A stretch of 64,000 nucleotides of DNA from IMG/VR virus record IMGVR_UViG_3300006467_000276, one strand, 5' to 3'. Source of the DNA: an uncultured virus (IMG/VR IMGVR_UViG_3300006467_000276) (Duplodnaviria; Heunggongvirae; Uroviricota; Caudoviricetes). Numbering within the stretch: the first letter of the stretch is position 1; the number at the start of each line of letters is the position of its first letter. The notes beneath the pieces are model-generated. The model worked only from the letters and a program-made list of their open reading frames with translations. It searched no databases and was not told the origin of the DNA. Positions 1 to 64,000 of this stretch are shown in pieces. The translations under genes were made by a program, and so were the position numbers.

Positions 1-110
1 GTCGGCATCACCGTCGTCGGCATCACCGTCGTCGGCATCACCGTCGTCGGCATCACCGTCGTCGGCATCACCGTCGTCGGCATCACCGTCGTCGGCATCA
101 CCGTCGTCGG
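1..110. repeat. 15-bp tandem repeat GTCGGCATCACCGTC, at least 7 perfect copies (coding)
   Basis: Directly visible; encodes DGDAD on the minus strand. Confidence 0.95.
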
Positions 111-429
111 CAGCCTCCGCTTCTTCCTTCTTACCTTTCTTTCCTCGACGGCCCTTCTTCGGCTTCTCTTTCTGAGCACCTTCGCCGCCGCCTTCGTCAT
201 CTCCAGTAACTTGGATTTCCGTTCCACTTTCCAGCGCAGCGAGAACTTCCACCAAGTCCTTCGCCGTCTGGTCGTCTTCCGGATTTGTACCGGGCTCGTA
301 GACATCACGAGACTTGGCAAGGTTCGCAGCAATTTTCTCGTTCGACCATCCGCTGGCGGTTTTCCAGCCCAGAAAAGAAACCACAGCCAGTGCCCGAACA
401 CGATCCAGCTTCAACACTTCACCGCTCAT
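1..429 (-). CDS. Hypothetical protein, 3'-truncated by the window edge, with a basic patch followed by acidic (DDGDA)n repeats
   Basis: Not in the ORF track. ATG at 429 follows AGAGGGAAG. Reads MSGEVLKLDRV...KPKKGRRGKKGKKEEAEAADDGDADDGDA... with no stop before base 1. Confidence 0.8.
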   Translation of the reverse strand, partial: MSGEVLKLDRVRALAVVSFLGWKTASGWSNEKIAANLAKSRDVYEPGTNPEDDQTAKDLVEVLAALESGTEIQVTGDDEGGGEGAQKEKPKKGRRGKKGKKEEAEAADDGDADDGDADDGDADDGDADDGDADDGDADDGDAD

Positions 430-553
430 CGATCTTCCCTCTTACATAGGAACAGAAACTTTGAAACAGCGGAAACCAACTCCCGCCCCTCTTGTGTACG
501 TCTCCAAGTATTGCTGTTCCTGGAATTAATCGCAACCGGTTTATTCTGCAATT

Positions 554-1930
554 TTACCATTTGCTCAAAACAGCAGGATTTTCAATCTCATAACAACCAG
601 CCACATGAACACACTCTTTGCGATGCCTATCCCGAGCCCGCCGCCGAACTACCCAATTTAGCCTGCACATCTGCTTCTGCCGCTCTTGCTCAGTGACGTT
701 GATGCCTATCATACCGTCCACTTGATCAAGTTTAGTTCGCCGCCCCGTAAAGTGCTGACGTCCCAAAAGAGTATCTGAGCGAGAGTAGCTGATTGCGTTT
801 GATTGGGTTGCTGTAAGCACCAAACAATTCCAATCATGGTGCAGCCGTGTCAGCTGCTTCCAGTTCTCCTCGTGCACATCGTTCTTGTCGTGGACACCAG
901 CCGGGTGGGCTAAAATGTCGGCGTAATCTACTATGACTACATCAGGTTTCCAGCTTTCTCGACTAAACCTGGCCAGAAGAGCATCTATGTCCGCTACCGT
1001 AGCTGAGGAATTGGCATAGGCCATCAACCGGAACGCATCAGTTCCTGCTCTGCAAGCTCTCCTGAACGATCGATAGGCATCAACAGGATCCACCTTACCC
1101 ATCTTGACTGCTTCGTGGGTTACTCTATACTCTTCGTCTATCTTGACTGGATTTCTGCATTTGCCTTCGAAGTCACCAGCCATCGTTGCTCTTTTGGCGA
1201 GCCGCTCAATCACATCCAGTTCTGTGCCATCACCTAAATTGACAAACAGGACTCGATTCCTCTTGCGAACAGCTCGGTACGCAGCATCTACCAACCAAAC
1301 TGTCTTTCCTGTCTTGTTTGGTGCCATGAAAGATACTAGGCGACGCCTCGAAAACATGTCCCCGAAAAAGTCACCTAAATCTCCGGGATAATCAATCAGA
1401 GGCCGTGTTCGAATATTCTCAAGAGCATCGACCCAAATTCCAGGATCATCGACCGGTTCAAAATACGGATCAGGCTTCAAACTCAACGACGGAAGATTTC
1501 TCATCCGATCGATAGCTTCACGGTGCAAACCTTGACTGAGATCTGCTCCCGCTTCTTCGTACTCCCTTTCTGCGACCACCTTGCAGAAATGATTCTCCGC
1601 TAAATCCAAGATGTAATCTTGGTTCCCTTTGACATCTGTCTCAGACAAATCAACCAAAAACCGCTCAACAGCCTGAATCGTTTCTTCATCTGCAGTCGAT
1701 GTTTCTACCCACCTCTCGAATATGACTTGAATATTCTCATTAGGCGGCTGTCCGTATTTCTTGAGATGCTTGACACACCACCACCCAATCAAATTCGCCC
1801 ACCTAGACTGAAACAGCCCAGATCGATCATCCCAGTGAGATGCTATCCGCGAGCAGACAACTGGATCCTGAACCATCGCTGACAGTATCTGACGAACATC
1901 AGATCCATCTGAGAATCTTTGCGTTTTCAT
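554..1930 (-). CDS. DnaB-like (SF4) replicative DNA helicase
   Basis: Walker A APNKTGKT, Walker B VVIVDYAD, LTATQSN motif. Start moved to MKTQR (ATGA overlap with upstream gene). Confidence 0.85.
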   Translation of the reverse strand: MKTQRFSDGSDVRQILSAMVQDPVVCSRIASHWDDRSGLFQSRWANLIGWWCVKHLKKYGQPPNENIQVIFERWVETSTADEETIQAVERFLVDLSETDVKGNQDYILDLAENHFCKVVAEREYEEAGADLSQGLHREAIDRMRNLPSLSLKPDPYFEPVDDPGIWVDALENIRTRPLIDYPGDLGDFFGDMFSRRRLVSFMAPNKTGKTVWLVDAAYRAVRKRNRVLFVNLGDGTELDVIERLAKRATMAGDFEGKCRNPVKIDEEYRVTHEAVKMGKVDPVDAYRSFRRACRAGTDAFRLMAYANSSATVADIDALLARFSRESWKPDVVIVDYADILAHPAGVHDKNDVHEENWKQLTRLHHDWNCLVLTATQSNAISYSRSDTLLGRQHFTGRRTKLDQVDGMIGINVTEQERQKQMCRLNWVVRRRARDRHRKECVHVAGCYEIENPAVLSKW

Positions 1931-2349
1931 CTGAGCCCGTACTGCTCGATTTCGTCCTTGGTACAACCTGCACAATGATACTCAGGCTGTGATTTCTTGA
2001 ACTCAATGTACTCCTGCTCACTCATCCCCATCTCTTCTCGATCCTGCTTTTCAAATCGTCGCACTCGATCCTCTACGCCCATCAGTGGAGGTTCTTTTTC
2101 TGATTCTTTCTGGAACACTCCATCGTCGAGCACATCAAAAAGTTTCTTGATAGAAAAGAAATCAAACTCTCTCAGGTAAACGTCAACTGCCTGAGACAGA
2201 ATGTTTGTAGGTACGTCCTCAAACAACCTCAGAACCCGAATCACATCGCCCGTCTCTTCGATTTTCTTTCCGGTCATCCGGAACCAAAATCTCATCAACT
2301 CAACACGAGCAGCAACTTCTTCTGATTTCTCAAGCAAACCTTCTTGCAT
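1927..2349 (-). CDS. Hypothetical protein, possibly a helicase loader
   Basis: 140-aa ORF between initiator and helicase, translationally coupled. Function is inferred from position. Confidence 0.5.
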   Translation of the reverse strand: MQEGLLEKSEEVAARVELMRFWFRMTGKKIEETGDVIRVLRLFEDVPTNILSQAVDVYLREFDFFSIKKLFDVLDDGVFQKESEKEPPLMGVEDRVRRFEKQDREEMGMSEQEYIEFKKSQPEYHCAGCTKDEIEQYGLR

Positions 2350-2352
2350 AAC

Positions 2353-3459
2353 TCACTCCTGCTCCTGAAGTCTGTCAGCTTCTTCTTGTCGCCGTCTTCG
2401 AGCTGCTGCTCTTGCTTCTTGGTCAGCGCAAACCTGCTTCACCAGCTCAGCTGTCGAAAAACCTTCTCTATTTTTGCTTGACTGCCTCTCGTAACAGGTT
2501 AGCAGCTTTGGAAATTTCTCAACAAACGAAACCGCCGCAAACACCTGAGGAGTGAACTGGTCATGTTCGTTAGACACGAGTCCATCGATGTACCAACTAA
2601 GAACTTCATCGATCAGCTCAATCGAATTATTTGGAGCTCTCAGTAATCGAAGAAAATGCTGAGCCCATCGGTGCAATGATGGTACTTTGGTGATGCGATT
2701 TTTCTGAGCAAGCGCATCGTAGAGTTTCTTTGATGCAGAAGCCGCCCATTCGTCTTCTGGTGATGCTGCTTGCTCTGACTCTTCTTCCACCACTTCAAAT
2801 CCTGCGTATCCCGGAGAATGATACTCAGGCGACGCACCAAGGGAAGGGCCGAAGGACCTGACCCTTTGCGTCCCTGTGCCTTTGTTTCTTTTATCACTTT
2901 CTTTGTATATTGTGCCACCCGTAATATTACGGGTTGGTGGCGTAATATTACGGGTTGCTTCAGCGCAAGGTTGTATACCAACCCGTAGTTTTGTGGTGCT
3001 GGACAAATCTACAGAATCCCTATCAGCATATCCAGACTCTACAAGAAACTCACCAACAGACTCACGCACATGGGCCTCGTTGACTCGGTACCAGTTTAAT
3101 TTACCGCCGGTGCTCGTGGTCTCTGTTCGAATCTCCACAAACCCGAGATCTTGTAGTTTGTTGAGAAATTTACGGATAGTAGTTTCGCTGAGGAACGTAT
3201 CCGCCGCCCAATCTTTGGTGCACCGATAGAACCAATCATGCCCTTTACCGAATCGGCAAGAGTAATGCATCAGCTGGCTAAGTACCACTCCACCTGAGAG
3301 CCCACCCATGAATTTGCAGTACATCTCACGCACCCAGACACCTTTTCCACTATTGGTCTCGGTGTCATAAACCGACCCGGGTGTTCTTTCGGCTTGAGAC
3401 TCATCTAGCCTAGCATGATCGATCATAATCTGCCTCACCAAAGAAAAACCCGCTGACAT
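2353..3459 (-). CDS. Phage replication initiator-like protein with N-terminal winged HTH
   Basis: WFYRCTKDWAADTFLSETTIRKFLNKLQDLGFVE wHTH, low-complexity linker with DNA repeats, upstream of DnaB. Confidence 0.7.
   Translation of the reverse strand: MSAGFSLVRQIMIDHARLDESQAERTPGSVYDTETNSGKGVWVREMYCKFMGGLSGGVVLSQLMHYSCRFGKGHDWFYRCTKDWAADTFLSETTIRKFLNKLQDLGFVEIRTETTSTGGKLNWYRVNEAHVRESVGEFLVESGYADRDSVDLSSTTKLRVGIQPCAEATRNITPPTRNITGGTIYKESDKRNKGTGTQRVRSFGPSLGASPEYHSPGYAGFEVVEEESEQAASPEDEWAASASKKLYDALAQKNRITKVPSLHRWAQHFLRLLRAPNNSIELIDEVLSWYIDGLVSNEHDQFTPQVFAAVSFVEKFPKLLTCYERQSSKNREGFSTAELVKQVCADQEARAAARRRRQEEADRLQEQE
2881..2990. promoter_or_regulatory. Putative replication origin inside the initiator gene (iteron-like palindromes plus AT-rich tract)
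   Basis: Perfect palindrome ACCCGTAATATTACGGGT at 2917-2934, second CGTAATATTACGGGTTG at 2941, partial CCAACCCGTA at 2978, T-rich tract 2881-2911. Confidence 0.55.
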
Positions 3460-3725
3460 CTTGGCACATGTCAGCGGGCAAGGAATCCGTCGGTGCCAGG
3501 CCTTCGCACAAGCCGTATCCGAGCGGGATGTTCTGTTTTAGTACGTCCATGAATGGACTCGCAATGCGAAATTCGGCAAATTTATCAATTCGAGAGGTGC
3601 CAAGCAATCGAATCGACCTGAACTGCCAACGGTATACGTCGGTGCCTGCGGTACCAACCCACCGAACCTGGGCAGTTTACTGTAAATCGAGCAAATCCAC
3701 CCAGATTCGGTAGAAATGGTGCGGA

Positions 3726-4763
3726 TTAACCACGCACCAACCACTGAACTGCATTGGCTAGCGCGTGCTGGGTACGAGCTTGATTCAACCCAAAGAGATT
3801 GGAGTCGACTCGCTTCCAGACTCGAGACTCATCGTCTTTGCCTCGAGCTTTTTTGTCATGCTGGACCATTCCGCTGTAGGCATTCAGAGCACACCACAGG
3901 CTGGCGCCTGCAATTTCCCGTTCATCATCAAATCGACGAGTAAATGACTGGAAGGCACTCACTGCTCGATCTCGAGCATTCTTTTCTTTTCTTGTCTGAG
4001 GATTAGTAGAGACTTCTCCAAAATCCCTAGCATAGCATTCTGAAAAGAATTGCGTCATCTTTTCCGTGTTGACTTGATACTCAAACAACCGACCCATCAA
4101 GTCTTCGGTCTTCTTCATCCGATCGTTGTACGCTCTCAGCGCGAGTCGAGCTTCCTCGATCCTCCCCAAGACACTCTGTGTGTGTCGAACAGAAATCGCA
4201 GCGTCTACCAGTTTACCGGTATCGTATTTCGGTATCACAGAGTGCAGAGTGTTGCTGCACACCACTCTCACTGTTGTCGGTGTGACACGAAAACTGGATT
4301 TCCCGTCATGCCCATTGCTGACCAGGATGTAAGGAACAATCTCGTCGTCCCTGGCCACCTGGAATGTCTCGCCTTTGAGGAGGAACCACACACGCTGGCC
4401 ATTGCGGACACTGCCAGCAGTTTCACACAGAACTGGTTCTCCGCCTTCTGCTGCAGACACTTCACTGAGTGCCTCACAGAATTCAGCCATTTCGACATTC
4501 TGAACAGGACGGTAGTTCGACGAGACTACTCCAAGTTGGTGATTGGTGTCTTCTCGAAAATTTGCAACGTGGGATTCAAAAACGTACTTCGACCCATCGT
4601 TCAGTCGAGTGTACATCGCCTTCTGGGTGACCTTCCAGTCCAGCCCAGCAATCGACAAGGCTTCCTGCGGAGTTGGTGCTTTTTCGACTACAACGCCCAG
4701 GCCGTGCCATGCAGCTTGACGGTGAAGTACAACATTGTCTGTCTTTTCGATTTCGTGAGCCAT
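3726..4763 (-). CDS. DUF932 family phage/plasmid protein
   Basis: AWHGLG...AGLDWKV, YRPVQN, NGHDG, TTVRVVCSNTL, RHT motifs; RBS AAGGA upstream. Confidence 0.85.
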   Translation of the reverse strand: MAHEIEKTDNVVLHRQAAWHGLGVVVEKAPTPQEALSIAGLDWKVTQKAMYTRLNDGSKYVFESHVANFREDTNHQLGVVSSNYRPVQNVEMAEFCEALSEVSAAEGGEPVLCETAGSVRNGQRVWFLLKGETFQVARDDEIVPYILVSNGHDGKSSFRVTPTTVRVVCSNTLHSVIPKYDTGKLVDAAISVRHTQSVLGRIEEARLALRAYNDRMKKTEDLMGRLFEYQVNTEKMTQFFSECYARDFGEVSTNPQTRKEKNARDRAVSAFQSFTRRFDDEREIAGASLWCALNAYSGMVQHDKKARGKDDESRVWKRVDSNLFGLNQARTQHALANAVQWLVRG

Positions 4764-4879
4764 TGCTTCTCATCCTTTCTGGTGCGTTGCTGTGCAACGA
4801 AAACACTCGTTTTCGTTTGTCTGTGCAACACAATATAGGATGAGACACGCAATCTCAACCAAAACAGAACAAATTTATT

Positions 4880-5203
4880 CTATGATCCGAAGGAAAACCC
4901 CACACCACGAGCTATTCGCAGAATTCGCTGTACTCGATAGTGAGTGATCCCCATTTCGATTGCTATCGTGCGGCCAGATTCTCCGCGAAGGAGTCGACGG
5001 AGAATCAACAATTCCTCAGCTAAATAGGCATCGACTTCCGTTTCGGTTTTTCGACTTGGAGCGATCGGCACTCCTCGGCGACGGCAAATGGCGTACACCT
5101 GACTCAAACTCAGATCAAACTTCGCCGCCGCAGCTTTCGCTCCTTCTCTGGATGCCGCCTCGCATAATTCACGGTCCCGCTCTGCGCGTTCAATCTGTTT
5201 CAT
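4880..5203 (-). CDS. Small helix-turn-helix DNA-binding protein
   Basis: Two HTH-like segments (AAAAKFDLSLSQVYAI; GRTIAIEMGITHYRVQRIL). Confidence 0.6.
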   Translation of the reverse strand: MKQIERAERDRELCEAASREGAKAAAAKFDLSLSQVYAICRRRGVPIAPSRKTETEVDAYLAEELLILRRLLRGESGRTIAIEMGITHYRVQRILRIARGVGFSFGS

Positions 5204-6099
5204 AGCCCGAACCTTTTTCTGAGTTCCAGGATTTCTTCTTCATCGGCAGATCCGGGATCGTCTCCAGATTCTAGAATCACATTTTCAGTAATCCCAGGCA
5301 GAGCTGAAAGATCTCGGCACAATGAACGAGCTTGCTTTTGAGCTTCTGGTTCATTGTCGTAGCACACCACCCGAATTGGGTAGGCCGCGGCCTTGGCTAT
5401 CTGCTGAGCAGTAAAGGTGCTGCCAAATGTAGCTACTGCACCTGGGCCGATTGCCCACACGTCAATCGGCCCTTCTGCGATGATGATAGTGTTGACTGCG
5501 TACTGTTCTGCATATAGCAGATGTTTATGCGGCATCCCTTCTTGTTCAGGACTCGCTGAAATATATTTCTGGGCGGCAGTTTCCTCTGATCCAACCGATC
5601 GTGTCGTCCAAGACACCGTCCGACCGAATTTATCAGTGATCGGTATCCACAATCTCCACTGAAGATCTTTTCCTGGACAGGTCCCTTTGACTCCCCAGTA
5701 GGTTTCAATTTCAGCGGGATCAAACCTCCTCGACTTCAGATAATTCCAATAGGCTGGAATGTCTCGAATTCCAAGCAACCCAGAAGGAACTTCCAGTGTT
5801 CCGTGAACTTCACTCTTTGCATATTGCCTGATCTGCGGCAAACCAAGCACAAGCTCTTTGACTTGCTGACGCTTTTGCCGAATCAGCCGAACCAACGACT
5901 CGATGTAGTCCTTTTTGCCGCATGTCCAGCAATTTGCAGAAGGAACGTGTAATCCGAGTCCTAATCGATATCTACGGCTCCCCGGAGAACACCAAGGACA
6001 ATCGACAGACACTCTTCCTCGTGTTGCGTGATGGTGCTGGCCCTGCCTTCGGTAGTCAACTCGGTGCGTATCGAGGATATCAGTCAATGACTGGATCAT
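5200..6099 (-). CDS. DNA primase (Zn finger plus TOPRIM)
   Basis: CPWC...CWTC, IIAEGPIDV, CYDNE, DPG. Start moved to MIQSL (ATGA overlap). Confidence 0.8.
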   Translation of the reverse strand: MIQSLTDILDTHRVDYRRQGQHHHATRGRVSVDCPWCSPGSRRYRLGLGLHVPSANCWTCGKKDYIESLVRLIRQKRQQVKELVLGLPQIRQYAKSEVHGTLEVPSGLLGIRDIPAYWNYLKSRRFDPAEIETYWGVKGTCPGKDLQWRLWIPITDKFGRTVSWTTRSVGSEETAAQKYISASPEQEGMPHKHLLYAEQYAVNTIIIAEGPIDVWAIGPGAVATFGSTFTAQQIAKAAAYPIRVVCYDNEPEAQKQARSLCRDLSALPGITENVILESGDDPGSADEEEILELRKRFGL

Positions 6100-6278
6100 T
6101 TGGATTCTCGCTGATCGTCGACAGCCTTTTGCATCATGCGGATAACGGCCGATTGCATTGTGGTGCCGTTTATCGCACACAGAGCCTTGAACTCGTCTCT
6201 CAGTTTTCTAGGAACTGATCGAAAGTTCATCTGGACTTTATCGCTGGAATTCAACTTGCTGCTACTCGATGTAGTCAC
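6096..6278 (-). CDS. Ribbon-helix-helix (Arc/CopG-like) regulator
   Basis: MNFRSVPRKLRDEFKALCAINGTTMQSAVIRMM pattern; coupled to both neighbours. Confidence 0.65.
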   Translation of the reverse strand: MTTSSSSKLNSSDKVQMNFRSVPRKLRDEFKALCAINGTTMQSAVIRMMQKAVDDQRESK

Positions 6279-7660
6279 GATTGCACTTTCTTTTCCAGCT
6301 CAGCAATGAGCTCATCGTACAGATCAAAGCTATCGACTACCGCCTCTCCGTCTAAAATTGAATCGATAGTCGTTTGCTTCTTTTGGTGTAGTTTGCACAG
6401 CTTCTCTTCAATCGTACCACCTGCAACCAAATACCACACTGTCACTGGATTAATCTGACCAACTCGGTGCGGCCGGTTTTCAGCCTGAAGTAAGTCCGCC
6501 GGTCTCCATCCTAGTTCGACAAACCCAACAGTTGACGCAGCAGTTAGATTCAAACCGACACCAGCTGCTTTGATGTTACCGATGAACACCCGAGTTTTTT
6601 CATCCATCTGAAATTGATCAACTGCAGCCTGGCGATGCTTACCTGTTACGCCGCCGTCGACCCGAACTGATTTGCCTTTGACTCTTCTTTGAAGCACGTC
6701 CAGGGCTTTTTTGTGCACTCCAAAGAGGATGATCTTTTCATCAGTTTCAATAAGAAACTGATTAATCCACTCGACGGCTGCTTTCATCTTCAACCGAGCA
6801 GCTAGACGAATCAAGTACCCGACTTTGACAACCTGCTCCGCTTTTTTGGCTTTCTTCTCTTTTTCTGGGTGAGTTTTCTTCATCCAACCCAGAAAATCTG
6901 TCGAAGCTTGCTTGTACTCTTCTCTATCAGTCAGATCAAGAGGAAGCATTCTCCTGGTTTTAGGCGGCAGAGATTTAAGTACGTCTGCTTTTCGCCGCCG
7001 TACCATCCCAAGAGAAACCAAACGCTGATTCAACTCTTTTAGATTTGATGATCCATTGTAGTCCCAGCCCCAAGGACGAAGCCTAGGACCGCAATAGGAC
7101 ATCTGGTACGATGAAAGATTCGGGAACTCCGATGGCCATAAAAGATTCAAAATGGACCAGAGCTCTCTTGGGCGATTGTTCAGTGGAGTTCCGCTTAGTC
7201 CTAGAATTTGACTGACTGAGCGGCATAATTTTCGGGCGGCTTTGGTTCGCTTTGCCTTTGGATTCTGCAGTGATTGGCACTCATCAAACACTACTGTCTG
7301 GAATTTCACCTTTTTGAGGAGCGGAACCCAGTAATCCAAGATGTCATAATTGATGACAACAACAGCCGGCAAATGCCAAAGAAAATCTTGCACATCTGGT
7401 GGTTTCTGTCCTTCGCAGATCCGAGGACGCACTCCTGTGAATTTTAGCGTTTCTCGAGCCCAGTGGTATTTCACGGACGCGGGACACACTACGAGAACTG
7501 GCTGCCAATCAGGATTACGCGCAACCGCCACCAGAGCCTGGACGGTCTTACCGAGCCCCATCTCATCAGCAAGAAGCACTCGTCCGCCGTACTCACTGAT
7601 CAGCTCGACTCCCTCGGATTGGTAGTCCAGCAATTCCACCGAAGAACATACGTGCATCAA
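6275..7660 (-). CDS. SNF2-family DEAD/H helicase-like ATPase
   Basis: LADEMGLGKT, DECQ, LSGTP, GVGLNL, QAENRPHRVGQ. Confidence 0.92.
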   Translation of the reverse strand: MMHVCSSVELLDYQSEGVELISEYGGRVLLADEMGLGKTVQALVAVARNPDWQPVLVVCPASVKYHWARETLKFTGVRPRICEGQKPPDVQDFLWHLPAVVVINYDILDYWVPLLKKVKFQTVVFDECQSLQNPKAKRTKAARKLCRSVSQILGLSGTPLNNRPRELWSILNLLWPSEFPNLSSYQMSYCGPRLRPWGWDYNGSSNLKELNQRLVSLGMVRRRKADVLKSLPPKTRRMLPLDLTDREEYKQASTDFLGWMKKTHPEKEKKAKKAEQVVKVGYLIRLAARLKMKAAVEWINQFLIETDEKIILFGVHKKALDVLQRRVKGKSVRVDGGVTGKHRQAAVDQFQMDEKTRVFIGNIKAAGVGLNLTAASTVGFVELGWRPADLLQAENRPHRVGQINPVTVWYLVAGGTIEEKLCKLHQKKQTTIDSILDGEAVVDSFDLYDELIAELEKKVQS

Positions 7661-8166
7661 AGACCTCGAGCAGCCAGTAAAGGTTGAACGGCTGCAAGCA
7701 GGCAGCCAGCAGAATCGAGAGGCACCTTAGACTGAACCAGCACCTCAAGCAATCGGCGTTTCAGCATCGTTGCTGATTTGCTGGTCTGGGTCAACCTGCT
7801 CTCAAACCCAGCACAAAAAGCGACCGCATCGAAAAACTCTGACGAGCGGTAGTCCTCAGCCATATCCGCGATAGTCAAGCCTGTTTCAGTGGCTGGTTGT
7901 GTGCAACTGGTACCCCACACCCTTTTTCGGCGAAGCTCTGCATTTCTCAAATCCCGAAGCCGCCGAGTAACACACACCTTTAGATATCCCTCAAAAGGAA
8001 TACCTAAATCTGGGTCGAAAGTCCTCCAAACCTCCAAGAACTTCAAACGAGCTTCGCCGAGTGCCTCATCAAAGTCTCCACCACGTTGTGTGACAAACTG
8101 CCGACATACTGCTTTGAGGAAACCTTCGTGCCTCTCGTACGCTTCCGCTGTTGATTCATCGGCCAT
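7657..8166 (-). CDS. Sigma-70 region 2-like protein (phage sigma factor)
   Basis: DFDEALGEARLKFLEVWRTFDPDLGIPFEGYLKVCVTRRLRD resembles regions 2.2-2.4; no obvious region 4. Confidence 0.65.
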   Translation of the reverse strand: MADESTAEAYERHEGFLKAVCRQFVTQRGGDFDEALGEARLKFLEVWRTFDPDLGIPFEGYLKVCVTRRLRDLRNAELRRKRVWGTSCTQPATETGLTIADMAEDYRSSEFFDAVAFCAGFESRLTQTSKSATMLKRRLLEVLVQSKVPLDSAGCLLAAVQPLLAARGL

Positions 8167-8271
8167 GCTGCACCCCACTGAGCTAAAGGCTATCGATGTA
8201 ACATCCGTAACATCACGCAAGGTAGCAGCAGCCTACCGCAGGTACAACCCAAAACCGTAAAATTCAAATTT

Positions 8272-8571
8272 TTATTGAGTACCTTCCCAGCGGCACTCAG
8301 GCACTCCACCTAAATGATGAACCCACTGATCAAACGCAGCAGAGTCAATGGCCTGCGACCGGCGAATTAATCGCTCAGTTCCATCCTCTCTTCGGCACCT
8401 CAGCAATCCAATACCACCTACCAAAATCGGTTGCACTTTTTCTCTTTTACTTAAATCTCCGACACACCGGACTTCGAGCAAGTCATCCGGCTCGCATTCT
8501 TTTTTGGCTTCCTCTGCCTGCTCCACCGCCCACAAAAGACACCGAACCCACAGAGTCTTAATCCACTTCAT
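8272..8571 (-). CDS. Hypothetical protein
   Basis: 99-aa ORF overlapping the stop of the upstream gene. Confidence 0.6.
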   Translation of the reverse strand: MKWIKTLWVRCLLWAVEQAEEAKKECEPDDLLEVRCVGDLSKREKVQPILVGGIGLLRCRREDGTERLIRRSQAIDSAAFDQWVHHLGGVPECRWEGTQ

Positions 8572-9338
8572 TCTTTATCTCCATGATTGATTTTTCCGCA
8601 GTCCCTGCCGCATCGAGAATGCCGCACTCGATACACATCAGGAATATCTCTGGAAGCCGAGTCCATTCCTGCTTGCCGACGAAAAGCAACATCACACCGA
8701 CACTGCAGAAAATGATCTGACTGCACTGGTTCAGTCCATCCAGAACTATCGAGATACCCTTTCTCCCGACACCACGAACCTTTTACAATCTGAATACCTC
8801 CAATCGGTCGACTCATTTTTCGTAGATAGAAATCTTCTTGCCGAGGAAGGTAGAGTCTTGTCTTAGATGCCTCTTCGATCGATTGGTCGCCTAAGGCATG
8901 TGTCCGGTGCGTGCGCACCTGCTGCGGGTACACCATAGGCACTGCTGCATTCATGCACGCAACCACCGCACGCCGCAAACTGTCACCGTAGAATAGATAG
9001 TCACAGTCGGTAAACCAAACAACATCAGCTGCGGTGGTTTTTGTGATTTGATTTCTGCCGATAGCCCTCCGGAACAACTTTTCTGGAAGGAGTGCGCACA
9101 AACGGACTTCGAAATCAGGCTTCCCTAGATAAAACAAATCAGAAAAGAACTCAATGACCTCGATAGTGCGGTGGTCTGCAGACGACGCACACACGGTGAT
9201 CGACGCTTGTATCTTGGATGTGTCGGCTTCAAGATACAGACTAGTCAGTTGCATGGCGAGTAGATTATGATAGACGGAAACCTCTTCTCCGCTCCAGCAG
9301 TGTGTAACGATCTCCAAAGAAGGTCGATAGGTACTCAT
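8568..9338 (-). CDS. GT-A fold glycosyltransferase (GT2-like)
   Basis: RRAIGRN, VVWFTDCDY (DxD), GGIQIV; RBS GGAGGAG. Confidence 0.7.
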   Translation of the reverse strand: MSTYRPSLEIVTHCWSGEEVSVYHNLLAMQLTSLYLEADTSKIQASITVCASSADHRTIEVIEFFSDLFYLGKPDFEVRLCALLPEKLFRRAIGRNQITKTTAADVVWFTDCDYLFYGDSLRRAVVACMNAAVPMVYPQQVRTHRTHALGDQSIEEASKTRLYLPRQEDFYLRKMSRPIGGIQIVKGSWCREKGYLDSSGWTEPVQSDHFLQCRCDVAFRRQAGMDSASRDIPDVYRVRHSRCGRDCGKINHGDKE

Positions 9339-9370
9339 CTAAACTGCTCCTCCGTTGCTGTGTACACCAA

Positions 9371-9413
9371 AGAAAAAGATGGCAGAGTACCGCAGGACAG
9401 CACACTGCCATCT
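9371..9413 (-). terminator. Rho-independent terminator-like hairpin
   Basis: AGATGGCAG...CTGCCATCT stem followed by TTTTCTTT on the minus strand. Confidence 0.65.
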
Positions 9414-9464
9414 AATTAGATTTCTGATTTGTGGTGACGCAGAATTACTGAGTGACAAATTCTG

Positions 9465-10040
9465 CTAATCAGAAATCTCAGAAGAAGACCGAAACAAACC
9501 AGGCTCAGATTGGAGTAAAACGGCCCAAATTCTATCCCCTGGGGCGATGACGTCTTTTTCATCAAAGAACTCAAGAACTGCCTTCTTCACCCCACGATAG
9601 GTTCCACCGTAGTCATGTCCGCAGATCAATTTTGTCGTCAGCGGCATCCATAAACTGATGTCCTGCTTGACAGATTCATAGGTGTGGTTTGCATCGATGA
9701 AGACAAAGTCGAACGGCCGCCATTGCAGCTTCGCTGCCTGTTCTGATTCCATCTGATAGACTCGCAGACGAGGCAGATAGGTCCCAAGTCTACTTAGACA
9801 CTCGTCGTATACACTGGACCACTCCGAATCCACTAATCTACCAGTTCGTTGGTGCCTCTTGGCATACGATGACGATTCGTCCCATTCCTTCCATGGATCA
9901 ATCAAAGCCATCTGTAGCTCAGAAAAAGATTCAAGGAGATAGGCAGAAGTCTCTCCTTTCCAGACACCAATCTCAGCGCCTGTACTTGGTTCACCTATCA
10001 GATTACGAATCAACTTTTCAAGGGTCTGCGGTACAGCCAT
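9465..10040 (-). CDS. Class I SAM-dependent methyltransferase (Methyltransf_24-like)
   Basis: GAEIGVWKGETS, IDPW, FDFVFIDANHTYE, GHDY. Confidence 0.85.
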   Translation of the reverse strand: MAVPQTLEKLIRNLIGEPSTGAEIGVWKGETSAYLLESFSELQMALIDPWKEWDESSSYAKRHQRTGRLVDSEWSSVYDECLSRLGTYLPRLRVYQMESEQAAKLQWRPFDFVFIDANHTYESVKQDISLWMPLTTKLICGHDYGGTYRGVKKAVLEFFDEKDVIAPGDRIWAVLLQSEPGLFRSSSEISD

Positions 10041-10055
10041 TACCGGTCTTTCGAC

Positions 10056-10793
10056 TCAACGCCAAGTATCATTTTCTTCTTCGTAGATTCTAGAAACCAC
10101 AGAAGCATCTTCTGGCGTGTTTACTGATGGCGGTGGAAATTCGTCTTTGGACTGAATAGCTTCAATCGTCCAGCCTTTTTCAATCCAGGCAAGCTGCTCA
10201 AGGTCCTCATGCTGGGCCCAAGGGCAGTCGTCTATTTCCCCGAGATTAGGTATGCATCGAGAAAATCGATATATTCCGATGTGAGCAAGAGGCTGCGGAG
10301 CATCATTAGCTGGTGGTATCCTAGAAAACCATCGGCAATAGCCTCTAGAAACCCTAACCGTGACCAATGATGCAGGATTGAATATAGATGGTCTATCTGC
10401 CACCAAAGTCGAAATCACATGAGAATTCGACTCCATCATTCTTTGCACATCAAACGCATTGATCAACGGTTCATCGACTTGCCAATTGATGACAACGTCA
10501 GGAGCTACTCCGGATGGACCGGCATGTAACTTAGCAGCGGCTGCCATCACTCGAGACGTGCCATTTGCGTGCTGCTGAGTATCATCAAAGAATACTGGTA
10601 TGCCATTTCTTCGGCAGTACTCTTCGATCTCCTTATCAGGAGTTACCACATGAATGGAGTCTGCTCCACAGAGCAGAGCCGTGTCGTAGGTCCTTCGAAG
10701 AAGAGGCTTGCCAGCAATATCGACCAACGGCTTACCGGGAAATCGTTTAGAGTCCATCCTTGCTGGAATGTAGATGCGTCTGGCTGCTGGCAT
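10056..10793 (-). CDS. kdsB: KdsB-like 3-deoxy-manno-octulosonate (ulosonate) cytidylyltransferase
   Basis: IPARMDSKRFPGKPL, NGTSR, VINWQVDEP, HIGIY, LEQL, SVNTPED. Confidence 0.8.
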   Translation of the reverse strand: MPAARRIYIPARMDSKRFPGKPLVDIAGKPLLRRTYDTALLCGADSIHVVTPDKEIEEYCRRNGIPVFFDDTQQHANGTSRVMAAAAKLHAGPSGVAPDVVINWQVDEPLINAFDVQRMMESNSHVISTLVADRPSIFNPASLVTVRVSRGYCRWFSRIPPANDAPQPLAHIGIYRFSRCIPNLGEIDDCPWAQHEDLEQLAWIEKGWTIEAIQSKDEFPPPSVNTPEDASVVSRIYEEENDTWR

Positions 10794-10802
10794 TTTCGGC
10801 CT

Positions 10803-11357
10803 CTAGTAGAAATACTCGTACCTTTCACAAAAGGCTAATTCTGATTGAATTACAGCCTTCCGGAGTTCTTTTGGTACGTCTGCACGTACCTTTGGATTGA
10901 GTCGATTTTTCGGTTCATTGAGATTTGGTATTGCTTTGAGGGTTTTTTCTGAATACCCCATCGACACCAAAAACTCGATCGCCGCCCAAGGCACATCTTC
11001 GAGCCGAATCACTGAATCAGCTCGGTACGCAGCAAAAGCCGTCTCAATAATGCCTGGTGATTTTGAGAGCTTCTCCAAGAAAATCTGAATGTCACTGGAC
11101 TCCCGAGCCACAGCACTGACAGCATCGACTTCCGGAACTGCAATCATTCCCCCACGAAGTGCAAAATACATAGATACCGCCCAATCAACTGGATGCCGCA
11201 CGATAGACAGCACCCAGCCGTTCTTCCAAGTCGGCGGTGGAGGTAGATGTTTGGCGGGATTACCGGCTCCAATCTGAGCCTGGGCACAAAGATTGATGAA
11301 CCAAGATGTTCCGGTTCGAGGAGGAGATGCGAACTGGAATTTTTCGTAATTGATCAT
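10803..11357 (-). CDS. Sulfotransferase-like protein
   Basis: 5'-PSB-like PPRTGTSW, 3'-PB-like VRHPVDWAVSMY, IRLED. Start moved to MINYE. Confidence 0.65.
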   Translation of the reverse strand: MINYEKFQFASPPRTGTSWFINLCAQAQIGAGNPAKHLPPPPTWKNGWVLSIVRHPVDWAVSMYFALRGGMIAVPEVDAVSAVARESSDIQIFLEKLSKSPGIIETAFAAYRADSVIRLEDVPWAAIEFLVSMGYSEKTLKAIPNLNEPKNRLNPKVRADVPKELRKAVIQSELAFCERYEYFY

Positions 11358-12058
11358 TCTGACTCGATCTCCTCGGTGGTAAGTTTTTCGTAGCAGTTGC
11401 AGTATCGATGCCGCCAAACTTCTTTGACTTCATGTCCTCTTTGTGACAAGAAAATCTCAAGTCCGTCGTAGACGTGATTTTTCTTTGGGTGTGCATTTCG
11501 GACATCGTCAAAGACAATCCAACCGCCTGACCGCACCAACTGTAGAGCTAGTCGTGCATCAGCCAAGACAGCTAAGTCTGTGTGATCACCATCAACAATA
11601 ACCAAATCCCACTGCCCAGGTTCAATCAACTTCCCTTTGACTCTTTCCGTCTGCTCGAGAGACTGCTTCAAAACTTCAGCACTGTAACCTTTAACGAGCT
11701 CAACTTTCTTTCCGTAGGAAGCCAGATTGGCTCGAGCCCTTTCTTCGACAGCAGCCATCTTTTCATCGTCAAGTTTTCTTGTAGCCGCCCACGGATCAAC
11801 AGCCAGCACACGACTTCTGGCATGCCCTAAGAAATTCTGAAGACACCACAGCAGATCCATGCCTTCGAACACCCCAATCTGAATCATGTTGACTGGTTCT
11901 TTGCTGCTGAACTTGTCCAGCAAGAAAGTCGACCAAGTCTTCTGGTTGCGGTGCTCGAACCATCTCCGAGTAAACTTGCAACCTGTCTTATTGACAGGAA
12001 TGTTCTTTTCGTGCGGAAGTGCATCAAATGCAGGATTCTTTGTGGCACGCTCACCCAT
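11354..12058 (-). CDS. Class I SAM-dependent methyltransferase (Methyltransf_24-like)
   Basis: QIGVFEG, VDPW, DLVIVDGDH, GGWIVFDD. Confidence 0.85.
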   Translation of the reverse strand: MGERATKNPAFDALPHEKNIPVNKTGCKFTRRWFEHRNQKTWSTFLLDKFSSKEPVNMIQIGVFEGMDLLWCLQNFLGHARSRVLAVDPWAATRKLDDEKMAAVEERARANLASYGKKVELVKGYSAEVLKQSLEQTERVKGKLIEPGQWDLVIVDGDHTDLAVLADARLALQLVRSGGWIVFDDVRNAHPKKNHVYDGLEIFLSQRGHEVKEVWRHRYCNCYEKLTTEEIESE

Positions 12059-12956
12059 TGGTCATCGCCTCTTCTAATTTTGGAATCCACTTGTTTCGGC
12101 AAGAATCTTTCCAGTTATTGATGTAGCCGATGTTCCATTTCAGGCATTGCTGATAAACCGGCCACCACAGATCTACTCCTCTTGGACTCTTGTTCGGCCG
12201 AACATTCGAATCGCCGTGGAAATGCCAGACATGGACTTGATTCGGATGAAGCTGAGAGTGTCTCGGGGATGAGTTGTGTGTGCCTTCTGCTACGATGCCG
12301 AATTTTGTCTGGAAACTCTCAGCCATGACAGCGTGGAGTACCGTCTCGTCGGCAATAAAGAGATCCCGGCAATCACACGTCCACTCATACCACTTAGCAA
12401 GAAGCTCGGTCCGAGGATAACACGAAAACACACCACCATTGACAGAAGGCATTGGGTTATTCAGCAGCAATTCTACTGCTTTTTGGTTAACCGATTGCCG
12501 ACCTTCAAGTCTCTGGATACGCTTTTTCACGACTCCTGAATTGGTGCGCCAATTGTTGAACTGTGTCCCTGCGAATTCTTCGATACCATCTTCGATTAAC
12601 GGAATAACCAAATCAGACAAGCTACCTGTGACCATGGTGTCTGCATCAAGGTAGATCGCAGCAGTATCTGGAACTCCCTGCATCATTCGGATTTTATCAG
12701 CGAACTGCGAGTTGCCGCCCATTCCATCTTTTCGTCGTAGCTCAGGTTCTCGACGATGTACTTTGGTTATGCTCAATCGTTTGTCTTCGGCAATCTTATC
12801 AACGATGTCGATAGACTCATCCCAAGCATGAAGCCGAATCGGACCATCCCACCATCTCCGAAGAGTGAACAAACTCACAACCAAATACGGCAGATGAGCA
12901 GGCCCGCTCATGAGATAATTGACCGAGACTGTCGGTTTGTCTTCTACCATCACCAC
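12051..12956 (-). CDS. GT-A fold glycosyltransferase (GT8-like)
   Basis: IYLDADT, NGGVF, ADETVLH, HFHG. Confidence 0.7.
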   Translation of the reverse strand: MVMVEDKPTVSVNYLMSGPAHLPYLVVSLFTLRRWWDGPIRLHAWDESIDIVDKIAEDKRLSITKVHRREPELRRKDGMGGNSQFADKIRMMQGVPDTAAIYLDADTMVTGSLSDLVIPLIEDGIEEFAGTQFNNWRTNSGVVKKRIQRLEGRQSVNQKAVELLLNNPMPSVNGGVFSCYPRTELLAKWYEWTCDCRDLFIADETVLHAVMAESFQTKFGIVAEGTHNSSPRHSQLHPNQVHVWHFHGDSNVRPNKSPRGVDLWWPVYQQCLKWNIGYINNWKDSCRNKWIPKLEEAMTNG

Positions 12957-13627
12957 ATTCGAATCCTTGGATTGAAGTTCCTATCATTCCTCACATAGAT
13001 CGCATCGTATTGAGCACGGTTAATTCTGGTGGTGTGTACCCACCGCCTGTGGTACCCAAAATCCCGCATCCAGGTATGGATCTGGACTGGTTCGGCCCAG
13101 CCGTCTGCTGGTGGGATCCCAGTCATCTCAACATTGATAACCGGTATCTTTTTCTCAAATCCTTCCCCGATGAGTCCTTGTAGAATTCTATGCTCAGACC
13201 CCTCGCAATCAAGCCAAAGAAGACATTCTTCTAAGCCCTGTGCTTTTTCGAATCTTCGAAAGAAAGAATTCAGAGTGGCTACGTCGACTGTAGCTGAAGC
13301 CGACGGCCCTTCTGCAAGACCAGCCAAGCTACCACCGTCTTTGTGCTGAGGCCGAAACCGCAGAGTCGCTAAACCCTCGAAGGCTCCAAGAGCTGAGTTT
13401 ATCAACATCCCAGGAAAAGTTGATTCCCGTCTCACCCATGATTGGTACGTTAGAGGATTCGGCTCAAAACCGTAAATCTCACAATCATCCCATGCCTGCC
13501 GCATCAGCTCTACTTCTGTTCCGCGGACACCGACACCTGCGATGATTACTGTTTTCGGTTGCCATTCAATCTTTTCGCAGAACTGAATAACAGCATTTCC
13601 AGATCGATTTTTACCCATTGCGTCCAC
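12950..13627 (-). CDS. FkbM-family methyltransferase
   Basis: IYGFEPNP, NSALG, LLWLDCEGSE. Confidence 0.8.
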   Translation of the reverse strand: MDAMGKNRSGNAVIQFCEKIEWQPKTVIIAGVGVRGTEVELMRQAWDDCEIYGFEPNPLTYQSWVRRESTFPGMLINSALGAFEGLATLRFRPQHKDGGSLAGLAEGPSASATVDVATLNSFFRRFEKAQGLEECLLWLDCEGSEHRILQGLIGEGFEKKIPVINVEMTGIPPADGWAEPVQIHTWMRDFGYHRRWVHTTRINRAQYDAIYVRNDRNFNPRIRMW

Positions 13628-13640
13628 TACTGCTAATAAC

Positions 13641-14435
13641 TTAAATCTCTTCGATTGCCCGCTTCATTCCAGACAGATTCGACTTATGGTGCCAGCCACG
13701 AGACTTCATATTGACTCGAAGAACAGGCAGTCCACATCGTGTTGCATAGTACCACAGATATCCGTCCTGAGAAGGTACTGGGATTTGACGATACCCTTCG
13801 GTAATGTCAGCCGAAGAAGCAGCACGCCGAGTGAAATTTGTATCGAAAAAGCCGCACCAAGAAATGATACGGCGGTGCTTCACCATTCCAGATGATTCTG
13901 ATTTTGGAACCAAGTTGAGTCTCGGCTCTACAAAATCATCAGACAGAACTTGATGATGCCTGACCGACCACTCATCAAGTAGAAGCATCTGGTTCGCTGG
14001 CTTTGTGTATCCCCATGGATGGGCGATTATCGCAGGACTGTTCTCGAACCATTTTGGATCAACCCAGTCATCCATCCCATCTGCAATCGTATCAAGATCG
14101 AGCTTCAACCAATATGGAGTCGATACATAAGCCGCAGGCACATGAACAAATCCAGCGAGCATCTTGTGCCGCTGAGGATCATGCCATCGGGATCCGACTT
14201 CCCCTTGGTACTGAGTTCCATGGCCCCACGGTATCAAGGTGAAGAAAGGGTGTTCTTCGACGATCTTCAGGATATCTCGACGAAGAGCCAAATCAACAGG
14301 TTCTCCAGCGTCGTAGAAAATCACCAATCGATTTTTCAAAATCGACGGTTTTTGCTCACACCAATTAGGCCAAGCCAGCTTGAGTTGGCATAGATGCTTT
14401 CTATCGACACCAAGAACAGTTGTGTACTCAATCAT
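13641..14435 (-). CDS. Putative glycosyltransferase (DxD)
   Basis: YWLKLDLDT and SQDGYL motifs; lies in the glycan cluster. Confidence 0.5.
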   Translation of the reverse strand: MIEYTTVLGVDRKHLCQLKLAWPNWCEQKPSILKNRLVIFYDAGEPVDLALRRDILKIVEEHPFFTLIPWGHGTQYQGEVGSRWHDPQRHKMLAGFVHVPAAYVSTPYWLKLDLDTIADGMDDWVDPKWFENSPAIIAHPWGYTKPANQMLLLDEWSVRHHQVLSDDFVEPRLNLVPKSESSGMVKHRRIISWCGFFDTNFTRRAASSADITEGYRQIPVPSQDGYLWYYATRCGLPVLRVNMKSRGWHHKSNLSGMKRAIEEI

Positions 14436-14913
14436 CTTTGATTGGTGTCCTGAAAGAACCATCAGCCAAAACAACACAAGGCCGCTCTACGAGAGTCCGA
14501 AATCTTTCTGATTTCGAATCCAGCTTCACGCCTGTAGTCATCCTCACAATATCAGTCACATCTACGCCTCCTCCATCTGGTAGATAGATTTCTTTTGCGT
14601 AGGATTCTCCTCGTAAGCACTGAAATTGATGAGGGATGTTTGCTCGAATTAGCAGTGAGTCGCCTTTTCGGAGGTCTCGATGGAACAATTCCCAACCGAT
14701 AGCCCACACAACCCGAAGCACACCAGAAGTGACTTCGAATCGATTACTTCGGTTTGCATGATAATTGAACGAGCAACATCCACCTTCTTGAATGACTAAG
14801 GAATACTTGATTCCTGCTCTCTCTTCGGAATCCTTAAGAGCAGAAACAGGCTGCCGGCACGTTCTTCCCCAGATTTTTTCTTCCCAGTCGTAGGCTCGAG
14901 TAATGTCAGTCAT
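14428..14913 (-). CDS. Cupin-fold protein (sugar isomerase-like)
   Basis: EKIWG, CSFNYH, FEVTSG, GDSLLI..PHQF. Confidence 0.65.
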   Translation of the reverse strand: MTDITRAYDWEEKIWGRTCRQPVSALKDSEERAGIKYSLVIQEGGCCSFNYHANRSNRFEVTSGVLRVVWAIGWELFHRDLRKGDSLLIRANIPHQFQCLRGESYAKEIYLPDGGGVDVTDIVRMTTGVKLDSKSERFRTLVERPCVVLADGSFRTPIKDD

Positions 14914-15802
14914 CGCTGGAGTCTTTCTTGTCTGTAGAATTATACCACCCGGTCAAATCAAACGGCAGCGGCGGCATCATTCTGAGTGCGTACGTCAAGG
15001 CATCTTGAAACGGAATAAATGGAAAGGCTCTCAATCCAGAATATTCATAACAATTGAACACTCTCAATCCGGCCCGAGAAAACACACCGTCGCCCTGCAT
15101 GGAACTCAACCAAGAGTTGACAATTCGGTACTGCGAGTTATTCGATGAAATCGCTGCTGCATCTCTTTTTTCCTCAAACGCATAGTTTCCAATCTCAGGC
15201 AAAGCCGAGTCCATGTGGAAATCTACACCAATCAAGAAAATAGTCCGAGCGCCTAGATAGTAGAGCAATCGAAGTGCCAAGAGCATAGTACACACAGTTT
15301 TTGGTTCGCCTGTTCTCATCACGCCTGCATTAAGATTGCCCCACGCAGCTCCTTCATCTGAAAAAAACGTGTCGTCTGGACGCATCCAGTTTCTACGCTC
15401 AAAGCCCCAGACGTTAGGCATGTCTGTGATGAATTGGAGTGCCGCAGCTTCATCCGTTAAATCAGAAAAAGATCCATCTTTTTTCTGTCTCAACCTACCT
15501 CGAGATTTCGTCATCTTCACGATCGGAAGAAATTTCAAAATACCAGGATCCAGCCAAATCCCAGAATGAAACTTGCGAGGAGGGTCTGCGCACACAAACG
15601 CAGATGGTCGATGTGAACGATGCCCAGCCATGTTGTTCACTGCCATTGAAAATACCCCTCGAGAATTCAACTTCTCGAGGGGTAGCTGATTACTAGACGG
15701 GCCTCCGCAAACCAAAAACGCACATCCGCCTGATAAGAGATTACGCAGAGCGTGTGTCGGGTTCTTCTGGCGGTCTACGATGATTAGCGGATCCTCGGAC
15801 AC
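14906..15802 (-). CDS. Maf/DUF115-like protein (putative CMP-sugar-dependent glycosyltransferase)
   Basis: AFLVCGGPS, AVNN, ADPP, LYYLGARTIFLIGVDF, VFNC. Confidence 0.6.
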   Translation of the reverse strand: MSEDPLIIVDRQKNPTHALRNLLSGGCAFLVCGGPSSNQLPLEKLNSRGVFSMAVNNMAGHRSHRPSAFVCADPPRKFHSGIWLDPGILKFLPIVKMTKSRGRLRQKKDGSFSDLTDEAAALQFITDMPNVWGFERRNWMRPDDTFFSDEGAAWGNLNAGVMRTGEPKTVCTMLLALRLLYYLGARTIFLIGVDFHMDSALPEIGNYAFEEKRDAAAISSNNSQYRIVNSWLSSMQGDGVFSRAGLRVFNCYEYSGLRAFPFIPFQDALTYALRMMPPLPFDLTGWYNSTDKKDSSDD

Positions 15803-15805
15803 AAT

Positions 15806-17179
15806 CTACACCTTTGACCTCTGAAGCCGATGGGAAACCACATCCATCCACGGCGACGTTTCTCCATAGAATGGAATTGGCTGTCCTGATATTGTGTAGA
15901 CTACTCCAGATCTATCAAGTGCAGTTACCAGAACTAGCTGATCTCTCTGCACTCCTTTCGAAAATAAATCCCACCAGATACGATTGAATGCCTCTGTCCC
16001 ACTCGAAGGTCTCCGATAAATGAATCCTCCCCACGCAACAGGATTGTCCAAGCTCTCTTGGACTACTGAAAGATTTCCTACAGACGAATCAGCGAAACCG
16101 ATACGAACCACAGTTTCTAGCTCATCTCTCACAGTCCTGCTTCGATTGTGCTTCAGTAGTATGATTTCAGGTGAGCCTTGCGATTGATACAATATCTGCC
16201 GAAGGAGATCGACTGGATTCTTTTTCAGACGAACATTTCCGTCAACGTACAGAGTAGGGCGATTGGGAAACAATTCATGGGACATCATTTTCCAGTACCG
16301 ACTCGCTTGTTTCGGTGTGGACGCCTGCTCTGATACAGGGACTACTCGAAGTTCCCAGCCTCTAGGGACTTTCAGATTAGGATTGTCGGTGACCACCACG
16401 CACCTCACTCCTGGCACCGCTGTGTTGATTTTATCATAGCCACCAAAAGAGCAGGTATAGATTACGATGTTGCTGACAGGCGAATCATCGACAAACCGAT
16501 GATACAAAGACCAATCTTCTCCGAGCCATTCTTTGAATTTTGATAGATTAGAATCATCCCGAGAACGACGATTCGGCTTATGTGTGATTCCGGCTCGACC
16601 AGGAAGTTCCTTCACACCTACACAAGAAGCTCTGCCTCTGGTAGTTGAGTCCCGGAGATTCCGTGCTCCACGAAATCGCTTCCAAAAAGCCATGTCAACT
16701 TTCCAGTCGCCTCGAGGAAGACTACTCAAAGTGCCTTCAAAAGCCTTGAGAGCTTTTCGGGTAAATCCAGTTCGACATAGACTGGCGTGCTGGTGGTCCG
16801 ACCAAAAGTACCACCTCCGGCTCTGAATGTGGTAGTATTTGGCTCCTCGTTCTCCGCACAAATCAGCTTTCTGGAGATTCTGGAGCATAGTTTCGAGGTA
16901 TGTTCGGCAGTAGTAATCGTCATCCTCGATAATGACGATCCGGTCTCCTTTGATTCTTGGTAAAGCAACCGCCAGATTGGTGGCTAAGGTGTGCGAAGGA
17001 TCACTCCGATGCGGAGTGCGTCGAATGTAATCTTGACCTAAGACGGGTACTGTGGGGGTTTTCCCATCATCCACCACAATCCACTGGCGATCTTCCTTGC
17101 AGGTCTGCCGAGACATCAGATACTCGCAAAGCGCAAACGCTTCCGGTCGATCTCCCGTCGGTGTAATCAAAGTCAACAC
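15806..17179 (-). CDS. Two-domain glycosyltransferase (GT2-like N-terminus plus DUF616-like C-terminus)
   Basis: LITPTGDR, WIVVDDG, IIEDDDYY; then IYTCSFGGYD, SRYWK, LYVDGN, RDQL. Confidence 0.8.
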   Translation of the reverse strand: MLTLITPTGDRPEAFALCEYLMSRQTCKEDRQWIVVDDGKTPTVPVLGQDYIRRTPHRSDPSHTLATNLAVALPRIKGDRIVIIEDDDYYCRTYLETMLQNLQKADLCGERGAKYYHIQSRRWYFWSDHQHASLCRTGFTRKALKAFEGTLSSLPRGDWKVDMAFWKRFRGARNLRDSTTRGRASCVGVKELPGRAGITHKPNRRSRDDSNLSKFKEWLGEDWSLYHRFVDDSPVSNIVIYTCSFGGYDKINTAVPGVRCVVVTDNPNLKVPRGWELRVVPVSEQASTPKQASRYWKMMSHELFPNRPTLYVDGNVRLKKNPVDLLRQILYQSQGSPEIILLKHNRSRTVRDELETVVRIGFADSSVGNLSVVQESLDNPVAWGGFIYRRPSSGTEAFNRIWWDLFSKGVQRDQLVLVTALDRSGVVYTISGQPIPFYGETSPWMDVVSHRLQRSKV

Positions 17180-17183
17180 TGAA

Positions 17184-17777
17184 TCACCTCACAGCCCAAA
17201 CTCGAAGCTGCTGAAGCCCTTTAATTTCATAGCACTTTGATCGAAGCAGCTTCAGACATTCTGACGATTCCTTTCTGGCTGATTTTGTATGTCCTGGATG
17301 CTGCCAGTACTCGTCTGAATGAGGCAACGGGTAGCTTGAGGTGACTAAGAATTCCACATGCTGAAGAGCATCAGTGATCACCGCCAAAGGCGATTCTAGA
17401 TGTTCAAGAACTTCACCGAATACCACTGCATCAAATTCTCTGAAATGAGGTTGAGTTGTGCTGTATTCGGCTTTCCGGCCCATACCTTCCATCCTCCAAC
17501 GGACAAATCGAATCATCTCTGGGTTGTTGTCGAAGAACGTGACTTTGTGGCCGTACTTGAGAGCGATGTACCCATAGTCCCCGACTCCGCACCCAAAATC
17601 CATTACAGCCATCGAGTGTACAGGGAGCCTGCCAAAGGCACTCTTTGCTTGTGGATATCGTGTGTACCTCAGAAGCATTGAGTTCAAAGAAGATCGAGTC
17701 CGCTCATCGATATCTGGATGGCTTTGGCAGTAATTCTGCAGCAGCTCAGTTCGATTTTGTTTTTGTTTGGAATTCAT
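17184..17777 (-). CDS. Class I SAM-dependent methyltransferase
   Basis: VMDFGCGVG, FDAVVFGEVLEHL. Confidence 0.8.
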   Translation of the reverse strand: MNSKQKQNRTELLQNYCQSHPDIDERTRSSLNSMLLRYTRYPQAKSAFGRLPVHSMAVMDFGCGVGDYGYIALKYGHKVTFFDNNPEMIRFVRWRMEGMGRKAEYSTTQPHFREFDAVVFGEVLEHLESPLAVITDALQHVEFLVTSSYPLPHSDEYWQHPGHTKSARKESSECLKLLRSKCYEIKGLQQLRVWAVR

Positions 17778-17797
17778 ATTCGAGCCATTCTGAAGAA

Positions 17798-18376
17798 CTA
17801 CCGCACCAGATAACCGTACACCCGATTTTCGTACTCTGACCAAAGTGGATTATTCTGATATAGTTGTTTCAATTGGCCAGACGAGAACCAGCTTGAAATT
17901 CGATGTTGATACTGACGCTTTGGTTTTGTCTCGATTCCTTCAAACAACCGAGCAGCCTGCAGGGTTTGAACCAGAACGCCTTTTGCCTGATAGAATTCTA
18001 TCAAATCATCAAAAAGATTTTCGCACCGAATGAAGTAGGGAATGCGCTTTGATTCGGACACAAATTCTTTCAATACTTCATCTGGTCGAGTAAACTCGAC
18101 CATAGCAGCAACCATTTCACTCTTAGAATCAAATCGAGTCCTTTGCCATCCGAAATGATGAAACCAAGATAACACCATTGACGGCAGCCGACGAAAAGTG
18201 AGAACCAGATCATGGGCCTCCAGATCTACCACTTGGTGCGGCGGCAGGTGTTTGTCTGGGTTGGTGATTGCGTACCAGTGCACTCCTTTCGGTCGAAGAG
18301 CTTCTGTATACTGCTTCGCAGCATCTCCTCCAGTTTTACCGATATGGCCAATCACAAAATCAGGACCGATAATCAC
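17798..18376 (-). CDS. Sulfotransferase-like protein (Sulfotransfer_2-like)
   Basis: HIGKTGG, FRR...LSWF, FIRCENL. Confidence 0.6.
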   Translation of the reverse strand: MIIGPDFVIGHIGKTGGDAAKQYTEALRPKGVHWYAITNPDKHLPPHQVVDLEAHDLVLTFRRLPSMVLSWFHHFGWQRTRFDSKSEMVAAMVEFTRPDEVLKEFVSESKRIPYFIRCENLFDDLIEFYQAKGVLVQTLQAARLFEGIETKPKRQYQHRISSWFSSGQLKQLYQNNPLWSEYENRVYGYLVR

Positions 18377-19917
18377 GCCTTCACTCCTTTAGGTAGCTTT
18401 CGATCAGAGAGGCTCATGCCGCGCGCCTCTAGCCATTTTTCATACGTCGGAAGCACCTTATCCCGGTAGTAGGCCGCTGAATACATCGATCCTGTGTTGT
18501 CTAAGCAGGTGACAGCTGATTCTTCTGGCCGAAACAATCTACCTGGGTATTCTTCGCACCCCCATCGAGCAAGCACAACAGACTGCCAAGATCGAGAATA
18601 CAACCAGTGGTTCCGAAACCAATACATTGAACCTGAATACGAGAGTGTCTTTCTGCTCTTATAAAATAAATCCCATTTTCGGCAAGCACCCGTAACAGCA
18701 TTCGATCGCAATTGCCTTTCTACCAACCCAGGGTCACCGAGGTTGGTGGTGTACAACATTTCCACCCAACCCATGATGTGCGGTACTACTTTGGTGACCT
18801 GCGAAACGCCTTTTGCGTGTCCTCGAAATGTGATGTGATTCGGATCCCGTGTCTCTAGCTGCTGAATCAACGGCATGAAAGAAGTCATCTCACCGAAATT
18901 CTTAGAATTCTTGAACACCATATACTCGTAGACATGTCCTCCAAGATACCTACGGACTTCATCTGCAGAAGCAGACTCATTGTCTACAGCAATACCTACA
19001 ATTCTCCGTCCATTGAATTGATCAATGTGCCGTATCAACTGATCAAGATTCCATTTCCAATGAGGACCAGTTGGGTAGATGTGGTAGATCAGATTCCTGA
19101 TAGTTTCTCCATCAAATGGAGTAGACTTAACATCCTTCACATCTTTATGACCGGTATCAGCATATCTCCCGAAGGCAGTCGAGAACGTAAGATTTGAGAT
19201 GTCAGGTCTAACTCCTCTGCCTAATGTAGGTTTACTCGAACCAGATACTCTTCGGGCCCGCTTACCACCTCCGCATCCAGAGCAGCCGCCTTTCTTTCGA
19301 CGAGGCTGAGAGGCTTGAAGTCGAATCTGCTTTAGCCGAGCTTCGCGGTGATTCTTTTCGTTTTGAGTTCCATTCTCAACACTCTTAACATACGCATCAA
19401 TGGCTTGATGGATGTACTTGCGGAGAGTGATTTTAATGGCTGATTTTTCCACAACCCCTTTGAGCAATCGATGGGCCCACGGATGCTCTTGAGACATCCA
19501 CGTAACAGCCCGAGGCAGCATATCATCGACAAGATCTTCAACTCTCTGCCGACAGACACCAGGCCCCCACTGATTCATCACCAACGCCAGACTATCACAG
19601 TCAGCGCACGGAGGCACACCGAATTTCTGTAAGATCTTCTTCAATTCAGTACCAGGACCAAATTGAAATTGAGCTGCCAAATCTTCAAATTCGGAAACTG
19701 CTGTATCTTTAGAGTAGCCATGAAAAACTAATCTTGGCTTTGGTTGCTGCTCCGGCGTGCCTGAAATTACCGATCCACCACTCTCTTTCAGATCAAATTC
19801 GTCGACACCTAGTCGAGAACGATAAGCCGCTACTTTCTTTCGATCCATTTTTGTCTGACCCATGCAGACTTTCCATGGATATGTGTCTTTTTGGAATATG
19901 TCACTGCAGGATGCCAT
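18373..19917 (-). CDS. Multi-domain protein: Cys-containing N-terminus plus putative glycosyltransferase-like C-terminus
   Basis: CADC, GCSGCGG; C-terminal GEMTSF, HAKGVS, SGSMYWFR, WGCEEYPG. Confidence 0.5.
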   Translation of the reverse strand: MASCSDIFQKDTYPWKVCMGQTKMDRKKVAAYRSRLGVDEFDLKESGGSVISGTPEQQPKPRLVFHGYSKDTAVSEFEDLAAQFQFGPGTELKKILQKFGVPPCADCDSLALVMNQWGPGVCRQRVEDLVDDMLPRAVTWMSQEHPWAHRLLKGVVEKSAIKITLRKYIHQAIDAYVKSVENGTQNEKNHREARLKQIRLQASQPRRKKGGCSGCGGGKRARRVSGSSKPTLGRGVRPDISNLTFSTAFGRYADTGHKDVKDVKSTPFDGETIRNLIYHIYPTGPHWKWNLDQLIRHIDQFNGRRIVGIAVDNESASADEVRRYLGGHVYEYMVFKNSKNFGEMTSFMPLIQQLETRDPNHITFRGHAKGVSQVTKVVPHIMGWVEMLYTTNLGDPGLVERQLRSNAVTGACRKWDLFYKSRKTLSYSGSMYWFRNHWLYSRSWQSVVLARWGCEEYPGRLFRPEESAVTCLDNTGSMYSAAYYRDKVLPTYEKWLEARGMSLSDRKLPKGVKA

Positions 19918-19924
19918 CAGTCAA

Positions 19925-22018
19925 TCAAGCCTCAAGTATGACAATCTGGACGGCCTGAATAGTTTCTCCACAACACCAGAGCACTTCAGACGGACCTGGG
20001 TACTCGGCATAGAAGTGGCTGTAATAAGGATCACACGTCTCGTAGGCCATCTCCCACATTTCACTACCACCAGTACCAGGCCGAGGAGACACTCCTGATT
20101 GATCAATAGTCAACACACCGTTCTTGTATTCAAAAGAAAGTAGAAGGTATTCAGGGTCTCCTAGAAAGTTTATACACTCAAGCACATGAAATCCACGATA
20201 ACCGCAGCCGATCTCAATTTCAGCGTCTCCGAGAATGAATACTTCTTCATAGTAGACCAAGGTGACATCGATTGCACAACTGGAGTAAAACCCCGGCTCG
20301 CCTACACCTGGCGGATTACCAGCCCAAAGAGAAGCAATTAGAACCTTGGGGTGCGAACCGCAGTTGGTGGCGCATGGAGTAGCCTCATTGCAAACGATCA
20401 GTTCTTCGCAGTTACCCTCGAATGCTGGATGAACATGCAGATACACTGCACGATCATCCGAATATCCGTAAAAAGTTGCTGACAGCAGCGGTTGCAAAGT
20501 GCACTGAATCTGCTGAGGCTCAATATCAAAGGCTGCATACTCACCGGAGTATTCCCATGTCAACCAGCACTCACCGTAGATATTCTGCAACCGAATCTCA
20601 AGAGACGTCGATAACTCATCACCATTATTCTGGGCACCGCCTGTTGACTGGTACGATTTGCGAGTAGGATTCCAGGTGAAGAGTATGTTGTACCAGAAAT
20701 CACCATTCTCATCGTAGAACATTCCGCAAAGATATTTCGGGAGGCACCGGCAAGAATCTCCGCAAAAATGCTGATAGCACTGACATCGGCCTGAAGTAAG
20801 CTTAAAGTGCGGTGAGCGGAATGGATCAAAATTCTTATCAGAGAACACCGTCAGCTCTAAGCCGCAACCACAAGATCCACTAGATGATAGCGGTATGATC
20901 GGAAAGATCTCCCCGTGCTCGTCTATTGTTCCGTCATCTGCAATCGTATCGTAAACTCTGAATCCAGGAGGAGTTTTGAAGTCTGTACGAAGATCACAAC
21001 GAACAATAGTATCACCGTACACTGAATCGTACTCAGTGTAGTCCTGGCAAAGATAGATGTAATCTATCCGAGTGACTTTTCCTGTGGTAGTGTTGTAGAG
21101 GGGTGATCTCCATCGACCCAAAACCTTAGTCACTAGATACCGAGGAGGATTGACATCCCCTGCGTAAAATTCACCCTGAAGAGGATTATCAACCAAAGTC
21201 TGGAGATAATCAAAATCCCACTCGAATTCTTGTTTGATTCGAGCTGATTCAAATCCACCTGCCGAGTACGGCTCTTTGACTCCGAAAAGACACAGAAACC
21301 GAGGTACTTGACCAACTGAAGTTTCAGCATCCCAATCACAGTCAATGCACTCCATTTCAGGTACATCAACCAAAAGAGACTCTGGATCTCCTCGATCGAA
21401 CGAAGAAGGAAATTGTCGATACTGAAATGGCACCAACTCTGCTTCGAAATTCGAAAGAGACAGAGTACCGGTACAGCTTTCATAAGCCGTCACGTTCTCA
21501 ACTTCAATTGCAGGAACACCAAGACACGTGACAACCTGGTGATCAATTTCGATCCTCTCATTGATACCTAACTGATCAATCTTGATGGTCCAGTAACACG
21601 ATCTATCGTACTGACTTTCACTATTCAGTGGATAGGTAGTGAGCGTGACCTCAATAGTGATGCCTGCCACGGTGCCAGTGTACAGTACCACATAATCGTT
21701 TAGGTTTAGCCCTGGGTCATCCGATCCAACCAACACTCCCAAGAACATAGGGATAATCTTGTATCGACAGCACTGATCGGCAGGATCATCAGGATCAAAC
21801 CGCGCTACAATCATTCGAGGATTGCACTGGCAGCAGTGTTCAGGACCAATGACCGAGTCGAGCACCTGATAATAGAGACACGGATTACAGCAACAGCAAG
21901 AATCAGAGTATCCGGTACGCACTCCGTCTCGATGATCTTGGCATCTAGGCGAGCGATTGAATCTGTCAGGTGTATCAGATTCATCTGGGGCGTTTATCAA
22001 ATAATTCGGCTGTGGCAT
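19925..22018 (-). CDS. Cys-rich acidic protein, probable tail tip/receptor-binding component
   Basis: About 39 Cys by hand count in 697 aa; third gene after the tape measure. Confidence 0.6.
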   Translation of the reverse strand: MPQPNYLINAPDESDTPDRFNRSPRCQDHRDGVRTGYSDSCCCCNPCLYYQVLDSVIGPEHCCQCNPRMIVARFDPDDPADQCCRYKIIPMFLGVLVGSDDPGLNLNDYVVLYTGTVAGITIEVTLTTYPLNSESQYDRSCYWTIKIDQLGINERIEIDHQVVTCLGVPAIEVENVTAYESCTGTLSLSNFEAELVPFQYRQFPSSFDRGDPESLLVDVPEMECIDCDWDAETSVGQVPRFLCLFGVKEPYSAGGFESARIKQEFEWDFDYLQTLVDNPLQGEFYAGDVNPPRYLVTKVLGRWRSPLYNTTTGKVTRIDYIYLCQDYTEYDSVYGDTIVRCDLRTDFKTPPGFRVYDTIADDGTIDEHGEIFPIIPLSSSGSCGCGLELTVFSDKNFDPFRSPHFKLTSGRCQCYQHFCGDSCRCLPKYLCGMFYDENGDFWYNILFTWNPTRKSYQSTGGAQNNGDELSTSLEIRLQNIYGECWLTWEYSGEYAAFDIEPQQIQCTLQPLLSATFYGYSDDRAVYLHVHPAFEGNCEELIVCNEATPCATNCGSHPKVLIASLWAGNPPGVGEPGFYSSCAIDVTLVYYEEVFILGDAEIEIGCGYRGFHVLECINFLGDPEYLLLSFEYKNGVLTIDQSGVSPRPGTGGSEMWEMAYETCDPYYSHFYAEYPGPSEVLWCCGETIQAVQIVILEA

Positions 22019-22054
22019 GTTCTTAATCTATCCGCCAAACACTACGCCGCCGCA

Positions 22055-22819
22055 CTAGAGAATGTTGTACTGCTCAGCACAACTTAGATGCTCAACCAGC
22101 CAACGACAATCACCTTCTGCTAAGACTTGATACTGGCAATCCACCAACTGGTCAAGATCATAAGCAGAGATGGGGTTGTCCATCTTATTGGCAACACCGT
22201 GCAGCCCAATTAACAAATCTCGAGGAATGTTGAAGTGGCAGTATTCCGGATCCCAGATCCTCACCTCGTCACCGACAGCAACAGTACCGCCGCCGCACGT
22301 AATCTGAGTGACTACAGCCTCAACAAAATCACACCCAGTGGCATTCTTTCCTAAGTCTTTTCCGATGTCAATGATCTCGAAGTGAATAGTCTCACTTCCG
22401 CTTGAACCGGATACAACGGGAATAAATGCTCCTCTCTGGGGATCATAGTACGCGACTAAGGTACTACCTACCGCATAGATTTGATTGACTGCAGAGGCGT
22501 CCAGACAGTACGGGCCTTCTTCTTCATTGATGACCCATCGCCCTAGTGTCGATTCATAGAATTTAGGACGGATTTGGTAGATTTGATTGTTGCTGTATTG
22601 GTCGGCGAATGCGGGATCTCCCTCCCAGTCACAAGTCCCCGAAACCACCTCCATGACTCTCTGAACAAAGGGAGCAGGAGCTACCACCTGCTCAGGCGCA
22701 CCGTGTAGCCCTCCTCCAGGCACGAATCGCAATGCCGATTCGGCGGCTTCACTCAGTTTATTCACATGATTCGCGCTGAGTGCGTCGCCTGAGCTTTTCT
22801 TTGGTAGATCGGGATGCAT
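22055..22819 (-). CDS. Putative tail protein
   Basis: Position downstream of the tape measure; GDALSANHVNKL N-terminus. Confidence 0.5.
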   Translation of the reverse strand: MHPDLPKKSSGDALSANHVNKLSEAAESALRFVPGGGLHGAPEQVVAPAPFVQRVMEVVSGTCDWEGDPAFADQYSNNQIYQIRPKFYESTLGRWVINEEEGPYCLDASAVNQIYAVGSTLVAYYDPQRGAFIPVVSGSSGSETIHFEIIDIGKDLGKNATGCDFVEAVVTQITCGGGTVAVGDEVRIWDPEYCHFNIPRDLLIGLHGVANKMDNPISAYDLDQLVDCQYQVLAEGDCRWLVEHLSCAEQYNIL

Positions 22820-22820
22820 T

Positions 22821-23837
22821 CTACACCTGAGTCAACAAATTGAAGTCCCAGCCTTTATACACTGGAGTCTGCTGATCGTCAATGTAGAGACGTTGCCAAC
22901 CGAAACCTGGTCTCCAGAAGTGGTTGTGTCCACACACAACGCCATTCCACACAACTCTCTTTTCGATCAAGTTGATCTCTAAATCAACCGGAGGAGTGGT
23001 GACTAGACCATCCCGCCACGTATGGCGTTGAGTGTGCCCATAAGAATCAAAGAGAAGTGTCTCAGGTTCTAGAGTATTGAACAAAGGCACGTCGAATGTT
23101 CCGGAATTGACACGGCCAATCAACTGGCGACACCGGTACACGATCACATCTTCATACAACTCAAACGGAATCTGATTCCACCGAAGAGTCCATTGTGTTG
23201 TCGGGACTCTGATCAAAATCGGCAGCCCAGGATCACGATTGACCTGCTCATTCGGTGATCGCGGATTCTCTTCGTTCGCTCCAAGAACTTTTCCAGTATC
23301 GGGATCAATCCAAGTCCCCGGCTCTTGGTCATCGCCATCTTCAAGAAGACTATTCTGCTCAGGTTTCCATCGAGCACCTGGGCCCGTGCTATTGATAAAT
23401 TCGCCGCCCGCTCGACTAGTGATTTCCAGAAAAGTCTGAGGATCATCTTCGTCTGTATCTCGATTTTTCATCTCCGAGCTGTAGAACAACTGGCACAGCA
23501 CAACCGGATAATAGGTGTTGTCAGGAGGTGATGAATCAATTCCGAACGGATCAATAGGAAACGCTGCATCATGTGATTTGAATTTGATTCGCTTGACTGA
23601 TATCTGAGGAAAACCAGGGAGAGTCGATGACTGAGGAACAGAAACATTTCCGACTTGAATGGGCGGCGGCATCATCTCCAAAAAGAAATTCAAAAGATCA
23701 CTAGCCTGCACCAAGACATCAACTGTAACGTCAGCCTGTTCAAGTCCAAAATCGCCTTCTTGTTGAAGGAGTTTGTATGGAATTCCTCCAGTGGTCTTGA
23801 GTCTCCATTTCGTAGGATCATTCAAATTACTTGACAT
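22821..23837 (-). CDS. Putative distal tail protein
   Basis: Immediately follows the tape measure; IGRVNS...PETLLF motif. Confidence 0.55.
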   Translation of the reverse strand: MSSNLNDPTKWRLKTTGGIPYKLLQQEGDFGLEQADVTVDVLVQASDLLNFFLEMMPPPIQVGNVSVPQSSTLPGFPQISVKRIKFKSHDAAFPIDPFGIDSSPPDNTYYPVVLCQLFYSSEMKNRDTDEDDPQTFLEITSRAGGEFINSTGPGARWKPEQNSLLEDGDDQEPGTWIDPDTGKVLGANEENPRSPNEQVNRDPGLPILIRVPTTQWTLRWNQIPFELYEDVIVYRCRQLIGRVNSGTFDVPLFNTLEPETLLFDSYGHTQRHTWRDGLVTTPPVDLEINLIEKRVVWNGVVCGHNHFWRPGFGWQRLYIDDQQTPVYKGWDFNLLTQV

Positions 23838-23840
23838 CGT

Positions 23841-26267
23841 CTACTCCAGCCCGAATTTCTTTGGGCGATTTGCTGCTGCAAGCAATTGAGTCTGTGTGTT
23901 GTTGATTTGCCCTAAAAGAGAATTCCGTTTGAGATCTAGGGCATTCTCTTGCTCAGACAACAAAGCATCCTGGATCTTGTCAGCAATTCCAGTGAAGGAG
24001 TACCGACCTGCGTCAAGAAACGAAGAAGCAGACGGGTTCATTCCGGCACCTTTGCCGCCTTTTCCATCTTCTCCAAGAGCAGCATCAGGTCCTCCTCCTG
24101 ATCCAAATCGACGACTGAAAGCCGACTCCATCCTCTCCATAGCCTCATCCATTTTACGGGACGCGTCTTCGGCAGCCTTTCGAAATGGATTTTTTGATTC
24201 GTCATATGCTTGAGAAAAGCCTTCGGTGAACTGCCTCATAAGGTCATCAGCGGCGCCTAACGCCAGCGCTTTCGCTGCTTCTAGAGCTGCTGTGAATCCA
24301 TCCACCAACCCGGAAAAAATGTCGCCGGAGTAGAAACCTTGTTTGATCCATTCCCACAGAGCTAAGAATCCATCCCGAATAAACCCAAAAGCAGAGTCAA
24401 ATACACCGACAGTGAATTCTGAAATGCCGCTAAATCCGTTGAACCAAACATGAACAATCTCATTGACGATGGTCTGTGCTGCACCCCACAGCAACCGCCC
24501 CCAATCAACAAAGAAAGCAACCATTGTTTCTAAGGTGCCAGCAAATCCCTTGGCAAACCCAAACAAAATCGATGGGATGTCTACAGTAAAGATTCCGCGA
24601 AACATCTGAAACCAACTCTGAAGAGCGAATCGAGCAGCGTCGAATGACCAAGCAAACACATCAGCCCACGCAGCCATTGAAGATTCGGTAAAGCTGATCA
24701 ACCCAGAAAACAGCCCAGTCACAAACCCATAAACAGACGACACTCCTCTACCAATAGATGAAACAGCACCGAGTACGCTGCCTACTATGAAAGCGCCTAC
24801 TGAAGCAAAGCCTGCTCCCAACATCTCAAACAACCCGGACGCAGCAGCACCTACCCCGACAAAACTCGCCGCCACGTATCTAGCAAAATCTTCAAATTCC
24901 GCCCGTATCAAATTAAACTGCTGCATGGCGTACGCTTCGAAGAAATCCCAAGTAGCCGCCCAGTCAGCAGTAAGGAAATTCAGAAGCCGAAGAATATCGA
25001 GTAAACCCGAAGCGATCGCTCGAAACATTCCTGTGATGCTCGGAGTGAAAACTCCTAATCCTTCCACAAACGATTCCAAAATAAGCCTCAAATGGCCCCA
25101 CAGAGCCACTAACTCTTTTGAAATATCGGCCCAGAGTGCCATCCCTTCTTGCGAAGTCCGAAGCCAGTTGACGAAGGCGCCGATAGCTGCCCCTAGAGCA
25201 ATTACTGCTGCACCGATTCCGGTACCCAAAAGCATCCCACGGGCTGTTATGCCGAAAATATTCATAGCCACCACAGCAGCCGCGACAGCGGCGCCAAACG
25301 TAGCAGTAGCTGCGGCACCTGCCAGCATCATTGGGATGTACCCCTGGGATGCCTGAATCACTGCCTGGAAACCAGTCAGCATATCACGGAGTATGCGGAC
25401 AAATTCAAGAGCAACTGGAGCTAGGCTCTGTCCAATCTCTCTCTTGAGGACAATAACAGAGTCGACAAAGTTACTCCACATCCCCAAAAGAGTTTCTGCT
25501 TGGCGGGTCATCAGATTTGCGAACCGCCCACCAGCACTGGACATCCGATTGAAAGCCTGAACGACGATGCGGCTAGAAACTCCTCCTTGAGAAACCATCT
25601 GCTGGATTTCCGACGTCGTCTTGCCTAGCATCGTGGCGAGTTCGTCGAGAAGCGGAATACCAAGGACTGCGAAGTCCCGCAGTTCTCGGCCAGTCAATCG
25701 ACCCTGGGTCTTAACCTGACCCAAGTTCAGGATAAGCCGCTCCAGCCCGACTTCACCTCGACCAATACCAGCCGCAACGTCGCCTACAGATTTTAGAATG
25801 GGAAGTAGATCGGATGCTCCAAATCCAACAGCCAAAAGCTGCTGCGCAGATTTTTCTACACCAGGCAAAGTGAAGGGAGTGCGAACAGCAAAATCAGTGA
25901 GCTGCTGCAATGTCTTCTGAGCTTTTCTTGCACTGCCAAGCATAACCTCAAAAGCGACTTGAGTCTGCTCAAATCGACCAGCTTCTGCTACGGACTCTGT
26001 CACCAGTCCTGTCGCCTTGCGAGCCGCCGTAGCCAGTAGTCCCCCAGCGACGATACTGGCTCCTCGAAAACTCTCGACATACATCCGAACCATTGCTTGG
26101 ACGTCTTGTCGAAATCGAGCCTGATCGATCCTCGGCCGAATAGTTCCAGCTTGGGAGATGCTGCGAGCCTGATCTCGCATGAACCCTCGAAGTCTGTTCA
26201 TATCTCCAGGCAGACCCGAAGAATCTCCTCGGACACGAACAAACAAACGAGCAAGCTCAATACCCAT
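23841..26267 (-). CDS. Tail tape measure protein
   Basis: LARLFVRVRGD start, FEVMLGS...FAVRTPF...LGQV...ELRDFAVLGIP tape-measure domain, Ala/Gly/aromatic periodic helices. Confidence 0.92.
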   Translation of the reverse strand: MGIELARLFVRVRGDSSGLPGDMNRLRGFMRDQARSISQAGTIRPRIDQARFRQDVQAMVRMYVESFRGASIVAGGLLATAARKATGLVTESVAEAGRFEQTQVAFEVMLGSARKAQKTLQQLTDFAVRTPFTLPGVEKSAQQLLAVGFGASDLLPILKSVGDVAAGIGRGEVGLERLILNLGQVKTQGRLTGRELRDFAVLGIPLLDELATMLGKTTSEIQQMVSQGGVSSRIVVQAFNRMSSAGGRFANLMTRQAETLLGMWSNFVDSVIVLKREIGQSLAPVALEFVRILRDMLTGFQAVIQASQGYIPMMLAGAAATATFGAAVAAAVVAMNIFGITARGMLLGTGIGAAVIALGAAIGAFVNWLRTSQEGMALWADISKELVALWGHLRLILESFVEGLGVFTPSITGMFRAIASGLLDILRLLNFLTADWAATWDFFEAYAMQQFNLIRAEFEDFARYVAASFVGVGAAASGLFEMLGAGFASVGAFIVGSVLGAVSSIGRGVSSVYGFVTGLFSGLISFTESSMAAWADVFAWSFDAARFALQSWFQMFRGIFTVDIPSILFGFAKGFAGTLETMVAFFVDWGRLLWGAAQTIVNEIVHVWFNGFSGISEFTVGVFDSAFGFIRDGFLALWEWIKQGFYSGDIFSGLVDGFTAALEAAKALALGAADDLMRQFTEGFSQAYDESKNPFRKAAEDASRKMDEAMERMESAFSRRFGSGGGPDAALGEDGKGGKGAGMNPSASSFLDAGRYSFTGIADKIQDALLSEQENALDLKRNSLLGQINNTQTQLLAAANRPKKFGLE

Positions 26268-26700
26268 TTCGGTTCCGTTTCTTTCTGCCTTTTCTTTCTG
26301 AAGCAGCTGATCTCTCAGCCGCCCTCTTGGCCTGCTTCTCTCTCATCTGCTCTACCTTGGTTTTACCGGTGCCTTTGAGCTTGATCTTCTCACCAGTAGA
26401 ACTCACAGCGTCTACAGTTCCATCAGGTTTGAGTAGATTAGCGACAGCTGAACCGTCCATGGATACTCCTCGGACAGGCCCTGCTCTGAGGTACTTCGGA
26501 TCAGCAAGGAGCATGAACACTTGATCAAGGGTCAACTCCGAAACATCTTTTGGACGGTAACCAAATCCACCAGCAGAGTCCCAGGTTGGAGGATCGCATA
26601 ATCTTCTGATGTGGCGAGGTGTCAATCCGCACAAGAGATCCATCGGCCGGGCATCGGGCCTGCTGCTCGGCTGCTTATCAACAGGCCCTATCCATTTCCC
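26257..26700 (-). CDS. Tail assembly chaperone, -1 frameshift extension (gpGT-like)
   Basis: The -1 frame from slippery G GGA AAT (26700-26694) is open into ORF 26257..26643. Confidence 0.75.
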   Translation of the reverse strand, partial: GKWIGPVDKQPSSRPDARPMDLLCGLTPRHIRRLCDPPTWDSAGGFGYRPKDVSELTLDQVFMLLADPKYLRAGPVRGVSMDGSAVANLLKPDGTVDAVSSTGEKIKLKGTGKTKVEQMREKQAKRAAERSAASERKGRKKRNRNGY

Positions 26701-27332
26701 GACTCAGGAGCAGACATGTGCTCGATTTCTTTCGAAATCTCACTCAGTCGGCCAGGAGTGCTTGAAAGTTCTTCGAACAGCTCATCCCGTGTCACACCTG
26801 AATGCTGAAAGCACAGCCAACACGATTCAAGCATACCTTCCATCGTACCGCCAACCCACCATGCAGCGTAGGGAGATGCCACAACAGAAGCATCCCGTCC
26901 GTTGGTGAGTTTTTTATACTGCTCAGGAGACATTCGATTCTGATCAAGGCACGCCTCAGCAATCCGATCCAATTTCGGACCCGGCTCCAAGACATCCGGC
27001 GCCAAATCAGGAAACATATTCTGAAGAAACTGAACCAGTTGTGTTGTAGCCGGAGTGCCTGCACAACTGTAGACCTCCCTCATCGGCAGATCTTCAGCGT
27101 CAAGTTCACTGAGCTGCTGCCTCTTATCCCTGATCAGTGCATCTCGATCTTCTCCCGGAAGAATCATCTCGGCAAACTCGTTCAGCTTCTGCTTCTTCCA
27201 CCGAATGGCGCAGATTCTCTGAAGCTCTGCCAACTCCCCGAGATTCAGTGGACGCACCTTACATGATTTACCCGCAATCGTAACCGTTTTCCCTGAACCA
27301 GCACCTAGTGCCCTCGCAACGTCCTCAGCCAT
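26688..27332 (-). CDS. Tail assembly chaperone (gpG-like)
   Basis: Between tail tube and tape measure; ends TCG GGA AAT GGA TAG. Confidence 0.8.
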   Translation of the reverse strand: MAEDVARALGAGSGKTVTIAGKSCKVRPLNLGELAELQRICAIRWKKQKLNEFAEMILPGEDRDALIRDKRQQLSELDAEDLPMREVYSCAGTPATTQLVQFLQNMFPDLAPDVLEPGPKLDRIAEACLDQNRMSPEQYKKLTNGRDASVVASPYAAWWVGGTMEGMLESCWLCFQHSGVTRDELFEELSSTPGRLSEISKEIEHMSAPESGNG

Positions 27333-27358
27333 CTTTCATCTCCTCGGAAAACTCAAGT

Positions 27359-27391
27359 AAAGAAAAAGGCGGGATAGGTTGTATCCCGCCT
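27359..27391 (-). terminator. Rho-independent terminator after the tail tube gene
   Basis: AGGCGGGATA-CAACC-TATCCCGCCT then TTTTCTTT on the minus strand. Confidence 0.8.
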
Positions 27392-27443
27392 GGCTCTTGC
27401 CGTTCCACCGTAACACAGACAGGCGGATTCAAATCCACCGAAT

Positions 27444-27920
27444 TTACGATGGATCCGGCAGCGTTCGGCTTGGTTGATCTGTCTGCCCTGGTCGATAGAA
27501 GATTCCATCAGCACCCCAAGCAGCAGTCCACCCAATGACTTCTTCTGTGTCGACATTCACTGTCAACTGGAAATCATTGCACAGTGCCCGAGGGAAATCC
27601 CAGTACAAACTGACGTTCGGGGTGACCTCAAGATCTTCTTTCAACCAAAGGGTCACGCGAAGCGTATCACCTGGATTGAAAAGTTGGTACACCTCGTCGG
27701 TCGTATCGTATTTTCCTTCCGTATCGAACGTCGCATCTCTTCGACCCGACGCACGATTGGTGTATCCTGCTGAATCTGAATCACCCCACTCACTACTGGT
27801 AGCCAAGGTCGGATTCACCGCCCATTGAGTGATTCGAGCAACCAGACTTTCTGTGCTGTCTTCGAGATTTTCAAGAGAAACCTTACCGGTTCGTCCGGTA
27901 AGAGTATCGAGGCTGGACAT
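27444..27920 (-). CDS. Major tail tube protein
   Basis: Size, acidic beta-rich sequence, position before the chaperones, followed by a terminator. Confidence 0.7.
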   Translation of the reverse strand: MSSLDTLTGRTGKVSLENLEDSTESLVARITQWAVNPTLATSSEWGDSDSAGYTNRASGRRDATFDTEGKYDTTDEVYQLFNPGDTLRVTLWLKEDLEVTPNVSLYWDFPRALCNDFQLTVNVDTEEVIGWTAAWGADGIFYRPGQTDQPSRTLPDPS

Positions 27921-27964
27921 GTCATTTCTCCGTTAAACGGAAGTGAGTGGATCAGATTCTTTGA

Positions 27965-28639
27965 TTAAGAAGACTGCGATGAACTGCTTGACGACGATGA
28001 ACTACTCAATGACGAAGAACTGCTTGACTGGGATGAGCTGCTCGATGACGAAGAACTGCTCGAAGAGCTACTGCTTTCGTCATCATCGTGTCGACCGATC
28101 AACGCAATTGTGTACACCACCGCGCCGCCGTTTGCAGTCAGCTTTAATCGGTGGCTGGATGCGTCAACGACATCAAAAGCCGCCGCCGCAGGTTGGGCCT
28201 TGTGCAGCACACCGCCGCCCCGCAGAGCACCGCCTGTTGCGGCTGTGTGGGTACCAATCGGCGTCCACCCATTAGTCGAGTCAGGTTCAATTTCAAGCTG
28301 ACCATCCGCCGTCACCGCATTATCGTTCTGGATCTGAATTGCTGTGATTTCTTCGACAGTCAGTGCCTGTCCGGTAATATCATTACCATCACCCATTCCA
28401 AAATCGTATCCGGAAAAATCGTACAGATCGATGACAATGGACGCTCCCGACGGAATCGTCCCAGAAAACTGCCACGCGCGATTCGATTGGTTAGAACCGA
28501 TTCCATTCGTCATCGAAGATTTCTTGGTAGCCTTTACCTGGCCCGAAACCGAAACACTGGAATTTACGTCCGACGCATTAACCACTGTCGCGGTAATCTG
28601 CGCCAAGGCTGTCGGCGTTGTCAGTGATCGCGTTCCCAT
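27965..28639 (-). CDS. Putative virion protein with C-terminal poly-serine tail
   Basis: Beta-rich domain then DDDE and ~35 residues of nearly pure Ser ending QSS-stop. Confidence 0.75.
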   Translation of the reverse strand: MGTRSLTTPTALAQITATVVNASDVNSSVSVSGQVKATKKSSMTNGIGSNQSNRAWQFSGTIPSGASIVIDLYDFSGYDFGMGDGNDITGQALTVEEITAIQIQNDNAVTADGQLEIEPDSTNGWTPIGTHTAATGGALRGGGVLHKAQPAAAAFDVVDASSHRLKLTANGGAVVYTIALIGRHDDDESSSSSSSSSSSSSSSQSSSSSSLSSSSSSSSSSQSS

Positions 28640-28649
28640 CGGTCAGTCC

Positions 28650-29138
28650 TTACTGAGCTACCGGTACATCGACCCGAAACAGATATCGCACCAACCAATA
28701 GTGCTCACTATCCCCAAGCCGCATTCCGTAATCTGTTAGGTATTGAGTGATCAGATGTTGACCAGTATCTAACGAAAGAGCTGAAGGCGTTTCGGTAGGA
28801 TGGCCTCCGAACACTTTCATGATTTCTTCAGCTAAAGCACCAGCAACATCCTTAGCCGCCGTTGAGTCCACCGTTTTGGCATAGACTCGAAATTCCCAGA
28901 TGATGTCTCGAACTTCTCGGCGAGCTGACAGAGTGCCAGACAGCCTGTTGACAACAATCGGCTCTTCTTGATTGAAAATGCAGTACGGAAACGGCTGCTC
29001 AGGAGCGGCTTCTTGATCATTGAGAACAAGAAAATCATCTGAATCATCACCACCCCAGTAAGCAGTGAATAGATCGTCGAGATCTGCTGAATCCCAAGCA
29101 GTCGCCACAGCCTCATGAACATCTCGAGACCCAATCAT
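28650..29138 (-). CDS. Tail terminator/completion protein
   Basis: APEQPFPYCIF, WEFRVYA; canonical position before the tail tube. Confidence 0.6.
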   Translation of the reverse strand: MIGSRDVHEAVATAWDSADLDDLFTAYWGGDDSDDFLVLNDQEAAPEQPFPYCIFNQEEPIVVNRLSGTLSARREVRDIIWEFRVYAKTVDSTAAKDVAGALAEEIMKVFGGHPTETPSALSLDTGQHLITQYLTDYGMRLGDSEHYWLVRYLFRVDVPVAQ

Positions 29139-29608
29139 TTAATCGGACCTGAAAGGATTTGTCGAATTCTATCCTGCTGCTCAAAGAGGGTTCTGGTCAG
29201 AAATCGACGATCCAATTTTGTTTCGAGTACCAATCCGTACCACACAGGTGACCCAATGAACCCGTCCACCACACCCGGTGATGTCTTGACGGTGTCAGTG
29301 AAGATAGACTTCATCAGAAGAGTTGTATCGGCTCTTGGGTACTCTCCTGGCTTACTTCGTTCGATGACAACAACTCGACCGGTCCGAGCACTGATGCCTC
29401 GGGTAACTGGTTTGCTGATATTCAGCACCACCTTAGTCTTAACGAACATCACCGCGATGCGGATTCGTTGCCACAAGGTGAGTTGGATCTCGTTCAGTCT
29501 TTCTTTGATGAACCACTCATCTCGCCGAAGACGTGCTTGGGCAGCAGACACTCGACGGACGCGAGCTCTTTCTACTGCCTGAGCACGTTGTATCGACTTG
29601 ACCGGCAT
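29135..29608 (-). CDS. HK97 gp10-like tail completion protein
   Basis: Basic; SKPGEYPRADTTLLMKSI...YGLVLE...RRFL. Confidence 0.7.
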   Translation of the reverse strand: MPVKSIQRAQAVERARVRRVSAAQARLRRDEWFIKERLNEIQLTLWQRIRIAVMFVKTKVVLNISKPVTRGISARTGRVVVIERSKPGEYPRADTTLLMKSIFTDTVKTSPGVVDGFIGSPVWYGLVLETKLDRRFLTRTLFEQQDRIRQILSGPIK

Positions 29609-30222
29609 CAGTTCTCACTTGACGAAGATGACATTCGTGCAACCCAAGAATCAAAATCTTTTTCAAGTTTGGGTTGCGTATTGAAAACTCGACTGCCTGG
29701 ATTGAGGAGGTAATCTCCTGGGAGATCGTCGATGTCTTCCAGACTCAAACTCGACGGCCCTTCGACGAGCTTACCTTCGTCCGCTTCGACGATATGGTAC
29801 AGCTCTCGGCAAAGAGTTTTCATTGAGTTTGCGTCCAGTTTCCCTTCACTCTTTGGAACAGGTCGAAGCTCGGAGTCCGTTCCTCCTTGTCGATTTTCCT
29901 TCAACCACCGCTTGATCTCGGCAAGGATTTCATCTTCGCCTTCGAGACCATCAGTGATCTCGTAAGTCTTTTTCAGAGGAAAGACCGTGATCACCATTCC
30001 CGGAATACGAGGCAGAGAGCCCAAAGCAAGTACCCGGTCTTTTGGTACACCGATGATCTTGCCTGTTGTTGCATCTCGAACCGGCTTCGAGCCTGAAATT
30101 GAACTCCGCAACCGACATCCAGGAATCGTCTGAATGAGAAGATCTGAATTTTGCGGATGATCAGCCTCAACTGAAAACTTTGTCAGTGTCGCCATTTCAG
30201 CGATAGCTTCTTGAGTAGCCAT
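29608..30222 (-). CDS. Hypothetical protein downstream of the major capsid gene
   Basis: 204-aa ORF with RBS GAGG; ends MSSSSSEN. Confidence 0.7.
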   Translation of the reverse strand: MATQEAIAEMATLTKFSVEADHPQNSDLLIQTIPGCRLRSSISGSKPVRDATTGKIIGVPKDRVLALGSLPRIPGMVITVFPLKKTYEITDGLEGEDEILAEIKRWLKENRQGGTDSELRPVPKSEGKLDANSMKTLCRELYHIVEADEGKLVEGPSSLSLEDIDDLPGDYLLNPGSRVFNTQPKLEKDFDSWVARMSSSSSEN

Positions 30223-30263
30223 CTATGTTCCTCTTCTCGCCCTTGGTTTCCTCGGAATGCAGT

Positions 30264-30302
30264 AAAAGCCTGGGGGACGTCCGAGGAAGTCGTCCCCCAG
30301 GC
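30264..30302 (-). terminator. Rho-independent terminator after the major capsid gene
   Basis: GCCTGGGGGACG...CGTCCCCCAGGC 12-bp stem then TTTT. Confidence 0.85.
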
Positions 30303-30338
30303 AGGGCGAGAGTCAGCTACACAGCCAACTCAGCGAGA

Positions 30339-32012
30339 TTACGCAGGAGCAGTCGTCGTCGAAGCAACAACTGCACCACGCTCAGCCTGACCGCCATAGC
30401 GAGCCATGGCCACCATCAGCATTTCATTGTTTCGGATCAACGTATCACCTTCAGTGGACTGTCGAACTGAGAATCCACGTCGGCGGTACATCCGGTACCG
30501 AGCAAGGATGGCGTAGAAGATCTGCGAGTTCGAAAGAGACTCATTGATCTTGTACGGGCGTTCCATCCAAGTGTACGAATCATAGTTCATACCACCCAGA
30601 CGACGTGCATCCGATGCACCGACCGGAATTGCTCGAGCCCGCTGATAGCTGGTTTCTGTTCCGCAGAAAACAGCGGTACGGGCAATAGTCGATCGATGCT
30701 CTGCCTTGGAAACACCGAACCGAAGAGATTCATAGTTGCCAAGGGAAGTGGTGCCGCCGAATGCAACAGACGTCGCCCTGGACTTGTTCATCACGCCTTC
30801 CGGCTGAGTCGTGCCGTTCCCGACAGCAATCACGTCATCGAGATCCTCGAGCAACCGTTCACCGTACTGGCGAGTGATAGCCGCTCCAAAATCAAGAGGC
30901 GTGTCGGACATGAAGTCCAGTCCAATCCGAATAGCACCTTCCCACCGAAAGATGGTCGTATCGAACGCTGACACGTACGACGCGGTATTGAACAGGTTGA
31001 TAGCGGAGTCGTCAACCCCGCCCCAGCTTCCCGTCACCGTCCCAATTTCCACCCCTTCGATCCGACGACCTCGTGCCAGCGGTACGGTGTTTACCAGAGG
31101 AAAAAGCTCACCGTAAAGAAGAGGAGTTTCGATAACCATGTCATCGAACACGATTGGAGCAGCTTCCAGGCCGCCTGACGTTGAGTCGTCGATAAGCGCC
31201 TTGATCCCGCCGGGGGCATAGCCTTTTTGGATTCGGGATTTCTCATCGACACTGGAGTCCCACTGCTCTTCTGCACATAGATGGTGCAGCAGGCATTTCT
31301 CGTGGTCGCTGAGCATTTCCCAGGCACGCTGAGCAGACCCGGCGATTCTTGGGATTGCTGAAGCGAGCTGGAACTTAGCCCAAGCCCCTGCCAGCGCCTT
31401 GCCCCGCTCAGATGCCGAATCCAGCCCACGCCCCATGTCCGTGACACGCTCACCGGAAAAGGTGTGCACGCCACCTTTCTGGGTACGATCAGGGTACACC
31501 AGAGCCGATTTGGTCGTCCCGTACGATTCAACAGCCTTCTTGACACGAGGTGCCGCAGAAACTGACTTGGAACCATCCAGAAGATCATCACCGCCGGCAT
31601 TGTGGCCGAGTGCCTGCCGGATCTGCTCAATCGACATGGCCGTCGTGTCTCCGGTCGCTGCTCCGTCCGAACCGACAGCCTTAGTGCCGTCTGGTTCTGA
31701 GTTTTTCGTGCCGCCTTCGTCTGCTCCACCTTTCTGTTTCTCTTCTTCAGCAGGAGCAGATTCAGTAGACTTCGGCTGAGCAAGCGACTCTTTGATGGCA
31801 GCCATCCCATCCGCAATTGACTTGAGTGTCGATTGCAGTTCCGAGACGGCTTTTTCTTCTTCGTCCGTTGTGAGTTCCGAGTACTTTTCGACCGACAACG
31901 AACCGTCTGCAAGTGCCGCACCGGCGGCCTTCAGAAATTCTTCGTCCGTGGCATTGGCTTTGACGTTGACTTCGTCAATCAACCACTTCCGAAGACGGGC
32001 TGTGAGTTTCAT
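30339..32012 (-). CDS. Major capsid protein (HK97 fold) with N-terminal scaffold-like region
   Basis: SGGLEAAP, D..IAVGNGTTQPEGV, ARYGG; follows the prohead protease and precedes a strong terminator. Confidence 0.85.
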   Translation of the reverse strand: MKLTARLRKWLIDEVNVKANATDEEFLKAAGAALADGSLSVEKYSELTTDEEEKAVSELQSTLKSIADGMAAIKESLAQPKSTESAPAEEEKQKGGADEGGTKNSEPDGTKAVGSDGAATGDTTAMSIEQIRQALGHNAGGDDLLDGSKSVSAAPRVKKAVESYGTTKSALVYPDRTQKGGVHTFSGERVTDMGRGLDSASERGKALAGAWAKFQLASAIPRIAGSAQRAWEMLSDHEKCLLHHLCAEEQWDSSVDEKSRIQKGYAPGGIKALIDDSTSGGLEAAPIVFDDMVIETPLLYGELFPLVNTVPLARGRRIEGVEIGTVTGSWGGVDDSAINLFNTASYVSAFDTTIFRWEGAIRIGLDFMSDTPLDFGAAITRQYGERLLEDLDDVIAVGNGTTQPEGVMNKSRATSVAFGGTTSLGNYESLRFGVSKAEHRSTIARTAVFCGTETSYQRARAIPVGASDARRLGGMNYDSYTWMERPYKINESLSNSQIFYAILARYRMYRRRGFSVRQSTEGDTLIRNNEMLMVAMARYGGQAERGAVVASTTTAPA

Positions 32013-32073
32013 CGTATGACCTTTCATCTCACAGTCAACAAAACACTCTTCCCGACCGCCGGGATTCCGTGCA

Positions 32074-33591
32074 TCACTTAGAGCCTACCAATCCTTTAAT
32101 GGATTGGAATTCTCGATGGTTTTTCTTCTGCTCAAGCAGCTTAGACAAGACATTCACCAGTCGTCTCTGCTCAGCTTCATCTGCGGACACCATAAGCACC
32201 GACATCGCTTTTTGGACTTCGTTGCCTGTGTCGGTGTCTGCATCAGCGTTCAAATCTTCGTCAACGGACTTCTTGTCCAATTGAACTGCCTTTTCGGTCT
32301 TCCTTTCGATCTCAACAGTAGTCGAAACCTCAACCTGCACAGGATCTCCGAAGAACTCAGCTACCTCATTTTGATTCTGACTCCAAGATGCCTGGTAATA
32401 TCGATATTCGACATCATCGTCACTGCTTTGGTCAATGTAGCAGCAAATGACAGCTTCGCCTGCCCAGGTTCCTAGTACATAGGCATACGAATAGACGTAG
32501 TTATCCGGAGTCTTTTCGGGTACCAATCCCTTGTCTTTGAGAAACCGATGAGCCTGGGCTCCGAGCTCTTCAATAGTCTTCTCCCAACTATCATCGAGCA
32601 TTCCTGCGTAAACCGGATACCACTTCTCGGTCAACCCTTTCGAGTCTTTGGTGTCTGCCGCTTCTCTGGTTTCATCCTTTTTGGTTTCGGTTGATGAGCT
32701 ACTTCCTCCTTCGGAACTTCCTGTCTTCGCACCTCCGCAGGAGCAGCTTCGTTTGGTTTGGTCTGATTCATCGCCCTTCTTCTCCTTCAATTCGTCCGGC
32801 AAACCACCTGCAACTGTTGTGGTGGTTTGCTTTTCTCGGATATTAGCTCCTACCGCTTTCATGACACCGCTGGTAAGCTGCTTGCCTTCGACCAAATCCA
32901 GAATCACTTCCTCAGTCTCAGCGTCAGCATTAGACGGGACACTGACTAGAGATTCTTCGAGAATCTCAAATCGTTTGATGTCAAATCCACCACTGGATGT
33001 CTCTCCGGGCTCAGCCTTCAATTCACTGAATTGAAGAGCCCGAAATCCATGAGAAAACCGACCCATTTTGTTATCAACCATCACTGCCGAATCATGAGCC
33101 AGGTCGTTGATATCGACAATAGCAGTCACCACCGAAAGTTTACTCTCAGTATGATCGACGATGGCGAGCATTTTACCAATCGGTAGAGTGTGCACATGCT
33201 GCCAAAGCAAGAGCATCTCAGGATCTGGTTCAGCTCCTGCTGTCCTCAGAATGTCACCGTCACGATCCATCCTGGACGTAGTCAAGGTGTTCTTGAAAAC
33301 CATCAGCGTGTTCTTTGGCAATTCGTAATCACCGCCGACAGATTCAGTATGAGATTTCTCCTCAACCGTCATTTCAGGATTGTTGTAGGTCAGTGTTCGG
33401 GCTGACTTTGATAGCACATCTTGAAATGACACTCCTCTGGCGGTGAGGTTTTTCCAGCAAAACTCATCACCGACGCAGACCTGCAGATTTTTGACGTACT
33501 CTTCTGCTGTCCGGATCCCGTACTTGAACTCAGTAGCCGTAGACTTCCGAGCTTTGATCTTCTTCAGCAGTTCGGTATTCGGATGGGGCAT
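32074..33591 (-). CDS. HK97-family prohead protease with C-terminal extension
   Basis: DRDGD, LLWQH...PIGK, FSHGF, ILEESLVSVPSN. Confidence 0.85.
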   Translation of the reverse strand: MPHPNTELLKKIKARKSTATEFKYGIRTAEEYVKNLQVCVGDEFCWKNLTARGVSFQDVLSKSARTLTYNNPEMTVEEKSHTESVGGDYELPKNTLMVFKNTLTTSRMDRDGDILRTAGAEPDPEMLLLWQHVHTLPIGKMLAIVDHTESKLSVVTAIVDINDLAHDSAVMVDNKMGRFSHGFRALQFSELKAEPGETSSGGFDIKRFEILEESLVSVPSNADAETEEVILDLVEGKQLTSGVMKAVGANIREKQTTTTVAGGLPDELKEKKGDESDQTKRSCSCGGAKTGSSEGGSSSSTETKKDETREAADTKDSKGLTEKWYPVYAGMLDDSWEKTIEELGAQAHRFLKDKGLVPEKTPDNYVYSYAYVLGTWAGEAVICCYIDQSSDDDVEYRYYQASWSQNQNEVAEFFGDPVQVEVSTTVEIERKTEKAVQLDKKSVDEDLNADADTDTGNEVQKAMSVLMVSADEAEQRRLVNVLSKLLEQKKNHREFQSIKGLVGSK

Positions 33592-33612
33592 ATGTCACTT
33601 CTTCTAGCAGAA

Positions 33613-33903
33613 CTAGATGTCCCTGCCGCCTAAATAATGGATGTCGAGATTTGCAGCAGACCCGTCGTTGATGAATCGAATCCGACGAAGATCTTCAATC
33701 AGGACTAGCATCGGAGCAAGACCAGCCACTAGAGACATGCCCGATGATGTTGTCGGATCAGTTGAATCGTCCATAGTGTATTTGATACTGCTGCTGCCTG
33801 GATCAGCCTGAATTTCTGCATGAGTTGCCTTAGGCGGAATCGTAAGATTATCCGCTGTCTTTACTGCACCTGTGGCAGTGATTTGCTCATAGGACAGATG
33901 CAT
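33613..33903 (-). CDS. Small beta-rich protein, possible head decoration
   Basis: ORF in the head cluster. Confidence 0.5.
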   Translation of the reverse strand: MHLSYEQITATGAVKTADNLTIPPKATHAEIQADPGSSSIKYTMDDSTDPTTSSGMSLVAGLAPMLVLIEDLRRIRFINDGSAANLDIHYLGGRDI

Positions 33904-34265
33904 TAGATCCCCCGAACCAAACACGTGGCATCGATAGCCACCACCTGCTCACAGCTCACTTTGTCTCCAGAATCAACACTATCAAGCCATGTGTAGATAC
34001 TTCCTGGAGTGATAGATCCATCTGCTCGGCGAAAGGGTATTGCCGCTGACGGATCTCGAGACACTCCAAGTCTTTTGAGTGTGCTGTGTGTTTTCTGCCG
34101 TAACTGTAGAACAGCTTCGAGCGGACTGACCTGAATAAACCGCACAATCGACAACACATCATCAGTGCTCAGGCTCTTGACAATTCTGTCCCGATCTGAT
34201 CCATCAGCATCAACATCGGTATTGTCGAGCACCGGACTGGTTTGAGGTTTTTGTCGAGCAGCCAT
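33903..34265 (-). CDS. Hypothetical protein
   Basis: 120-aa ORF with RBS GAGG. Confidence 0.6.
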   Translation of the reverse strand: MAARQKPQTSPVLDNTDVDADGSDRDRIVKSLSTDDVLSIVRFIQVSPLEAVLQLRQKTHSTLKRLGVSRDPSAAIPFRRADGSITPGSIYTWLDSVDSGDKVSCEQVVAIDATCLVRGI

Positions 34266-34341
34266 TTCTGCCTCTAGCGAAGTTTGATTCTTGATAAAAG
34301 TCTTTCAAGCAGCACACGACCGGGTGATCATCGAATTTACT

Positions 34342-34788
34342 TTACGACGATTGACTCGATGAGCTGCTCTGCGATGAACTCGACTCACTCGAAGACGATG
34401 AACTGGATTGACTTGAGCTGCTCTGAGATGAACTGGATTCACTTGAAGATGATGAATCCGATGAACTACTACTCGAGCTGGACAGATCTTCCATCGACAG
34501 AATACTCAGTCGATCACCTGACGCAGGCCCAGGGAACTGAAGTGACCCTGTGTGGAAGTTGAGGATTGCTGGATTCGATGTTTCTCCTGAATCAAGCACA
34601 TCGACGAGCTTTGCCTGCCACATGATGTTGCTCGCCAAAGCAACAGTGACATTATCAACTACTCCGGCATCAGCGTTGTGAACTGCAGAGTAGCTGTCAT
34701 TACCAGCATCCGGGATTCGTGTGATGGTCAGCGTCCGGGTACTCAAATTCGACGGAGCAGGACCGAGATAAAAAGTCACGTTCTTCAT
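34342..34788 (-). CDS. Putative virion protein: Ig/FN3-like domain plus C-terminal poly-serine tail
   Basis: ~100-aa beta-rich domain then ~45 residues of Ser-rich tail ending QSS-stop. Confidence 0.75.
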   Translation of the reverse strand: MKNVTFYLGPAPSNLSTRTLTITRIPDAGNDSYSAVHNADAGVVDNVTVALASNIMWQAKLVDVLDSGETSNPAILNFHTGSLQFPGPASGDRLSILSMEDLSSSSSSSSDSSSSSESSSSQSSSSQSSSSSSSESSSSQSSSSSQSS

Positions 34789-34805
34789 TGGAAGTTTTCT
34801 CCAAC

Positions 34806-34851
34806 CAAAACAAAAGCCTAGAGGACTTATCGAATGAAAAGTCTCCTAGGC
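34806..34851 (-). terminator. Terminator/attenuator-like hairpin
   Basis: GCCTAGGAGACTT...AAGTCCTCTAGGC then TTTTGTTTT on the minus strand. Confidence 0.55.
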
Positions 34852-34939
34852 GGTTTATGGCTGCGGCAGACTGCTTGAACCGAAACGCTAAAGGCTGTCT
34901 ATCAGTTCGACAAGAGCAGAGTTTTACAATTCTTGAAAT

Positions 34940-35233
34940 TCAATCGGAATCCTTTCGAGCTTGAGGACGCCCTACATCATCGAGATAGACTCGAGTTTGC
35001 AGAACTCGTCCTCCTTGTCCTCGTATTTCAAGTCGAATGGTGAACTCTGAGCCGTTGGCCATCATATCGCAAAATTGACGATCGAACTGATTCATTTTAT
35101 TGAGAAACACCTCAAGCGAATCGTCCGGTCTTTGCTGAAGTACTCGTACCAGCCGGCTTCCTGGAGATTGGCTGCTTTCTTGCTGCTTTGATTCAGTCAA
35201 GGGGCTACCACCTCTACAGTTGATCCGCACCAC
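34940..35233 (-). CDS. Hypothetical protein
   Basis: ORF in operon context; start uncertain. Confidence 0.55.
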   Translation of the reverse strand: MVRINCRGGSPLTESKQQESSQSPGSRLVRVLQQRPDDSLEVFLNKMNQFDRQFCDMMANGSEFTIRLEIRGQGGRVLQTRVYLDDVGRPQARKDSD

Positions 35234-35622
35234 TGCCTCAGATCTATCAAAAATTTCTTGAAGTCAGCAGCAGTGAGTGAATGGTTGATAACGAATATTC
35301 GATCACTGTTATCCAGCTCCACCTCTGAGCAGTTTACTTGAATCGTACCGCCTTCGGGCTTCAGCACAGACGAGTCCTCAGGTCCTATCAACCGCTCCGG
35401 TTGAGCATGTGTAGTCCCTGTCCACCGAGCTATCAACATCGTGACTGATACTGGGTCTGCGAACAACACACACACCTCGGTATCCATCATTCGGTTGATA
35501 CTGGCCGCTAGCCTTTTTCTTTGGGTCTTCGATGTCCCAGGATGAATACGCACCAGAATTCTACTGCCTGCCGAAACAGGTTGTATTCCTTTGAGATCTC
35601 CAATCCTCGGACACTTAGCCAT
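35197..35622 (-). CDS. Hypothetical protein
   Basis: Overlaps the stop of the Mu-F-like gene. Confidence 0.6.
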   Translation of the reverse strand: MAKCPRIGDLKGIQPVSAGSRILVRIHPGTSKTQRKRLAASINRMMDTEVCVLFADPVSVTMLIARWTGTTHAQPERLIGPEDSSVLKPEGGTIQVNCSEVELDNSDRIFVINHSLTAADFKKFLIDLRQWCGSTVEVVAP

Positions 35623-36700
35623 CTTCCCTTGACTCCATTTCTCTTTGAGTTACCAAAACACGTTCATCGTACTCAGTACGAAGTTGACGAGCTTCTGCGT
35701 CAGTCATTCCGAATTCTACATGAACTGTACACAGACAATGGCATCGATGCTTTGCGGGCAAAATGATATCACCAGGCCATCGAACACGGTACCCCGCCAG
35801 CGTCCACAAATTTTCTTCATCAGCTGGGACCCCATCCAAGTCAGCATGTTCAGGTCTGGTTGTATCTGCAAGAATCGACAACCAGACTTTCTTCATCGGT
35901 AGATCAGGAACCTCAGCAAAAAACTCGTCGATCGCTGCCGATCGAGCCCCATTAAGAGCATTGGTCATTTCCGTCCGAGCAATTCGCTTTGCTCTGATAT
36001 CAGCTTGACGAGAAGTTCCTCCTAACTCTGATCGAATGCTCTCGGCCATCTGTACGATCGAAGCTCCGTTCACCAATCCTTCTTGGAGAAACTGGTGAAT
36101 GTCGCTCAGTGTCTCATTACCGATATCCACCCAATAATCTTGAGCGAATGTTTCCTTGAGCTGATTTTCGATCTCCTGCTTAATCGCTTCCGGATACTCT
36201 GTGGTGATCTGAATTGTTACTGTGGACGGTGTTCCATCAGGACCGACAACTAAAAATTCAAGATCTTCGAACCCACCGTCCGTCTGGTCATTCAGCCATT
36301 CTGTTGCTGTCGATGCTTTTTCAAAATCTCGAGCACGATTACCAAGACGAACGTACTCAGCCCCAGCAGATTGCACCATGCCCAGAAGCATAGGAGGAAG
36401 TGAAGCATCGATCAGAGCAGAAGTCCAATCCGATGGATTGAAAATAGATTCGGCTGTCGGTATCGAGCTGCCGGCGGCTGCCAATGCCTTTAGTGCAGTT
36501 TCTGCCGAAGTGATTTGCTCATCTATCACTTTCCGCACAGAATCAGCCAAAGCTTCCTCTGAATCATTTCGTTGATTCGAATAGAAATCTGCTGTAGATT
36601 TCCTCCACAGAGTGTTCGCCAATTTCGCAATTTCGGACGCTGCGAAATGCAGTCCGACTGATATCGCAAACTTCGGGTCATTGTGACTCAGACTCGGCAT
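35615..36700 (-). CDS. Phage Mu gpF/SPP1 gp7-like minor head protein
   Basis: RAKRIARTE, KVW....D.TRPEH..LDG, WPGD, CHCLC. Confidence 0.85.
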   Translation of the reverse strand: MPSLSHNDPKFAISVGLHFAASEIAKLANTLWRKSTADFYSNQRNDSEEALADSVRKVIDEQITSAETALKALAAAGSSIPTAESIFNPSDWTSALIDASLPPMLLGMVQSAGAEYVRLGNRARDFEKASTATEWLNDQTDGGFEDLEFLVVGPDGTPSTVTIQITTEYPEAIKQEIENQLKETFAQDYWVDIGNETLSDIHQFLQEGLVNGASIVQMAESIRSELGGTSRQADIRAKRIARTEMTNALNGARSAAIDEFFAEVPDLPMKKVWLSILADTTRPEHADLDGVPADEENLWTLAGYRVRWPGDIILPAKHRCHCLCTVHVEFGMTDAEARQLRTEYDERVLVTQREMESREDG

Positions 36701-38316
36701 GCAACCCTCTGAGCTATCTCAGCCGCATCGACTGATTTATCCGTCAACATACCACCAAGAGCACGCATTGCCTCTTCCAGTGCTCCAATTCCTTGAGAAA
36801 CCGATAGGCCCGATCCACTGATTCTTTCAGCTAAATCTGTTGGAATTCCTGCTGCCTCTAGAATAGCGGATGCCTGTTCTGGGCTGACTTTGCCTTGGTA
36901 CGACTGAGCGGCAATATTCAGAACTCCTTGGAGTGCTTGATGACTGATCACTGATTCATTTCGATCAACGTCAGGCGGCAGGCCCATAAAAGCCCGGAAC
37001 TCGTTCTGAGTGACATCTTGATTTCTTCGAGCATCTGTCCAAAGCTTCTGGTCAAGTGCCGGATCTTTTGCCTCACACGGGTCATACCATATCCGAAGCG
37101 AATCATTCCGAGAAGCCATCGGAACGAGAAAATCAGTAGACACAACACCCAGCAGATCAAGAAAGGTGTTCACTCTACTGCAAAATTGATCCTTCACCAC
37201 ATAGGCTTGAGCGTATGATCCGGCCATTGTTTCGCCGAGGATGAATGGATGAACCCCATACGCTGACAAGATTCGGGTACGGACATGACCTTCACTTTTT
37301 TCCCAGCCCATTTCTGTCTGAGTAGCTGATAGCCGTTCGATCTTCTCAATCAAGCCGTCAACAATCGCTGGATTACCGTAATTCGAAATCCCACCAGCGA
37401 CCTTTCGAATCGCACCGATAACCTGCCTTCTTTGAGGTGCTGTCAGTCTTGGGCGAATACCTCCTGGAACATCTGGATGCGGGTCTCTTCCTACTGTCAC
37501 AATGACAGAAGGGAAGATTCCGTTGTCAAAGAAACTTCTTTGACTGGTTTGGATTTTGGTATCGATTGAGATGGCATTTTCTTGAGCATCCGCTGGAGCC
37601 AATCCTTTTGATAAATCACTTGGATCCGGCAGCTGAGCAAATGCCACGTTCTTTTTGCTAAGCAAGACTCCTTCCGCTGTTGGATTATTCGGATTCACCA
37701 ATCTGAATTCAGAAAACAGTTCATTTCGGTGGACTGGTTTGATCCAGGTAGTCGGTACTGAATACAATTCAAGGCTGCCGTCCTCGGTTTCTCCGCCGAC
37801 AAGATAACTCCATCCAGTCAAGGCAAGATTGGCAATGAACGAGTAGATGAATTGGAATCGGTACTGCACTGGATTTGGTTTTTCTAGTGCAGTCAAAATC
37901 GGATGATTGTTGAGAACCTCGATCTGCTGATTCGAAGCCTTCGCTTGTAGATGCGAAGGCATTCTTTTCCGATACTCTGCTGTCGCGTACTGTTTCTCAC
38001 CTACCTTTGGTTTCTGCTTCTGGTCTCCAGTGCCTAGAAGACGCACGACATTAGCTGCTTGCCCTGAGCCCTGAAGAGCCAGTGCATTGACAGCAGAATA
38101 GACCCAATGCCGATAATTCCGATATCTCTCAGCATCCTGCCCCGAAGAACTGAACTCGCTGAGAAATCCAGAAACTGGACCAGGCGAAAGTGATTGCAGC
38201 AGACCACTGGCACCAGTAGATGCAATTCTATCTAAGGCTGCCGATCGAGCCAGCGACGCATTCACGTCTCGGGCATCCAATGATTTCTTGATTGGAGAAT
38301 ATCTCATCGAACTCAC
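36688..38316 (-). CDS. Portal protein (HK97-like)
   Basis: WVYSAVN, HPIL..LEKPNP, FFDNGIFPS, ILSAYGVHPFILG, TQNEFRAFMGLPP. Confidence 0.9.
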   Translation of the reverse strand: MSSMRYSPIKKSLDARDVNASLARSAALDRIASTGASGLLQSLSPGPVSGFLSEFSSSGQDAERYRNYRHWVYSAVNALALQGSGQAANVVRLLGTGDQKQKPKVGEKQYATAEYRKRMPSHLQAKASNQQIEVLNNHPILTALEKPNPVQYRFQFIYSFIANLALTGWSYLVGGETEDGSLELYSVPTTWIKPVHRNELFSEFRLVNPNNPTAEGVLLSKKNVAFAQLPDPSDLSKGLAPADAQENAISIDTKIQTSQRSFFDNGIFPSVIVTVGRDPHPDVPGGIRPRLTAPQRRQVIGAIRKVAGGISNYGNPAIVDGLIEKIERLSATQTEMGWEKSEGHVRTRILSAYGVHPFILGETMAGSYAQAYVVKDQFCSRVNTFLDLLGVVSTDFLVPMASRNDSLRIWYDPCEAKDPALDQKLWTDARRNQDVTQNEFRAFMGLPPDVDRNESVISHQALQGVLNIAAQSYQGKVSPEQASAILEAAGIPTDLAERISGSGLSVSQGIGALEEAMRALGGMLTDKSVDAAEIAQRVACRV

Positions 38317-38693
38317 TCTTCAGTCTGTTTTTGAGCCGCCGTCGCCCGCATCACTTCGATCCTGGATTCTGCTTTCCATTTCTGGATCAATCGGTCGCAC
38401 TGGGACATCAGTCCAGGTATGGTGACGTCTTGTGCGATCGTCAATTCATCGCGAATGATCTCCAGCTCAGTTTCATATTTCTTATTGATAGCCTCGAGGT
38501 GGGCTACTTCTTGCTGTGCTTTGCTCAATCGAGATTCAAAAGCGGCGGCCGATTCTTCTAGCCTACTCAATCTCCACTGAACGCGGTTTTCAGTTTCTTT
38601 TGACTGTCTCTCAAGATTTTGTGCTCTACGGTGGAGTTTTTTCAAATACCGCCCAACACACCAACCTACCCACAACTCACGGATCCACTCCAC
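38313..38693 (-). CDS. Coiled-coil hypothetical protein
   Basis: Heptad-rich; coupled to the portal gene. Confidence 0.6.
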   Translation of the reverse strand: MEWIRELWVGWCVGRYLKKLHRRAQNLERQSKETENRVQWRLSRLEESAAAFESRLSKAQQEVAHLEAINKKYETELEIIRDELTIAQDVTIPGLMSQCDRLIQKWKAESRIEVMRATAAQKQTEE

Positions 38694-38988
38694 TGCAACC
38701 CTCCTCGGACTGTAGAAATAATTCGTTCAGATCGCCCTTCGGCAGCGCACTCAAGCCTGCCGCCTGAGCCGCACCTTCTCGCAGACATTCAACCAGCAAA
38801 TCAGCACATTCTCCAAATCTGTGAGTCGGAAACTCACATGACGTTCGATCAAGACGCATGTACCCTTTGCTGTCAACATGAAACAGAACACCCATCCACG
38901 GACGACCTGAGCTGGTCACTGCCTGAACTTGCTCTTTCAAGGCCTCAGTGCACGCTTCTTTCGTCTCATGGTTGACAACTTTCGTCAT
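38677..38988 (-). CDS. Hypothetical protein
   Basis: ORF with RBS GAGGAG. Confidence 0.6.
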   Translation of the reverse strand: MTKVVNHETKEACTEALKEQVQAVTSSGRPWMGVLFHVDSKGYMRLDRTSCEFPTHRFGECADLLVECLREGAAQAAGLSALPKGDLNELFLQSEEGCSGVDP

Positions 38989-39002
38989 TTTTGAAGTTCT
39001 CC

Positions 39003-39338
39003 TCAGAAATCGATCACACCAGGCAGAATTTTCACTTTTCGTTTTGCTAGATAGCCCTCTAGCTCTGCACGAACATCAGCGTACATTCTAGAACCACCGC
39101 TTGCGTCCTTGCCTCCATCTTTGTAATCGTAACCACAAGGCAGCACAAGCTCAAGAATGAACTGGCTTCTGTCGTCTACGTCAATGACACAAGAAGAATA
39201 CATTGCAACCTGATCCTTGACTTCGTTCTCAGGTTGCACAATCTTTGAGACACGAACTACACCATCAAAAATCTGATCGTCATCTACTGCATCCAGATTG
39301 ACGGTGTAGTCATCTAAATTTTCGCAAGAAACACGCAT
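39003..39338 (-). CDS. Hypothetical protein
   Basis: TGATG coupling with the upstream gene. Confidence 0.6.
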   Translation of the reverse strand: MRVSCENLDDYTVNLDAVDDDQIFDGVVRVSKIVQPENEVKDQVAMYSSCVIDVDDRSQFILELVLPCGYDYKDGGKDASGGSRMYADVRAELEGYLAKRKVKILPGVIDF

Positions 39339-39742
39339 CAGATACCGTCTCCGGTAGTTTCGGCAACATACACGCGATACACAACGCCGAGGCCTGCACT
39401 AGCGTCAGGCTGTGCGTTGCCTACTACATCCATCGGAATTTGACTGGCCTCTGGGATGGCCAGTCCATCTCTCGATGTGATGGTGATTAGATTCTTCGTT
39501 CCGATTCCCGGGTCAGCCAAGAAGTACACTTTTCTTGAAACCACTAGCTCTCTCTTCTGGAACTCCAAGATCTCTTTCGACGATAACTGCTGCTCCCAGC
39601 ACTCGACTCCTGTCTGCACCGCAGGAGTTGCGTCAACCGAACCACCTGTAGTCGAGTTCCCTTTAGATCGAGTTCTCTTCGAGATAGTGCAAAGGTGCGG
39701 AAAAGAATCCAAGAGACTCACAGCTATCCTCCAATCGCCCAT
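39338..39742 (-). CDS. Head-closure/head-tail joining protein (SPP1 gp16-like)
   Basis: PHLCTISKR...VECWEQQ...RKVYF pattern; follows the connector gene. Confidence 0.55.
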   Translation of the reverse strand: MGDWRIAVSLLDSFPHLCTISKRTRSKGNSTTGGSVDATPAVQTGVECWEQQLSSKEILEFQKRELVVSRKVYFLADPGIGTKNLITITSRDGLAIPEASQIPMDVVGNAQPDASAGLGVVYRVYVAETTGDGI

Positions 39743-40545
39743 CCATAATTGACAAACTCTGACAAACTCTGACGAGTTTCGGATAAGAGACTCTCACCCG
39801 TCCCGAAGATGGACGACATCAGATCACCGTTAGTCGTGTAGGCGTAATCCCCAAGGTCTTCTCCTGATAGAGGACCGACACCAAACCCGCCGCGAGCCTT
39901 CTTCATTCTCGAATAAACCTTGCCTACTTGGCGGATTGATTCTGTCAATACCGCATCAAGAATGGGTCGAGCGTTTACCGCTGAATCCTGCCCGTGCAAT
40001 TCAGCAGAAGTATACCCTGCCAGATAAGTGATCTTGACAGAACCAGGCTCAACAGGCCATCTTCCGTGAGACCGAAGAATTCCGTCACGGCAAACACCGT
40101 AACCCGAAGAATCCTGCTGATCATAATTAGGCCAGAAATCCACACCTTCTGTCTTCTGGGTGGACTCTGAAAACGAACCGACGTTGGTGCCTGATCGAGC
40201 CCCATAATCCAGGCGAAGATCGATTGCACCATCTCCTGATGAATCTCTTTGCCGAATCGGGACATGACGAACTTGAAGCTCATTGCCTGCGACTTGGTTA
40301 GCTCTTTCGAAATAAGCTGCACTCGCATTCACCTGCCAGACACCATCTGACCCAGACAGATTTAATTCTTGGAGAGGATAGAATTCAGTTCGAGTACGCT
40401 GCACAGGATCGTACCTAAGATGCTGAATCACCAGTCCTTCGACTCGAGAAATGACTTGAGCGAAGATTGCACGTTCTGTCTCCGTCGCAGATGCGGCTAA
40501 TCCTGCTTCTAGGAGAACTTCACTGATGTCGACAATCGATCCCAT
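39724..40545 (-). CDS. Head-tail connector/adaptor protein
   Basis: VKITYLAGY, EDLGDYAYT, ETRQSLSEF. Confidence 0.7.
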   Translation of the reverse strand: MGSIVDISEVLLEAGLAASATETERAIFAQVISRVEGLVIQHLRYDPVQRTRTEFYPLQELNLSGSDGVWQVNASAAYFERANQVAGNELQVRHVPIRQRDSSGDGAIDLRLDYGARSGTNVGSFSESTQKTEGVDFWPNYDQQDSSGYGVCRDGILRSHGRWPVEPGSVKITYLAGYTSAELHGQDSAVNARPILDAVLTESIRQVGKVYSRMKKARGGFGVGPLSGEDLGDYAYTTNGDLMSSIFGTGESLLSETRQSLSEFVNYGWAIGG

Positions 40546-40902
40546 TTAAGTAGACTCCAAACTGAACACATGTCTGTCGACGTTCTTCCACTCATCGCCA
40601 TCAGAACTGTCGTAGTAATCTACGAACAGAGTGTAAATCCCAGGTTCAATCGATGCCAGATCAGTTGCGTCCAGACGAAGTGTATTGGTCGAACCTGTAG
40701 TAATTGACGATCCGGCATCTGTGCTTGATTCAGATGTGACCACCAATTCAGCATTCGATAAATCAACTCCGAGCTGTCCTTCTCGACCAATGATAATCCG
40801 AACTTTATCAGAATCACCAGGAGTAACGGCAGAACCGTCAGATCCATTGATCTGGAATTCCCAGGTTTTTCCTCGATTTTGATACGCATGGATTAACGAC
40901 AT
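40546..40902 (-). CDS. Small beta-sandwich virion protein (BppU-like)
   Basis: LRLDATDLASIEPGIYTLFV pattern. Confidence 0.45.
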   Translation of the reverse strand: MSLIHAYQNRGKTWEFQINGSDGSAVTPGDSDKVRIIIGREGQLGVDLSNAELVVTSESSTDAGSSITTGSTNTLRLDATDLASIEPGIYTLFVDYYDSSDGDEWKNVDRHVFSLEST

Positions 40903-40908
40903 GATGGA

Positions 40909-42237
40909 TTACTCAGTTACTGGTATTGTGAATCCACTTGACGTGAATCCACTTGACGTGAATCCACTTGACGTGAATCCACTTGACGTGAATGAAGATG
41001 CAGATACCCCAACAGCATTGATTGTTTTTCCGGCTGGATGGGCCAATCTTGCTGATGATGAAGACGATTCAGAGAATGAATTTGATGAACTTTCGCTCGA
41101 TTGGCTGCTGCTCGAATAACTAGAAGAGGAGCTGCTGCTGCTCGACTGAGAGCTGGATGATGACTGACTGCTTGATTGACTCGAACTACTTGATTGACTC
41201 GAACTACTTGAAATTGAGCTAGATGAATGAGAACTTGAAGATGGACTGCTATTGCTCGAGCTCAATGAGCTTGACGAAGATTGGCTGCTCGATGATTCAG
41301 AGCTGCTGCTCGATTGGCTACTTGATGACTGGCTGCTCGAAGAAATCGAGCTGCTACTTGATTGGCTCGAGCCTGATTGACTGCTGCTTGATGACCGGCT
41401 GCTCGAAGAATTTGAACTAGATGATGACTGACTGCTCGATGATTCGGAGCTGCTGCTCGACTGACTGCTCGATGATTCGGAGCTGCTGCTCGACTGACTT
41501 GAACTGCTTTGACTAGATGATGACTGACTGCTGCTAGATGATTGACTGCTTGAGCTCGAAGAGCTCGAAGAGCTCAGTGAACTCGATGATTCAGAGCTGC
41601 TGCTTGATTGGCTCGAACTGCTGACTGACGACGAACTACTCGAACTCAGTGAACTCGACGAAGATCGGCTACTCGATGATTCGGAGCTGCTGCTTGATTG
41701 GCTCGAGCCTGATTGACTACTGCTTGATGATTGACTGCTTGAGCTCAATGAGCTTGACGAAGATTGGCTGCTCGATGATTCAGAGCTGCTGCTCGATTGG
41801 CTTGAGCTGCTCTGACTCGAACTGCTCGACTGAGAGCTGCTGCTTTGCGATGAACTCGAAGAAGAGCTGCTGCTTGATTGGCTGCTCGACGATTCTGAGC
41901 TGCTGCTTGATTGGCTGCTCGACGACTGACTACTCGAACTACTTTGAGACGAACTTGATACCGAGCTGCTGCTCGACTGACTACTCGATGATAAACTCGA
42001 ACTGCTGGAACTGCTCGATGCAGAGCTGCTTGACAGAGAACTTGAGCTACTCTGCGACGAACTAGAAACAGAGCTTGACGAAGATTGACTACTCGATGAC
42101 TGACTTGAGCTACTCGAAATCGAACTCGATGATGATCGACTACTCGATGATTCGGAGCTGCTGCTTGACAGAGAACTCGAAGAAGAGCTGGTTGCTGCTG
42201 AAAGTAGCTGCAACCCTCCTTGCAGAAAGACCAGCAT
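40909..42237 (-). CDS. Poly-serine protein (442 aa, ~380-residue Ser tract)
   Basis: Open frame of mixed TCN/AGY codons, RBS-like GAAAGG upstream, tight fit between neighbours, C-terminal (TSSGF)4. Confidence 0.85.
   Translation of the reverse strand: MLVFLQGGLQLLSAATSSSSSSLSSSSSESSSSRSSSSSISSSSSQSSSSQSSSSSVSSSSQSSSSSLSSSSASSSSSSSSLSSSSQSSSSSVSSSSQSSSSSQSSSSQSSSSSESSSSQSSSSSSSSSSQSSSSQSSSSSQSSSSQSSSSSESSSSQSSSSSLSSSSQSSSSSQSGSSQSSSSSESSSSRSSSSSLSSSSSSSVSSSSQSSSSSESSSSLSSSSSSSSSSQSSSSSQSSSSQSSSSQSSSSSESSSSQSSSSSESSSSQSSSSSNSSSSRSSSSSQSGSSQSSSSSISSSSQSSSSQSSSSSESSSSQSSSSSLSSSNSSPSSSSHSSSSISSSSSQSSSSSQSSSQSSSSSQSSSSSSSSSYSSSSQSSESSSNSFSESSSSSARLAHPAGKTINAVGVSASSFTSSGFTSSGFTSSGFTSSGFTIPVTE
40928..40993. 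repeat. 15-bp tandem repeat GTGAATCCACTTGAC x4 (encodes TSSGF)
   Basis: Directly visible. Confidence 0.95.
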
Positions 42238-42257
42238 GTCTAAGGCCTTTCTGCGGT

Positions 42258-43331
42258 TTAGGTGAGTTCTGTGATTCTACCAAACAGCACAAAAACATCA
42301 CCGTCACTTGGAATTGCGTCTAATGCTTCTTCAAGTGTAATTCGGGTGTTTCCACTTACCGTAGTTGAAGCCACAATCCGCTTGAATTGATACTGATTTG
42401 TCTCAGCATCGACGAAAGCGACCACCGACCCGCCGTCAGCGCTACCGTAGTAATCATCATTTTCAGTCGGTAGATCCGTATCAAACGCAGTCGCTGTATT
42501 CGCATCACCTGCTGCTGTTGCGACAGCAGCGACAGGAACAGACAGGCACTGCTGCTTCAAGGAAGCAGCGGCAGTGACCGATCCTCCGATTCTCGTCAGA
42601 TTCGATTGGGTCGGATGGATAAACACACCGTCCGACGCAGCAATCGTAAAATCAGGAGCCGAGTCGAGAGTCAGTGTCTTGGTGGCACCGTCATAGTCTT
42701 CTACTGTTCTGACACATCGATCAGTCTTCACTCCTGCATCCATCAACAGAACTGACAATCCGTTGTAGGCGTCATCCTTAGTCGAACCATCTGCTAGAAC
42801 AATCTGAGTCTGACTCGTAACAGAAAGAAGTGTAGTCCCAAGAACCAGCATTCCAGAATTCTCAAAGAACTGCTCGACGTTAGGAAACGTCGATCCGAAG
42901 AATGAATTCATCAAATTCGAAGCCGCGGAGCCGTTCCCATGGAGTTGGGCCATGTTGACATCAAGATAATCAAGGTTCCCAACCAAAGAATTCCAAACCT
43001 GCTCAGGTACAACTTGGTATTTGGCACTGATGAAAGGCAAAATACCGTCAGCGACACCGACTATCTGGAGCTCACCTTCGGTATTGTTTTGAGCGGCCGT
43101 GATCTCAATCTCGTACATCCCATTGCCAAGTTCTGTCCAGTCCTGAGATCCACCAGAGGTCAGAGTCAGATCCGTTTTTGAGCCTGCTCCAGTCAAAGGA
43201 GACTTAATGAGATCGACAGACATGCCGGGAGCATTGTAAGCAACTCCAGTCTCCAATGTTTTGAAATCTGTATCGTCAAATAGCGGTCCGACTGTTATGA
43301 CAACCGCTGTATCTACAGGAATCATCGGCAT
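42258..43331 (-). CDS. Putative virion structural protein (acidic, beta-rich)
   Basis: ELGNGMYEIEIT and two DD.Y.G...R.V/I modules. Confidence 0.6.
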   Translation of the reverse strand: MPMIPVDTAVVITVGPLFDDTDFKTLETGVAYNAPGMSVDLIKSPLTGAGSKTDLTLTSGGSQDWTELGNGMYEIEITAAQNNTEGELQIVGVADGILPFISAKYQVVPEQVWNSLVGNLDYLDVNMAQLHGNGSAASNLMNSFFGSTFPNVEQFFENSGMLVLGTTLLSVTSQTQIVLADGSTKDDAYNGLSVLLMDAGVKTDRCVRTVEDYDGATKTLTLDSAPDFTIAASDGVFIHPTQSNLTRIGGSVTAAASLKQQCLSVPVAAVATAAGDANTATAFDTDLPTENDDYYGSADGGSVVAFVDAETNQYQFKRIVASTTVSGNTRITLEEALDAIPSDGDVFVLFGRITELT

Positions 43332-43333
43332 GG

Positions 43334-44149
43334 CTAGCACGACCCTATTTGCGCATGAATGAAACTGTTGTAATTATTCCCTGGAGGCGCTTCAGGCGGA
43401 ATGCTGTGGAAGACCCGCCGTCTGTAGCCAATCGCCTGCCACGGGTCGGAATAGACAGCTCGGATTTCTGACTGCGACAGTGCCCGGTTCCAGTACCGGA
43501 CATCCGCCATCTGGCCGTTGAGGCTTAGGTCTGACGTCGATGATGTTCGCTGCCTGGCTCCTACTGCATCACTGTTTCCATCTGTGTCGATGTGCGAAAT
43601 GCTCCCAGCAACGCTTGGAGCACGAGCGAGCACACCATCAACGTATATTTTGACTTCGCCTGCGAATTCAAACGTGACTGCGACGTGATGCCATTTATCG
43701 AGCGTTGTAGCCGTGCCGTTGTCTGGTGTGATGAACGATCCACCCCCGTCACCAAGAATCACACGAACGTGCCCCGCAGACCGAAGATACACAAGGTGCC
43801 TGCGAACATTATTGTCCGACTGGCCAAACAGTGCATAGGTGCTACTGCCCGCCCTCCGTACCCATGCTGTAAACGTGTATCCCGTGCCACCTGCCGGCTC
43901 GACAATGTTTCCGACATTTACACTGTCGTTCGATCCGTCGAAATCCAGTGCCCTGCCCAGTTTTCCGGTCGTCCAGTCGGTCGCAGGGTCCATGCCGGTC
44001 AGCGTGCCATGATGACCCTTGCCAGACCAGTCGTAGCACATACCACCAGCGGCATCCTGCATTGGCAGCCACAGATGGCAACCGTCAAGCATCCAGTGGC
44101 CGCGATCGACGCGGCGGTAATCGGCGTTGGTGACTGTTCGATAAATCAC
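43334..44149 (-). CDS. LamG/concanavalin A-like domain protein
   Basis: ALDFDGSND, FTAWV, WHHVAVT, IYVDG, GQMADVRYWNRALS. Confidence 0.9.
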   Translation of the reverse strand: MIYRTVTNADYRRVDRGHWMLDGCHLWLPMQDAAGGMCYDWSGKGHHGTLTGMDPATDWTTGKLGRALDFDGSNDSVNVGNIVEPAGGTGYTFTAWVRRAGSSTYALFGQSDNNVRRHLVYLRSAGHVRVILGDGGGSFITPDNGTATTLDKWHHVAVTFEFAGEVKIYVDGVLARAPSVAGSISHIDTDGNSDAVGARQRTSSTSDLSLNGQMADVRYWNRALSQSEIRAVYSDPWQAIGYRRRVFHSIPPEAPPGNNYNSFIHAQIGSC

Positions 44150-44562
44150 GAGGGATCAGCCCATACCTGTTGTGAGTCCTGTGCGGACACGGTGATTGAG
44201 TTGCTGGCCGCCTGAGATACAGTGTCGACTTTGTATGCCTTTGCGACCATCAGTGGTAGCGTCACAATCGCCGGATCAGTTTCGTACGTGTCGAGTAGTA
44301 CCGGAGGGATGCTGTCACGGTCGTCGTATTCGTCAGCCGAATCTCCCTCAGCATCTGTGTCGCCGTTTGTGTACAGGATACGGACCTCGACGATGTCTCC
44401 ATCTGCTGGAGTTCCGCCGTTGTCAGCCTTGACGGTGACACTGCCTGCGGTCATGGCACCATCAATCGTTTCGGCGTCAGACGTGGCATTGCCGCCTGCC
44501 GAAACCGACTGGGAATTGCTCGCAGACCACGTAACCTGATTCTGTGATGTTGACAGTCCCAT
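44146..44562 (-). CDS. Putative virion protein
   Basis: Acidic, beta-rich; coupled to the LamG gene. Confidence 0.55.
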   Translation of the reverse strand: MGLSTSQNQVTWSASNSQSVSAGGNATSDAETIDGAMTAGSVTVKADNGGTPADGDIVEVRILYTNGDTDAEGDSADEYDDRDSIPPVLLDTYETDPAIVTLPLMVAKAYKVDTVSQAASNSITVSAQDSQQVWADPS

Positions 44563-45068
44563 TACTGTGCTGCCTCCTCGATCCACGACGTTGGCAGGCC
44601 GCCTGTTGATGGCAGGCCCTCGATAGTAGTCCAGTTGTTATCCGCAAGAATCGTTTCCCACGGAGACGGACCGAACACAGTTGCTGGATGATCCGGATCA
44701 TCGACGGTCGCCTGCAGGGCAGTGGCCAGTGCCGTCGCTGTACCCGAGCTGATGTAACCGCGAGCGACTGCCACTTGGATCTGCAGACTGACTCTCTGCA
44801 GGTTGCCATCTTCAACAGCATCCATGACTCTGCCGAGCAGCCCATCATCGATCGCCGCCAGTTCGTCGGCGGGCACCGGGTTGAATAGAGCTGCTGGATC
44901 GGCAGGAGCCTGAACTTGCGGTGCAGGATCAGGATTTGAGATCTCTGGTTTCGTCAGCAGTAAGGAAGTTTTCGAGCCCTTACCTGTCACGGGAAGGGTC
45001 ACATAGTCCGGCTTTGCCAGCTCTACGCTCAAGGCGGCGATCACCTCAGTCTTAGTAGCTGTTGCCAT
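44562..45068 (-). CDS. Hypothetical protein
   Basis: Start moved to MATATK after GGAG. Confidence 0.6.
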   Translation of the reverse strand: MATATKTEVIAALSVELAKPDYVTLPVTGKGSKTSLLLTKPEISNPDPAPQVQAPADPAALFNPVPADELAAIDDGLLGRVMDAVEDGNLQRVSLQIQVAVARGYISSGTATALATALQATVDDPDHPATVFGPSPWETILADNNWTTIEGLPSTGGLPTSWIEEAAQ

Positions 45069-45090
45069 CACTTCTTCTCCGTTGCATTCG

Positions 45091-45738
45091 TTATTCTTTA
45101 TTTTCAGGAATCGGTACAACCTTCACCCATCCGACATAACAGAGAGGTTCTGAATCGGCCTTGACTAAATCAGCTCGAGACCTGCACCGAACTCTCTTCA
45201 TCGTTCTCTGGTTTTCAATCGTATACGTGTCGTCATACGGGATTCCCTGATCAACGCTGATCCTCCACCTTTTTTGGACATCAATTCGTTCATCTGGGAC
45301 GATAGCTGACAACCACCCGTATCCTCGCATTCGTTCCGAGTCGAGCCCGAACAATTCGGCGAGGTAGGGATTGCACCAGATGCATTTCCCTGATAAATCA
45401 CACTCGTACACTCCGATTTTGAGATGTGATTCGACGACTCGTTGTCGGAGTTGCTGCTCTCCGTCAGACCGGGCGATGATCGCAAACAACCTCTGTATTT
45501 CTGGGCCTGCCTCTTCACCGAATACCCCAGCAAGACTATGAGCGGCACGAGCAGCCAGCACCGCACTCGCCAATCGAGTCCAGAATGCAGCGATACACCC
45601 GCCAATAGCGCCGAAAACAGCCAGAGACTTGAGGACCAAGTCCAACCAACCGTTTGTCGATTCCGGGGGACTCGGCATTGATCGAAATCCAAAGAGTGGG
45701 CTATTTTCATTTGATTCCGCCAGGTAGCCTTTACTCAA
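45091..45738 (-). CDS. Membrane-anchored stand-alone PAS-domain protein
   Basis: TM LVLKSLAVFGAIGGCIAAFW; PAS GVYECDLSGKCIWCNPYLAELFG...GWLSAIVPDER...YVG. Confidence 0.8.
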   Translation of the reverse strand: MSKGYLAESNENSPLFGFRSMPSPPESTNGWLDLVLKSLAVFGAIGGCIAAFWTRLASAVLAARAAHSLAGVFGEEAGPEIQRLFAIIARSDGEQQLRQRVVESHLKIGVYECDLSGKCIWCNPYLAELFGLDSERMRGYGWLSAIVPDERIDVQKRWRISVDQGIPYDDTYTIENQRTMKRVRCRSRADLVKADSEPLCYVGWVKVVPIPENKE

Positions 45739-45835
45739 TACAAGATGGTTTGCTGGCCGTCAAACCTTGCCATCAATGCACGGACATTTGATTCTAACGA
45801 CGGCTGCTGCGACACCAACAGCAGCCGCCCGCCAA

Positions 45836-46129
45836 TTAGCGGCGCCGACATTGCCAACAACTGCATCGCCGATATGTCGTAGGCAAGTCATAGATGGACG
45901 TTTGTGTCCATCCTCGTCCGTACGGTGTCCAGCCGTAAGACCAACGACTCTCGTAAGTCGGCTTCTGATATCGCCGCCAGACAGAACTCTGCGGGGATTG
46001 GTACGGCAGCTCCCATGAGTACAGCGGTCGACTCGAAGGAATCGGGTCAATCCGAATGTAGTCCTGCGAAAACACCTCAGCACAGCACATCAAAATCTGA
46101 ATCACCAAAATCAAACGAATAAGTTTCAC
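45836..46129 (-). CDS. Small secreted Tyr/Arg/Pro-rich protein
   Basis: Signal peptide-like N-terminus; ends RRCSCWQCRRR. Confidence 0.55.
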   Translation of the reverse strand: MKLIRLILVIQILMCCAEVFSQDYIRIDPIPSSRPLYSWELPYQSPQSSVWRRYQKPTYESRWSYGWTPYGRGWTQTSIYDLPTTYRRCSCWQCRRR

Positions 46130-47049
46130 GGCACGGTCTCCTGGTAGAAAGCTTTACGGAACTGGTCGGCGCTGATTGGTCCGACAGTGCGATCGATCAC
46201 ACGACTGCCTTCCAAGATTAGGGTCGTCGGCAGCCCGGTGATTCCATGTTTCTGCATCAAACCGAATGTGTCGTCATCAGCGTCGACAATTTGGATATGA
46301 AGGTTGTCTCCTTCACCAAATCGCCAGCCGTACTCCTGAAGGTCAGGAAGCGTATTTCGGTACATCCAGACACATCCAGGGCACCACGTTGCACCAAAGT
46401 AGATAGCTCGGCGAGTCGAAGGCAGTTCCGGCGGACCCTTTACCGCTGACAGCGTTCTCGTAACCTGAGAAACTCTCTTTGCTGACAGATCAAACATTCG
46501 TCCGTCTTTGTACAACCAACGACCTGTACCGTCCTTCTGGCCATTCGCCATCCGGTAGCCGGCATCAAGTGTCCAGACAGCCTCGCCGACTTGCCAAGCA
46601 AGTCGATCATAGGCGTCGACTGTAACCGGGTAGCTCACCGGCTCCGTCTCAGTTTTCTTTCGGAATGATTTAAGTGCTTCGTTTGGGTTAAAGTACCTGC
46701 CCGTTTTCTTTAAAGGGTCAAGTGACCATTCACTCCCCTTGGTCGCATTGCAGCCGCACTTGACTCCTGCCTTCAAGCAGAAGCAGACGCCTCGATTCGA
46801 GCCTCGGCACTGGCAGATAGAAGTTTTGCTACTTTCTTCCGAACTAGCCGCCTTAGATTTCTTCGATTCCGTTTCAGTACGCTTCGGTGATTTGCTCGAG
46901 TCAGTTTCTTCATCTTCGACCTTGATGTCGGGTTTTTCTGCCGCAGGCGACTTCAAATCAAAAGCAACTCCCTTACCACTCAGATTCAAAAGCTGAGCAG
47001 TACAAGGTTGCGTCAAGAGAAAAACGAACCCAAAGAGCAGACGAGTCAC
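46126..47049 (-). CDS. Secreted thioredoxin-domain protein
   Basis: Signal-like N-terminus, Cys cluster, FGATWCPGC active site, GLPT cis-Pro motif. Confidence 0.85.
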   Translation of the reverse strand: MTRLLFGFVFLLTQPCTAQLLNLSGKGVAFDLKSPAAEKPDIKVEDEETDSSKSPKRTETESKKSKAASSEESSKTSICQCRGSNRGVCFCLKAGVKCGCNATKGSEWSLDPLKKTGRYFNPNEALKSFRKKTETEPVSYPVTVDAYDRLAWQVGEAVWTLDAGYRMANGQKDGTGRWLYKDGRMFDLSAKRVSQVTRTLSAVKGPPELPSTRRAIYFGATWCPGCVWMYRNTLPDLQEYGWRFGEGDNLHIQIVDADDDTFGLMQKHGITGLPTTLILEGSRVIDRTVGPISADQFRKAFYQETVP

Positions 47050-48107
47050 TATGAATTCTCCAAATCTGAGATTCGACTCAAGAGATACTGATTGACCCCA
47101 AGCTGAGCAAGCAGCTTGGCTTCAACCTGATCGACTCTTTTTTCCAATTCATCAATTCGATCAGGCTTTGGAGGAGCTGGCGGTTCTGGTTTATCCATCG
47201 GTACTGGCTCACCGCCGTACCACGACTTCAGAATTCGAGTCGATGGATCACTATCTACCCACGGATCCGGCAGATTGTTGACAATCGACGAATTCATCAC
47301 ACCGCCGCGAGAATGATCCAGACCGCAATTGTGGCCTAGCTCGTGCGCAATCAGTGACGTCCACTGCCGAGCAATCGAATCAGCCGAACTGCCGCCTCTG
47401 TAGGTAGACAAATACCGACACCAGATGTTAGATGTGCACCCTTGCCCATTCCCGACAATCGCAAGACCAATCCAACCAGAAGACGAACTCACGAAACTGA
47501 ACTCGATGTTGACGGCTCCGCTCCATTCTTCGCCTGTCAACAGATCAGTTTTATTCTCATCAATGAAATGAAACAGCAATCCAATCCCTGCGTATCCCTT
47601 TTGCACTCTTTTGAGTACATCAGAGAATACCGGTTTGAGAAAAGACGGTGTTCCGCTGGTTTTTACCCGAACAACAGCCGAGTGGTAATCTCCTACTCCG
47701 TGGCAATGAGCCCAATTTCCGCTGCCGGTTGCTTGCCGGATTGAATCGTCCTGCATCATCCGAGCAACAGTGTTGATATCTGGATCAGAATAATCAACAG
47801 CAGCATTTGGCGGCGGCGGCACGTCTGGTACATAGCACCTAGGGACCTGCACCATTGCAGCCATTGCTGGTCCCACAGCACCATCAAACACCGGCTGCCT
47901 GCCGTAGATATGCTCGCAAGCAGACGAGTACACCACTGATTCAGACTGCGACAGAGACCGCAGAGCAGCTACTACAACCGGATCTGTCACTTTGACTTTC
48001 TTCAAATCAGAAAGTGACAGCACACCCCCTTCCTTGAGGGCTTCTTGGGACCAAAAATGACCGGTATCCCATGCTCTTTGGATTACTTTTTGCTCAACTG
48101 GTGTCAT
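47049..48107 (-). CDS. Matrixin (M10, MMP-like) zinc metalloprotease
   Basis: HELGHNCGLDH, Met-turn GVMNS, cysteine-switch-like PRCYVPD. Confidence 0.85.
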   Translation of the reverse strand: MTPVEQKVIQRAWDTGHFWSQEALKEGGVLSLSDLKKVKVTDPVVVAALRSLSQSESVVYSSACEHIYGRQPVFDGAVGPAMAAMVQVPRCYVPDVPPPPNAAVDYSDPDINTVARMMQDDSIRQATGSGNWAHCHGVGDYHSAVVRVKTSGTPSFLKPVFSDVLKRVQKGYAGIGLLFHFIDENKTDLLTGEEWSGAVNIEFSFVSSSSGWIGLAIVGNGQGCTSNIWCRYLSTYRGGSSADSIARQWTSLIAHELGHNCGLDHSRGGVMNSSIVNNLPDPWVDSDPSTRILKSWYGGEPVPMDKPEPPAPPKPDRIDELEKRVDQVEAKLLAQLGVNQYLLSRISDLENS

Positions 48108-48108
48108 C

Positions 48109-48909
48109 TCAACCTCCGATGATTCCGATGGATTTGAGAAGTTCCAGAATCGCTTGGATGATCATCAGAATTGTACCGATGTCAAAGGCTTCTTCTGCAG
48201 TTCCTGTCACAGCTTCAGCTGCATCACCGACAGTTTCGCCGCCTGCAATTTTTGAAATTGCGGCCTTGATCTGAAGTTGAGCACGAGCAGCATCAATTTT
48301 CCAGGCAAATGCAAGAGCTGAAGTCACTTTTTTCATCGCCGCAGTATTGAGAGCACCGCCCACTGCTTCTTTGACTGCTGCATACCAATCGTTGATACGA
48401 CTGCCTGCGTTGAGTTGTGCAGCAATCACGGGAAGACTGACTTTAAGAGCAGCGTCTACCTGCTCTGCCTTCAGGCTGCCTTTCTCCATCAAATCACGAA
48501 GTAGATCAATCGTTGCCATCAGTGATCGAGCTTCTTTTTCGGATTTCAGATGGAGCTTGGATGCGTCGACAATCTTCTGAGTGACCGCATCAGTCGGCGG
48601 CTTTGGATTCGGATCATCCGGATCTTTCGGCGGCGGATTAGGCACACCGACTTCAGAGTCAATAACCAATCTGTCTGCCGGCACCGGTGTAACAGTCGGC
48701 GGATTTGTCGCCGTATCAACAAGAAAACCACCATGCCTGTTGATGACAAGAGTCACGTCACCTGCCGCATGCATCGGGGCATTCAAAAGTATCCCCAGCA
48801 CCGCCGCCCAAACGAAAATCTTGCAATTTTCAAACGCTCGAAACCGCATCGACTTACTCCTCGGAATGAGAAACACAAAACCTGACCAGCCACGAAGCAT
48901 GCGCACCAT
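48109..48909 (-). CDS. Secreted/membrane protein with Pro-rich linker
   Basis: Hydrophobic N-terminal segment, PNPPPKDPDDPNPKPP linker, hydrophobic C-terminus. Confidence 0.6.
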   Translation of the reverse strand: MVRMLRGWSGFVFLIPRSKSMRFRAFENCKIFVWAAVLGILLNAPMHAAGDVTLVINRHGGFLVDTATNPPTVTPVPADRLVIDSEVGVPNPPPKDPDDPNPKPPTDAVTQKIVDASKLHLKSEKEARSLMATIDLLRDLMEKGSLKAEQVDAALKVSLPVIAAQLNAGSRINDWYAAVKEAVGGALNTAAMKKVTSALAFAWKIDAARAQLQIKAAISKIAGGETVGDAAEAVTGTAEEAFDIGTILMIIQAILELLKSIGIIGG

Positions 48910-48963
48910 CTTAACCTGCTCACAAAGAATAACAAGACAGATGGTCGCTGAATTCTTTAGATT

Positions 48964-50640
48964 CTAATCAAATGCCGTACTCCAACTGTCACCGAGGTCA
49001 CTCAACGACGAAGCTTCCTCACTTTCATCTGAATCGCAAATTTCTCGAAGTTCGTCAGGCATTGCATCCATTTCTTCTTCCGTCAAATCGTCTGCAGTGC
49101 CGTCGTCTACAATGATATCGTCATCTGGTGATAACTGAGATTGGTAACCTTCGAGCAATTCGAGAGCCGCTGGCAAGGCGATAGCGACTGCTGTTCCGAC
49201 ATCAGCATGCCCGGTTTGGTCACTGGTGGCGACCAGCTTCTGTCCACTGGTTTTTTCTTCAATATCAAACTTCCCAAAATCATTCTTGAGAGTTTCTTCT
49301 TCATCATCATAGCAGTGGAATCTGCCGTCACTGATGACCTGCACAAACGCCGTTGCCATCTTGATCAGATTGGCTGGAGATGCGAAGGACATTTTTCGCA
49401 TCGGTACGCCTTTTCGACGAAGCCGCTGAGCCATCAACGCTGCCTGGTGCGGATCGAAAAATAGACCCATCAATCGATAAGTTTTGTGGATGTCTCGGCA
49501 CTCTCTCTCGACATCAATCAGATCCACTTCCCCGGTCTTAGCCTTTGGTTTCCATCTCTTCCAATAGGCGGTGATGATCTGCTGCTTGGCATAGTGCACC
49601 CCGAGCACTGCGAATCCAGCATGGTCATGGCTGACTCCTAAGTCGAGTCCTGCAATATAAGTCATCTCAGAATCCGGCAAAGCCGGGCCTTCTAGAGAAA
49701 AACACGATTCGATGACCTCTTGGGCCACTGCATCGCCTTTCCCAGATACCCACACACCCCACCAGAGCCGAAGATACCTACTTCTTGGGTTTCTCTTCTT
49801 CGCATCCTCGATTGTAGATTTATCGTGCCATGGAGCAGGGCGAGCCCAGACAAACACTCGCCAGACGTCAGACTCCATGGCATTCTTTCGCCAAACCTCA
49901 GCCTTAGAGCCTGTGTAACCTGCATTGGTTGCGATGATGACCACACCCTGGGCCACACCGTCGGCATTGTCCATCAGGTTTTCAGCAAACTCCCAGCGAT
50001 TCACGTGGCTCAATTCGTTGATCACCAGAAGGTCAGGAGTACCTCCGTGAGCACCGGCAATGTCGGATGACATGATGTGCAGGTTTGCCATCGGAGATCC
50101 ATCAGCCATTTCTTCCGCACTTCGAGCCGACCACTGCACAACCGTAACTCTTTCGTTGAGCCATTTGTTGTGGTGCAAAAGATGGTTGATACGCGCTTTG
50201 ACAATGGCTGCTTGTTCTTTGTTAGCCGCTCCAATCTGAATATAAAAGGGCCTGATAGGAAATGCCAACAACCAAAGCACAACGACAGCCAAGTCAGAGT
50301 CTTTTCCGGCTTTCTTGGTCCTTTCGACCCAGAATCTTCTCCATTCCGGTTTATCGCCTTTCCTCAGAGCCTCAACACTCGGGGCCAATTCTTCGAAAAA
50401 ACTCCTCTGGTAATCCGCCATGCACCTGTCAAAGATTCGAGGTCCGCCTTGAGAATCAATAGTCAAGCCCCGGACAAAGCACAAGAAATCGTCAGCACTC
50501 CGCTTCTGATACGCCAATTGGATTGCGCGCTCTTTTGCCACGAGATCTCTGTTGTACTGCATCCGTTTCCCTGTGCCTCGAATATCACCTAATCCTGGAT
50601 TCGGAAGATCGACTCCCAGCACATCTTCACGATCAGTCAT
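48964..50640 (-). CDS. Terminase large subunit
   Basis: Q motif DYQR, Walker A-like KKAGKD, AANKEQA, Walker B-like LLVINE, ATNAG, nuclease AGLDLG..HD, FDP, HAD. Confidence 0.85.
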   Translation of the reverse strand: MTDREDVLGVDLPNPGLGDIRGTGKRMQYNRDLVAKERAIQLAYQKRSADDFLCFVRGLTIDSQGGPRIFDRCMADYQRSFFEELAPSVEALRKGDKPEWRRFWVERTKKAGKDSDLAVVVLWLLAFPIRPFYIQIGAANKEQAAIVKARINHLLHHNKWLNERVTVVQWSARSAEEMADGSPMANLHIMSSDIAGAHGGTPDLLVINELSHVNRWEFAENLMDNADGVAQGVVIIATNAGYTGSKAEVWRKNAMESDVWRVFVWARPAPWHDKSTIEDAKKRNPRSRYLRLWWGVWVSGKGDAVAQEVIESCFSLEGPALPDSEMTYIAGLDLGVSHDHAGFAVLGVHYAKQQIITAYWKRWKPKAKTGEVDLIDVERECRDIHKTYRLMGLFFDPHQAALMAQRLRRKGVPMRKMSFASPANLIKMATAFVQVISDGRFHCYDDEEETLKNDFGKFDIEEKTSGQKLVATSDQTGHADVGTAVAIALPAALELLEGYQSQLSPDDDIIVDDGTADDLTEEEMDAMPDELREICDSDESEEASSLSDLGDSWSTAFD

Positions 50641-51575
50641 TCTTTGCACCCTTGAATCGATTGCTGCTTCAGGAATTCTGAAATGTGATCCTCTACACGC
50701 CGTCCGCACCGATCACTGATACCCATCTTCTCTAACCAATCCACACACGCGACCGTCTTGCGAGCTTCTCCAGGCCGTATGCCTGTTCCAATAGTCTGTG
50801 CTTGGTACATCTCAGCTAGAGCAGAAATCGACCAACCGATTTCCGTCCCTACATCATACCAATCTTCAGTTAATTCCGAATCACTGTGATACACTTGAAA
50901 ATTCGTGCTCTCAGCCTTCCGCATAATTCTGACAACATCGTCAACATGAACGAAATCTCGGACCTGACTGCCGTCGCCGGTCACCAAGATACCTGAGCAC
51001 CCATCTCGTAAAGTTTTCTCCCAGCACCCCATCACCGTAGAATATGGACCGTCCTCAATTTGTCGTGGTCCGTACACGTTAAACAATCGAAACACAGCAG
51101 TCCAAACCCGTCCTCGCTGGTGGTACCAACGGCACAAGTGCTCTGCCAGGTACTTGGTACCTGCATAGGGGTTGAGCTGCCAATCAGCTTGCAATGCACT
51201 GGTTGATGCAAAGACTACCTTAGATCGCACAGCAGCAGCAAAATCCAATACATTCTTGGTTCCATCTACATTCACTTCCCAGGTTCTGTCTGGATCTTTG
51301 ATGGACGGCTGGATCCTGCTCACTGCTGCTAAATGGTAGATCCAATCGATCGAACCCGATAGAACGTGTTCAGTGAATTCTTGGATTCTCTTCTTCTGTG
51401 TAACGTCAAGATCTACCAAATGGAAATTTGGATGGACCCCTTGGATGTGCGAAACCTTCTTGATACTTCCGCTACTGAAATCGTCCCATCCAATCACAGT
51501 ATGTCCATCACGAAGCAAGGAGTCAACTAAGTGACTCCCGATAAATCCCGCCGCCCCTGTCACCAAAACTCTCAT
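50637..51575 (-). CDS. NAD-dependent nucleotide-sugar epimerase/dehydratase (extended SDR)
   Basis: VTGAAGFIGSH, HLAA, YAGTK, RLFNVYGP, GDGSQVRDFVHV. Confidence 0.92.
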   Translation of the reverse strand: MRVLVTGAAGFIGSHLVDSLLRDGHTVIGWDDFSSGSIKKVSHIQGVHPNFHLVDLDVTQKKRIQEFTEHVLSGSIDWIYHLAAVSRIQPSIKDPDRTWEVNVDGTKNVLDFAAAVRSKVVFASTSALQADWQLNPYAGTKYLAEHLCRWYHQRGRVWTAVFRLFNVYGPRQIEDGPYSTVMGCWEKTLRDGCSGILVTGDGSQVRDFVHVDDVVRIMRKAESTNFQVYHSDSELTEDWYDVGTEIGWSISALAEMYQAQTIGTGIRPGEARKTVACVDWLEKMGISDRCGRRVEDHISEFLKQQSIQGCKE

Positions 51576-52459
51576 TCGCTGCTTTCTTCTTCGCCAAAAT
51601 CCCATTCACCCGGAGATGCTTCATCTACACTGTTTTTCGGCTTTTTTGATTTCTTCGGCTTCTCCGCCTTACTATCGACTTCCTTCGCTTTCTTCTTGCC
51701 TTGTCTCTGTCGTTCGGTGTGAGCTGCCAAATACTGCTGACTACCCACCTTCACTCCATTCTTCAAATCATCGAGGACGCTCATCGCAGCCATCAACTGA
51801 TCCACTGGAGCTTCAAGATGGTAGCCTTCTACTGACCTTTTGAGCTCTCCGTTATCTTCGACCCCGACACCCGTACGGAGCATCGTCAGCTTTCCAGCTC
51901 CACTACTCAGAGGAATCGAACCTTCGATCTTAGCAGCTTCAACAAAACATTCTTTTGCCAGACGGAGGTGCGAAGCATCTCCAGCCTGTCCAGTTTTCTT
52001 CATTGTAGACTGGACTTCTACTCCAGATCCGTCGCACCGCCGGCACTTCTCGACTTCACCGGGCTTATCTTCATCCGTTCCCAATCCATCACACACAGAG
52101 CAAACCTTCTCAACAACAGTGTGCTCCGTCTTGATATCTCTAGATGCTTCGTACGAATTCAAAGCCAACAGAGCGATATTTTCGATCTGGTGGATTCGAT
52201 TCATCCTCATATCTTCGAGAGATTCTTCAGTCCTCTCTCGCCACCGGGCGCGAATGTCTTTGATAGCCGTGCTGATATGAGGCTGTTTTACTTGAAATGC
52301 CGCTGACAATTGATTCTGATTAGTCACACCTCGAAGTAATTTCGCTTCGAGGCGATTCAAGAATTCAATGTAAGGGATTTTGACACCAGCGACTTCGATG
52401 GATTTTCGGCTATACTCATCGTCGCTACGATCCGGAGGTAGTTGATTTTCTGGACTCAT
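51572..52459 (-). CDS. Putative terminase small subunit with HTH and DnaJ-type Zn finger
   Basis: HTH NQNQLSAAFQVKQPHISTAIKDIRARW; CSVCDGLG/CRRCDGSG; lies two genes upstream of TerL. Confidence 0.55.
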   Translation of the reverse strand: MSPENQLPPDRSDDEYSRKSIEVAGVKIPYIEFLNRLEAKLLRGVTNQNQLSAAFQVKQPHISTAIKDIRARWRERTEESLEDMRMNRIHQIENIALLALNSYEASRDIKTEHTVVEKVCSVCDGLGTDEDKPGEVEKCRRCDGSGVEVQSTMKKTGQAGDASHLRLAKECFVEAAKIEGSIPLSSGAGKLTMLRTGVGVEDNGELKRSVEGYHLEAPVDQLMAAMSVLDDLKNGVKVGSQQYLAAHTERQRQGKKKAKEVDSKAEKPKKSKKPKNSVDEASPGEWDFGEEESSE

Positions 52460-52514
52460 AGTTTCGGCAGACTACAGGCACCGCCTAAGATGTTCAAGTC
52501 CATTCTTCAATTCA

Positions 52515-52763
52515 TCAAAGAGAGAAGCCACCAACAATCAGCCAGGCTCCATTCCGAACGGCTTCAGCGAACTCCTCTTTCTCTACGAAAGGGATCAACT
52601 GATTCCGTTCGGTATCCCACATCAAAGCAAGAAGCTCCTCTTCAAGATCAGGAGGACCATCGGTATTGATGTAGAGTCCGTCGAAGCGTCTCCAGTCGTC
52701 TTCAACCACAAGAAAACGAACAGATTCCTCGTAGTGCCAGATTACAGCAGTCTTACCACTCAT
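52515..52763 (-). CDS. Hypothetical protein
   Basis: ORF with RBS AAGGTG. Confidence 0.6.
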   Translation of the reverse strand: MSGKTAVIWHYEESVRFLVVEDDWRRFDGLYINTDGPPDLEEELLALMWDTERNQLIPFVEKEEFAEAVRNGAWLIVGGFSL

Positions 52764-52808
52764 GTCTTTCTCACCTTTCGTCTAACCGGGCCGTCCTATG
52801 GTCAGCCA

Positions 52809-53033
52809 TCACTCAAAACACCCCCAACCAGAACTCTCTGGCTGCTTTTTATTCTTGCATTTCGGACACGCAACCATTCCATTCGCATGCCATCTCCACC
52901 CATCTCGCTTAGCCTGCTTCTTGCACGATGTATTGGTTCGTCCTGTGTACGTCGCTGGAAACTCGCCGTGACTGTGATCATCATTGAGATGATCACAGTA
53001 TAAATCCATTGTGTAGCAACTGACTTCAGGCAT
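52809..53033 (-). CDS. Small Zn-finger-like hypothetical protein
   Basis: YCD...GW...CPKC. Confidence 0.5.
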   Translation of the reverse strand: MPEVSCYTMDLYCDHLNDDHSHGEFPATYTGRTNTSCKKQAKRDGWRWHANGMVACPKCKNKKQPESSGWGCFE

Positions 53034-53044
53034 AGCTACGGCAA

Positions 53045-53920
53045 TCAAACTACCATGCCGCAATCATCGCACACTACTACTTGCTCGCATCCACCTAAAA
53101 ACAATCCTGTTGTTCTTGGATGCGCACAAACCTCAACCGAAGATTGAATCCGAACTGCTCCTTCTTGGACTCGCCTTTTCACTGACTCCACGTTCGACTC
53201 TGAGACATCAATCGTCACACACCGACGATTCAACGCCTTGGCAACCGTTGCCGTTGTCCCTGATCCCGCGAACGGATCAAGCACTCGATCTCCTTCATCT
53301 GTATAGGCTCGAATCAACCTCTCCAGATACACCTCAGGCAGCTGATTTGGATGATGCGTTCTTCTTTCTTTGCTGGTACCCTGAACTCTCCCCCAGTACG
53401 GACCATCACTCGGCACACCCCAAACAGTCCCTGGTACTCGTTTTCCGCCATTTGCTGTTTCGTGGATCCTCTTGTCTCTGTAAGTTGAGGCTCTGTCCGA
53501 CGTGACCAAAACCTCCTCAGGATTCCACTTGTGCTCACTGTGCTTCGCGTAAATCAAACAATGACAACGAGCATCGATCCAGTTCGATCTCCCGCACTGC
53601 CCAAAACGATAATGCCAGTTCACCCATGCAATACGTCGCATTCCTAGTGCTCGAGCTGCGATGAGATACAGCTCCGCAACATCATCCGGACCGTGCAATG
53701 CCAATACACCGTCACATGCATCCCAGCACACCTCAATCCACTCAGCCGTGAATTCTTCGTAATCATTCCGATTGTCATCGTATCCATCATATCCGTGCCC
53801 GATATTGAACGGTGGATCAGCAAATACGAAATCGAACTTCCCGATCATAGGGACTATTTCTCGGCAATCACCTAATAAGACTTTCACGTCTGAATTCATT
53901 CCCTGCCTTTCGGTACCCAC
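53045..53920 (-). CDS. DNA N6-adenine/N4-cytosine methyltransferase (beta class)
   Basis: ADPPF (motif IV) precedes VLDPFAGSGTT (motif I); HPNQLP. Confidence 0.9.
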   Translation of the reverse strand: MGTERQGMNSDVKVLLGDCREIVPMIGKFDFVFADPPFNIGHGYDGYDDNRNDYEEFTAEWIEVCWDACDGVLALHGPDDVAELYLIAARALGMRRIAWVNWHYRFGQCGRSNWIDARCHCLIYAKHSEHKWNPEEVLVTSDRASTYRDKRIHETANGGKRVPGTVWGVPSDGPYWGRVQGTSKERRTHHPNQLPEVYLERLIRAYTDEGDRVLDPFAGSGTTATVAKALNRRCVTIDVSESNVESVKRRVQEGAVRIQSSVEVCAHPRTTGLFLGGCEQVVVCDDCGMVV

Positions 53921-53923
53921 AGC

Positions 53924-54457
53924 CTATTCTGATAGACACAGAACAAACGAGACCTGTAGTAAATACTTCTTCTTTGCTTCGGGGTGAGGAAATCCAATCA
54001 ATCGAATTCGTCGATTTTCGCAGATTGACTTCTTGAACTCCTCAACCCAATTATTGATAGCCTCACCCGTGACTAAATCCACATCACCATTGAAATCGAA
54101 TTCCTGTTGTTCTCCTGCGTACTCCTTAGGAAAATCAATCGAAATTCTACCTGTACACCGATCCAAATCCAACTCAACGACAAACCCTTCGAGCACCATC
54201 TGACCCGGTGTGCTGGTCGAATCTGCTGCATTTTCAACAGGTGCGGGAACAAATCCTTCATCTCCGTTGCCCCAGGTGCAGACCTGCTTCAAGCACGACA
54301 ACCGACGAGCAGTGGCGGCGAATTCCCAATGCACCCGGATCAAATCCTCTCCGAGGCGTTCTCGAATCTCATCAGCATCCTTGCATATCTTGTCTCGAGA
54401 ATCTTTCCACCTCTTAATTGCAGATTCGATCATCTGAATCAACTTATCAACTGACAC
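53924..54457 (-). CDS. Hypothetical protein
   Basis: ORF in a tightly packed run. Confidence 0.55.
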   Translation of the reverse strand: MSVDKLIQMIESAIKRWKDSRDKICKDADEIRERLGEDLIRVHWEFAATARRLSCLKQVCTWGNGDEGFVPAPVENAADSTSTPGQMVLEGFVVELDLDRCTGRISIDFPKEYAGEQQEFDFNGDVDLVTGEAINNWVEEFKKSICENRRIRLIGFPHPEAKKKYLLQVSFVLCLSE

Positions 54458-54463
54458 GGGACA

Positions 54464-54694
54464 CTACCTTTCCAGGAAAATGAGTTTGTGGAGTTCTTCT
54501 TTCCATGAGACCAATCCGGTAGCCAATCCATCAACCGCACCGCGAAGTAGTCCGTAAATTAAATAGAGAGGAAAACAAACTACTACCAAGAAGATGATAG
54601 TAGATTTCGAAAACGGACGAACCCACCAACGGAGCTCTTGGCGAGATACATTGAATCGATCCTCGATGGAATTGCCGGAGTTTCTTCTCTTCAT
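54464..54694 (-). CDS. Small membrane protein
   Basis: Hydrophobic IIFLVVVCFPLYLIYGLL. Confidence 0.5.
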   Translation of the reverse strand: MKRRNSGNSIEDRFNVSRQELRWWVRPFSKSTIIFLVVVCFPLYLIYGLLRGAVDGLATGLVSWKEELHKLIFLER

Positions 54695-54697
54695 ATC

Positions 54698-54892
54698 TCA
54701 ATTCCTCAACCAAACCCAGAGGATAACGAGAAGCAAGGCACTGTTCAATACTACGTCCGTCTGCAGAAAACCTGGATCGACTTTATCTGGAGCGTACACA
54801 ACAGAAAAACCAAGACCCACTAGATTCCCACAGACACATCCAGCCAGGCAAGAGCAGATCAATCTGGTTTTCTTACGATTCATCGGCTGCAT
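54698..54892 (-). CDS. Small two-TM membrane protein
   Basis: Two hydrophobic segments. Confidence 0.5.
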   Translation of the reverse strand: MQPMNRKKTRLICSCLAGCVCGNLVGLGFSVVYAPDKVDPGFLQTDVVLNSALLLVILWVWLRN

Positions 54893-55133
54893 CCTTTTGG
54901 ATATTCCGCAGTAGCTGCCGTCTTTCCTTTTCTAGGCCTTGCCGATCAACCTCAAAGAACTCATCAGCCAGATTCTGGAATTTCTGGCTGTCGAATGTCT
55001 TAAAGTGCTCTCGTGCATCATTAGAATCAAAATCCAAGCGAACGCCGCGGGCTTCTAACCACTCTAAGAAATCGACGATAGTTGAGTGTTCCCGGCTGAC
55101 TGTTTTCCAGTGATTAAGGTTCTCGTCACTCAT
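54873..55133 (-). CDS. Hypothetical protein
   Basis: Start moved to MSDENL after GAGG. Confidence 0.6.
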   Translation of the reverse strand: MSDENLNHWKTVSREHSTIVDFLEWLEARGVRLDFDSNDAREHFKTFDSQKFQNLADEFFEVDRQGLEKERRQLLRNIQKDAADES

Positions 55134-55144
55134 CTTGCTTCCTC

Positions 55145-55522
55145 TCAGCCATTGGTTGTTTCTTTCAGTGCGATCCCCAGAGCCCGGCACAGGCGCCGTA
55201 CATCGCCGCGTGTTGGAGCCCTGTACAGCGGCACAGACATTGGTGTCAACCAGATACCATGCCCTCGCCACGAGATTCCCCACTCCGATGTCTCACGCAG
55301 GCAGATCGCTGGCCATCCCGTTTGGTCCTCTAGCCATCCGATTGACTCTAACCACTCTACCGTCACGGCTTCGCCATCGTCCGCCGGATGCTCGGCAAGG
55401 TAGGCTTTCGCAAGTGCTTGCCAGTCGGATATCTGCTGGAACGACGCGCCGTCAAGATCCCAGTCAGACTCATAGTTACACGCTCGCAGGCGTTCCGCCG
55501 CTCTTTGAAGCTCGTCAGTCAT
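55145..55522 (-). CDS. Hypothetical protein
   Basis: Start moved to MTDELQ; TRGDVRRLCRALGI C-terminus. Confidence 0.6.
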   Translation of the reverse strand: MTDELQRAAERLRACNYESDWDLDGASFQQISDWQALAKAYLAEHPADDGEAVTVEWLESIGWLEDQTGWPAICLRETSEWGISWRGHGIWLTPMSVPLYRAPTRGDVRRLCRALGIALKETTNG

Positions 55523-55974
55523 TCCGTTACCTCCGATTCGTCGAAAATCATCCAATGAGGAACACACTTCTCTTCGGAGACATGTACCAATATCGGTTTC
55601 TTGAATACACCTTCTGTCAGTGCCTGCCAAGCTACCAATGCTTCTTGCTGAAATCTCTTGTCAGAAGCATCCCGACCACTTCGTAAAGCCGTTGACATGA
55701 GTCGAGTGAATAACGGCCCAGATTGGATAACCAGTGATGCTGAAAAATGAATTCCTCTTAGTGGAGGTTCTTCGTCCTCAAAATGATCACGAGAAACAAT
55801 CAACCGCAAACCACTGTAGAAATCAAAGATGTGTTCCCGCATCTGACTCGGTACCGGCCAGCTCTCTTCTGGTCCGGTGCAAACCTGAGGGGTCTCGATG
55901 GCTGCTGGAAGTCGTTTTCTTAATTGATCGAGAGATTCAGGCTTAAAGGGCCATCGGATTGATCCGTCTTTCAC
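55519..55974 (-). CDS. Hypothetical protein
   Basis: Coupled ORF. Confidence 0.55.
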   Translation of the reverse strand: MKDGSIRWPFKPESLDQLRKRLPAAIETPQVCTGPEESWPVPSQMREHIFDFYSGLRLIVSRDHFEDEEPPLRGIHFSASLVIQSGPLFTRLMSTALRSGRDASDKRFQQEALVAWQALTEGVFKKPILVHVSEEKCVPHWMIFDESEVTE

Positions 55975-56321
55975 TATGCTACTCCTCTGATGGATTTTCT
56001 GGCCGTAATCCCAGATCTGCTACCGCACAAGCACAACACACTGACGGTGCAGCTCCAAGACAAAATCACGATCTTCTTTGGTTCGAAGACTGCAATTGTT
56101 CTATAGAGAGGCGGGTTCAAGTAATTTCCTGCGTACTCGCAGACTGCAATTCCTGGCTTTTCTTCGTTGCTGGCATCATCGTCTGCCACAGTACAGGCAA
56201 ACCACATCGTCCCGTCATCTCGTCTGTAACCAACACTCGTTCCTTCCGGCGGCAACCTCAACTTATCAGCTGGAGTTTCTGAAGGACAATCTCCGCCTGG
56301 TTTGTTCTCAATCTCAAACAC
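55974..56321 (-). CDS. Hypothetical protein
   Basis: GTG start after GGAG. Confidence 0.45.
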   Translation of the reverse strand: MFEIENKPGGDCPSETPADKLRLPPEGTSVGYRRDDGTMWFACTVADDDASNEEKPGIAVCEYAGNYLNPPLYRTIAVFEPKKIVILSWSCTVSVLCLCGSRSGITARKSIRGVA

Positions 56322-56334
56322 GGCTACTCCATCC

Positions 56335-56691
56335 TCACTCTTTGGATTTTACTTCCTGGATTTCCACAATGTTTCGGTAGCTTGAGAGGAATGGAATTCT
56401 CCATCCGTAGACTTTCATCGAGTACGTCCCCGGTACCAACCGTCCTTGGATATCTGATGAGTTGTACTTTCCGTACCACAGGCAATCGGTATTCTCGAAA
56501 GTTTCTTCTGTAGTGAACACCAGATACTTGCTGCGAATGTCTTCACCGCTACCTGTTGTGATTCTCTCCGTCTTGGTGACTGTCGCAGTAACTGTCTCGG
56601 CAGTTCCGTATGCGAACCACGCACTCAATACCACGAAGCTCGCCGCGACCAACAAAAATCCAGCAACACAAAGCCTTTCTTTCCGGTTCAT
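56335..56691 (-). CDS. DUF1523-like membrane-anchored protein
   Basis: N-terminal TM, FENTD...K.NSSD, YGWRIPFLSSYRNIV. Confidence 0.7.
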   Translation of the reverse strand: MNRKERLCVAGFLLVAASFVVLSAWFAYGTAETVTATVTKTERITTGSGEDIRSKYLVFTTEETFENTDCLWYGKYNSSDIQGRLVPGTYSMKVYGWRIPFLSSYRNIVEIQEVKSKE

Positions 56692-56753
56692 CGATTCTCT
56701 CCTTGTTTGATTGTTGACTGTTCTTGAGAGCGGCTGCCCGCTACTCTCAATTT

Positions 56754-57371
56754 CTACTCTTCCTTTGCTGATTCCACTTCTTGAAACACTCCAAGAAGAG
56801 TCCATTCTGCATTCTTCAGTATCGGTGCTTCTGCTGGATCGTCTCCTGCAGGTAGAGCCAAAATGACTGGATCACTAAAGCTCTCTGCCTTACGAAGAGG
56901 AAATGGAAATGGTACGTCTACTCGCTTGATTTCTACCAATTGGTAGAATTTCGGTTCAAACTTGACTCGATAATCATACTCCGCCCAGTTCCAGTCAAAG
57001 GGTTCGACGATGCACGTCAACCAGTTATTCTCGTCCCTGTCATTTCCAATCCTAAGCCGCTCGATGGTTTTCCCATCACGTGCAGCTTCCATGACTGCAA
57101 TCATTTCATCGATCGTCTTTTGCTGCTTCATCTCGTTTCTCCTCGGAGTTTGTTCTGCTTTCGGGTTTCGGTACTCTACTCTCAACTCATGCCGATCCAA
57201 CCACTCATCCACAACCGGTTGGAGTCTGTCTACCAGGTCTTCTATCTGCTCCAGATTCGGAGCAAAAGTATCACCAGCCCATTCAGGAACCAGGAACTCC
57301 TCTTTTTCTAGAGCAGCTCGTTCGATCCATTTCTGGATATCCCATTTACTGATTTTCATCTCGTCACTCAT
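56754..57371 (-). CDS. Hypothetical protein (possible internal start at MKQQKT)
   Basis: First gene of the leftward unit; WNWAEYDYRVK motif. Confidence 0.55.
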   Translation of the reverse strand: MSDEMKISKWDIQKWIERAALEKEEFLVPEWAGDTFAPNLEQIEDLVDRLQPVVDEWLDRHELRVEYRNPKAEQTPRRNEMKQQKTIDEMIAVMEAARDGKTIERLRIGNDRDENNWLTCIVEPFDWNWAEYDYRVKFEPKFYQLVEIKRVDVPFPFPLRKAESFSDPVILALPAGDDPAEAPILKNAEWTLLGVFQEVESAKEE

Positions 57372-57413
57372 TATTTGAATTCTCCAGGCATCCAAAATCC
57401 ACTTGACCAACAC

Positions 57414-58937
57414 TTCTACGTCTACATCAGTTCTAATCCACTGAATTTAGTCGGAATCCCAACTTTCAGCACCTAATTTTTCACTGTCCCAAACAAATCC
57501 AAACACCTGGATTTACTGAACTCTCTTGTTTTCGGTACCATTTTAGCACCTGCGCCCTGCGGCCGACCCGGTACATTTGGTACCATTTTGGTAAGAATTC
57601 CCAGAAAGAATAAATGATCCGCACCAGATCCACCTGTTTATTTTTAATCTGCATCTATTCCATTAGAAGCCTGGGATTCCTCTTTTACAGAATACGGTGG
57701 GATTCGGCGGTGCTTCCGGTGCCGGTTGCGGTTATCTCTTCTTCTACTGGAGAGTCCTAGGCATGTGGTTGCGGTTCTGGTTACGATTACGGTGTTGATT
57801 ATTCTACTACCAGGCTTACCGTTTCCGGTACCGTTAGCTGCCCTGGTACACTGCTATTGGTTTGAGTTTTCTCTACCTTAGGCAGGGACTCTAGTAGGTT
57901 AGAATTTGGATACGGTTACTGGTGACCTGGTGGTTTGTACGGTACTGGCTGTTTCCCTGAAACTCAAAATCAAATCTGAATCCGGTTCGCGGGATTCTGG
58001 TACTGGTGTTGGTTCTGGGACAGGCGAGTACGGTAACGAAAGCGATTCGGTAATGGTTTTGGTGGCGATTAAGCGGATTCAGTAATGGTTTTGGCGGCGA
58101 TTAGCGATTTGAAGCGATTTGATGAGAAGTGGTATCAAAAGCGGCGCCAAACCGCACCACCGCTTTTTCTAGAACCAAGCACACCTACACTACTGCACAA
58201 CCATGCACCGTTGCAAAATCAAACACGCATCTGTGCACTGCCGCAAAATGCAACGCTGCGAAATGCAACATGCAGCAGGACGCTACAGCAAAACGCTACG
58301 CACAGTTTGCGTTGTGTGGTGCGTTTGCAGTGCAGTACGTGCTTTGTGCTGTAAAGTGCTGCGCGAGCAGCACGTGGTGCACTGTGGTGCTTATGCGTGC
58401 GGCTAGCGCTAACGGCTTGGATTGTGTGCAGTGGCTAGCGCTAACTTTGCGCTAACGGCTAGCGCTAGCCACTGTGTGCGTGTTGTGTTGCTGCGCTGCG
58501 CTTGCTCATCAGCAACTCTCATACACTCATTAGCGCTAGCCATTAACGTTAAGCACTAAGCACACACAGCACTACGCACAGCAAGCACAAACGCAGTGCA
58601 GCACTGCGCAGCTATAAGCACAGCAGCACGCTATAATACACGCAATTGCAACGCATACTATGCACGTTGCTGCAACTGCTTATGCTGCTGTAGTGCGTGC
58701 TGCTACGCAAAACATGTACTTGCGTGCACCAACTAAGTGTACCACAGCAAAAACATGCTTTGCATGTTGCTGCAACTGCTTGTGTAGCAGTAACTTACAG
58801 CAAATTGCAAAAAAGCAGCACAAAAAAGCTTGCAATTGCTTGTAGCACTGCGTACAATACACGCAGCAAGCACGCAGCACAGTACGCAGCACTGTACAGC
58901 GTAACACAGCAACCTTCCTAAACAGGAGCACAGCACA
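57414..58937. other. Divergent non-coding control region with repeats and extreme composition
   Basis: No credible ORF; transcription switches strand here; direct repeats, palindromes and a GA/TC-free tract. Confidence 0.75.
58806..58858 (+). promoter_or_regulatory. Sigma-70-like early promoter, copy 1
   Basis: TTGCAA (58830)-17 nt-TACAAT (58853) with upstream A-tracts. Confidence 0.7.
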
Positions 58938-59735
58938 ATGAGCACACGCAGCACAATCACCGAAGAAACCGTCGCCCACAAACAAGCCTGCAAACAGCAG
59001 CTTGAGGTTAATCTCAAAGACTACAACGTCCGCGTAGGCGACAAGATGTACTACAGCAAAAACAGCCGAGAGCTGGTAGTCATCAAAGTCACCAAGCGGC
59101 AGTTCAAATGCCGATACGCAGACGACAACGAACACACGAAAGACACTGTACTCATCTTCGAACTCAGCTCTACTTGGTACGGCCCGACCCTTAGGGGTTC
59201 TAAGTGCTCTTGCACTCGCAGATGGAATGAAAAATCGCGATGGCTCAGCGGCGAATACTGTACTCGAAACAAAGCCTATCTGACAGTCCAATCAATCCGG
59301 AAGGCATCGAGGAGAGCGCGTAAACGAAAAAAACACGAAGAACATCTCGCCAAAATCGCAAAAAGAGAAGCCGAAGAACTGGCTGAACTCAAAGCCGCCA
59401 TCGCTGCGGATGGCGGTGAACTTCGTATTCTGTGCAAAGAACAAACCGATGAGTCCTTGTTTGCTCTCGTAGAGCTGCCGCCGGCTTTGACTGAACAGAG
59501 AATCGAATCCCACTCCCGCAGCGGTGCATGGCGACGAGTATTGGTACACGTACGCCGAGAAAAATGCACTTCATACGGCCTACGCAGCGATGATGGTAGC
59601 GAATACCAATACCGGTGCTCATACCACATGGTAACAGAGAACAACTGCTCCAGCACAAGCAGCAGTGAATTCGACGTTGATGATCTGGATTCTGGGTTGT
59701 GGGCAGCTCTCCGAAACTGCTGGGCACATTGGTAA
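58938..59735 (+). CDS. Hypothetical early protein
   Basis: RBS AGGAG; 265 aa. Confidence 0.75.
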   Translation: MSTRSTITEETVAHKQACKQQLEVNLKDYNVRVGDKMYYSKNSRELVVIKVTKRQFKCRYADDNEHTKDTVLIFELSSTWYGPTLRGSKCSCTRRWNEKSRWLSGEYCTRNKAYLTVQSIRKASRRARKRKKHEEHLAKIAKREAEELAELKAAIAADGGELRILCKEQTDESLFALVELPPALTEQRIESHSRSGAWRRVLVHVRREKCTSYGLRSDDGSEYQYRCSYHMVTENNCSSTSSSEFDVDDLDSGLWAALRNCWAHW

Positions 59736-59864
59736 GGCTCATTGTGCTGGGACGGGAGCTGCACGTCTGTTCGTGCTGTGCAGCGTGCAGCTCCCCGTCC
59801 TTTTACGCATCGCGTCAACAGCAGCACACAGCAACGCACACGTCTTCGCAAAGGAATAAACACG

Positions 59865-60404
59865 ATGACCCAATCAACAACCGCCCAAGCACTCGCCAAC
59901 GAATTGAATGAAGCCTTCACCGAAGCATCAATCTACAGCGCACACGGCTGGAGTTTCGGCAATGCCAACGCCATCGCATCCGGAAATACCGTCACCGTCA
60001 CCGAAGAAGACGGGATTTGGATGATGCAAATTGCCTGCGAGGATGGCGTTCCTGTAATCTCAAAACAACTCAGAGACGACGACGAAGCTGCTTACAACGA
60101 AGCCGCCGACGCTGCAGAATGGTACGAAGATTGGTATACTGAGATGCTCGATCTCGTCCTGGGTTGCTTAGGAGATCCTGTGCAACCTGCGTCCTGTCTC
60201 ACAGCAACAATCCACGATAACTTCAGCGAGGAAGCAGCGTTGCTGTTCGTTGAAGTGCTAAGTGACTACTCGCACCAGATAGCCGCCACAGAATCTGGTG
60301 TTTGCGGTACCAAAACTGAGTCTGCTATACACTGCACGGATCAGATTTTGGTACCAGAAACGGTACCGTGTGCAATTGGAGCGGATGCTGAGGATTGGCT
60401 GTAA
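59865..60404 (+). CDS. Acidic hypothetical early protein
   Basis: Start moved to MTQSTT after AAGGA; Asp/Glu-rich. Confidence 0.7.
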   Translation: MTQSTTAQALANELNEAFTEASIYSAHGWSFGNANAIASGNTVTVTEEDGIWMMQIACEDGVPVISKQLRDDDEAAYNEAADAAEWYEDWYTEMLDLVLGCLGDPVQPASCLTATIHDNFSEEAALLFVEVLSDYSHQIAATESGVCGTKTESAIHCTDQILVPETVPCAIGADAEDWL

Positions 60405-60413
60405 GCTGCATCG

Positions 60414-60545
60414 CAAAAAAAAAACGATAAAGTAGCAGCACAAAAACGCTTGCAATTGCTTGCAACGCTGCTACACTGCACGCAACGCAGCAGCAAACAC
60501 GCTGCAAACAGCAACACAACCTAAACAGAAGCACAGAAAACAATG
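60414..60545 (+). promoter_or_regulatory. Repeated promoter/leader element, copy 2
   Basis: A-tracts, TTGCAA (60450)-16 nt-TACACT (60472) with extended -10 TG; near-identical to 62132-62232. Confidence 0.7.
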
Positions 60546-60758
60546 AGCAACAGACTGATTAAACCTGTCGAGCACCGAATTCGCCAGCTAAACTCAGCCA
60601 TCGTCATTTACAAGAAAGTTCTCGAAGAACTCAAGAATTGGAATGATGCCGAACTTGAAAACGAAAACAACGATGAAGCCACAGATCTCTTGGCTTGGCT
60701 AGAGAGCCTCGACGAAAACAACGATGAAATAATCGCAATTCTTAAAGAATTGCTCTAA
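60543..60758 (+). CDS. Small acidic hypothetical protein
   Basis: 71 aa directly after the promoter repeat. Confidence 0.7.
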   Translation: MSNRLIKPVEHRIRQLNSAIVIYKKVLEELKNWNDAELENENNDEATDLLAWLESLDENNDEIIAILKELL

Positions 60759-60789
60759 GCAGCAGTCTGTTCAACAGGAGCACAGCACA

Positions 60790-61350
60790 ATGAGCACGAT
60801 CTCATTCAAAGAGGCGCAAGCCAAGCAACTGACCAACTATTATCCAGAAAAACTCGAAAAACTCTTCGACCGACCACTCACTCCTCTCGAGATTTTGACT
60901 CGAAAAGACGGTGGATGGCGACGAATTCCTGCAGGCGACAGACTGTGCATGGTTGTCCACTCAGAAGTACTCCCTGATGGAGTACTCCGCCTCTTCGCCG
61001 CCGCCTGCGCAGAACGTGCGATGCTCCAAGAGAGAGCAGCAGGCAGAGAACCCGACCAGCGAAGCTGGGCGGCAGTCTCTGCTGCGAGAGCTTTTGCTGC
61101 TGGTGAGATTACTGAAGAAGAGTTGAAGCAGAAGTCAGAGGCGGCGAAAACTGCTTGGAATGCAGAAGATGCAGCAGCAGAGTGGAGCCTGTCCTCTTCG
61201 GCGGCGTTTTCGGCATGGTCGGCAGCGTGGCACTCAGAATCAATGGTGCCGGCGACCCAATCCGCATGGGCAGCAATATCATCATCGGCAACGATGGCCC
61301 GAGCCGGCCATGCCGTCGCTGTCCTGGCTGCCCTTCTGCGTAGTGAATAA
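60790..61350 (+). CDS. Ala-rich hypothetical phage protein (Imm5-like pattern)
   Basis: LRLFAAACAER...DQRSWAAVSAARAFAAGEITEEEL; RBS AGGAG. Confidence 0.65.
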   Translation: MSTISFKEAQAKQLTNYYPEKLEKLFDRPLTPLEILTRKDGGWRRIPAGDRLCMVVHSEVLPDGVLRLFAAACAERAMLQERAAGREPDQRSWAAVSAARAFAAGEITEEELKQKSEAAKTAWNAEDAAAEWSLSSSAAFSAWSAAWHSESMVPATQSAWAAISSSATMARAGHAVAVLAALLRSE

Positions 61351-61453
61351 GTCCGCAGTCCACAGCAGCAAACACGCTGCAGCACACATCCGCATTTCTT
61401 ACCGCAATCACAATGCACTCTAGTCTCTAGTCTCCGAAAAGGAACCAACACCG

Positions 61454-61732
61454 ATGACCGAAACGACACCGGCACTCGAACCCCAAGGCAAACCGGCTGC
61501 CGTTCTCAGCGAACGTGAACTCGATTTGTACACGGCCATCAACAGCCACTGGAGAGAGAACCTCTCAGCACCGAGTCTGCACGAACTGTGCAGATACACG
61601 GGTCTCAAATCAACGTTCTCTGTTCGTTACTACCTGACCAGACTCATCGAGAAGGGATTTGTTGCCAAAAATCCCAAACAAGCTCGAAGCATCTACACAG
61701 ATCGAGTCCAAAAGGCTCTCTCTTCTCTGTAG
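61454..61732 (+). CDS. Stand-alone LexA-like DNA-binding domain protein
   Basis: LSERE...APSLHELCRYTGLKSTFSVRYYLTRLIEKGFV....QARSI; no peptidase domain. Confidence 0.8.
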   Translation: MTETTPALEPQGKPAAVLSERELDLYTAINSHWRENLSAPSLHELCRYTGLKSTFSVRYYLTRLIEKGFVAKNPKQARSIYTDRVQKALSSL

Positions 61733-61804
61733 GCCGCGGCCTATTCTGCCAGGTCCGGACCAGCCTATTCTGCACCGATTTCGTAGAGACAAGGAACAGA
61801 AATC

Positions 61805-62143
61805 ATGCCGCAATCAACTGCCCAAATCCGCCAAGCCGAGATCAACCGCATATGCGGCCTTGACTCCAACAACGAACACTACCAGCGCGGCATTCGCACT
61901 GGAAACGAATGCGTCTGCATCACCATCTCACTGCACGATGTGTGGTCAGGTGAAGGTAAGAACGGTGCGTCAATTCAGAGCTACGAGAGAATCGGATACC
62001 ACACCGGCAGTATCGATTTTCTATCAGGTGTACTATCCACCGACTGCGAAGTGTTTCGATTCGTCAAGACGGCTGATGGTGTCGAAAAAATCAGAATCAA
62101 AACCAATCCCTACACACAGGCAGTGCAGCAGAAAAAACGATAA
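61805..62143 (+). CDS. Hypothetical protein
   Basis: RBS AAGGA; its stop lies inside the promoter repeat. Confidence 0.65.
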   Translation: MPQSTAQIRQAEINRICGLDSNNEHYQRGIRTGNECVCITISLHDVWSGEGKNGASIQSYERIGYHTGSIDFLSGVLSTDCEVFRFVKTADGVEKIRIKTNPYTQAVQQKKR

Positions 62144-62232
62144 AGTAGCAGCACAAAAACGCTTGCAAGCGTTTGCAACGCTGCTACACTGCACGCCGCA
62201 CAGCAGCAAACACGCTGCACACAGCAACAACC
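62132..62232 (+). promoter_or_regulatory. Repeated promoter/leader element, copy 3
   Basis: TTGCAA (62163)-16 nt-TACACT (62185); near-identical to copy 2. Confidence 0.7.
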
Positions 62233-62266
62233 TCAGCCCGGTGGCCCGGGTGCAACGGAGGCAGAA

Positions 62267-62494
62267 ATGAGAAACATTGTGAATAGCGTATACCTCGTCT
62301 ACCTGCGTGCGGTTCGACGCCGCGAGTTTAGCGCCATCCAGAGTCACTTTGCCCAGTTCAACTGGGCAACAAGTATTCATCTCATCCGCTACGACTGCCC
62401 GTCGTGGAGAGTCTGCATTCACACGACGACTGGCCACCACCAGTGGTCAGTCGACTGCAGACACGGGGTGATTTCAGGATCGCCAGTCCGCTGA
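62267..62494 (+). CDS. Hypothetical protein
   Basis: RBS GGAGG. Confidence 0.5.
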   Translation: MRNIVNSVYLVYLRAVRRREFSAIQSHFAQFNWATSIHLIRYDCPSWRVCIHTTTGHHQWSVDCRHGVISGSPVR

Positions 62495-62644
62495 CACAGC
62501 ACCCGTCGCCGCCCGCGTGGCTGCCGGTCTGCCCCGAGCCGGATCACAGCCACGCGGCACGTCGCGGCGTAATCGTTCCGCCCTGGCGTTGGCCAGCGGC
62601 GGCGGGTCGGGCACTTTCTTCCACTCCTCAAGGAGACCTGGTCG

Positions 62645-63295
62645 ATGAAAACACTCGCATGGCACAATGACCCACAGCTCAAAGCCGACACAATGACTCA
62701 ACTGCGAGCGCATCGCGATGCCGATGAGATCATCCAAGGCACGTATTTCGATGGTCACAAAGGCTGCCATCTCGGCTGCCTGACACACCTGGATTTAGCT
62801 CCACACCAGGCTATTGCAGACAAATTCGGCTTCCCTTTACGAATCGCCTACTGGCTCGAAGCGATTTTCGAGGGGTTGCCAGCAGATCAGTGCGCGTCGT
62901 GGGTGATCGATTCAACAGATGCCATCCCCATCGGTGCTGATCTGTCGCTCGCACATCACGAGTTCGCTGCCTGGCTGCTGGATCCTGCGACCGGCATCTT
63001 GGCGTCCCACAAACTGACAGATCGAGCCGTCGCTGGTGTGCGTGATTTGCATCTTCGAGCGTTGCGAAGCGAACCTGCCACTGACGACGAATGGTCGGCG
63101 GCGGATTCGGCGGCGGCATCGGCGGGGCGGCATCGGCGGGGTGGGCGGCGGCGGCATCGGCGGCGGCATCGGCGGCGGCATCGGCGGCGAGGTCGGCGGC
63201 GAGGTCGGCGGAATCGGCGGCGGAATCGGCGGCGAGGTCGGCGGAATCGGCGGCGGATTCGGCGGCGGCAACGCAGCAGCAACGCAGCAACCTAA
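62645..63295 (+). CDS. Hypothetical phage protein whose Ala/Ser-repeat tail appears frameshifted
   Basis: RBS AGGAG; AHRDADEIIQGTY...GCHLGC N-terminus; the SAAx repeats continue in another frame after ~63127. Confidence 0.6.
   Translation: MKTLAWHNDPQLKADTMTQLRAHRDADEIIQGTYFDGHKGCHLGCLTHLDLAPHQAIADKFGFPLRIAYWLEAIFEGLPADQCASWVIDSTDAIPIGADLSLAHHEFAAWLLDPATGILASHKLTDRAVAGVRDLHLRALRSEPATDDEWSAADSAAASAGRHRRGGRRRHRRRHRRRHRRRGRRRGRRNRRRNRRRGRRNRRRIRRRQRSSNAAT
63094..63270 (+). repeat. Degenerate 9-12 bp GC-rich tandem repeat TCGGCG(GCG)NNN
   Basis: Directly visible; encodes SAA[A/R/E/D]. Confidence 0.85.
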
Positions 63296-63315
63296 ACAGG
63301 AGCACACACAACACA

Positions 63316-63555
63316 ATGAAACTTTCCACTGCCTACGAACTAGGTCGCAAAAACGGCGCGCTCGCAGCACAGCAAGCAGATACCAACGACGTAATAACCA
63401 ACAGCGAATGGATTACTGCTAGTCTCGGTATCATTCCACCAACCCCAGAGCACGAAGCCGCCTGGATAGCAGGCTGCCGAGCAGGCTACCGCTGGGCAAC
63501 CCAAATGCAAAAAGACCAAAGGCAGTACGAAAAGACAATCCGCATCCCAAGATAA
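63316..63555 (+). CDS. Hypothetical protein
   Basis: MKLSTAYELG after the shared AACAGGAGCAC leader. Confidence 0.65.
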   Translation: MKLSTAYELGRKNGALAAQQADTNDVITNSEWITASLGIIPPTPEHEAAWIAGCRAGYRWATQMQKDQRQYEKTIRIPR

Positions 63556-63609
63556 ACTGAACTCGTACAGCAACTCCGCCCTACCTCAGTTTCACAAGGA
63601 ACCGTCTCA

Positions 63610-63882
63610 ATGCGTAAAACTCGCAAGTCTCCGCCCAAGAAATTCACAGCAACCAACAACCGATACGTGCCTCAATTTACCACAGTCGGAGATCCTACTC
63701 TACCTCCGGACACAATGATGAGAGCAGCTATTGAGTGTCTCAACATCTCGCCTCAACTGAGTAATCGAGAACTGCAAGAAGTGCTCAATGATGACGGTTA
63801 CGATGTCAGCGATAACTACCTAGGCACTTTAGCCTGGAAAGCTCGAGTGCGACTGGGTATCCGCCGAGAACGCTGTGCGTAA
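63610..63882 (+). CDS. Hypothetical protein
   Basis: RBS AAGGA. Confidence 0.6.
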   Translation: MRKTRKSPPKKFTATNNRYVPQFTTVGDPTLPPDTMMRAAIECLNISPQLSNRELQEVLNDDGYDVSDNYLGTLAWKARVRLGIRRERCA

Positions 63883-64000
63883 GATTCGGCAGTCTCCACT
63901 CTACCAAAGAAAAGGCTACCACATGACTCCTTGGATTTTGTGGCTCACTCCTGCTCTTGTTGTCCTTGGACTTATCGCTATTCTGTCAACTCCAAGCGAA

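Follow-up and report, generated by a model that had tools for sequence, protein, structure and literature searches.

Why should 389 consecutive nucleotides of a phage genome contain neither GA nor TC, when GA/TC is the most frequent of the 10 strand-symmetric dinucleotide classes (0.158) in the DNA around them? The window, by which we mean the whole stretch of 64,000 nucleotides analysed here, comes from an uncultured virus of the Caudoviricetes (IMG/VR record IMGVR_UViG_3300006467_000276). The preliminary description, made by eye, had counted no GA, no TC, no GG and four CC in 58528-58916, and a computed scan reproduces these counts (GA = 0, TC = 0, GG = 0, CC = 4). The longest GA/TC gap in the 64-kb window is 389, bounded by the TC dinucleotides at 58527 and 58916. 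Within 58528..58916 there are 59 GC, 60 CA and 19 GT, and every G sits in GC or GT. The same rule is obeyed on both strands: after G only C or T is found, and before C only A or G, the four CC excepted, so that the pattern is strand-symmetric (GA 0/TC 0, GG 0/CC 4). Read on the minus strand, the four exceptions are three GGT and a single GGC, which lies at the far left end of the tract. The genome had also been described as rich in TCGA and GATC, and indeed 583 TCGA and 380 GATC are found in the window, with 0 of each in 58172-58937. The tract is 100% identical in two further records (G001 and a 92,396-b metagenome contig), and it is therefore not an assembly artefact.

Local base composition predicts 46.6 GA/TC for 58528-58916, against 0 seen (P about 5×10−21), and 45.1 GG/CC, against 4 seen, all of them CC. 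The runner-up GA/TC gaps in the window measure 102 (60426-60528), 94 (62139-62233), 86 (58420-58506) and 86 (58279-58365). Similar voids at random positions elsewhere, which would have spoken for coincidence, were not encountered: outside the control zone and the promoter repeats described below, the longest GA/TC gap in the window measures 60, with spacings of 6.3 on average. When the improbability of the voids in the window is compared among dinucleotide classes, GA/TC reaches a log10 P of −24, and all other classes stay at −4 or weaker. The scan, the class-wise comparison and the composition-based expectation exclude chance as the cause of the void.

The window is phage DNA in which minus-strand genes run from 57654 down to 1. 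They include genes for a DnaB-like helicase, a primase, an SNF2 helicase, a sigma-70-family factor (7657..8220, minus strand; Sigma70_r2, 2×10−09), sugar and methyltransferase functions, and also the tape measure, capsid, portal and large terminase genes. The large terminase has no match among 50,697 phage records and several hundred metagenomic relatives, with identity up to 58%. Rightward from 58938 there are small genes with no family matches, and neither the first rightward nor the last leftward gene has a match in the phage records or IMG/VR. Another IMG/VR record, G007 (29,159 b), matches the last 300 b of the window exactly and adds 28,349 b; at its other end it matches the window's 15-nt tandem repeat (1-112). 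These overlaps suggest that G007 and the window are parts of one genome, with which their CheckV completeness values (68% and 32%) agree. The joined map of 92,349 b is near in length to the 92,396-b metagenome contig, which carries all three promoter modules described below at 99.5-100% identity. On the joined map the rightward block extends for about 6.3 kb (58938 to about 65260) and all else runs leftward; therefore 57655-58937 is a single divergence point. No additional GA/TC void above 60 is found on the joined map of about 92 kb.

The tract appears to be the core of a 0.75-kb control zone, probably an early one, bounded on the left by a putative bidirectional terminator and on the right by the ribosome site that precedes the first rightward gene. 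At 58141..58170 lies a terminator-like, GC-rich hairpin, preceded by an A-run and followed by a T-run, which would function on both strands (the minus-strand prediction is 58155..58141 plus TTTT) and which coincides with the left edge of the depleted zone. To its right, the left half of the control zone (58172..58527) is GA/TC-poor and carries palindromes. It contains 11 GA/TC against 44 expected and 15 GG/CC against 52 expected; the weaker depletion to the left of the tract that had been noticed earlier is thus present, and it reaches 58172 instead of starting at about 58280. Over the whole 754-b zone, GA/TC number 13 against 93 expected. The palindrome TAGCGCTA occurs four times in the window, at 58404, 58436 and 58460 in the left half and at 58531 just inside the void, and its copies combine into larger inverted repeats; they may serve as operators. 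Within the void (58528..58916; 389 b, with GA, TC and GG absent and four CC), a candidate upstream promoter on the plus strand has TATAAT at 58632..58637 followed by ACACGCA. Its −35 is poor, and its −10 plus start region is the same as that of the next promoter (TACAATACACGCA). A near-repeat reported at 58661 and 58761 as 21 bp long is real and longer than that, namely a 39-nt pair (58654-58692 and 58754-58792, within 58654..58792) of 82% identity with the palindrome GTTGCNGCAAC in each copy. At 58830..58858 on the plus strand lies the predicted promoter P1, identified by hexamer match, in which TTGCAA and TACAAT are separated by 17 nt and an A-rich stretch lies upstream; it agrees with the sigma70-type −35/−10 at 9 of 12 positions. 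Then come, at 58924..59735 on the plus strand, an AGGAG ribosome site and the first gene of the rightward block, which starts with the ATG at 58938 and encodes 265 aa that match no family; GA/TC is normal again here.

The P1 module, from the A-rich upstream stretch through the CA-rich leader, recurs twice further along the rightward operon, as P2 and P3. The preliminary description had stated that the depletion recurs in these promoter repeats, and the second and third voids of the window are indeed found there, at 60427-60528 and 62140-62233. The P2 module (60427..60528, plus strand; a void of 102 b against 11.0 GA/TC expected) consists of TTGCAA at 60450, a spacer of 16 nt, TACACT and a leader that runs to the ribosome site. 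The P3 module (62140..62233, plus strand; a void of 94 b against 10.3 expected) has TTGCAA at 62163, 16 nt, TACACT and a leader. In all three copies of the module GA/TC is lacking all the way from the A-rich stretch upstream as far as the ribosome site, each void stopping at or just before that site. The pattern common to P1-P3, TTGCAA-N16/17-TACA(A/C)T, has 3 matches against 0.27 expected by chance. In JGI metagenomes it has 7 matches, of which 3 belong to the same phage (99.5-100% identity); the remaining 4 were rejected as unrelated chance matches, having no BLAST similarity, and no diverged copy of the tract was found through this search. Other intergenic regions of the window have a normal GA/TC density (0.07-0.23), including the gaps within the rightward operon (60759-60789, 61351-61453, 61733-61804 and 62495-62644; 0.10-0.15), and thus the rule holds for the promoter modules and for the part of the zone that precedes P1, and not for non-coding DNA generally. 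In the early genes at 58938-60404 we have observed 111 GA against 106.6 expected and 84 TC against 75.4 expected, and the early genes next to the zone show no synonymous avoidance of GA/TC.

We then asked whether the absence of GA/TC is maintained or is a by-product of how the tract was built. Seven ungapped paralogous pairs lie within the voids, and among the 37 nucleotide differences between their copies none creates GA or TC, whereas a random substitution in this sequence would create one with a probability of 33% (P about 3×10−7 for 0/37, with the caveat that some of the short pairs may be vocabulary matches and not true paralogues). Under the same per-substitution probability, the four longest pairs alone (25 differences) give about 4×10−5. 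Random substitutions would create any of GA, TC, GG or CC in 53% of cases. Divergence among the paralogous copies points to selection on the absence of GA/TC. The tract had been described as not a simple repeat, and its composition bears this out: it draws on 13 of the 16 dinucleotides, with a distinct 6-mer share of 0.70. A decayed GCA/CA microsatellite, which had been put forward as an alternative, is not supported, as there is no period-2 or period-3 array. Tandem Repeats Finder (TRF) detects three short weak arrays (periods 12-17) over 112 of the 389 b, and dinucleotides outside GCA/CA words are plentiful (AA 39, TA 28, TT 17, CG 17, AT 15). G+C content is 47.6% in the tract and 49.6% in the window, and purines and pyrimidines alternate at 70% of the steps in the tract against 47% in the window.

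A candidate for the agent of such selection is encoded by the phage itself, outside the window. The window has no DpdA or other 7-deazaguanine genes; the cluster is located in G007, the other record of the same phage. It contains a DpdA homologue of 357 aa (L064:6044-7117) that matches phrog_887, 'queuine tRNA-ribosyltransferase' (4×10−42), and is 31% identical to the DpdA of phage CAjan (1×10−27), the stretches LDSGAFS and WYSxDSxSW being common to both. Among 50,697 phage records, 184 have tgt/DpdA genes similar to it, the best being that of Edwardsiella phage ZHS, and in the PDB it has no sequence match. Pfam TGT (PF01702) gives no match in G001, four relatives or G007, a negative that is misleading because DpdA was later found by PHROGs and tblastn. 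FolE directly adjoins the DpdA homologue (PF01227, 3.7×10−67; NF006825 above its cut-off), and the cluster also encodes a QueE-type radical-SAM enzyme (phrog_2076, 3.5×10−50), which the QueE NCBIfam models match below their cut-offs (TIGR04322, 1.2×10−24). A glycosyltransferase and a PP-loop ATPase lie within the same cluster. QueC and QueD, which the preQ0 pathway of FolE and QueE requires for preQ0 itself, were not clearly found there, the PP-loop ATPase having a PAPS_reduct N-terminus and PTPS leaving a trace (E 0.28). By homology, DpdA, FolE and QueE make up a 7-deazaguanine DNA-modification gene cluster, and because they are encoded together, the phage DNA is predicted to carry a 7-deazaguanine derivative.

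The sequence specificity of such enzymes is known from cultured phages. According to the available text of PMC7544227 and PMC10484667, phage DpdA enzymes swap DNA guanine for a 7-deazaguanine base; CAjan targets GA and GGC, its GC, GT and GGT sites staying cuttable, and deletion of CAjan dpdA abolishes the modification, and in phage iggy the modification is confined to GA, with 97% of the sites carrying it. The targets are modified on either strand. By analogy, the modification motif in the present phage would be GA (or GR). Genome-wide, 32% of G stand in GA and 21% in GG; if GA is the motif, 32% of G are targeted genome-wide and none in the three voids. A comparison of palindrome avoidance with and without GA was uninformative, in the CAjan control as well.

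The explanation that we find most probable, and hold tentatively, is that the phage's own modification motif is kept out of the control zone, such that host RNA polymerase and regulators meet canonical guanines. The phage DpdA would exchange the G of GA (perhaps of GR) in packaged DNA, and in a control region where G stands before C or T only, no G would be exchanged, so that packaged DNA would show ordinary guanines there. Right after DNA entry, these ordinary guanines, with N7 in the major groove, would be offered to host RNA polymerase and regulators, and modification would impair promoters or operators if it were present there. P1-P3 would be early promoters read by host RNA polymerase, and they would be among those impaired. 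Later genes could use the phage's own sigma-70-family factor rather than host sigma70. Keeping the control zone free of the motif fits the strand symmetry, the confinement of the voids to promoter modules, the usage of TTGCAA and the abrupt end at elements that are read in RNA; the −35 of P1-P3 is TTGCAA and not TTGACA, which is consistent with exclusion of GA. The contexts of the four minus-strand GG in the tract, three of them GGT, also speak for this explanation. Against it, besides the lack of comparable islands in other DpdA phages, count two observations: the loss of GG/CC (4 vs 45) is not accounted for by a strict GA motif, and the transcribed leaders are void too, beyond the needs of promoter recognition. 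A base modification of the phage's own that would block host RNA polymerase had already been offered as one option in the preliminary description; the DpdA, FolE and QueE genes and the published GA target speak for it, whereas comparable islands are absent from other DpdA phages.

Next in probability, and in our judgment quite unlikely, comes the possibility that the void is the by-product of a positive vocabulary, that is, of dense TTGC/GCAA and GCAGCAC sites for a regulator or RNA polymerase, grown by local duplication. This rival is retained because words such as GCAGCAC are strongly enriched: there are 8 GCAGCAC against 0.12 expected and 8 AGCGCTA against 0.01 expected (both strands pooled). 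Moreover, GCA/TGC words cover 42% of the tract, direct and inverted repeats are abundant, and the three weak TRF arrays would agree with growth by duplication. However, many of the 13 dinucleotides in use lie outside GCA/CA words, and neither the 6-mer share of 0.70 nor the lack of a period-2 or period-3 array is what such growth would lead one to expect. Drift would also be expected in the spacers between sites, and none of the 37 copy differences makes a GA or TC.

A further alternative, which we regard as improbable, is that the zone gives rise to a long leader which is not translated and which evades the termination factor Rho, with the loss of GA and GG removing Shine-Dalgarno-like words. 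Each of the primary binding clefts of Rho holds one 5′-YC dimer, according to the available text of PMC6144790. The sense strand of the tract is C-rich (C 107, G 78) and has 4 YC against about 50 expected; YC is back 21-25 nt before the ATG, about where RNA is covered by the ribosome, and the coding DNA directly downstream of the zone is normal. However, one symmetric pattern would then need two separate reasons, and the strand that is entirely without YC is the G-rich antisense, which makes a poor substrate for Rho. Elsewhere in this operon, untranslated gaps of 72-150 nt (61351-61453, 61733-61804 and 62495-62644) have normal GA/TC and GG/CC, and the promoter DNA itself follows the rule. A promoter able to transcribe the left 350 b of the zone was searched for and none was found. 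RNA folding of both strands of the tract and of the left half is no better than that of dinucleotide-shuffled sequences (z −0.5, −1.3 and −1.4), which also counts against this alternative, and Rfam returns two sub-threshold miRNA-like matches only.

Of the same low probability is avoidance of some host or environmental process acting at duplex 5′-YC/GR steps. TC-specific DNA deaminases, short-motif nucleases or defence systems, and damage hot spots at YC/GR are candidate agents with such specificities. A strand-symmetric rule at the level of dinucleotides, maintained under the divergence of paralogues, is what such an agent would favour. On the other hand, sparing 0.8% of the genome while GA/TC is the commonest class elsewhere gives no obvious protection, and the adjoining early genes lack synonymous avoidance. 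The earlier proposal that first-injected DNA is kept clear of host restriction is not supported, given the normal GA/TC of those same genes. A hypermutation version (a YC deaminase or UV) is excluded by composition and by alternation: AA, TT, AG and CT are not in excess (AA 39 vs 41.5 and TT 17 vs 15.2 expected), G+C is retained, and it is rejected because C-to-T and G-to-A changes cannot alter purine-pyrimidine alternation. PAM avoidance, Z-DNA and triplex formation were rejected as well (a genome is not protected by sparing <1% of it, and AA and AG steps show no avoidance), and so was the window's own DNA methyltransferase at 53045-53920 (beta-class N6/N4, nearest to M.MboIIA, CcrM, RsrI and DpnA), since a 4-6-base target would not require a GA-free tract.

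If a modification motif shapes control DNA in this phage, comparable voids might be looked for in other DpdA-bearing phages, and the outcome counts against the explanation. A complex void with at least 40 occurrences expected is present in 3 of 33 DpdA-bearing genomes or contigs, this phage included, and in 0 of 12 sequences that lack DpdA; this difference does not reach significance, and the 12 include several partial contigs. G027 has a stretch of 770 b without CC/GG, and G025 has one of 450 b without AC/GT and another of 1.4 kb without GC. No comparable void occurs in CAjan, in ZHS or in 28 further contigs that carry DpdA. In CAjan the maximum GA/TC gap is 81, which is within the range of other dinucleotide classes and hence not exceptional, and its intergenic DNA is mildly GA/TC-poor (402 vs 484 expected). 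Edwardsiella phage ZHS, whose DpdA is the closest one from a cultured phage, has no void. Among relatives of the present phage, five near-complete ones have no GA/TC void above 84, the longest such void at 26 terminase-neighbourhood loci is 65, and seventeen further contigs have nothing comparable. The relatives G004 and G005 encode DpdA homologues (35-41% identity) yet show no void, two candidates in them having been rejected as acidic coding repeats; also discarded, as plain tandem repeats, were the void of GA/TC in G015 and those of GC in G042 and G048.

Systems for 7-deazaguanine modification and the avoidance of sites are already known, each separately. A limited search of the DpdA literature, as far as the accessible text of that literature goes, gave no mention of a motif-free control island in a modifying phage, and we know of no earlier case in which a phage's own base modification visibly shapes its regulatory DNA. 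As a general proposition, that phages with sequence-specific DNA hypermodification carve motif-free, unmodified islands over control DNA read by host proteins is possible and, on balance, doubtful. If it is true, the present phage would be the first such case, and the missing dinucleotide would reveal enzyme specificity from sequence alone. Here it would be a DpdA that exchanges G before purine (GA, GG), roughly a third to one half of the G in the genome being replaced, and the GG/CC void of G027 and the GC and GT/AC voids of G025 would be the same phenomenon with other specificities. It would also follow that promoters or operators cannot always be read when the major groove carries 7-deazaguanine. 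Reading motifs in this way would be useful for uncultured phages and wherever restriction or Cas enzymes are to be chosen against them. A compact, testable system is at hand in the three promoter modules. If the escape from Rho is true instead, the tract would be an unusually clean natural YC-free leader.

It is instructive to set the locus beside known systems. Like the DpdA systems of CAjan and iggy (Queuovirinae), this phage has a DpdA homologue beside FolE and QueE, and the GA target given for CAjan and iggy in the published text available is exactly the dinucleotide missing from its tract; unlike them, it is an unrelated phage of about 92 kb with a putative motif-free island of a kind that is absent from CAjan. 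Rho utilisation sites offer a second likeness, as the set depleted on each strand (TC, CC) is the dinucleotide bound by the primary site of Rho. Unlike in rut sites, the features concerned are avoided here, and neither the symmetry nor the normal composition of nearby untranslated gaps fits. The first-step-transfer DNA of T5 reportedly lacks EcoRI sites, an example of restriction-site avoidance in first-entering DNA. The present zone resembles it as a short, early-acting part without a sequence that is common elsewhere, and differs in that a whole dinucleotide is missing and not a 6-mer, and in that the absence is limited to non-coding control DNA and ends at the first ribosome site. T7, with its promoters A1-A3, and T5 have clustered strong early promoters at one end of the early region. 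Similarly, several predicted promoters of sigma70 type, A-rich upstream, precede small early genes in this phage; unlike those of T7 and T5, they are repeated within the operon together with their leaders, and all of them exclude G before purine.

Stretches devoid of other dinucleotides were found in further viral contigs that carry genes for the DNA transglycosylase DpdA and for FolE. In one of them (G027), 770 b at positions 79589-80359 (loci L230/L231) are free of GG and CC, of which 62 were expected. This stretch spans two small leftward ORFs, and the products of both are without Gly, Pro and Trp in the portion listed. Another contig (G025) has 1.4 kb free of GC together with 450 b free of AC and GT at positions 24009-25422 (locus L220), a divergent region adjoining terminase-like genes. 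The vocabulary of this region is GATC/GGAT/TTATCC, and the base after a G is always A or G. This mirrors the rule seen in the window, where every G of the void at 58528-58916 has C or T as its 3' neighbour. In two further contigs, the DpdA gene is located a few kb from hexamer-repeat arrays (GAGACC/AAGACC; G048 27750-29650 and G042 1624-4169), which are interrupted by recurring cassettes resembling ribosome sites.

Tetranucleotide counts across the whole window show an excess of TCGA (583 observed, z +7.5). No tetranucleotide is more strongly depleted relative to its Markov expectation than GATC (380 observed vs 570 expected, z -18), although GATC is still frequent in absolute numbers.

Repeats of several kinds occur elsewhere in the window. 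A GGT-rich stretch with direct repeats of 28-32 nt and without a long ORF (57655-58130) lies between the terminator and the last leftward gene, and its GA/TC content is normal. This stretch could represent iterons or an origin, or else a small repetitive gene. An identical 25-nt block running from ribosome site to start, AACAGGAGCACAGCACAATGAGCAC, precedes two different genes (58921-58945 and 60773-60797), and near copies are present at 60520 and 63291. Within the ORF at 62645-63295, a GGCGGC-rich repeat with a 12-nt period occupies positions 63081-63270 and is followed downstream by the words of the standard leader and ribosome site once again, and then by an ATG at 63317. A 15-nt tandem repeat of ~7.5 copies is found at window positions 1-112, and the same sequence closes the far end of G007, the record inferred to belong to the same phage. 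The repeat is probably either the assembly break point of the ~92-kb genome or the joining point of a circular map.

Sugar-nucleotide, methyltransferase and glycosyltransferase genes are numerous at window 9465-17843 and 50637-51605 and at positions 448-3392 of L064, the G007 locus with the DpdA/FolE/QueE cluster. They include cytidylyltransferase, FkbM, Methyltransf_24, GT2 and GT1 transferase, and epimerase/dehydratase genes. Their products may act on the virion, on the surface of the host or on the DNA.

Among cultured phages, Edwardsiella phage vB_EpM_ZHS (OM621816, loci L292/L293) has a replication and modification module in common with the phage of the window, which in ZHS comprises DpdA, FolE, QueC, QueE, QueD, DUF932, a RecA-like protein, the clamp and the clamp loader. 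No dinucleotide void was found in a scan of OM621816. It is possible that ZHS could serve as a laboratory stand-in for the phage of the window.
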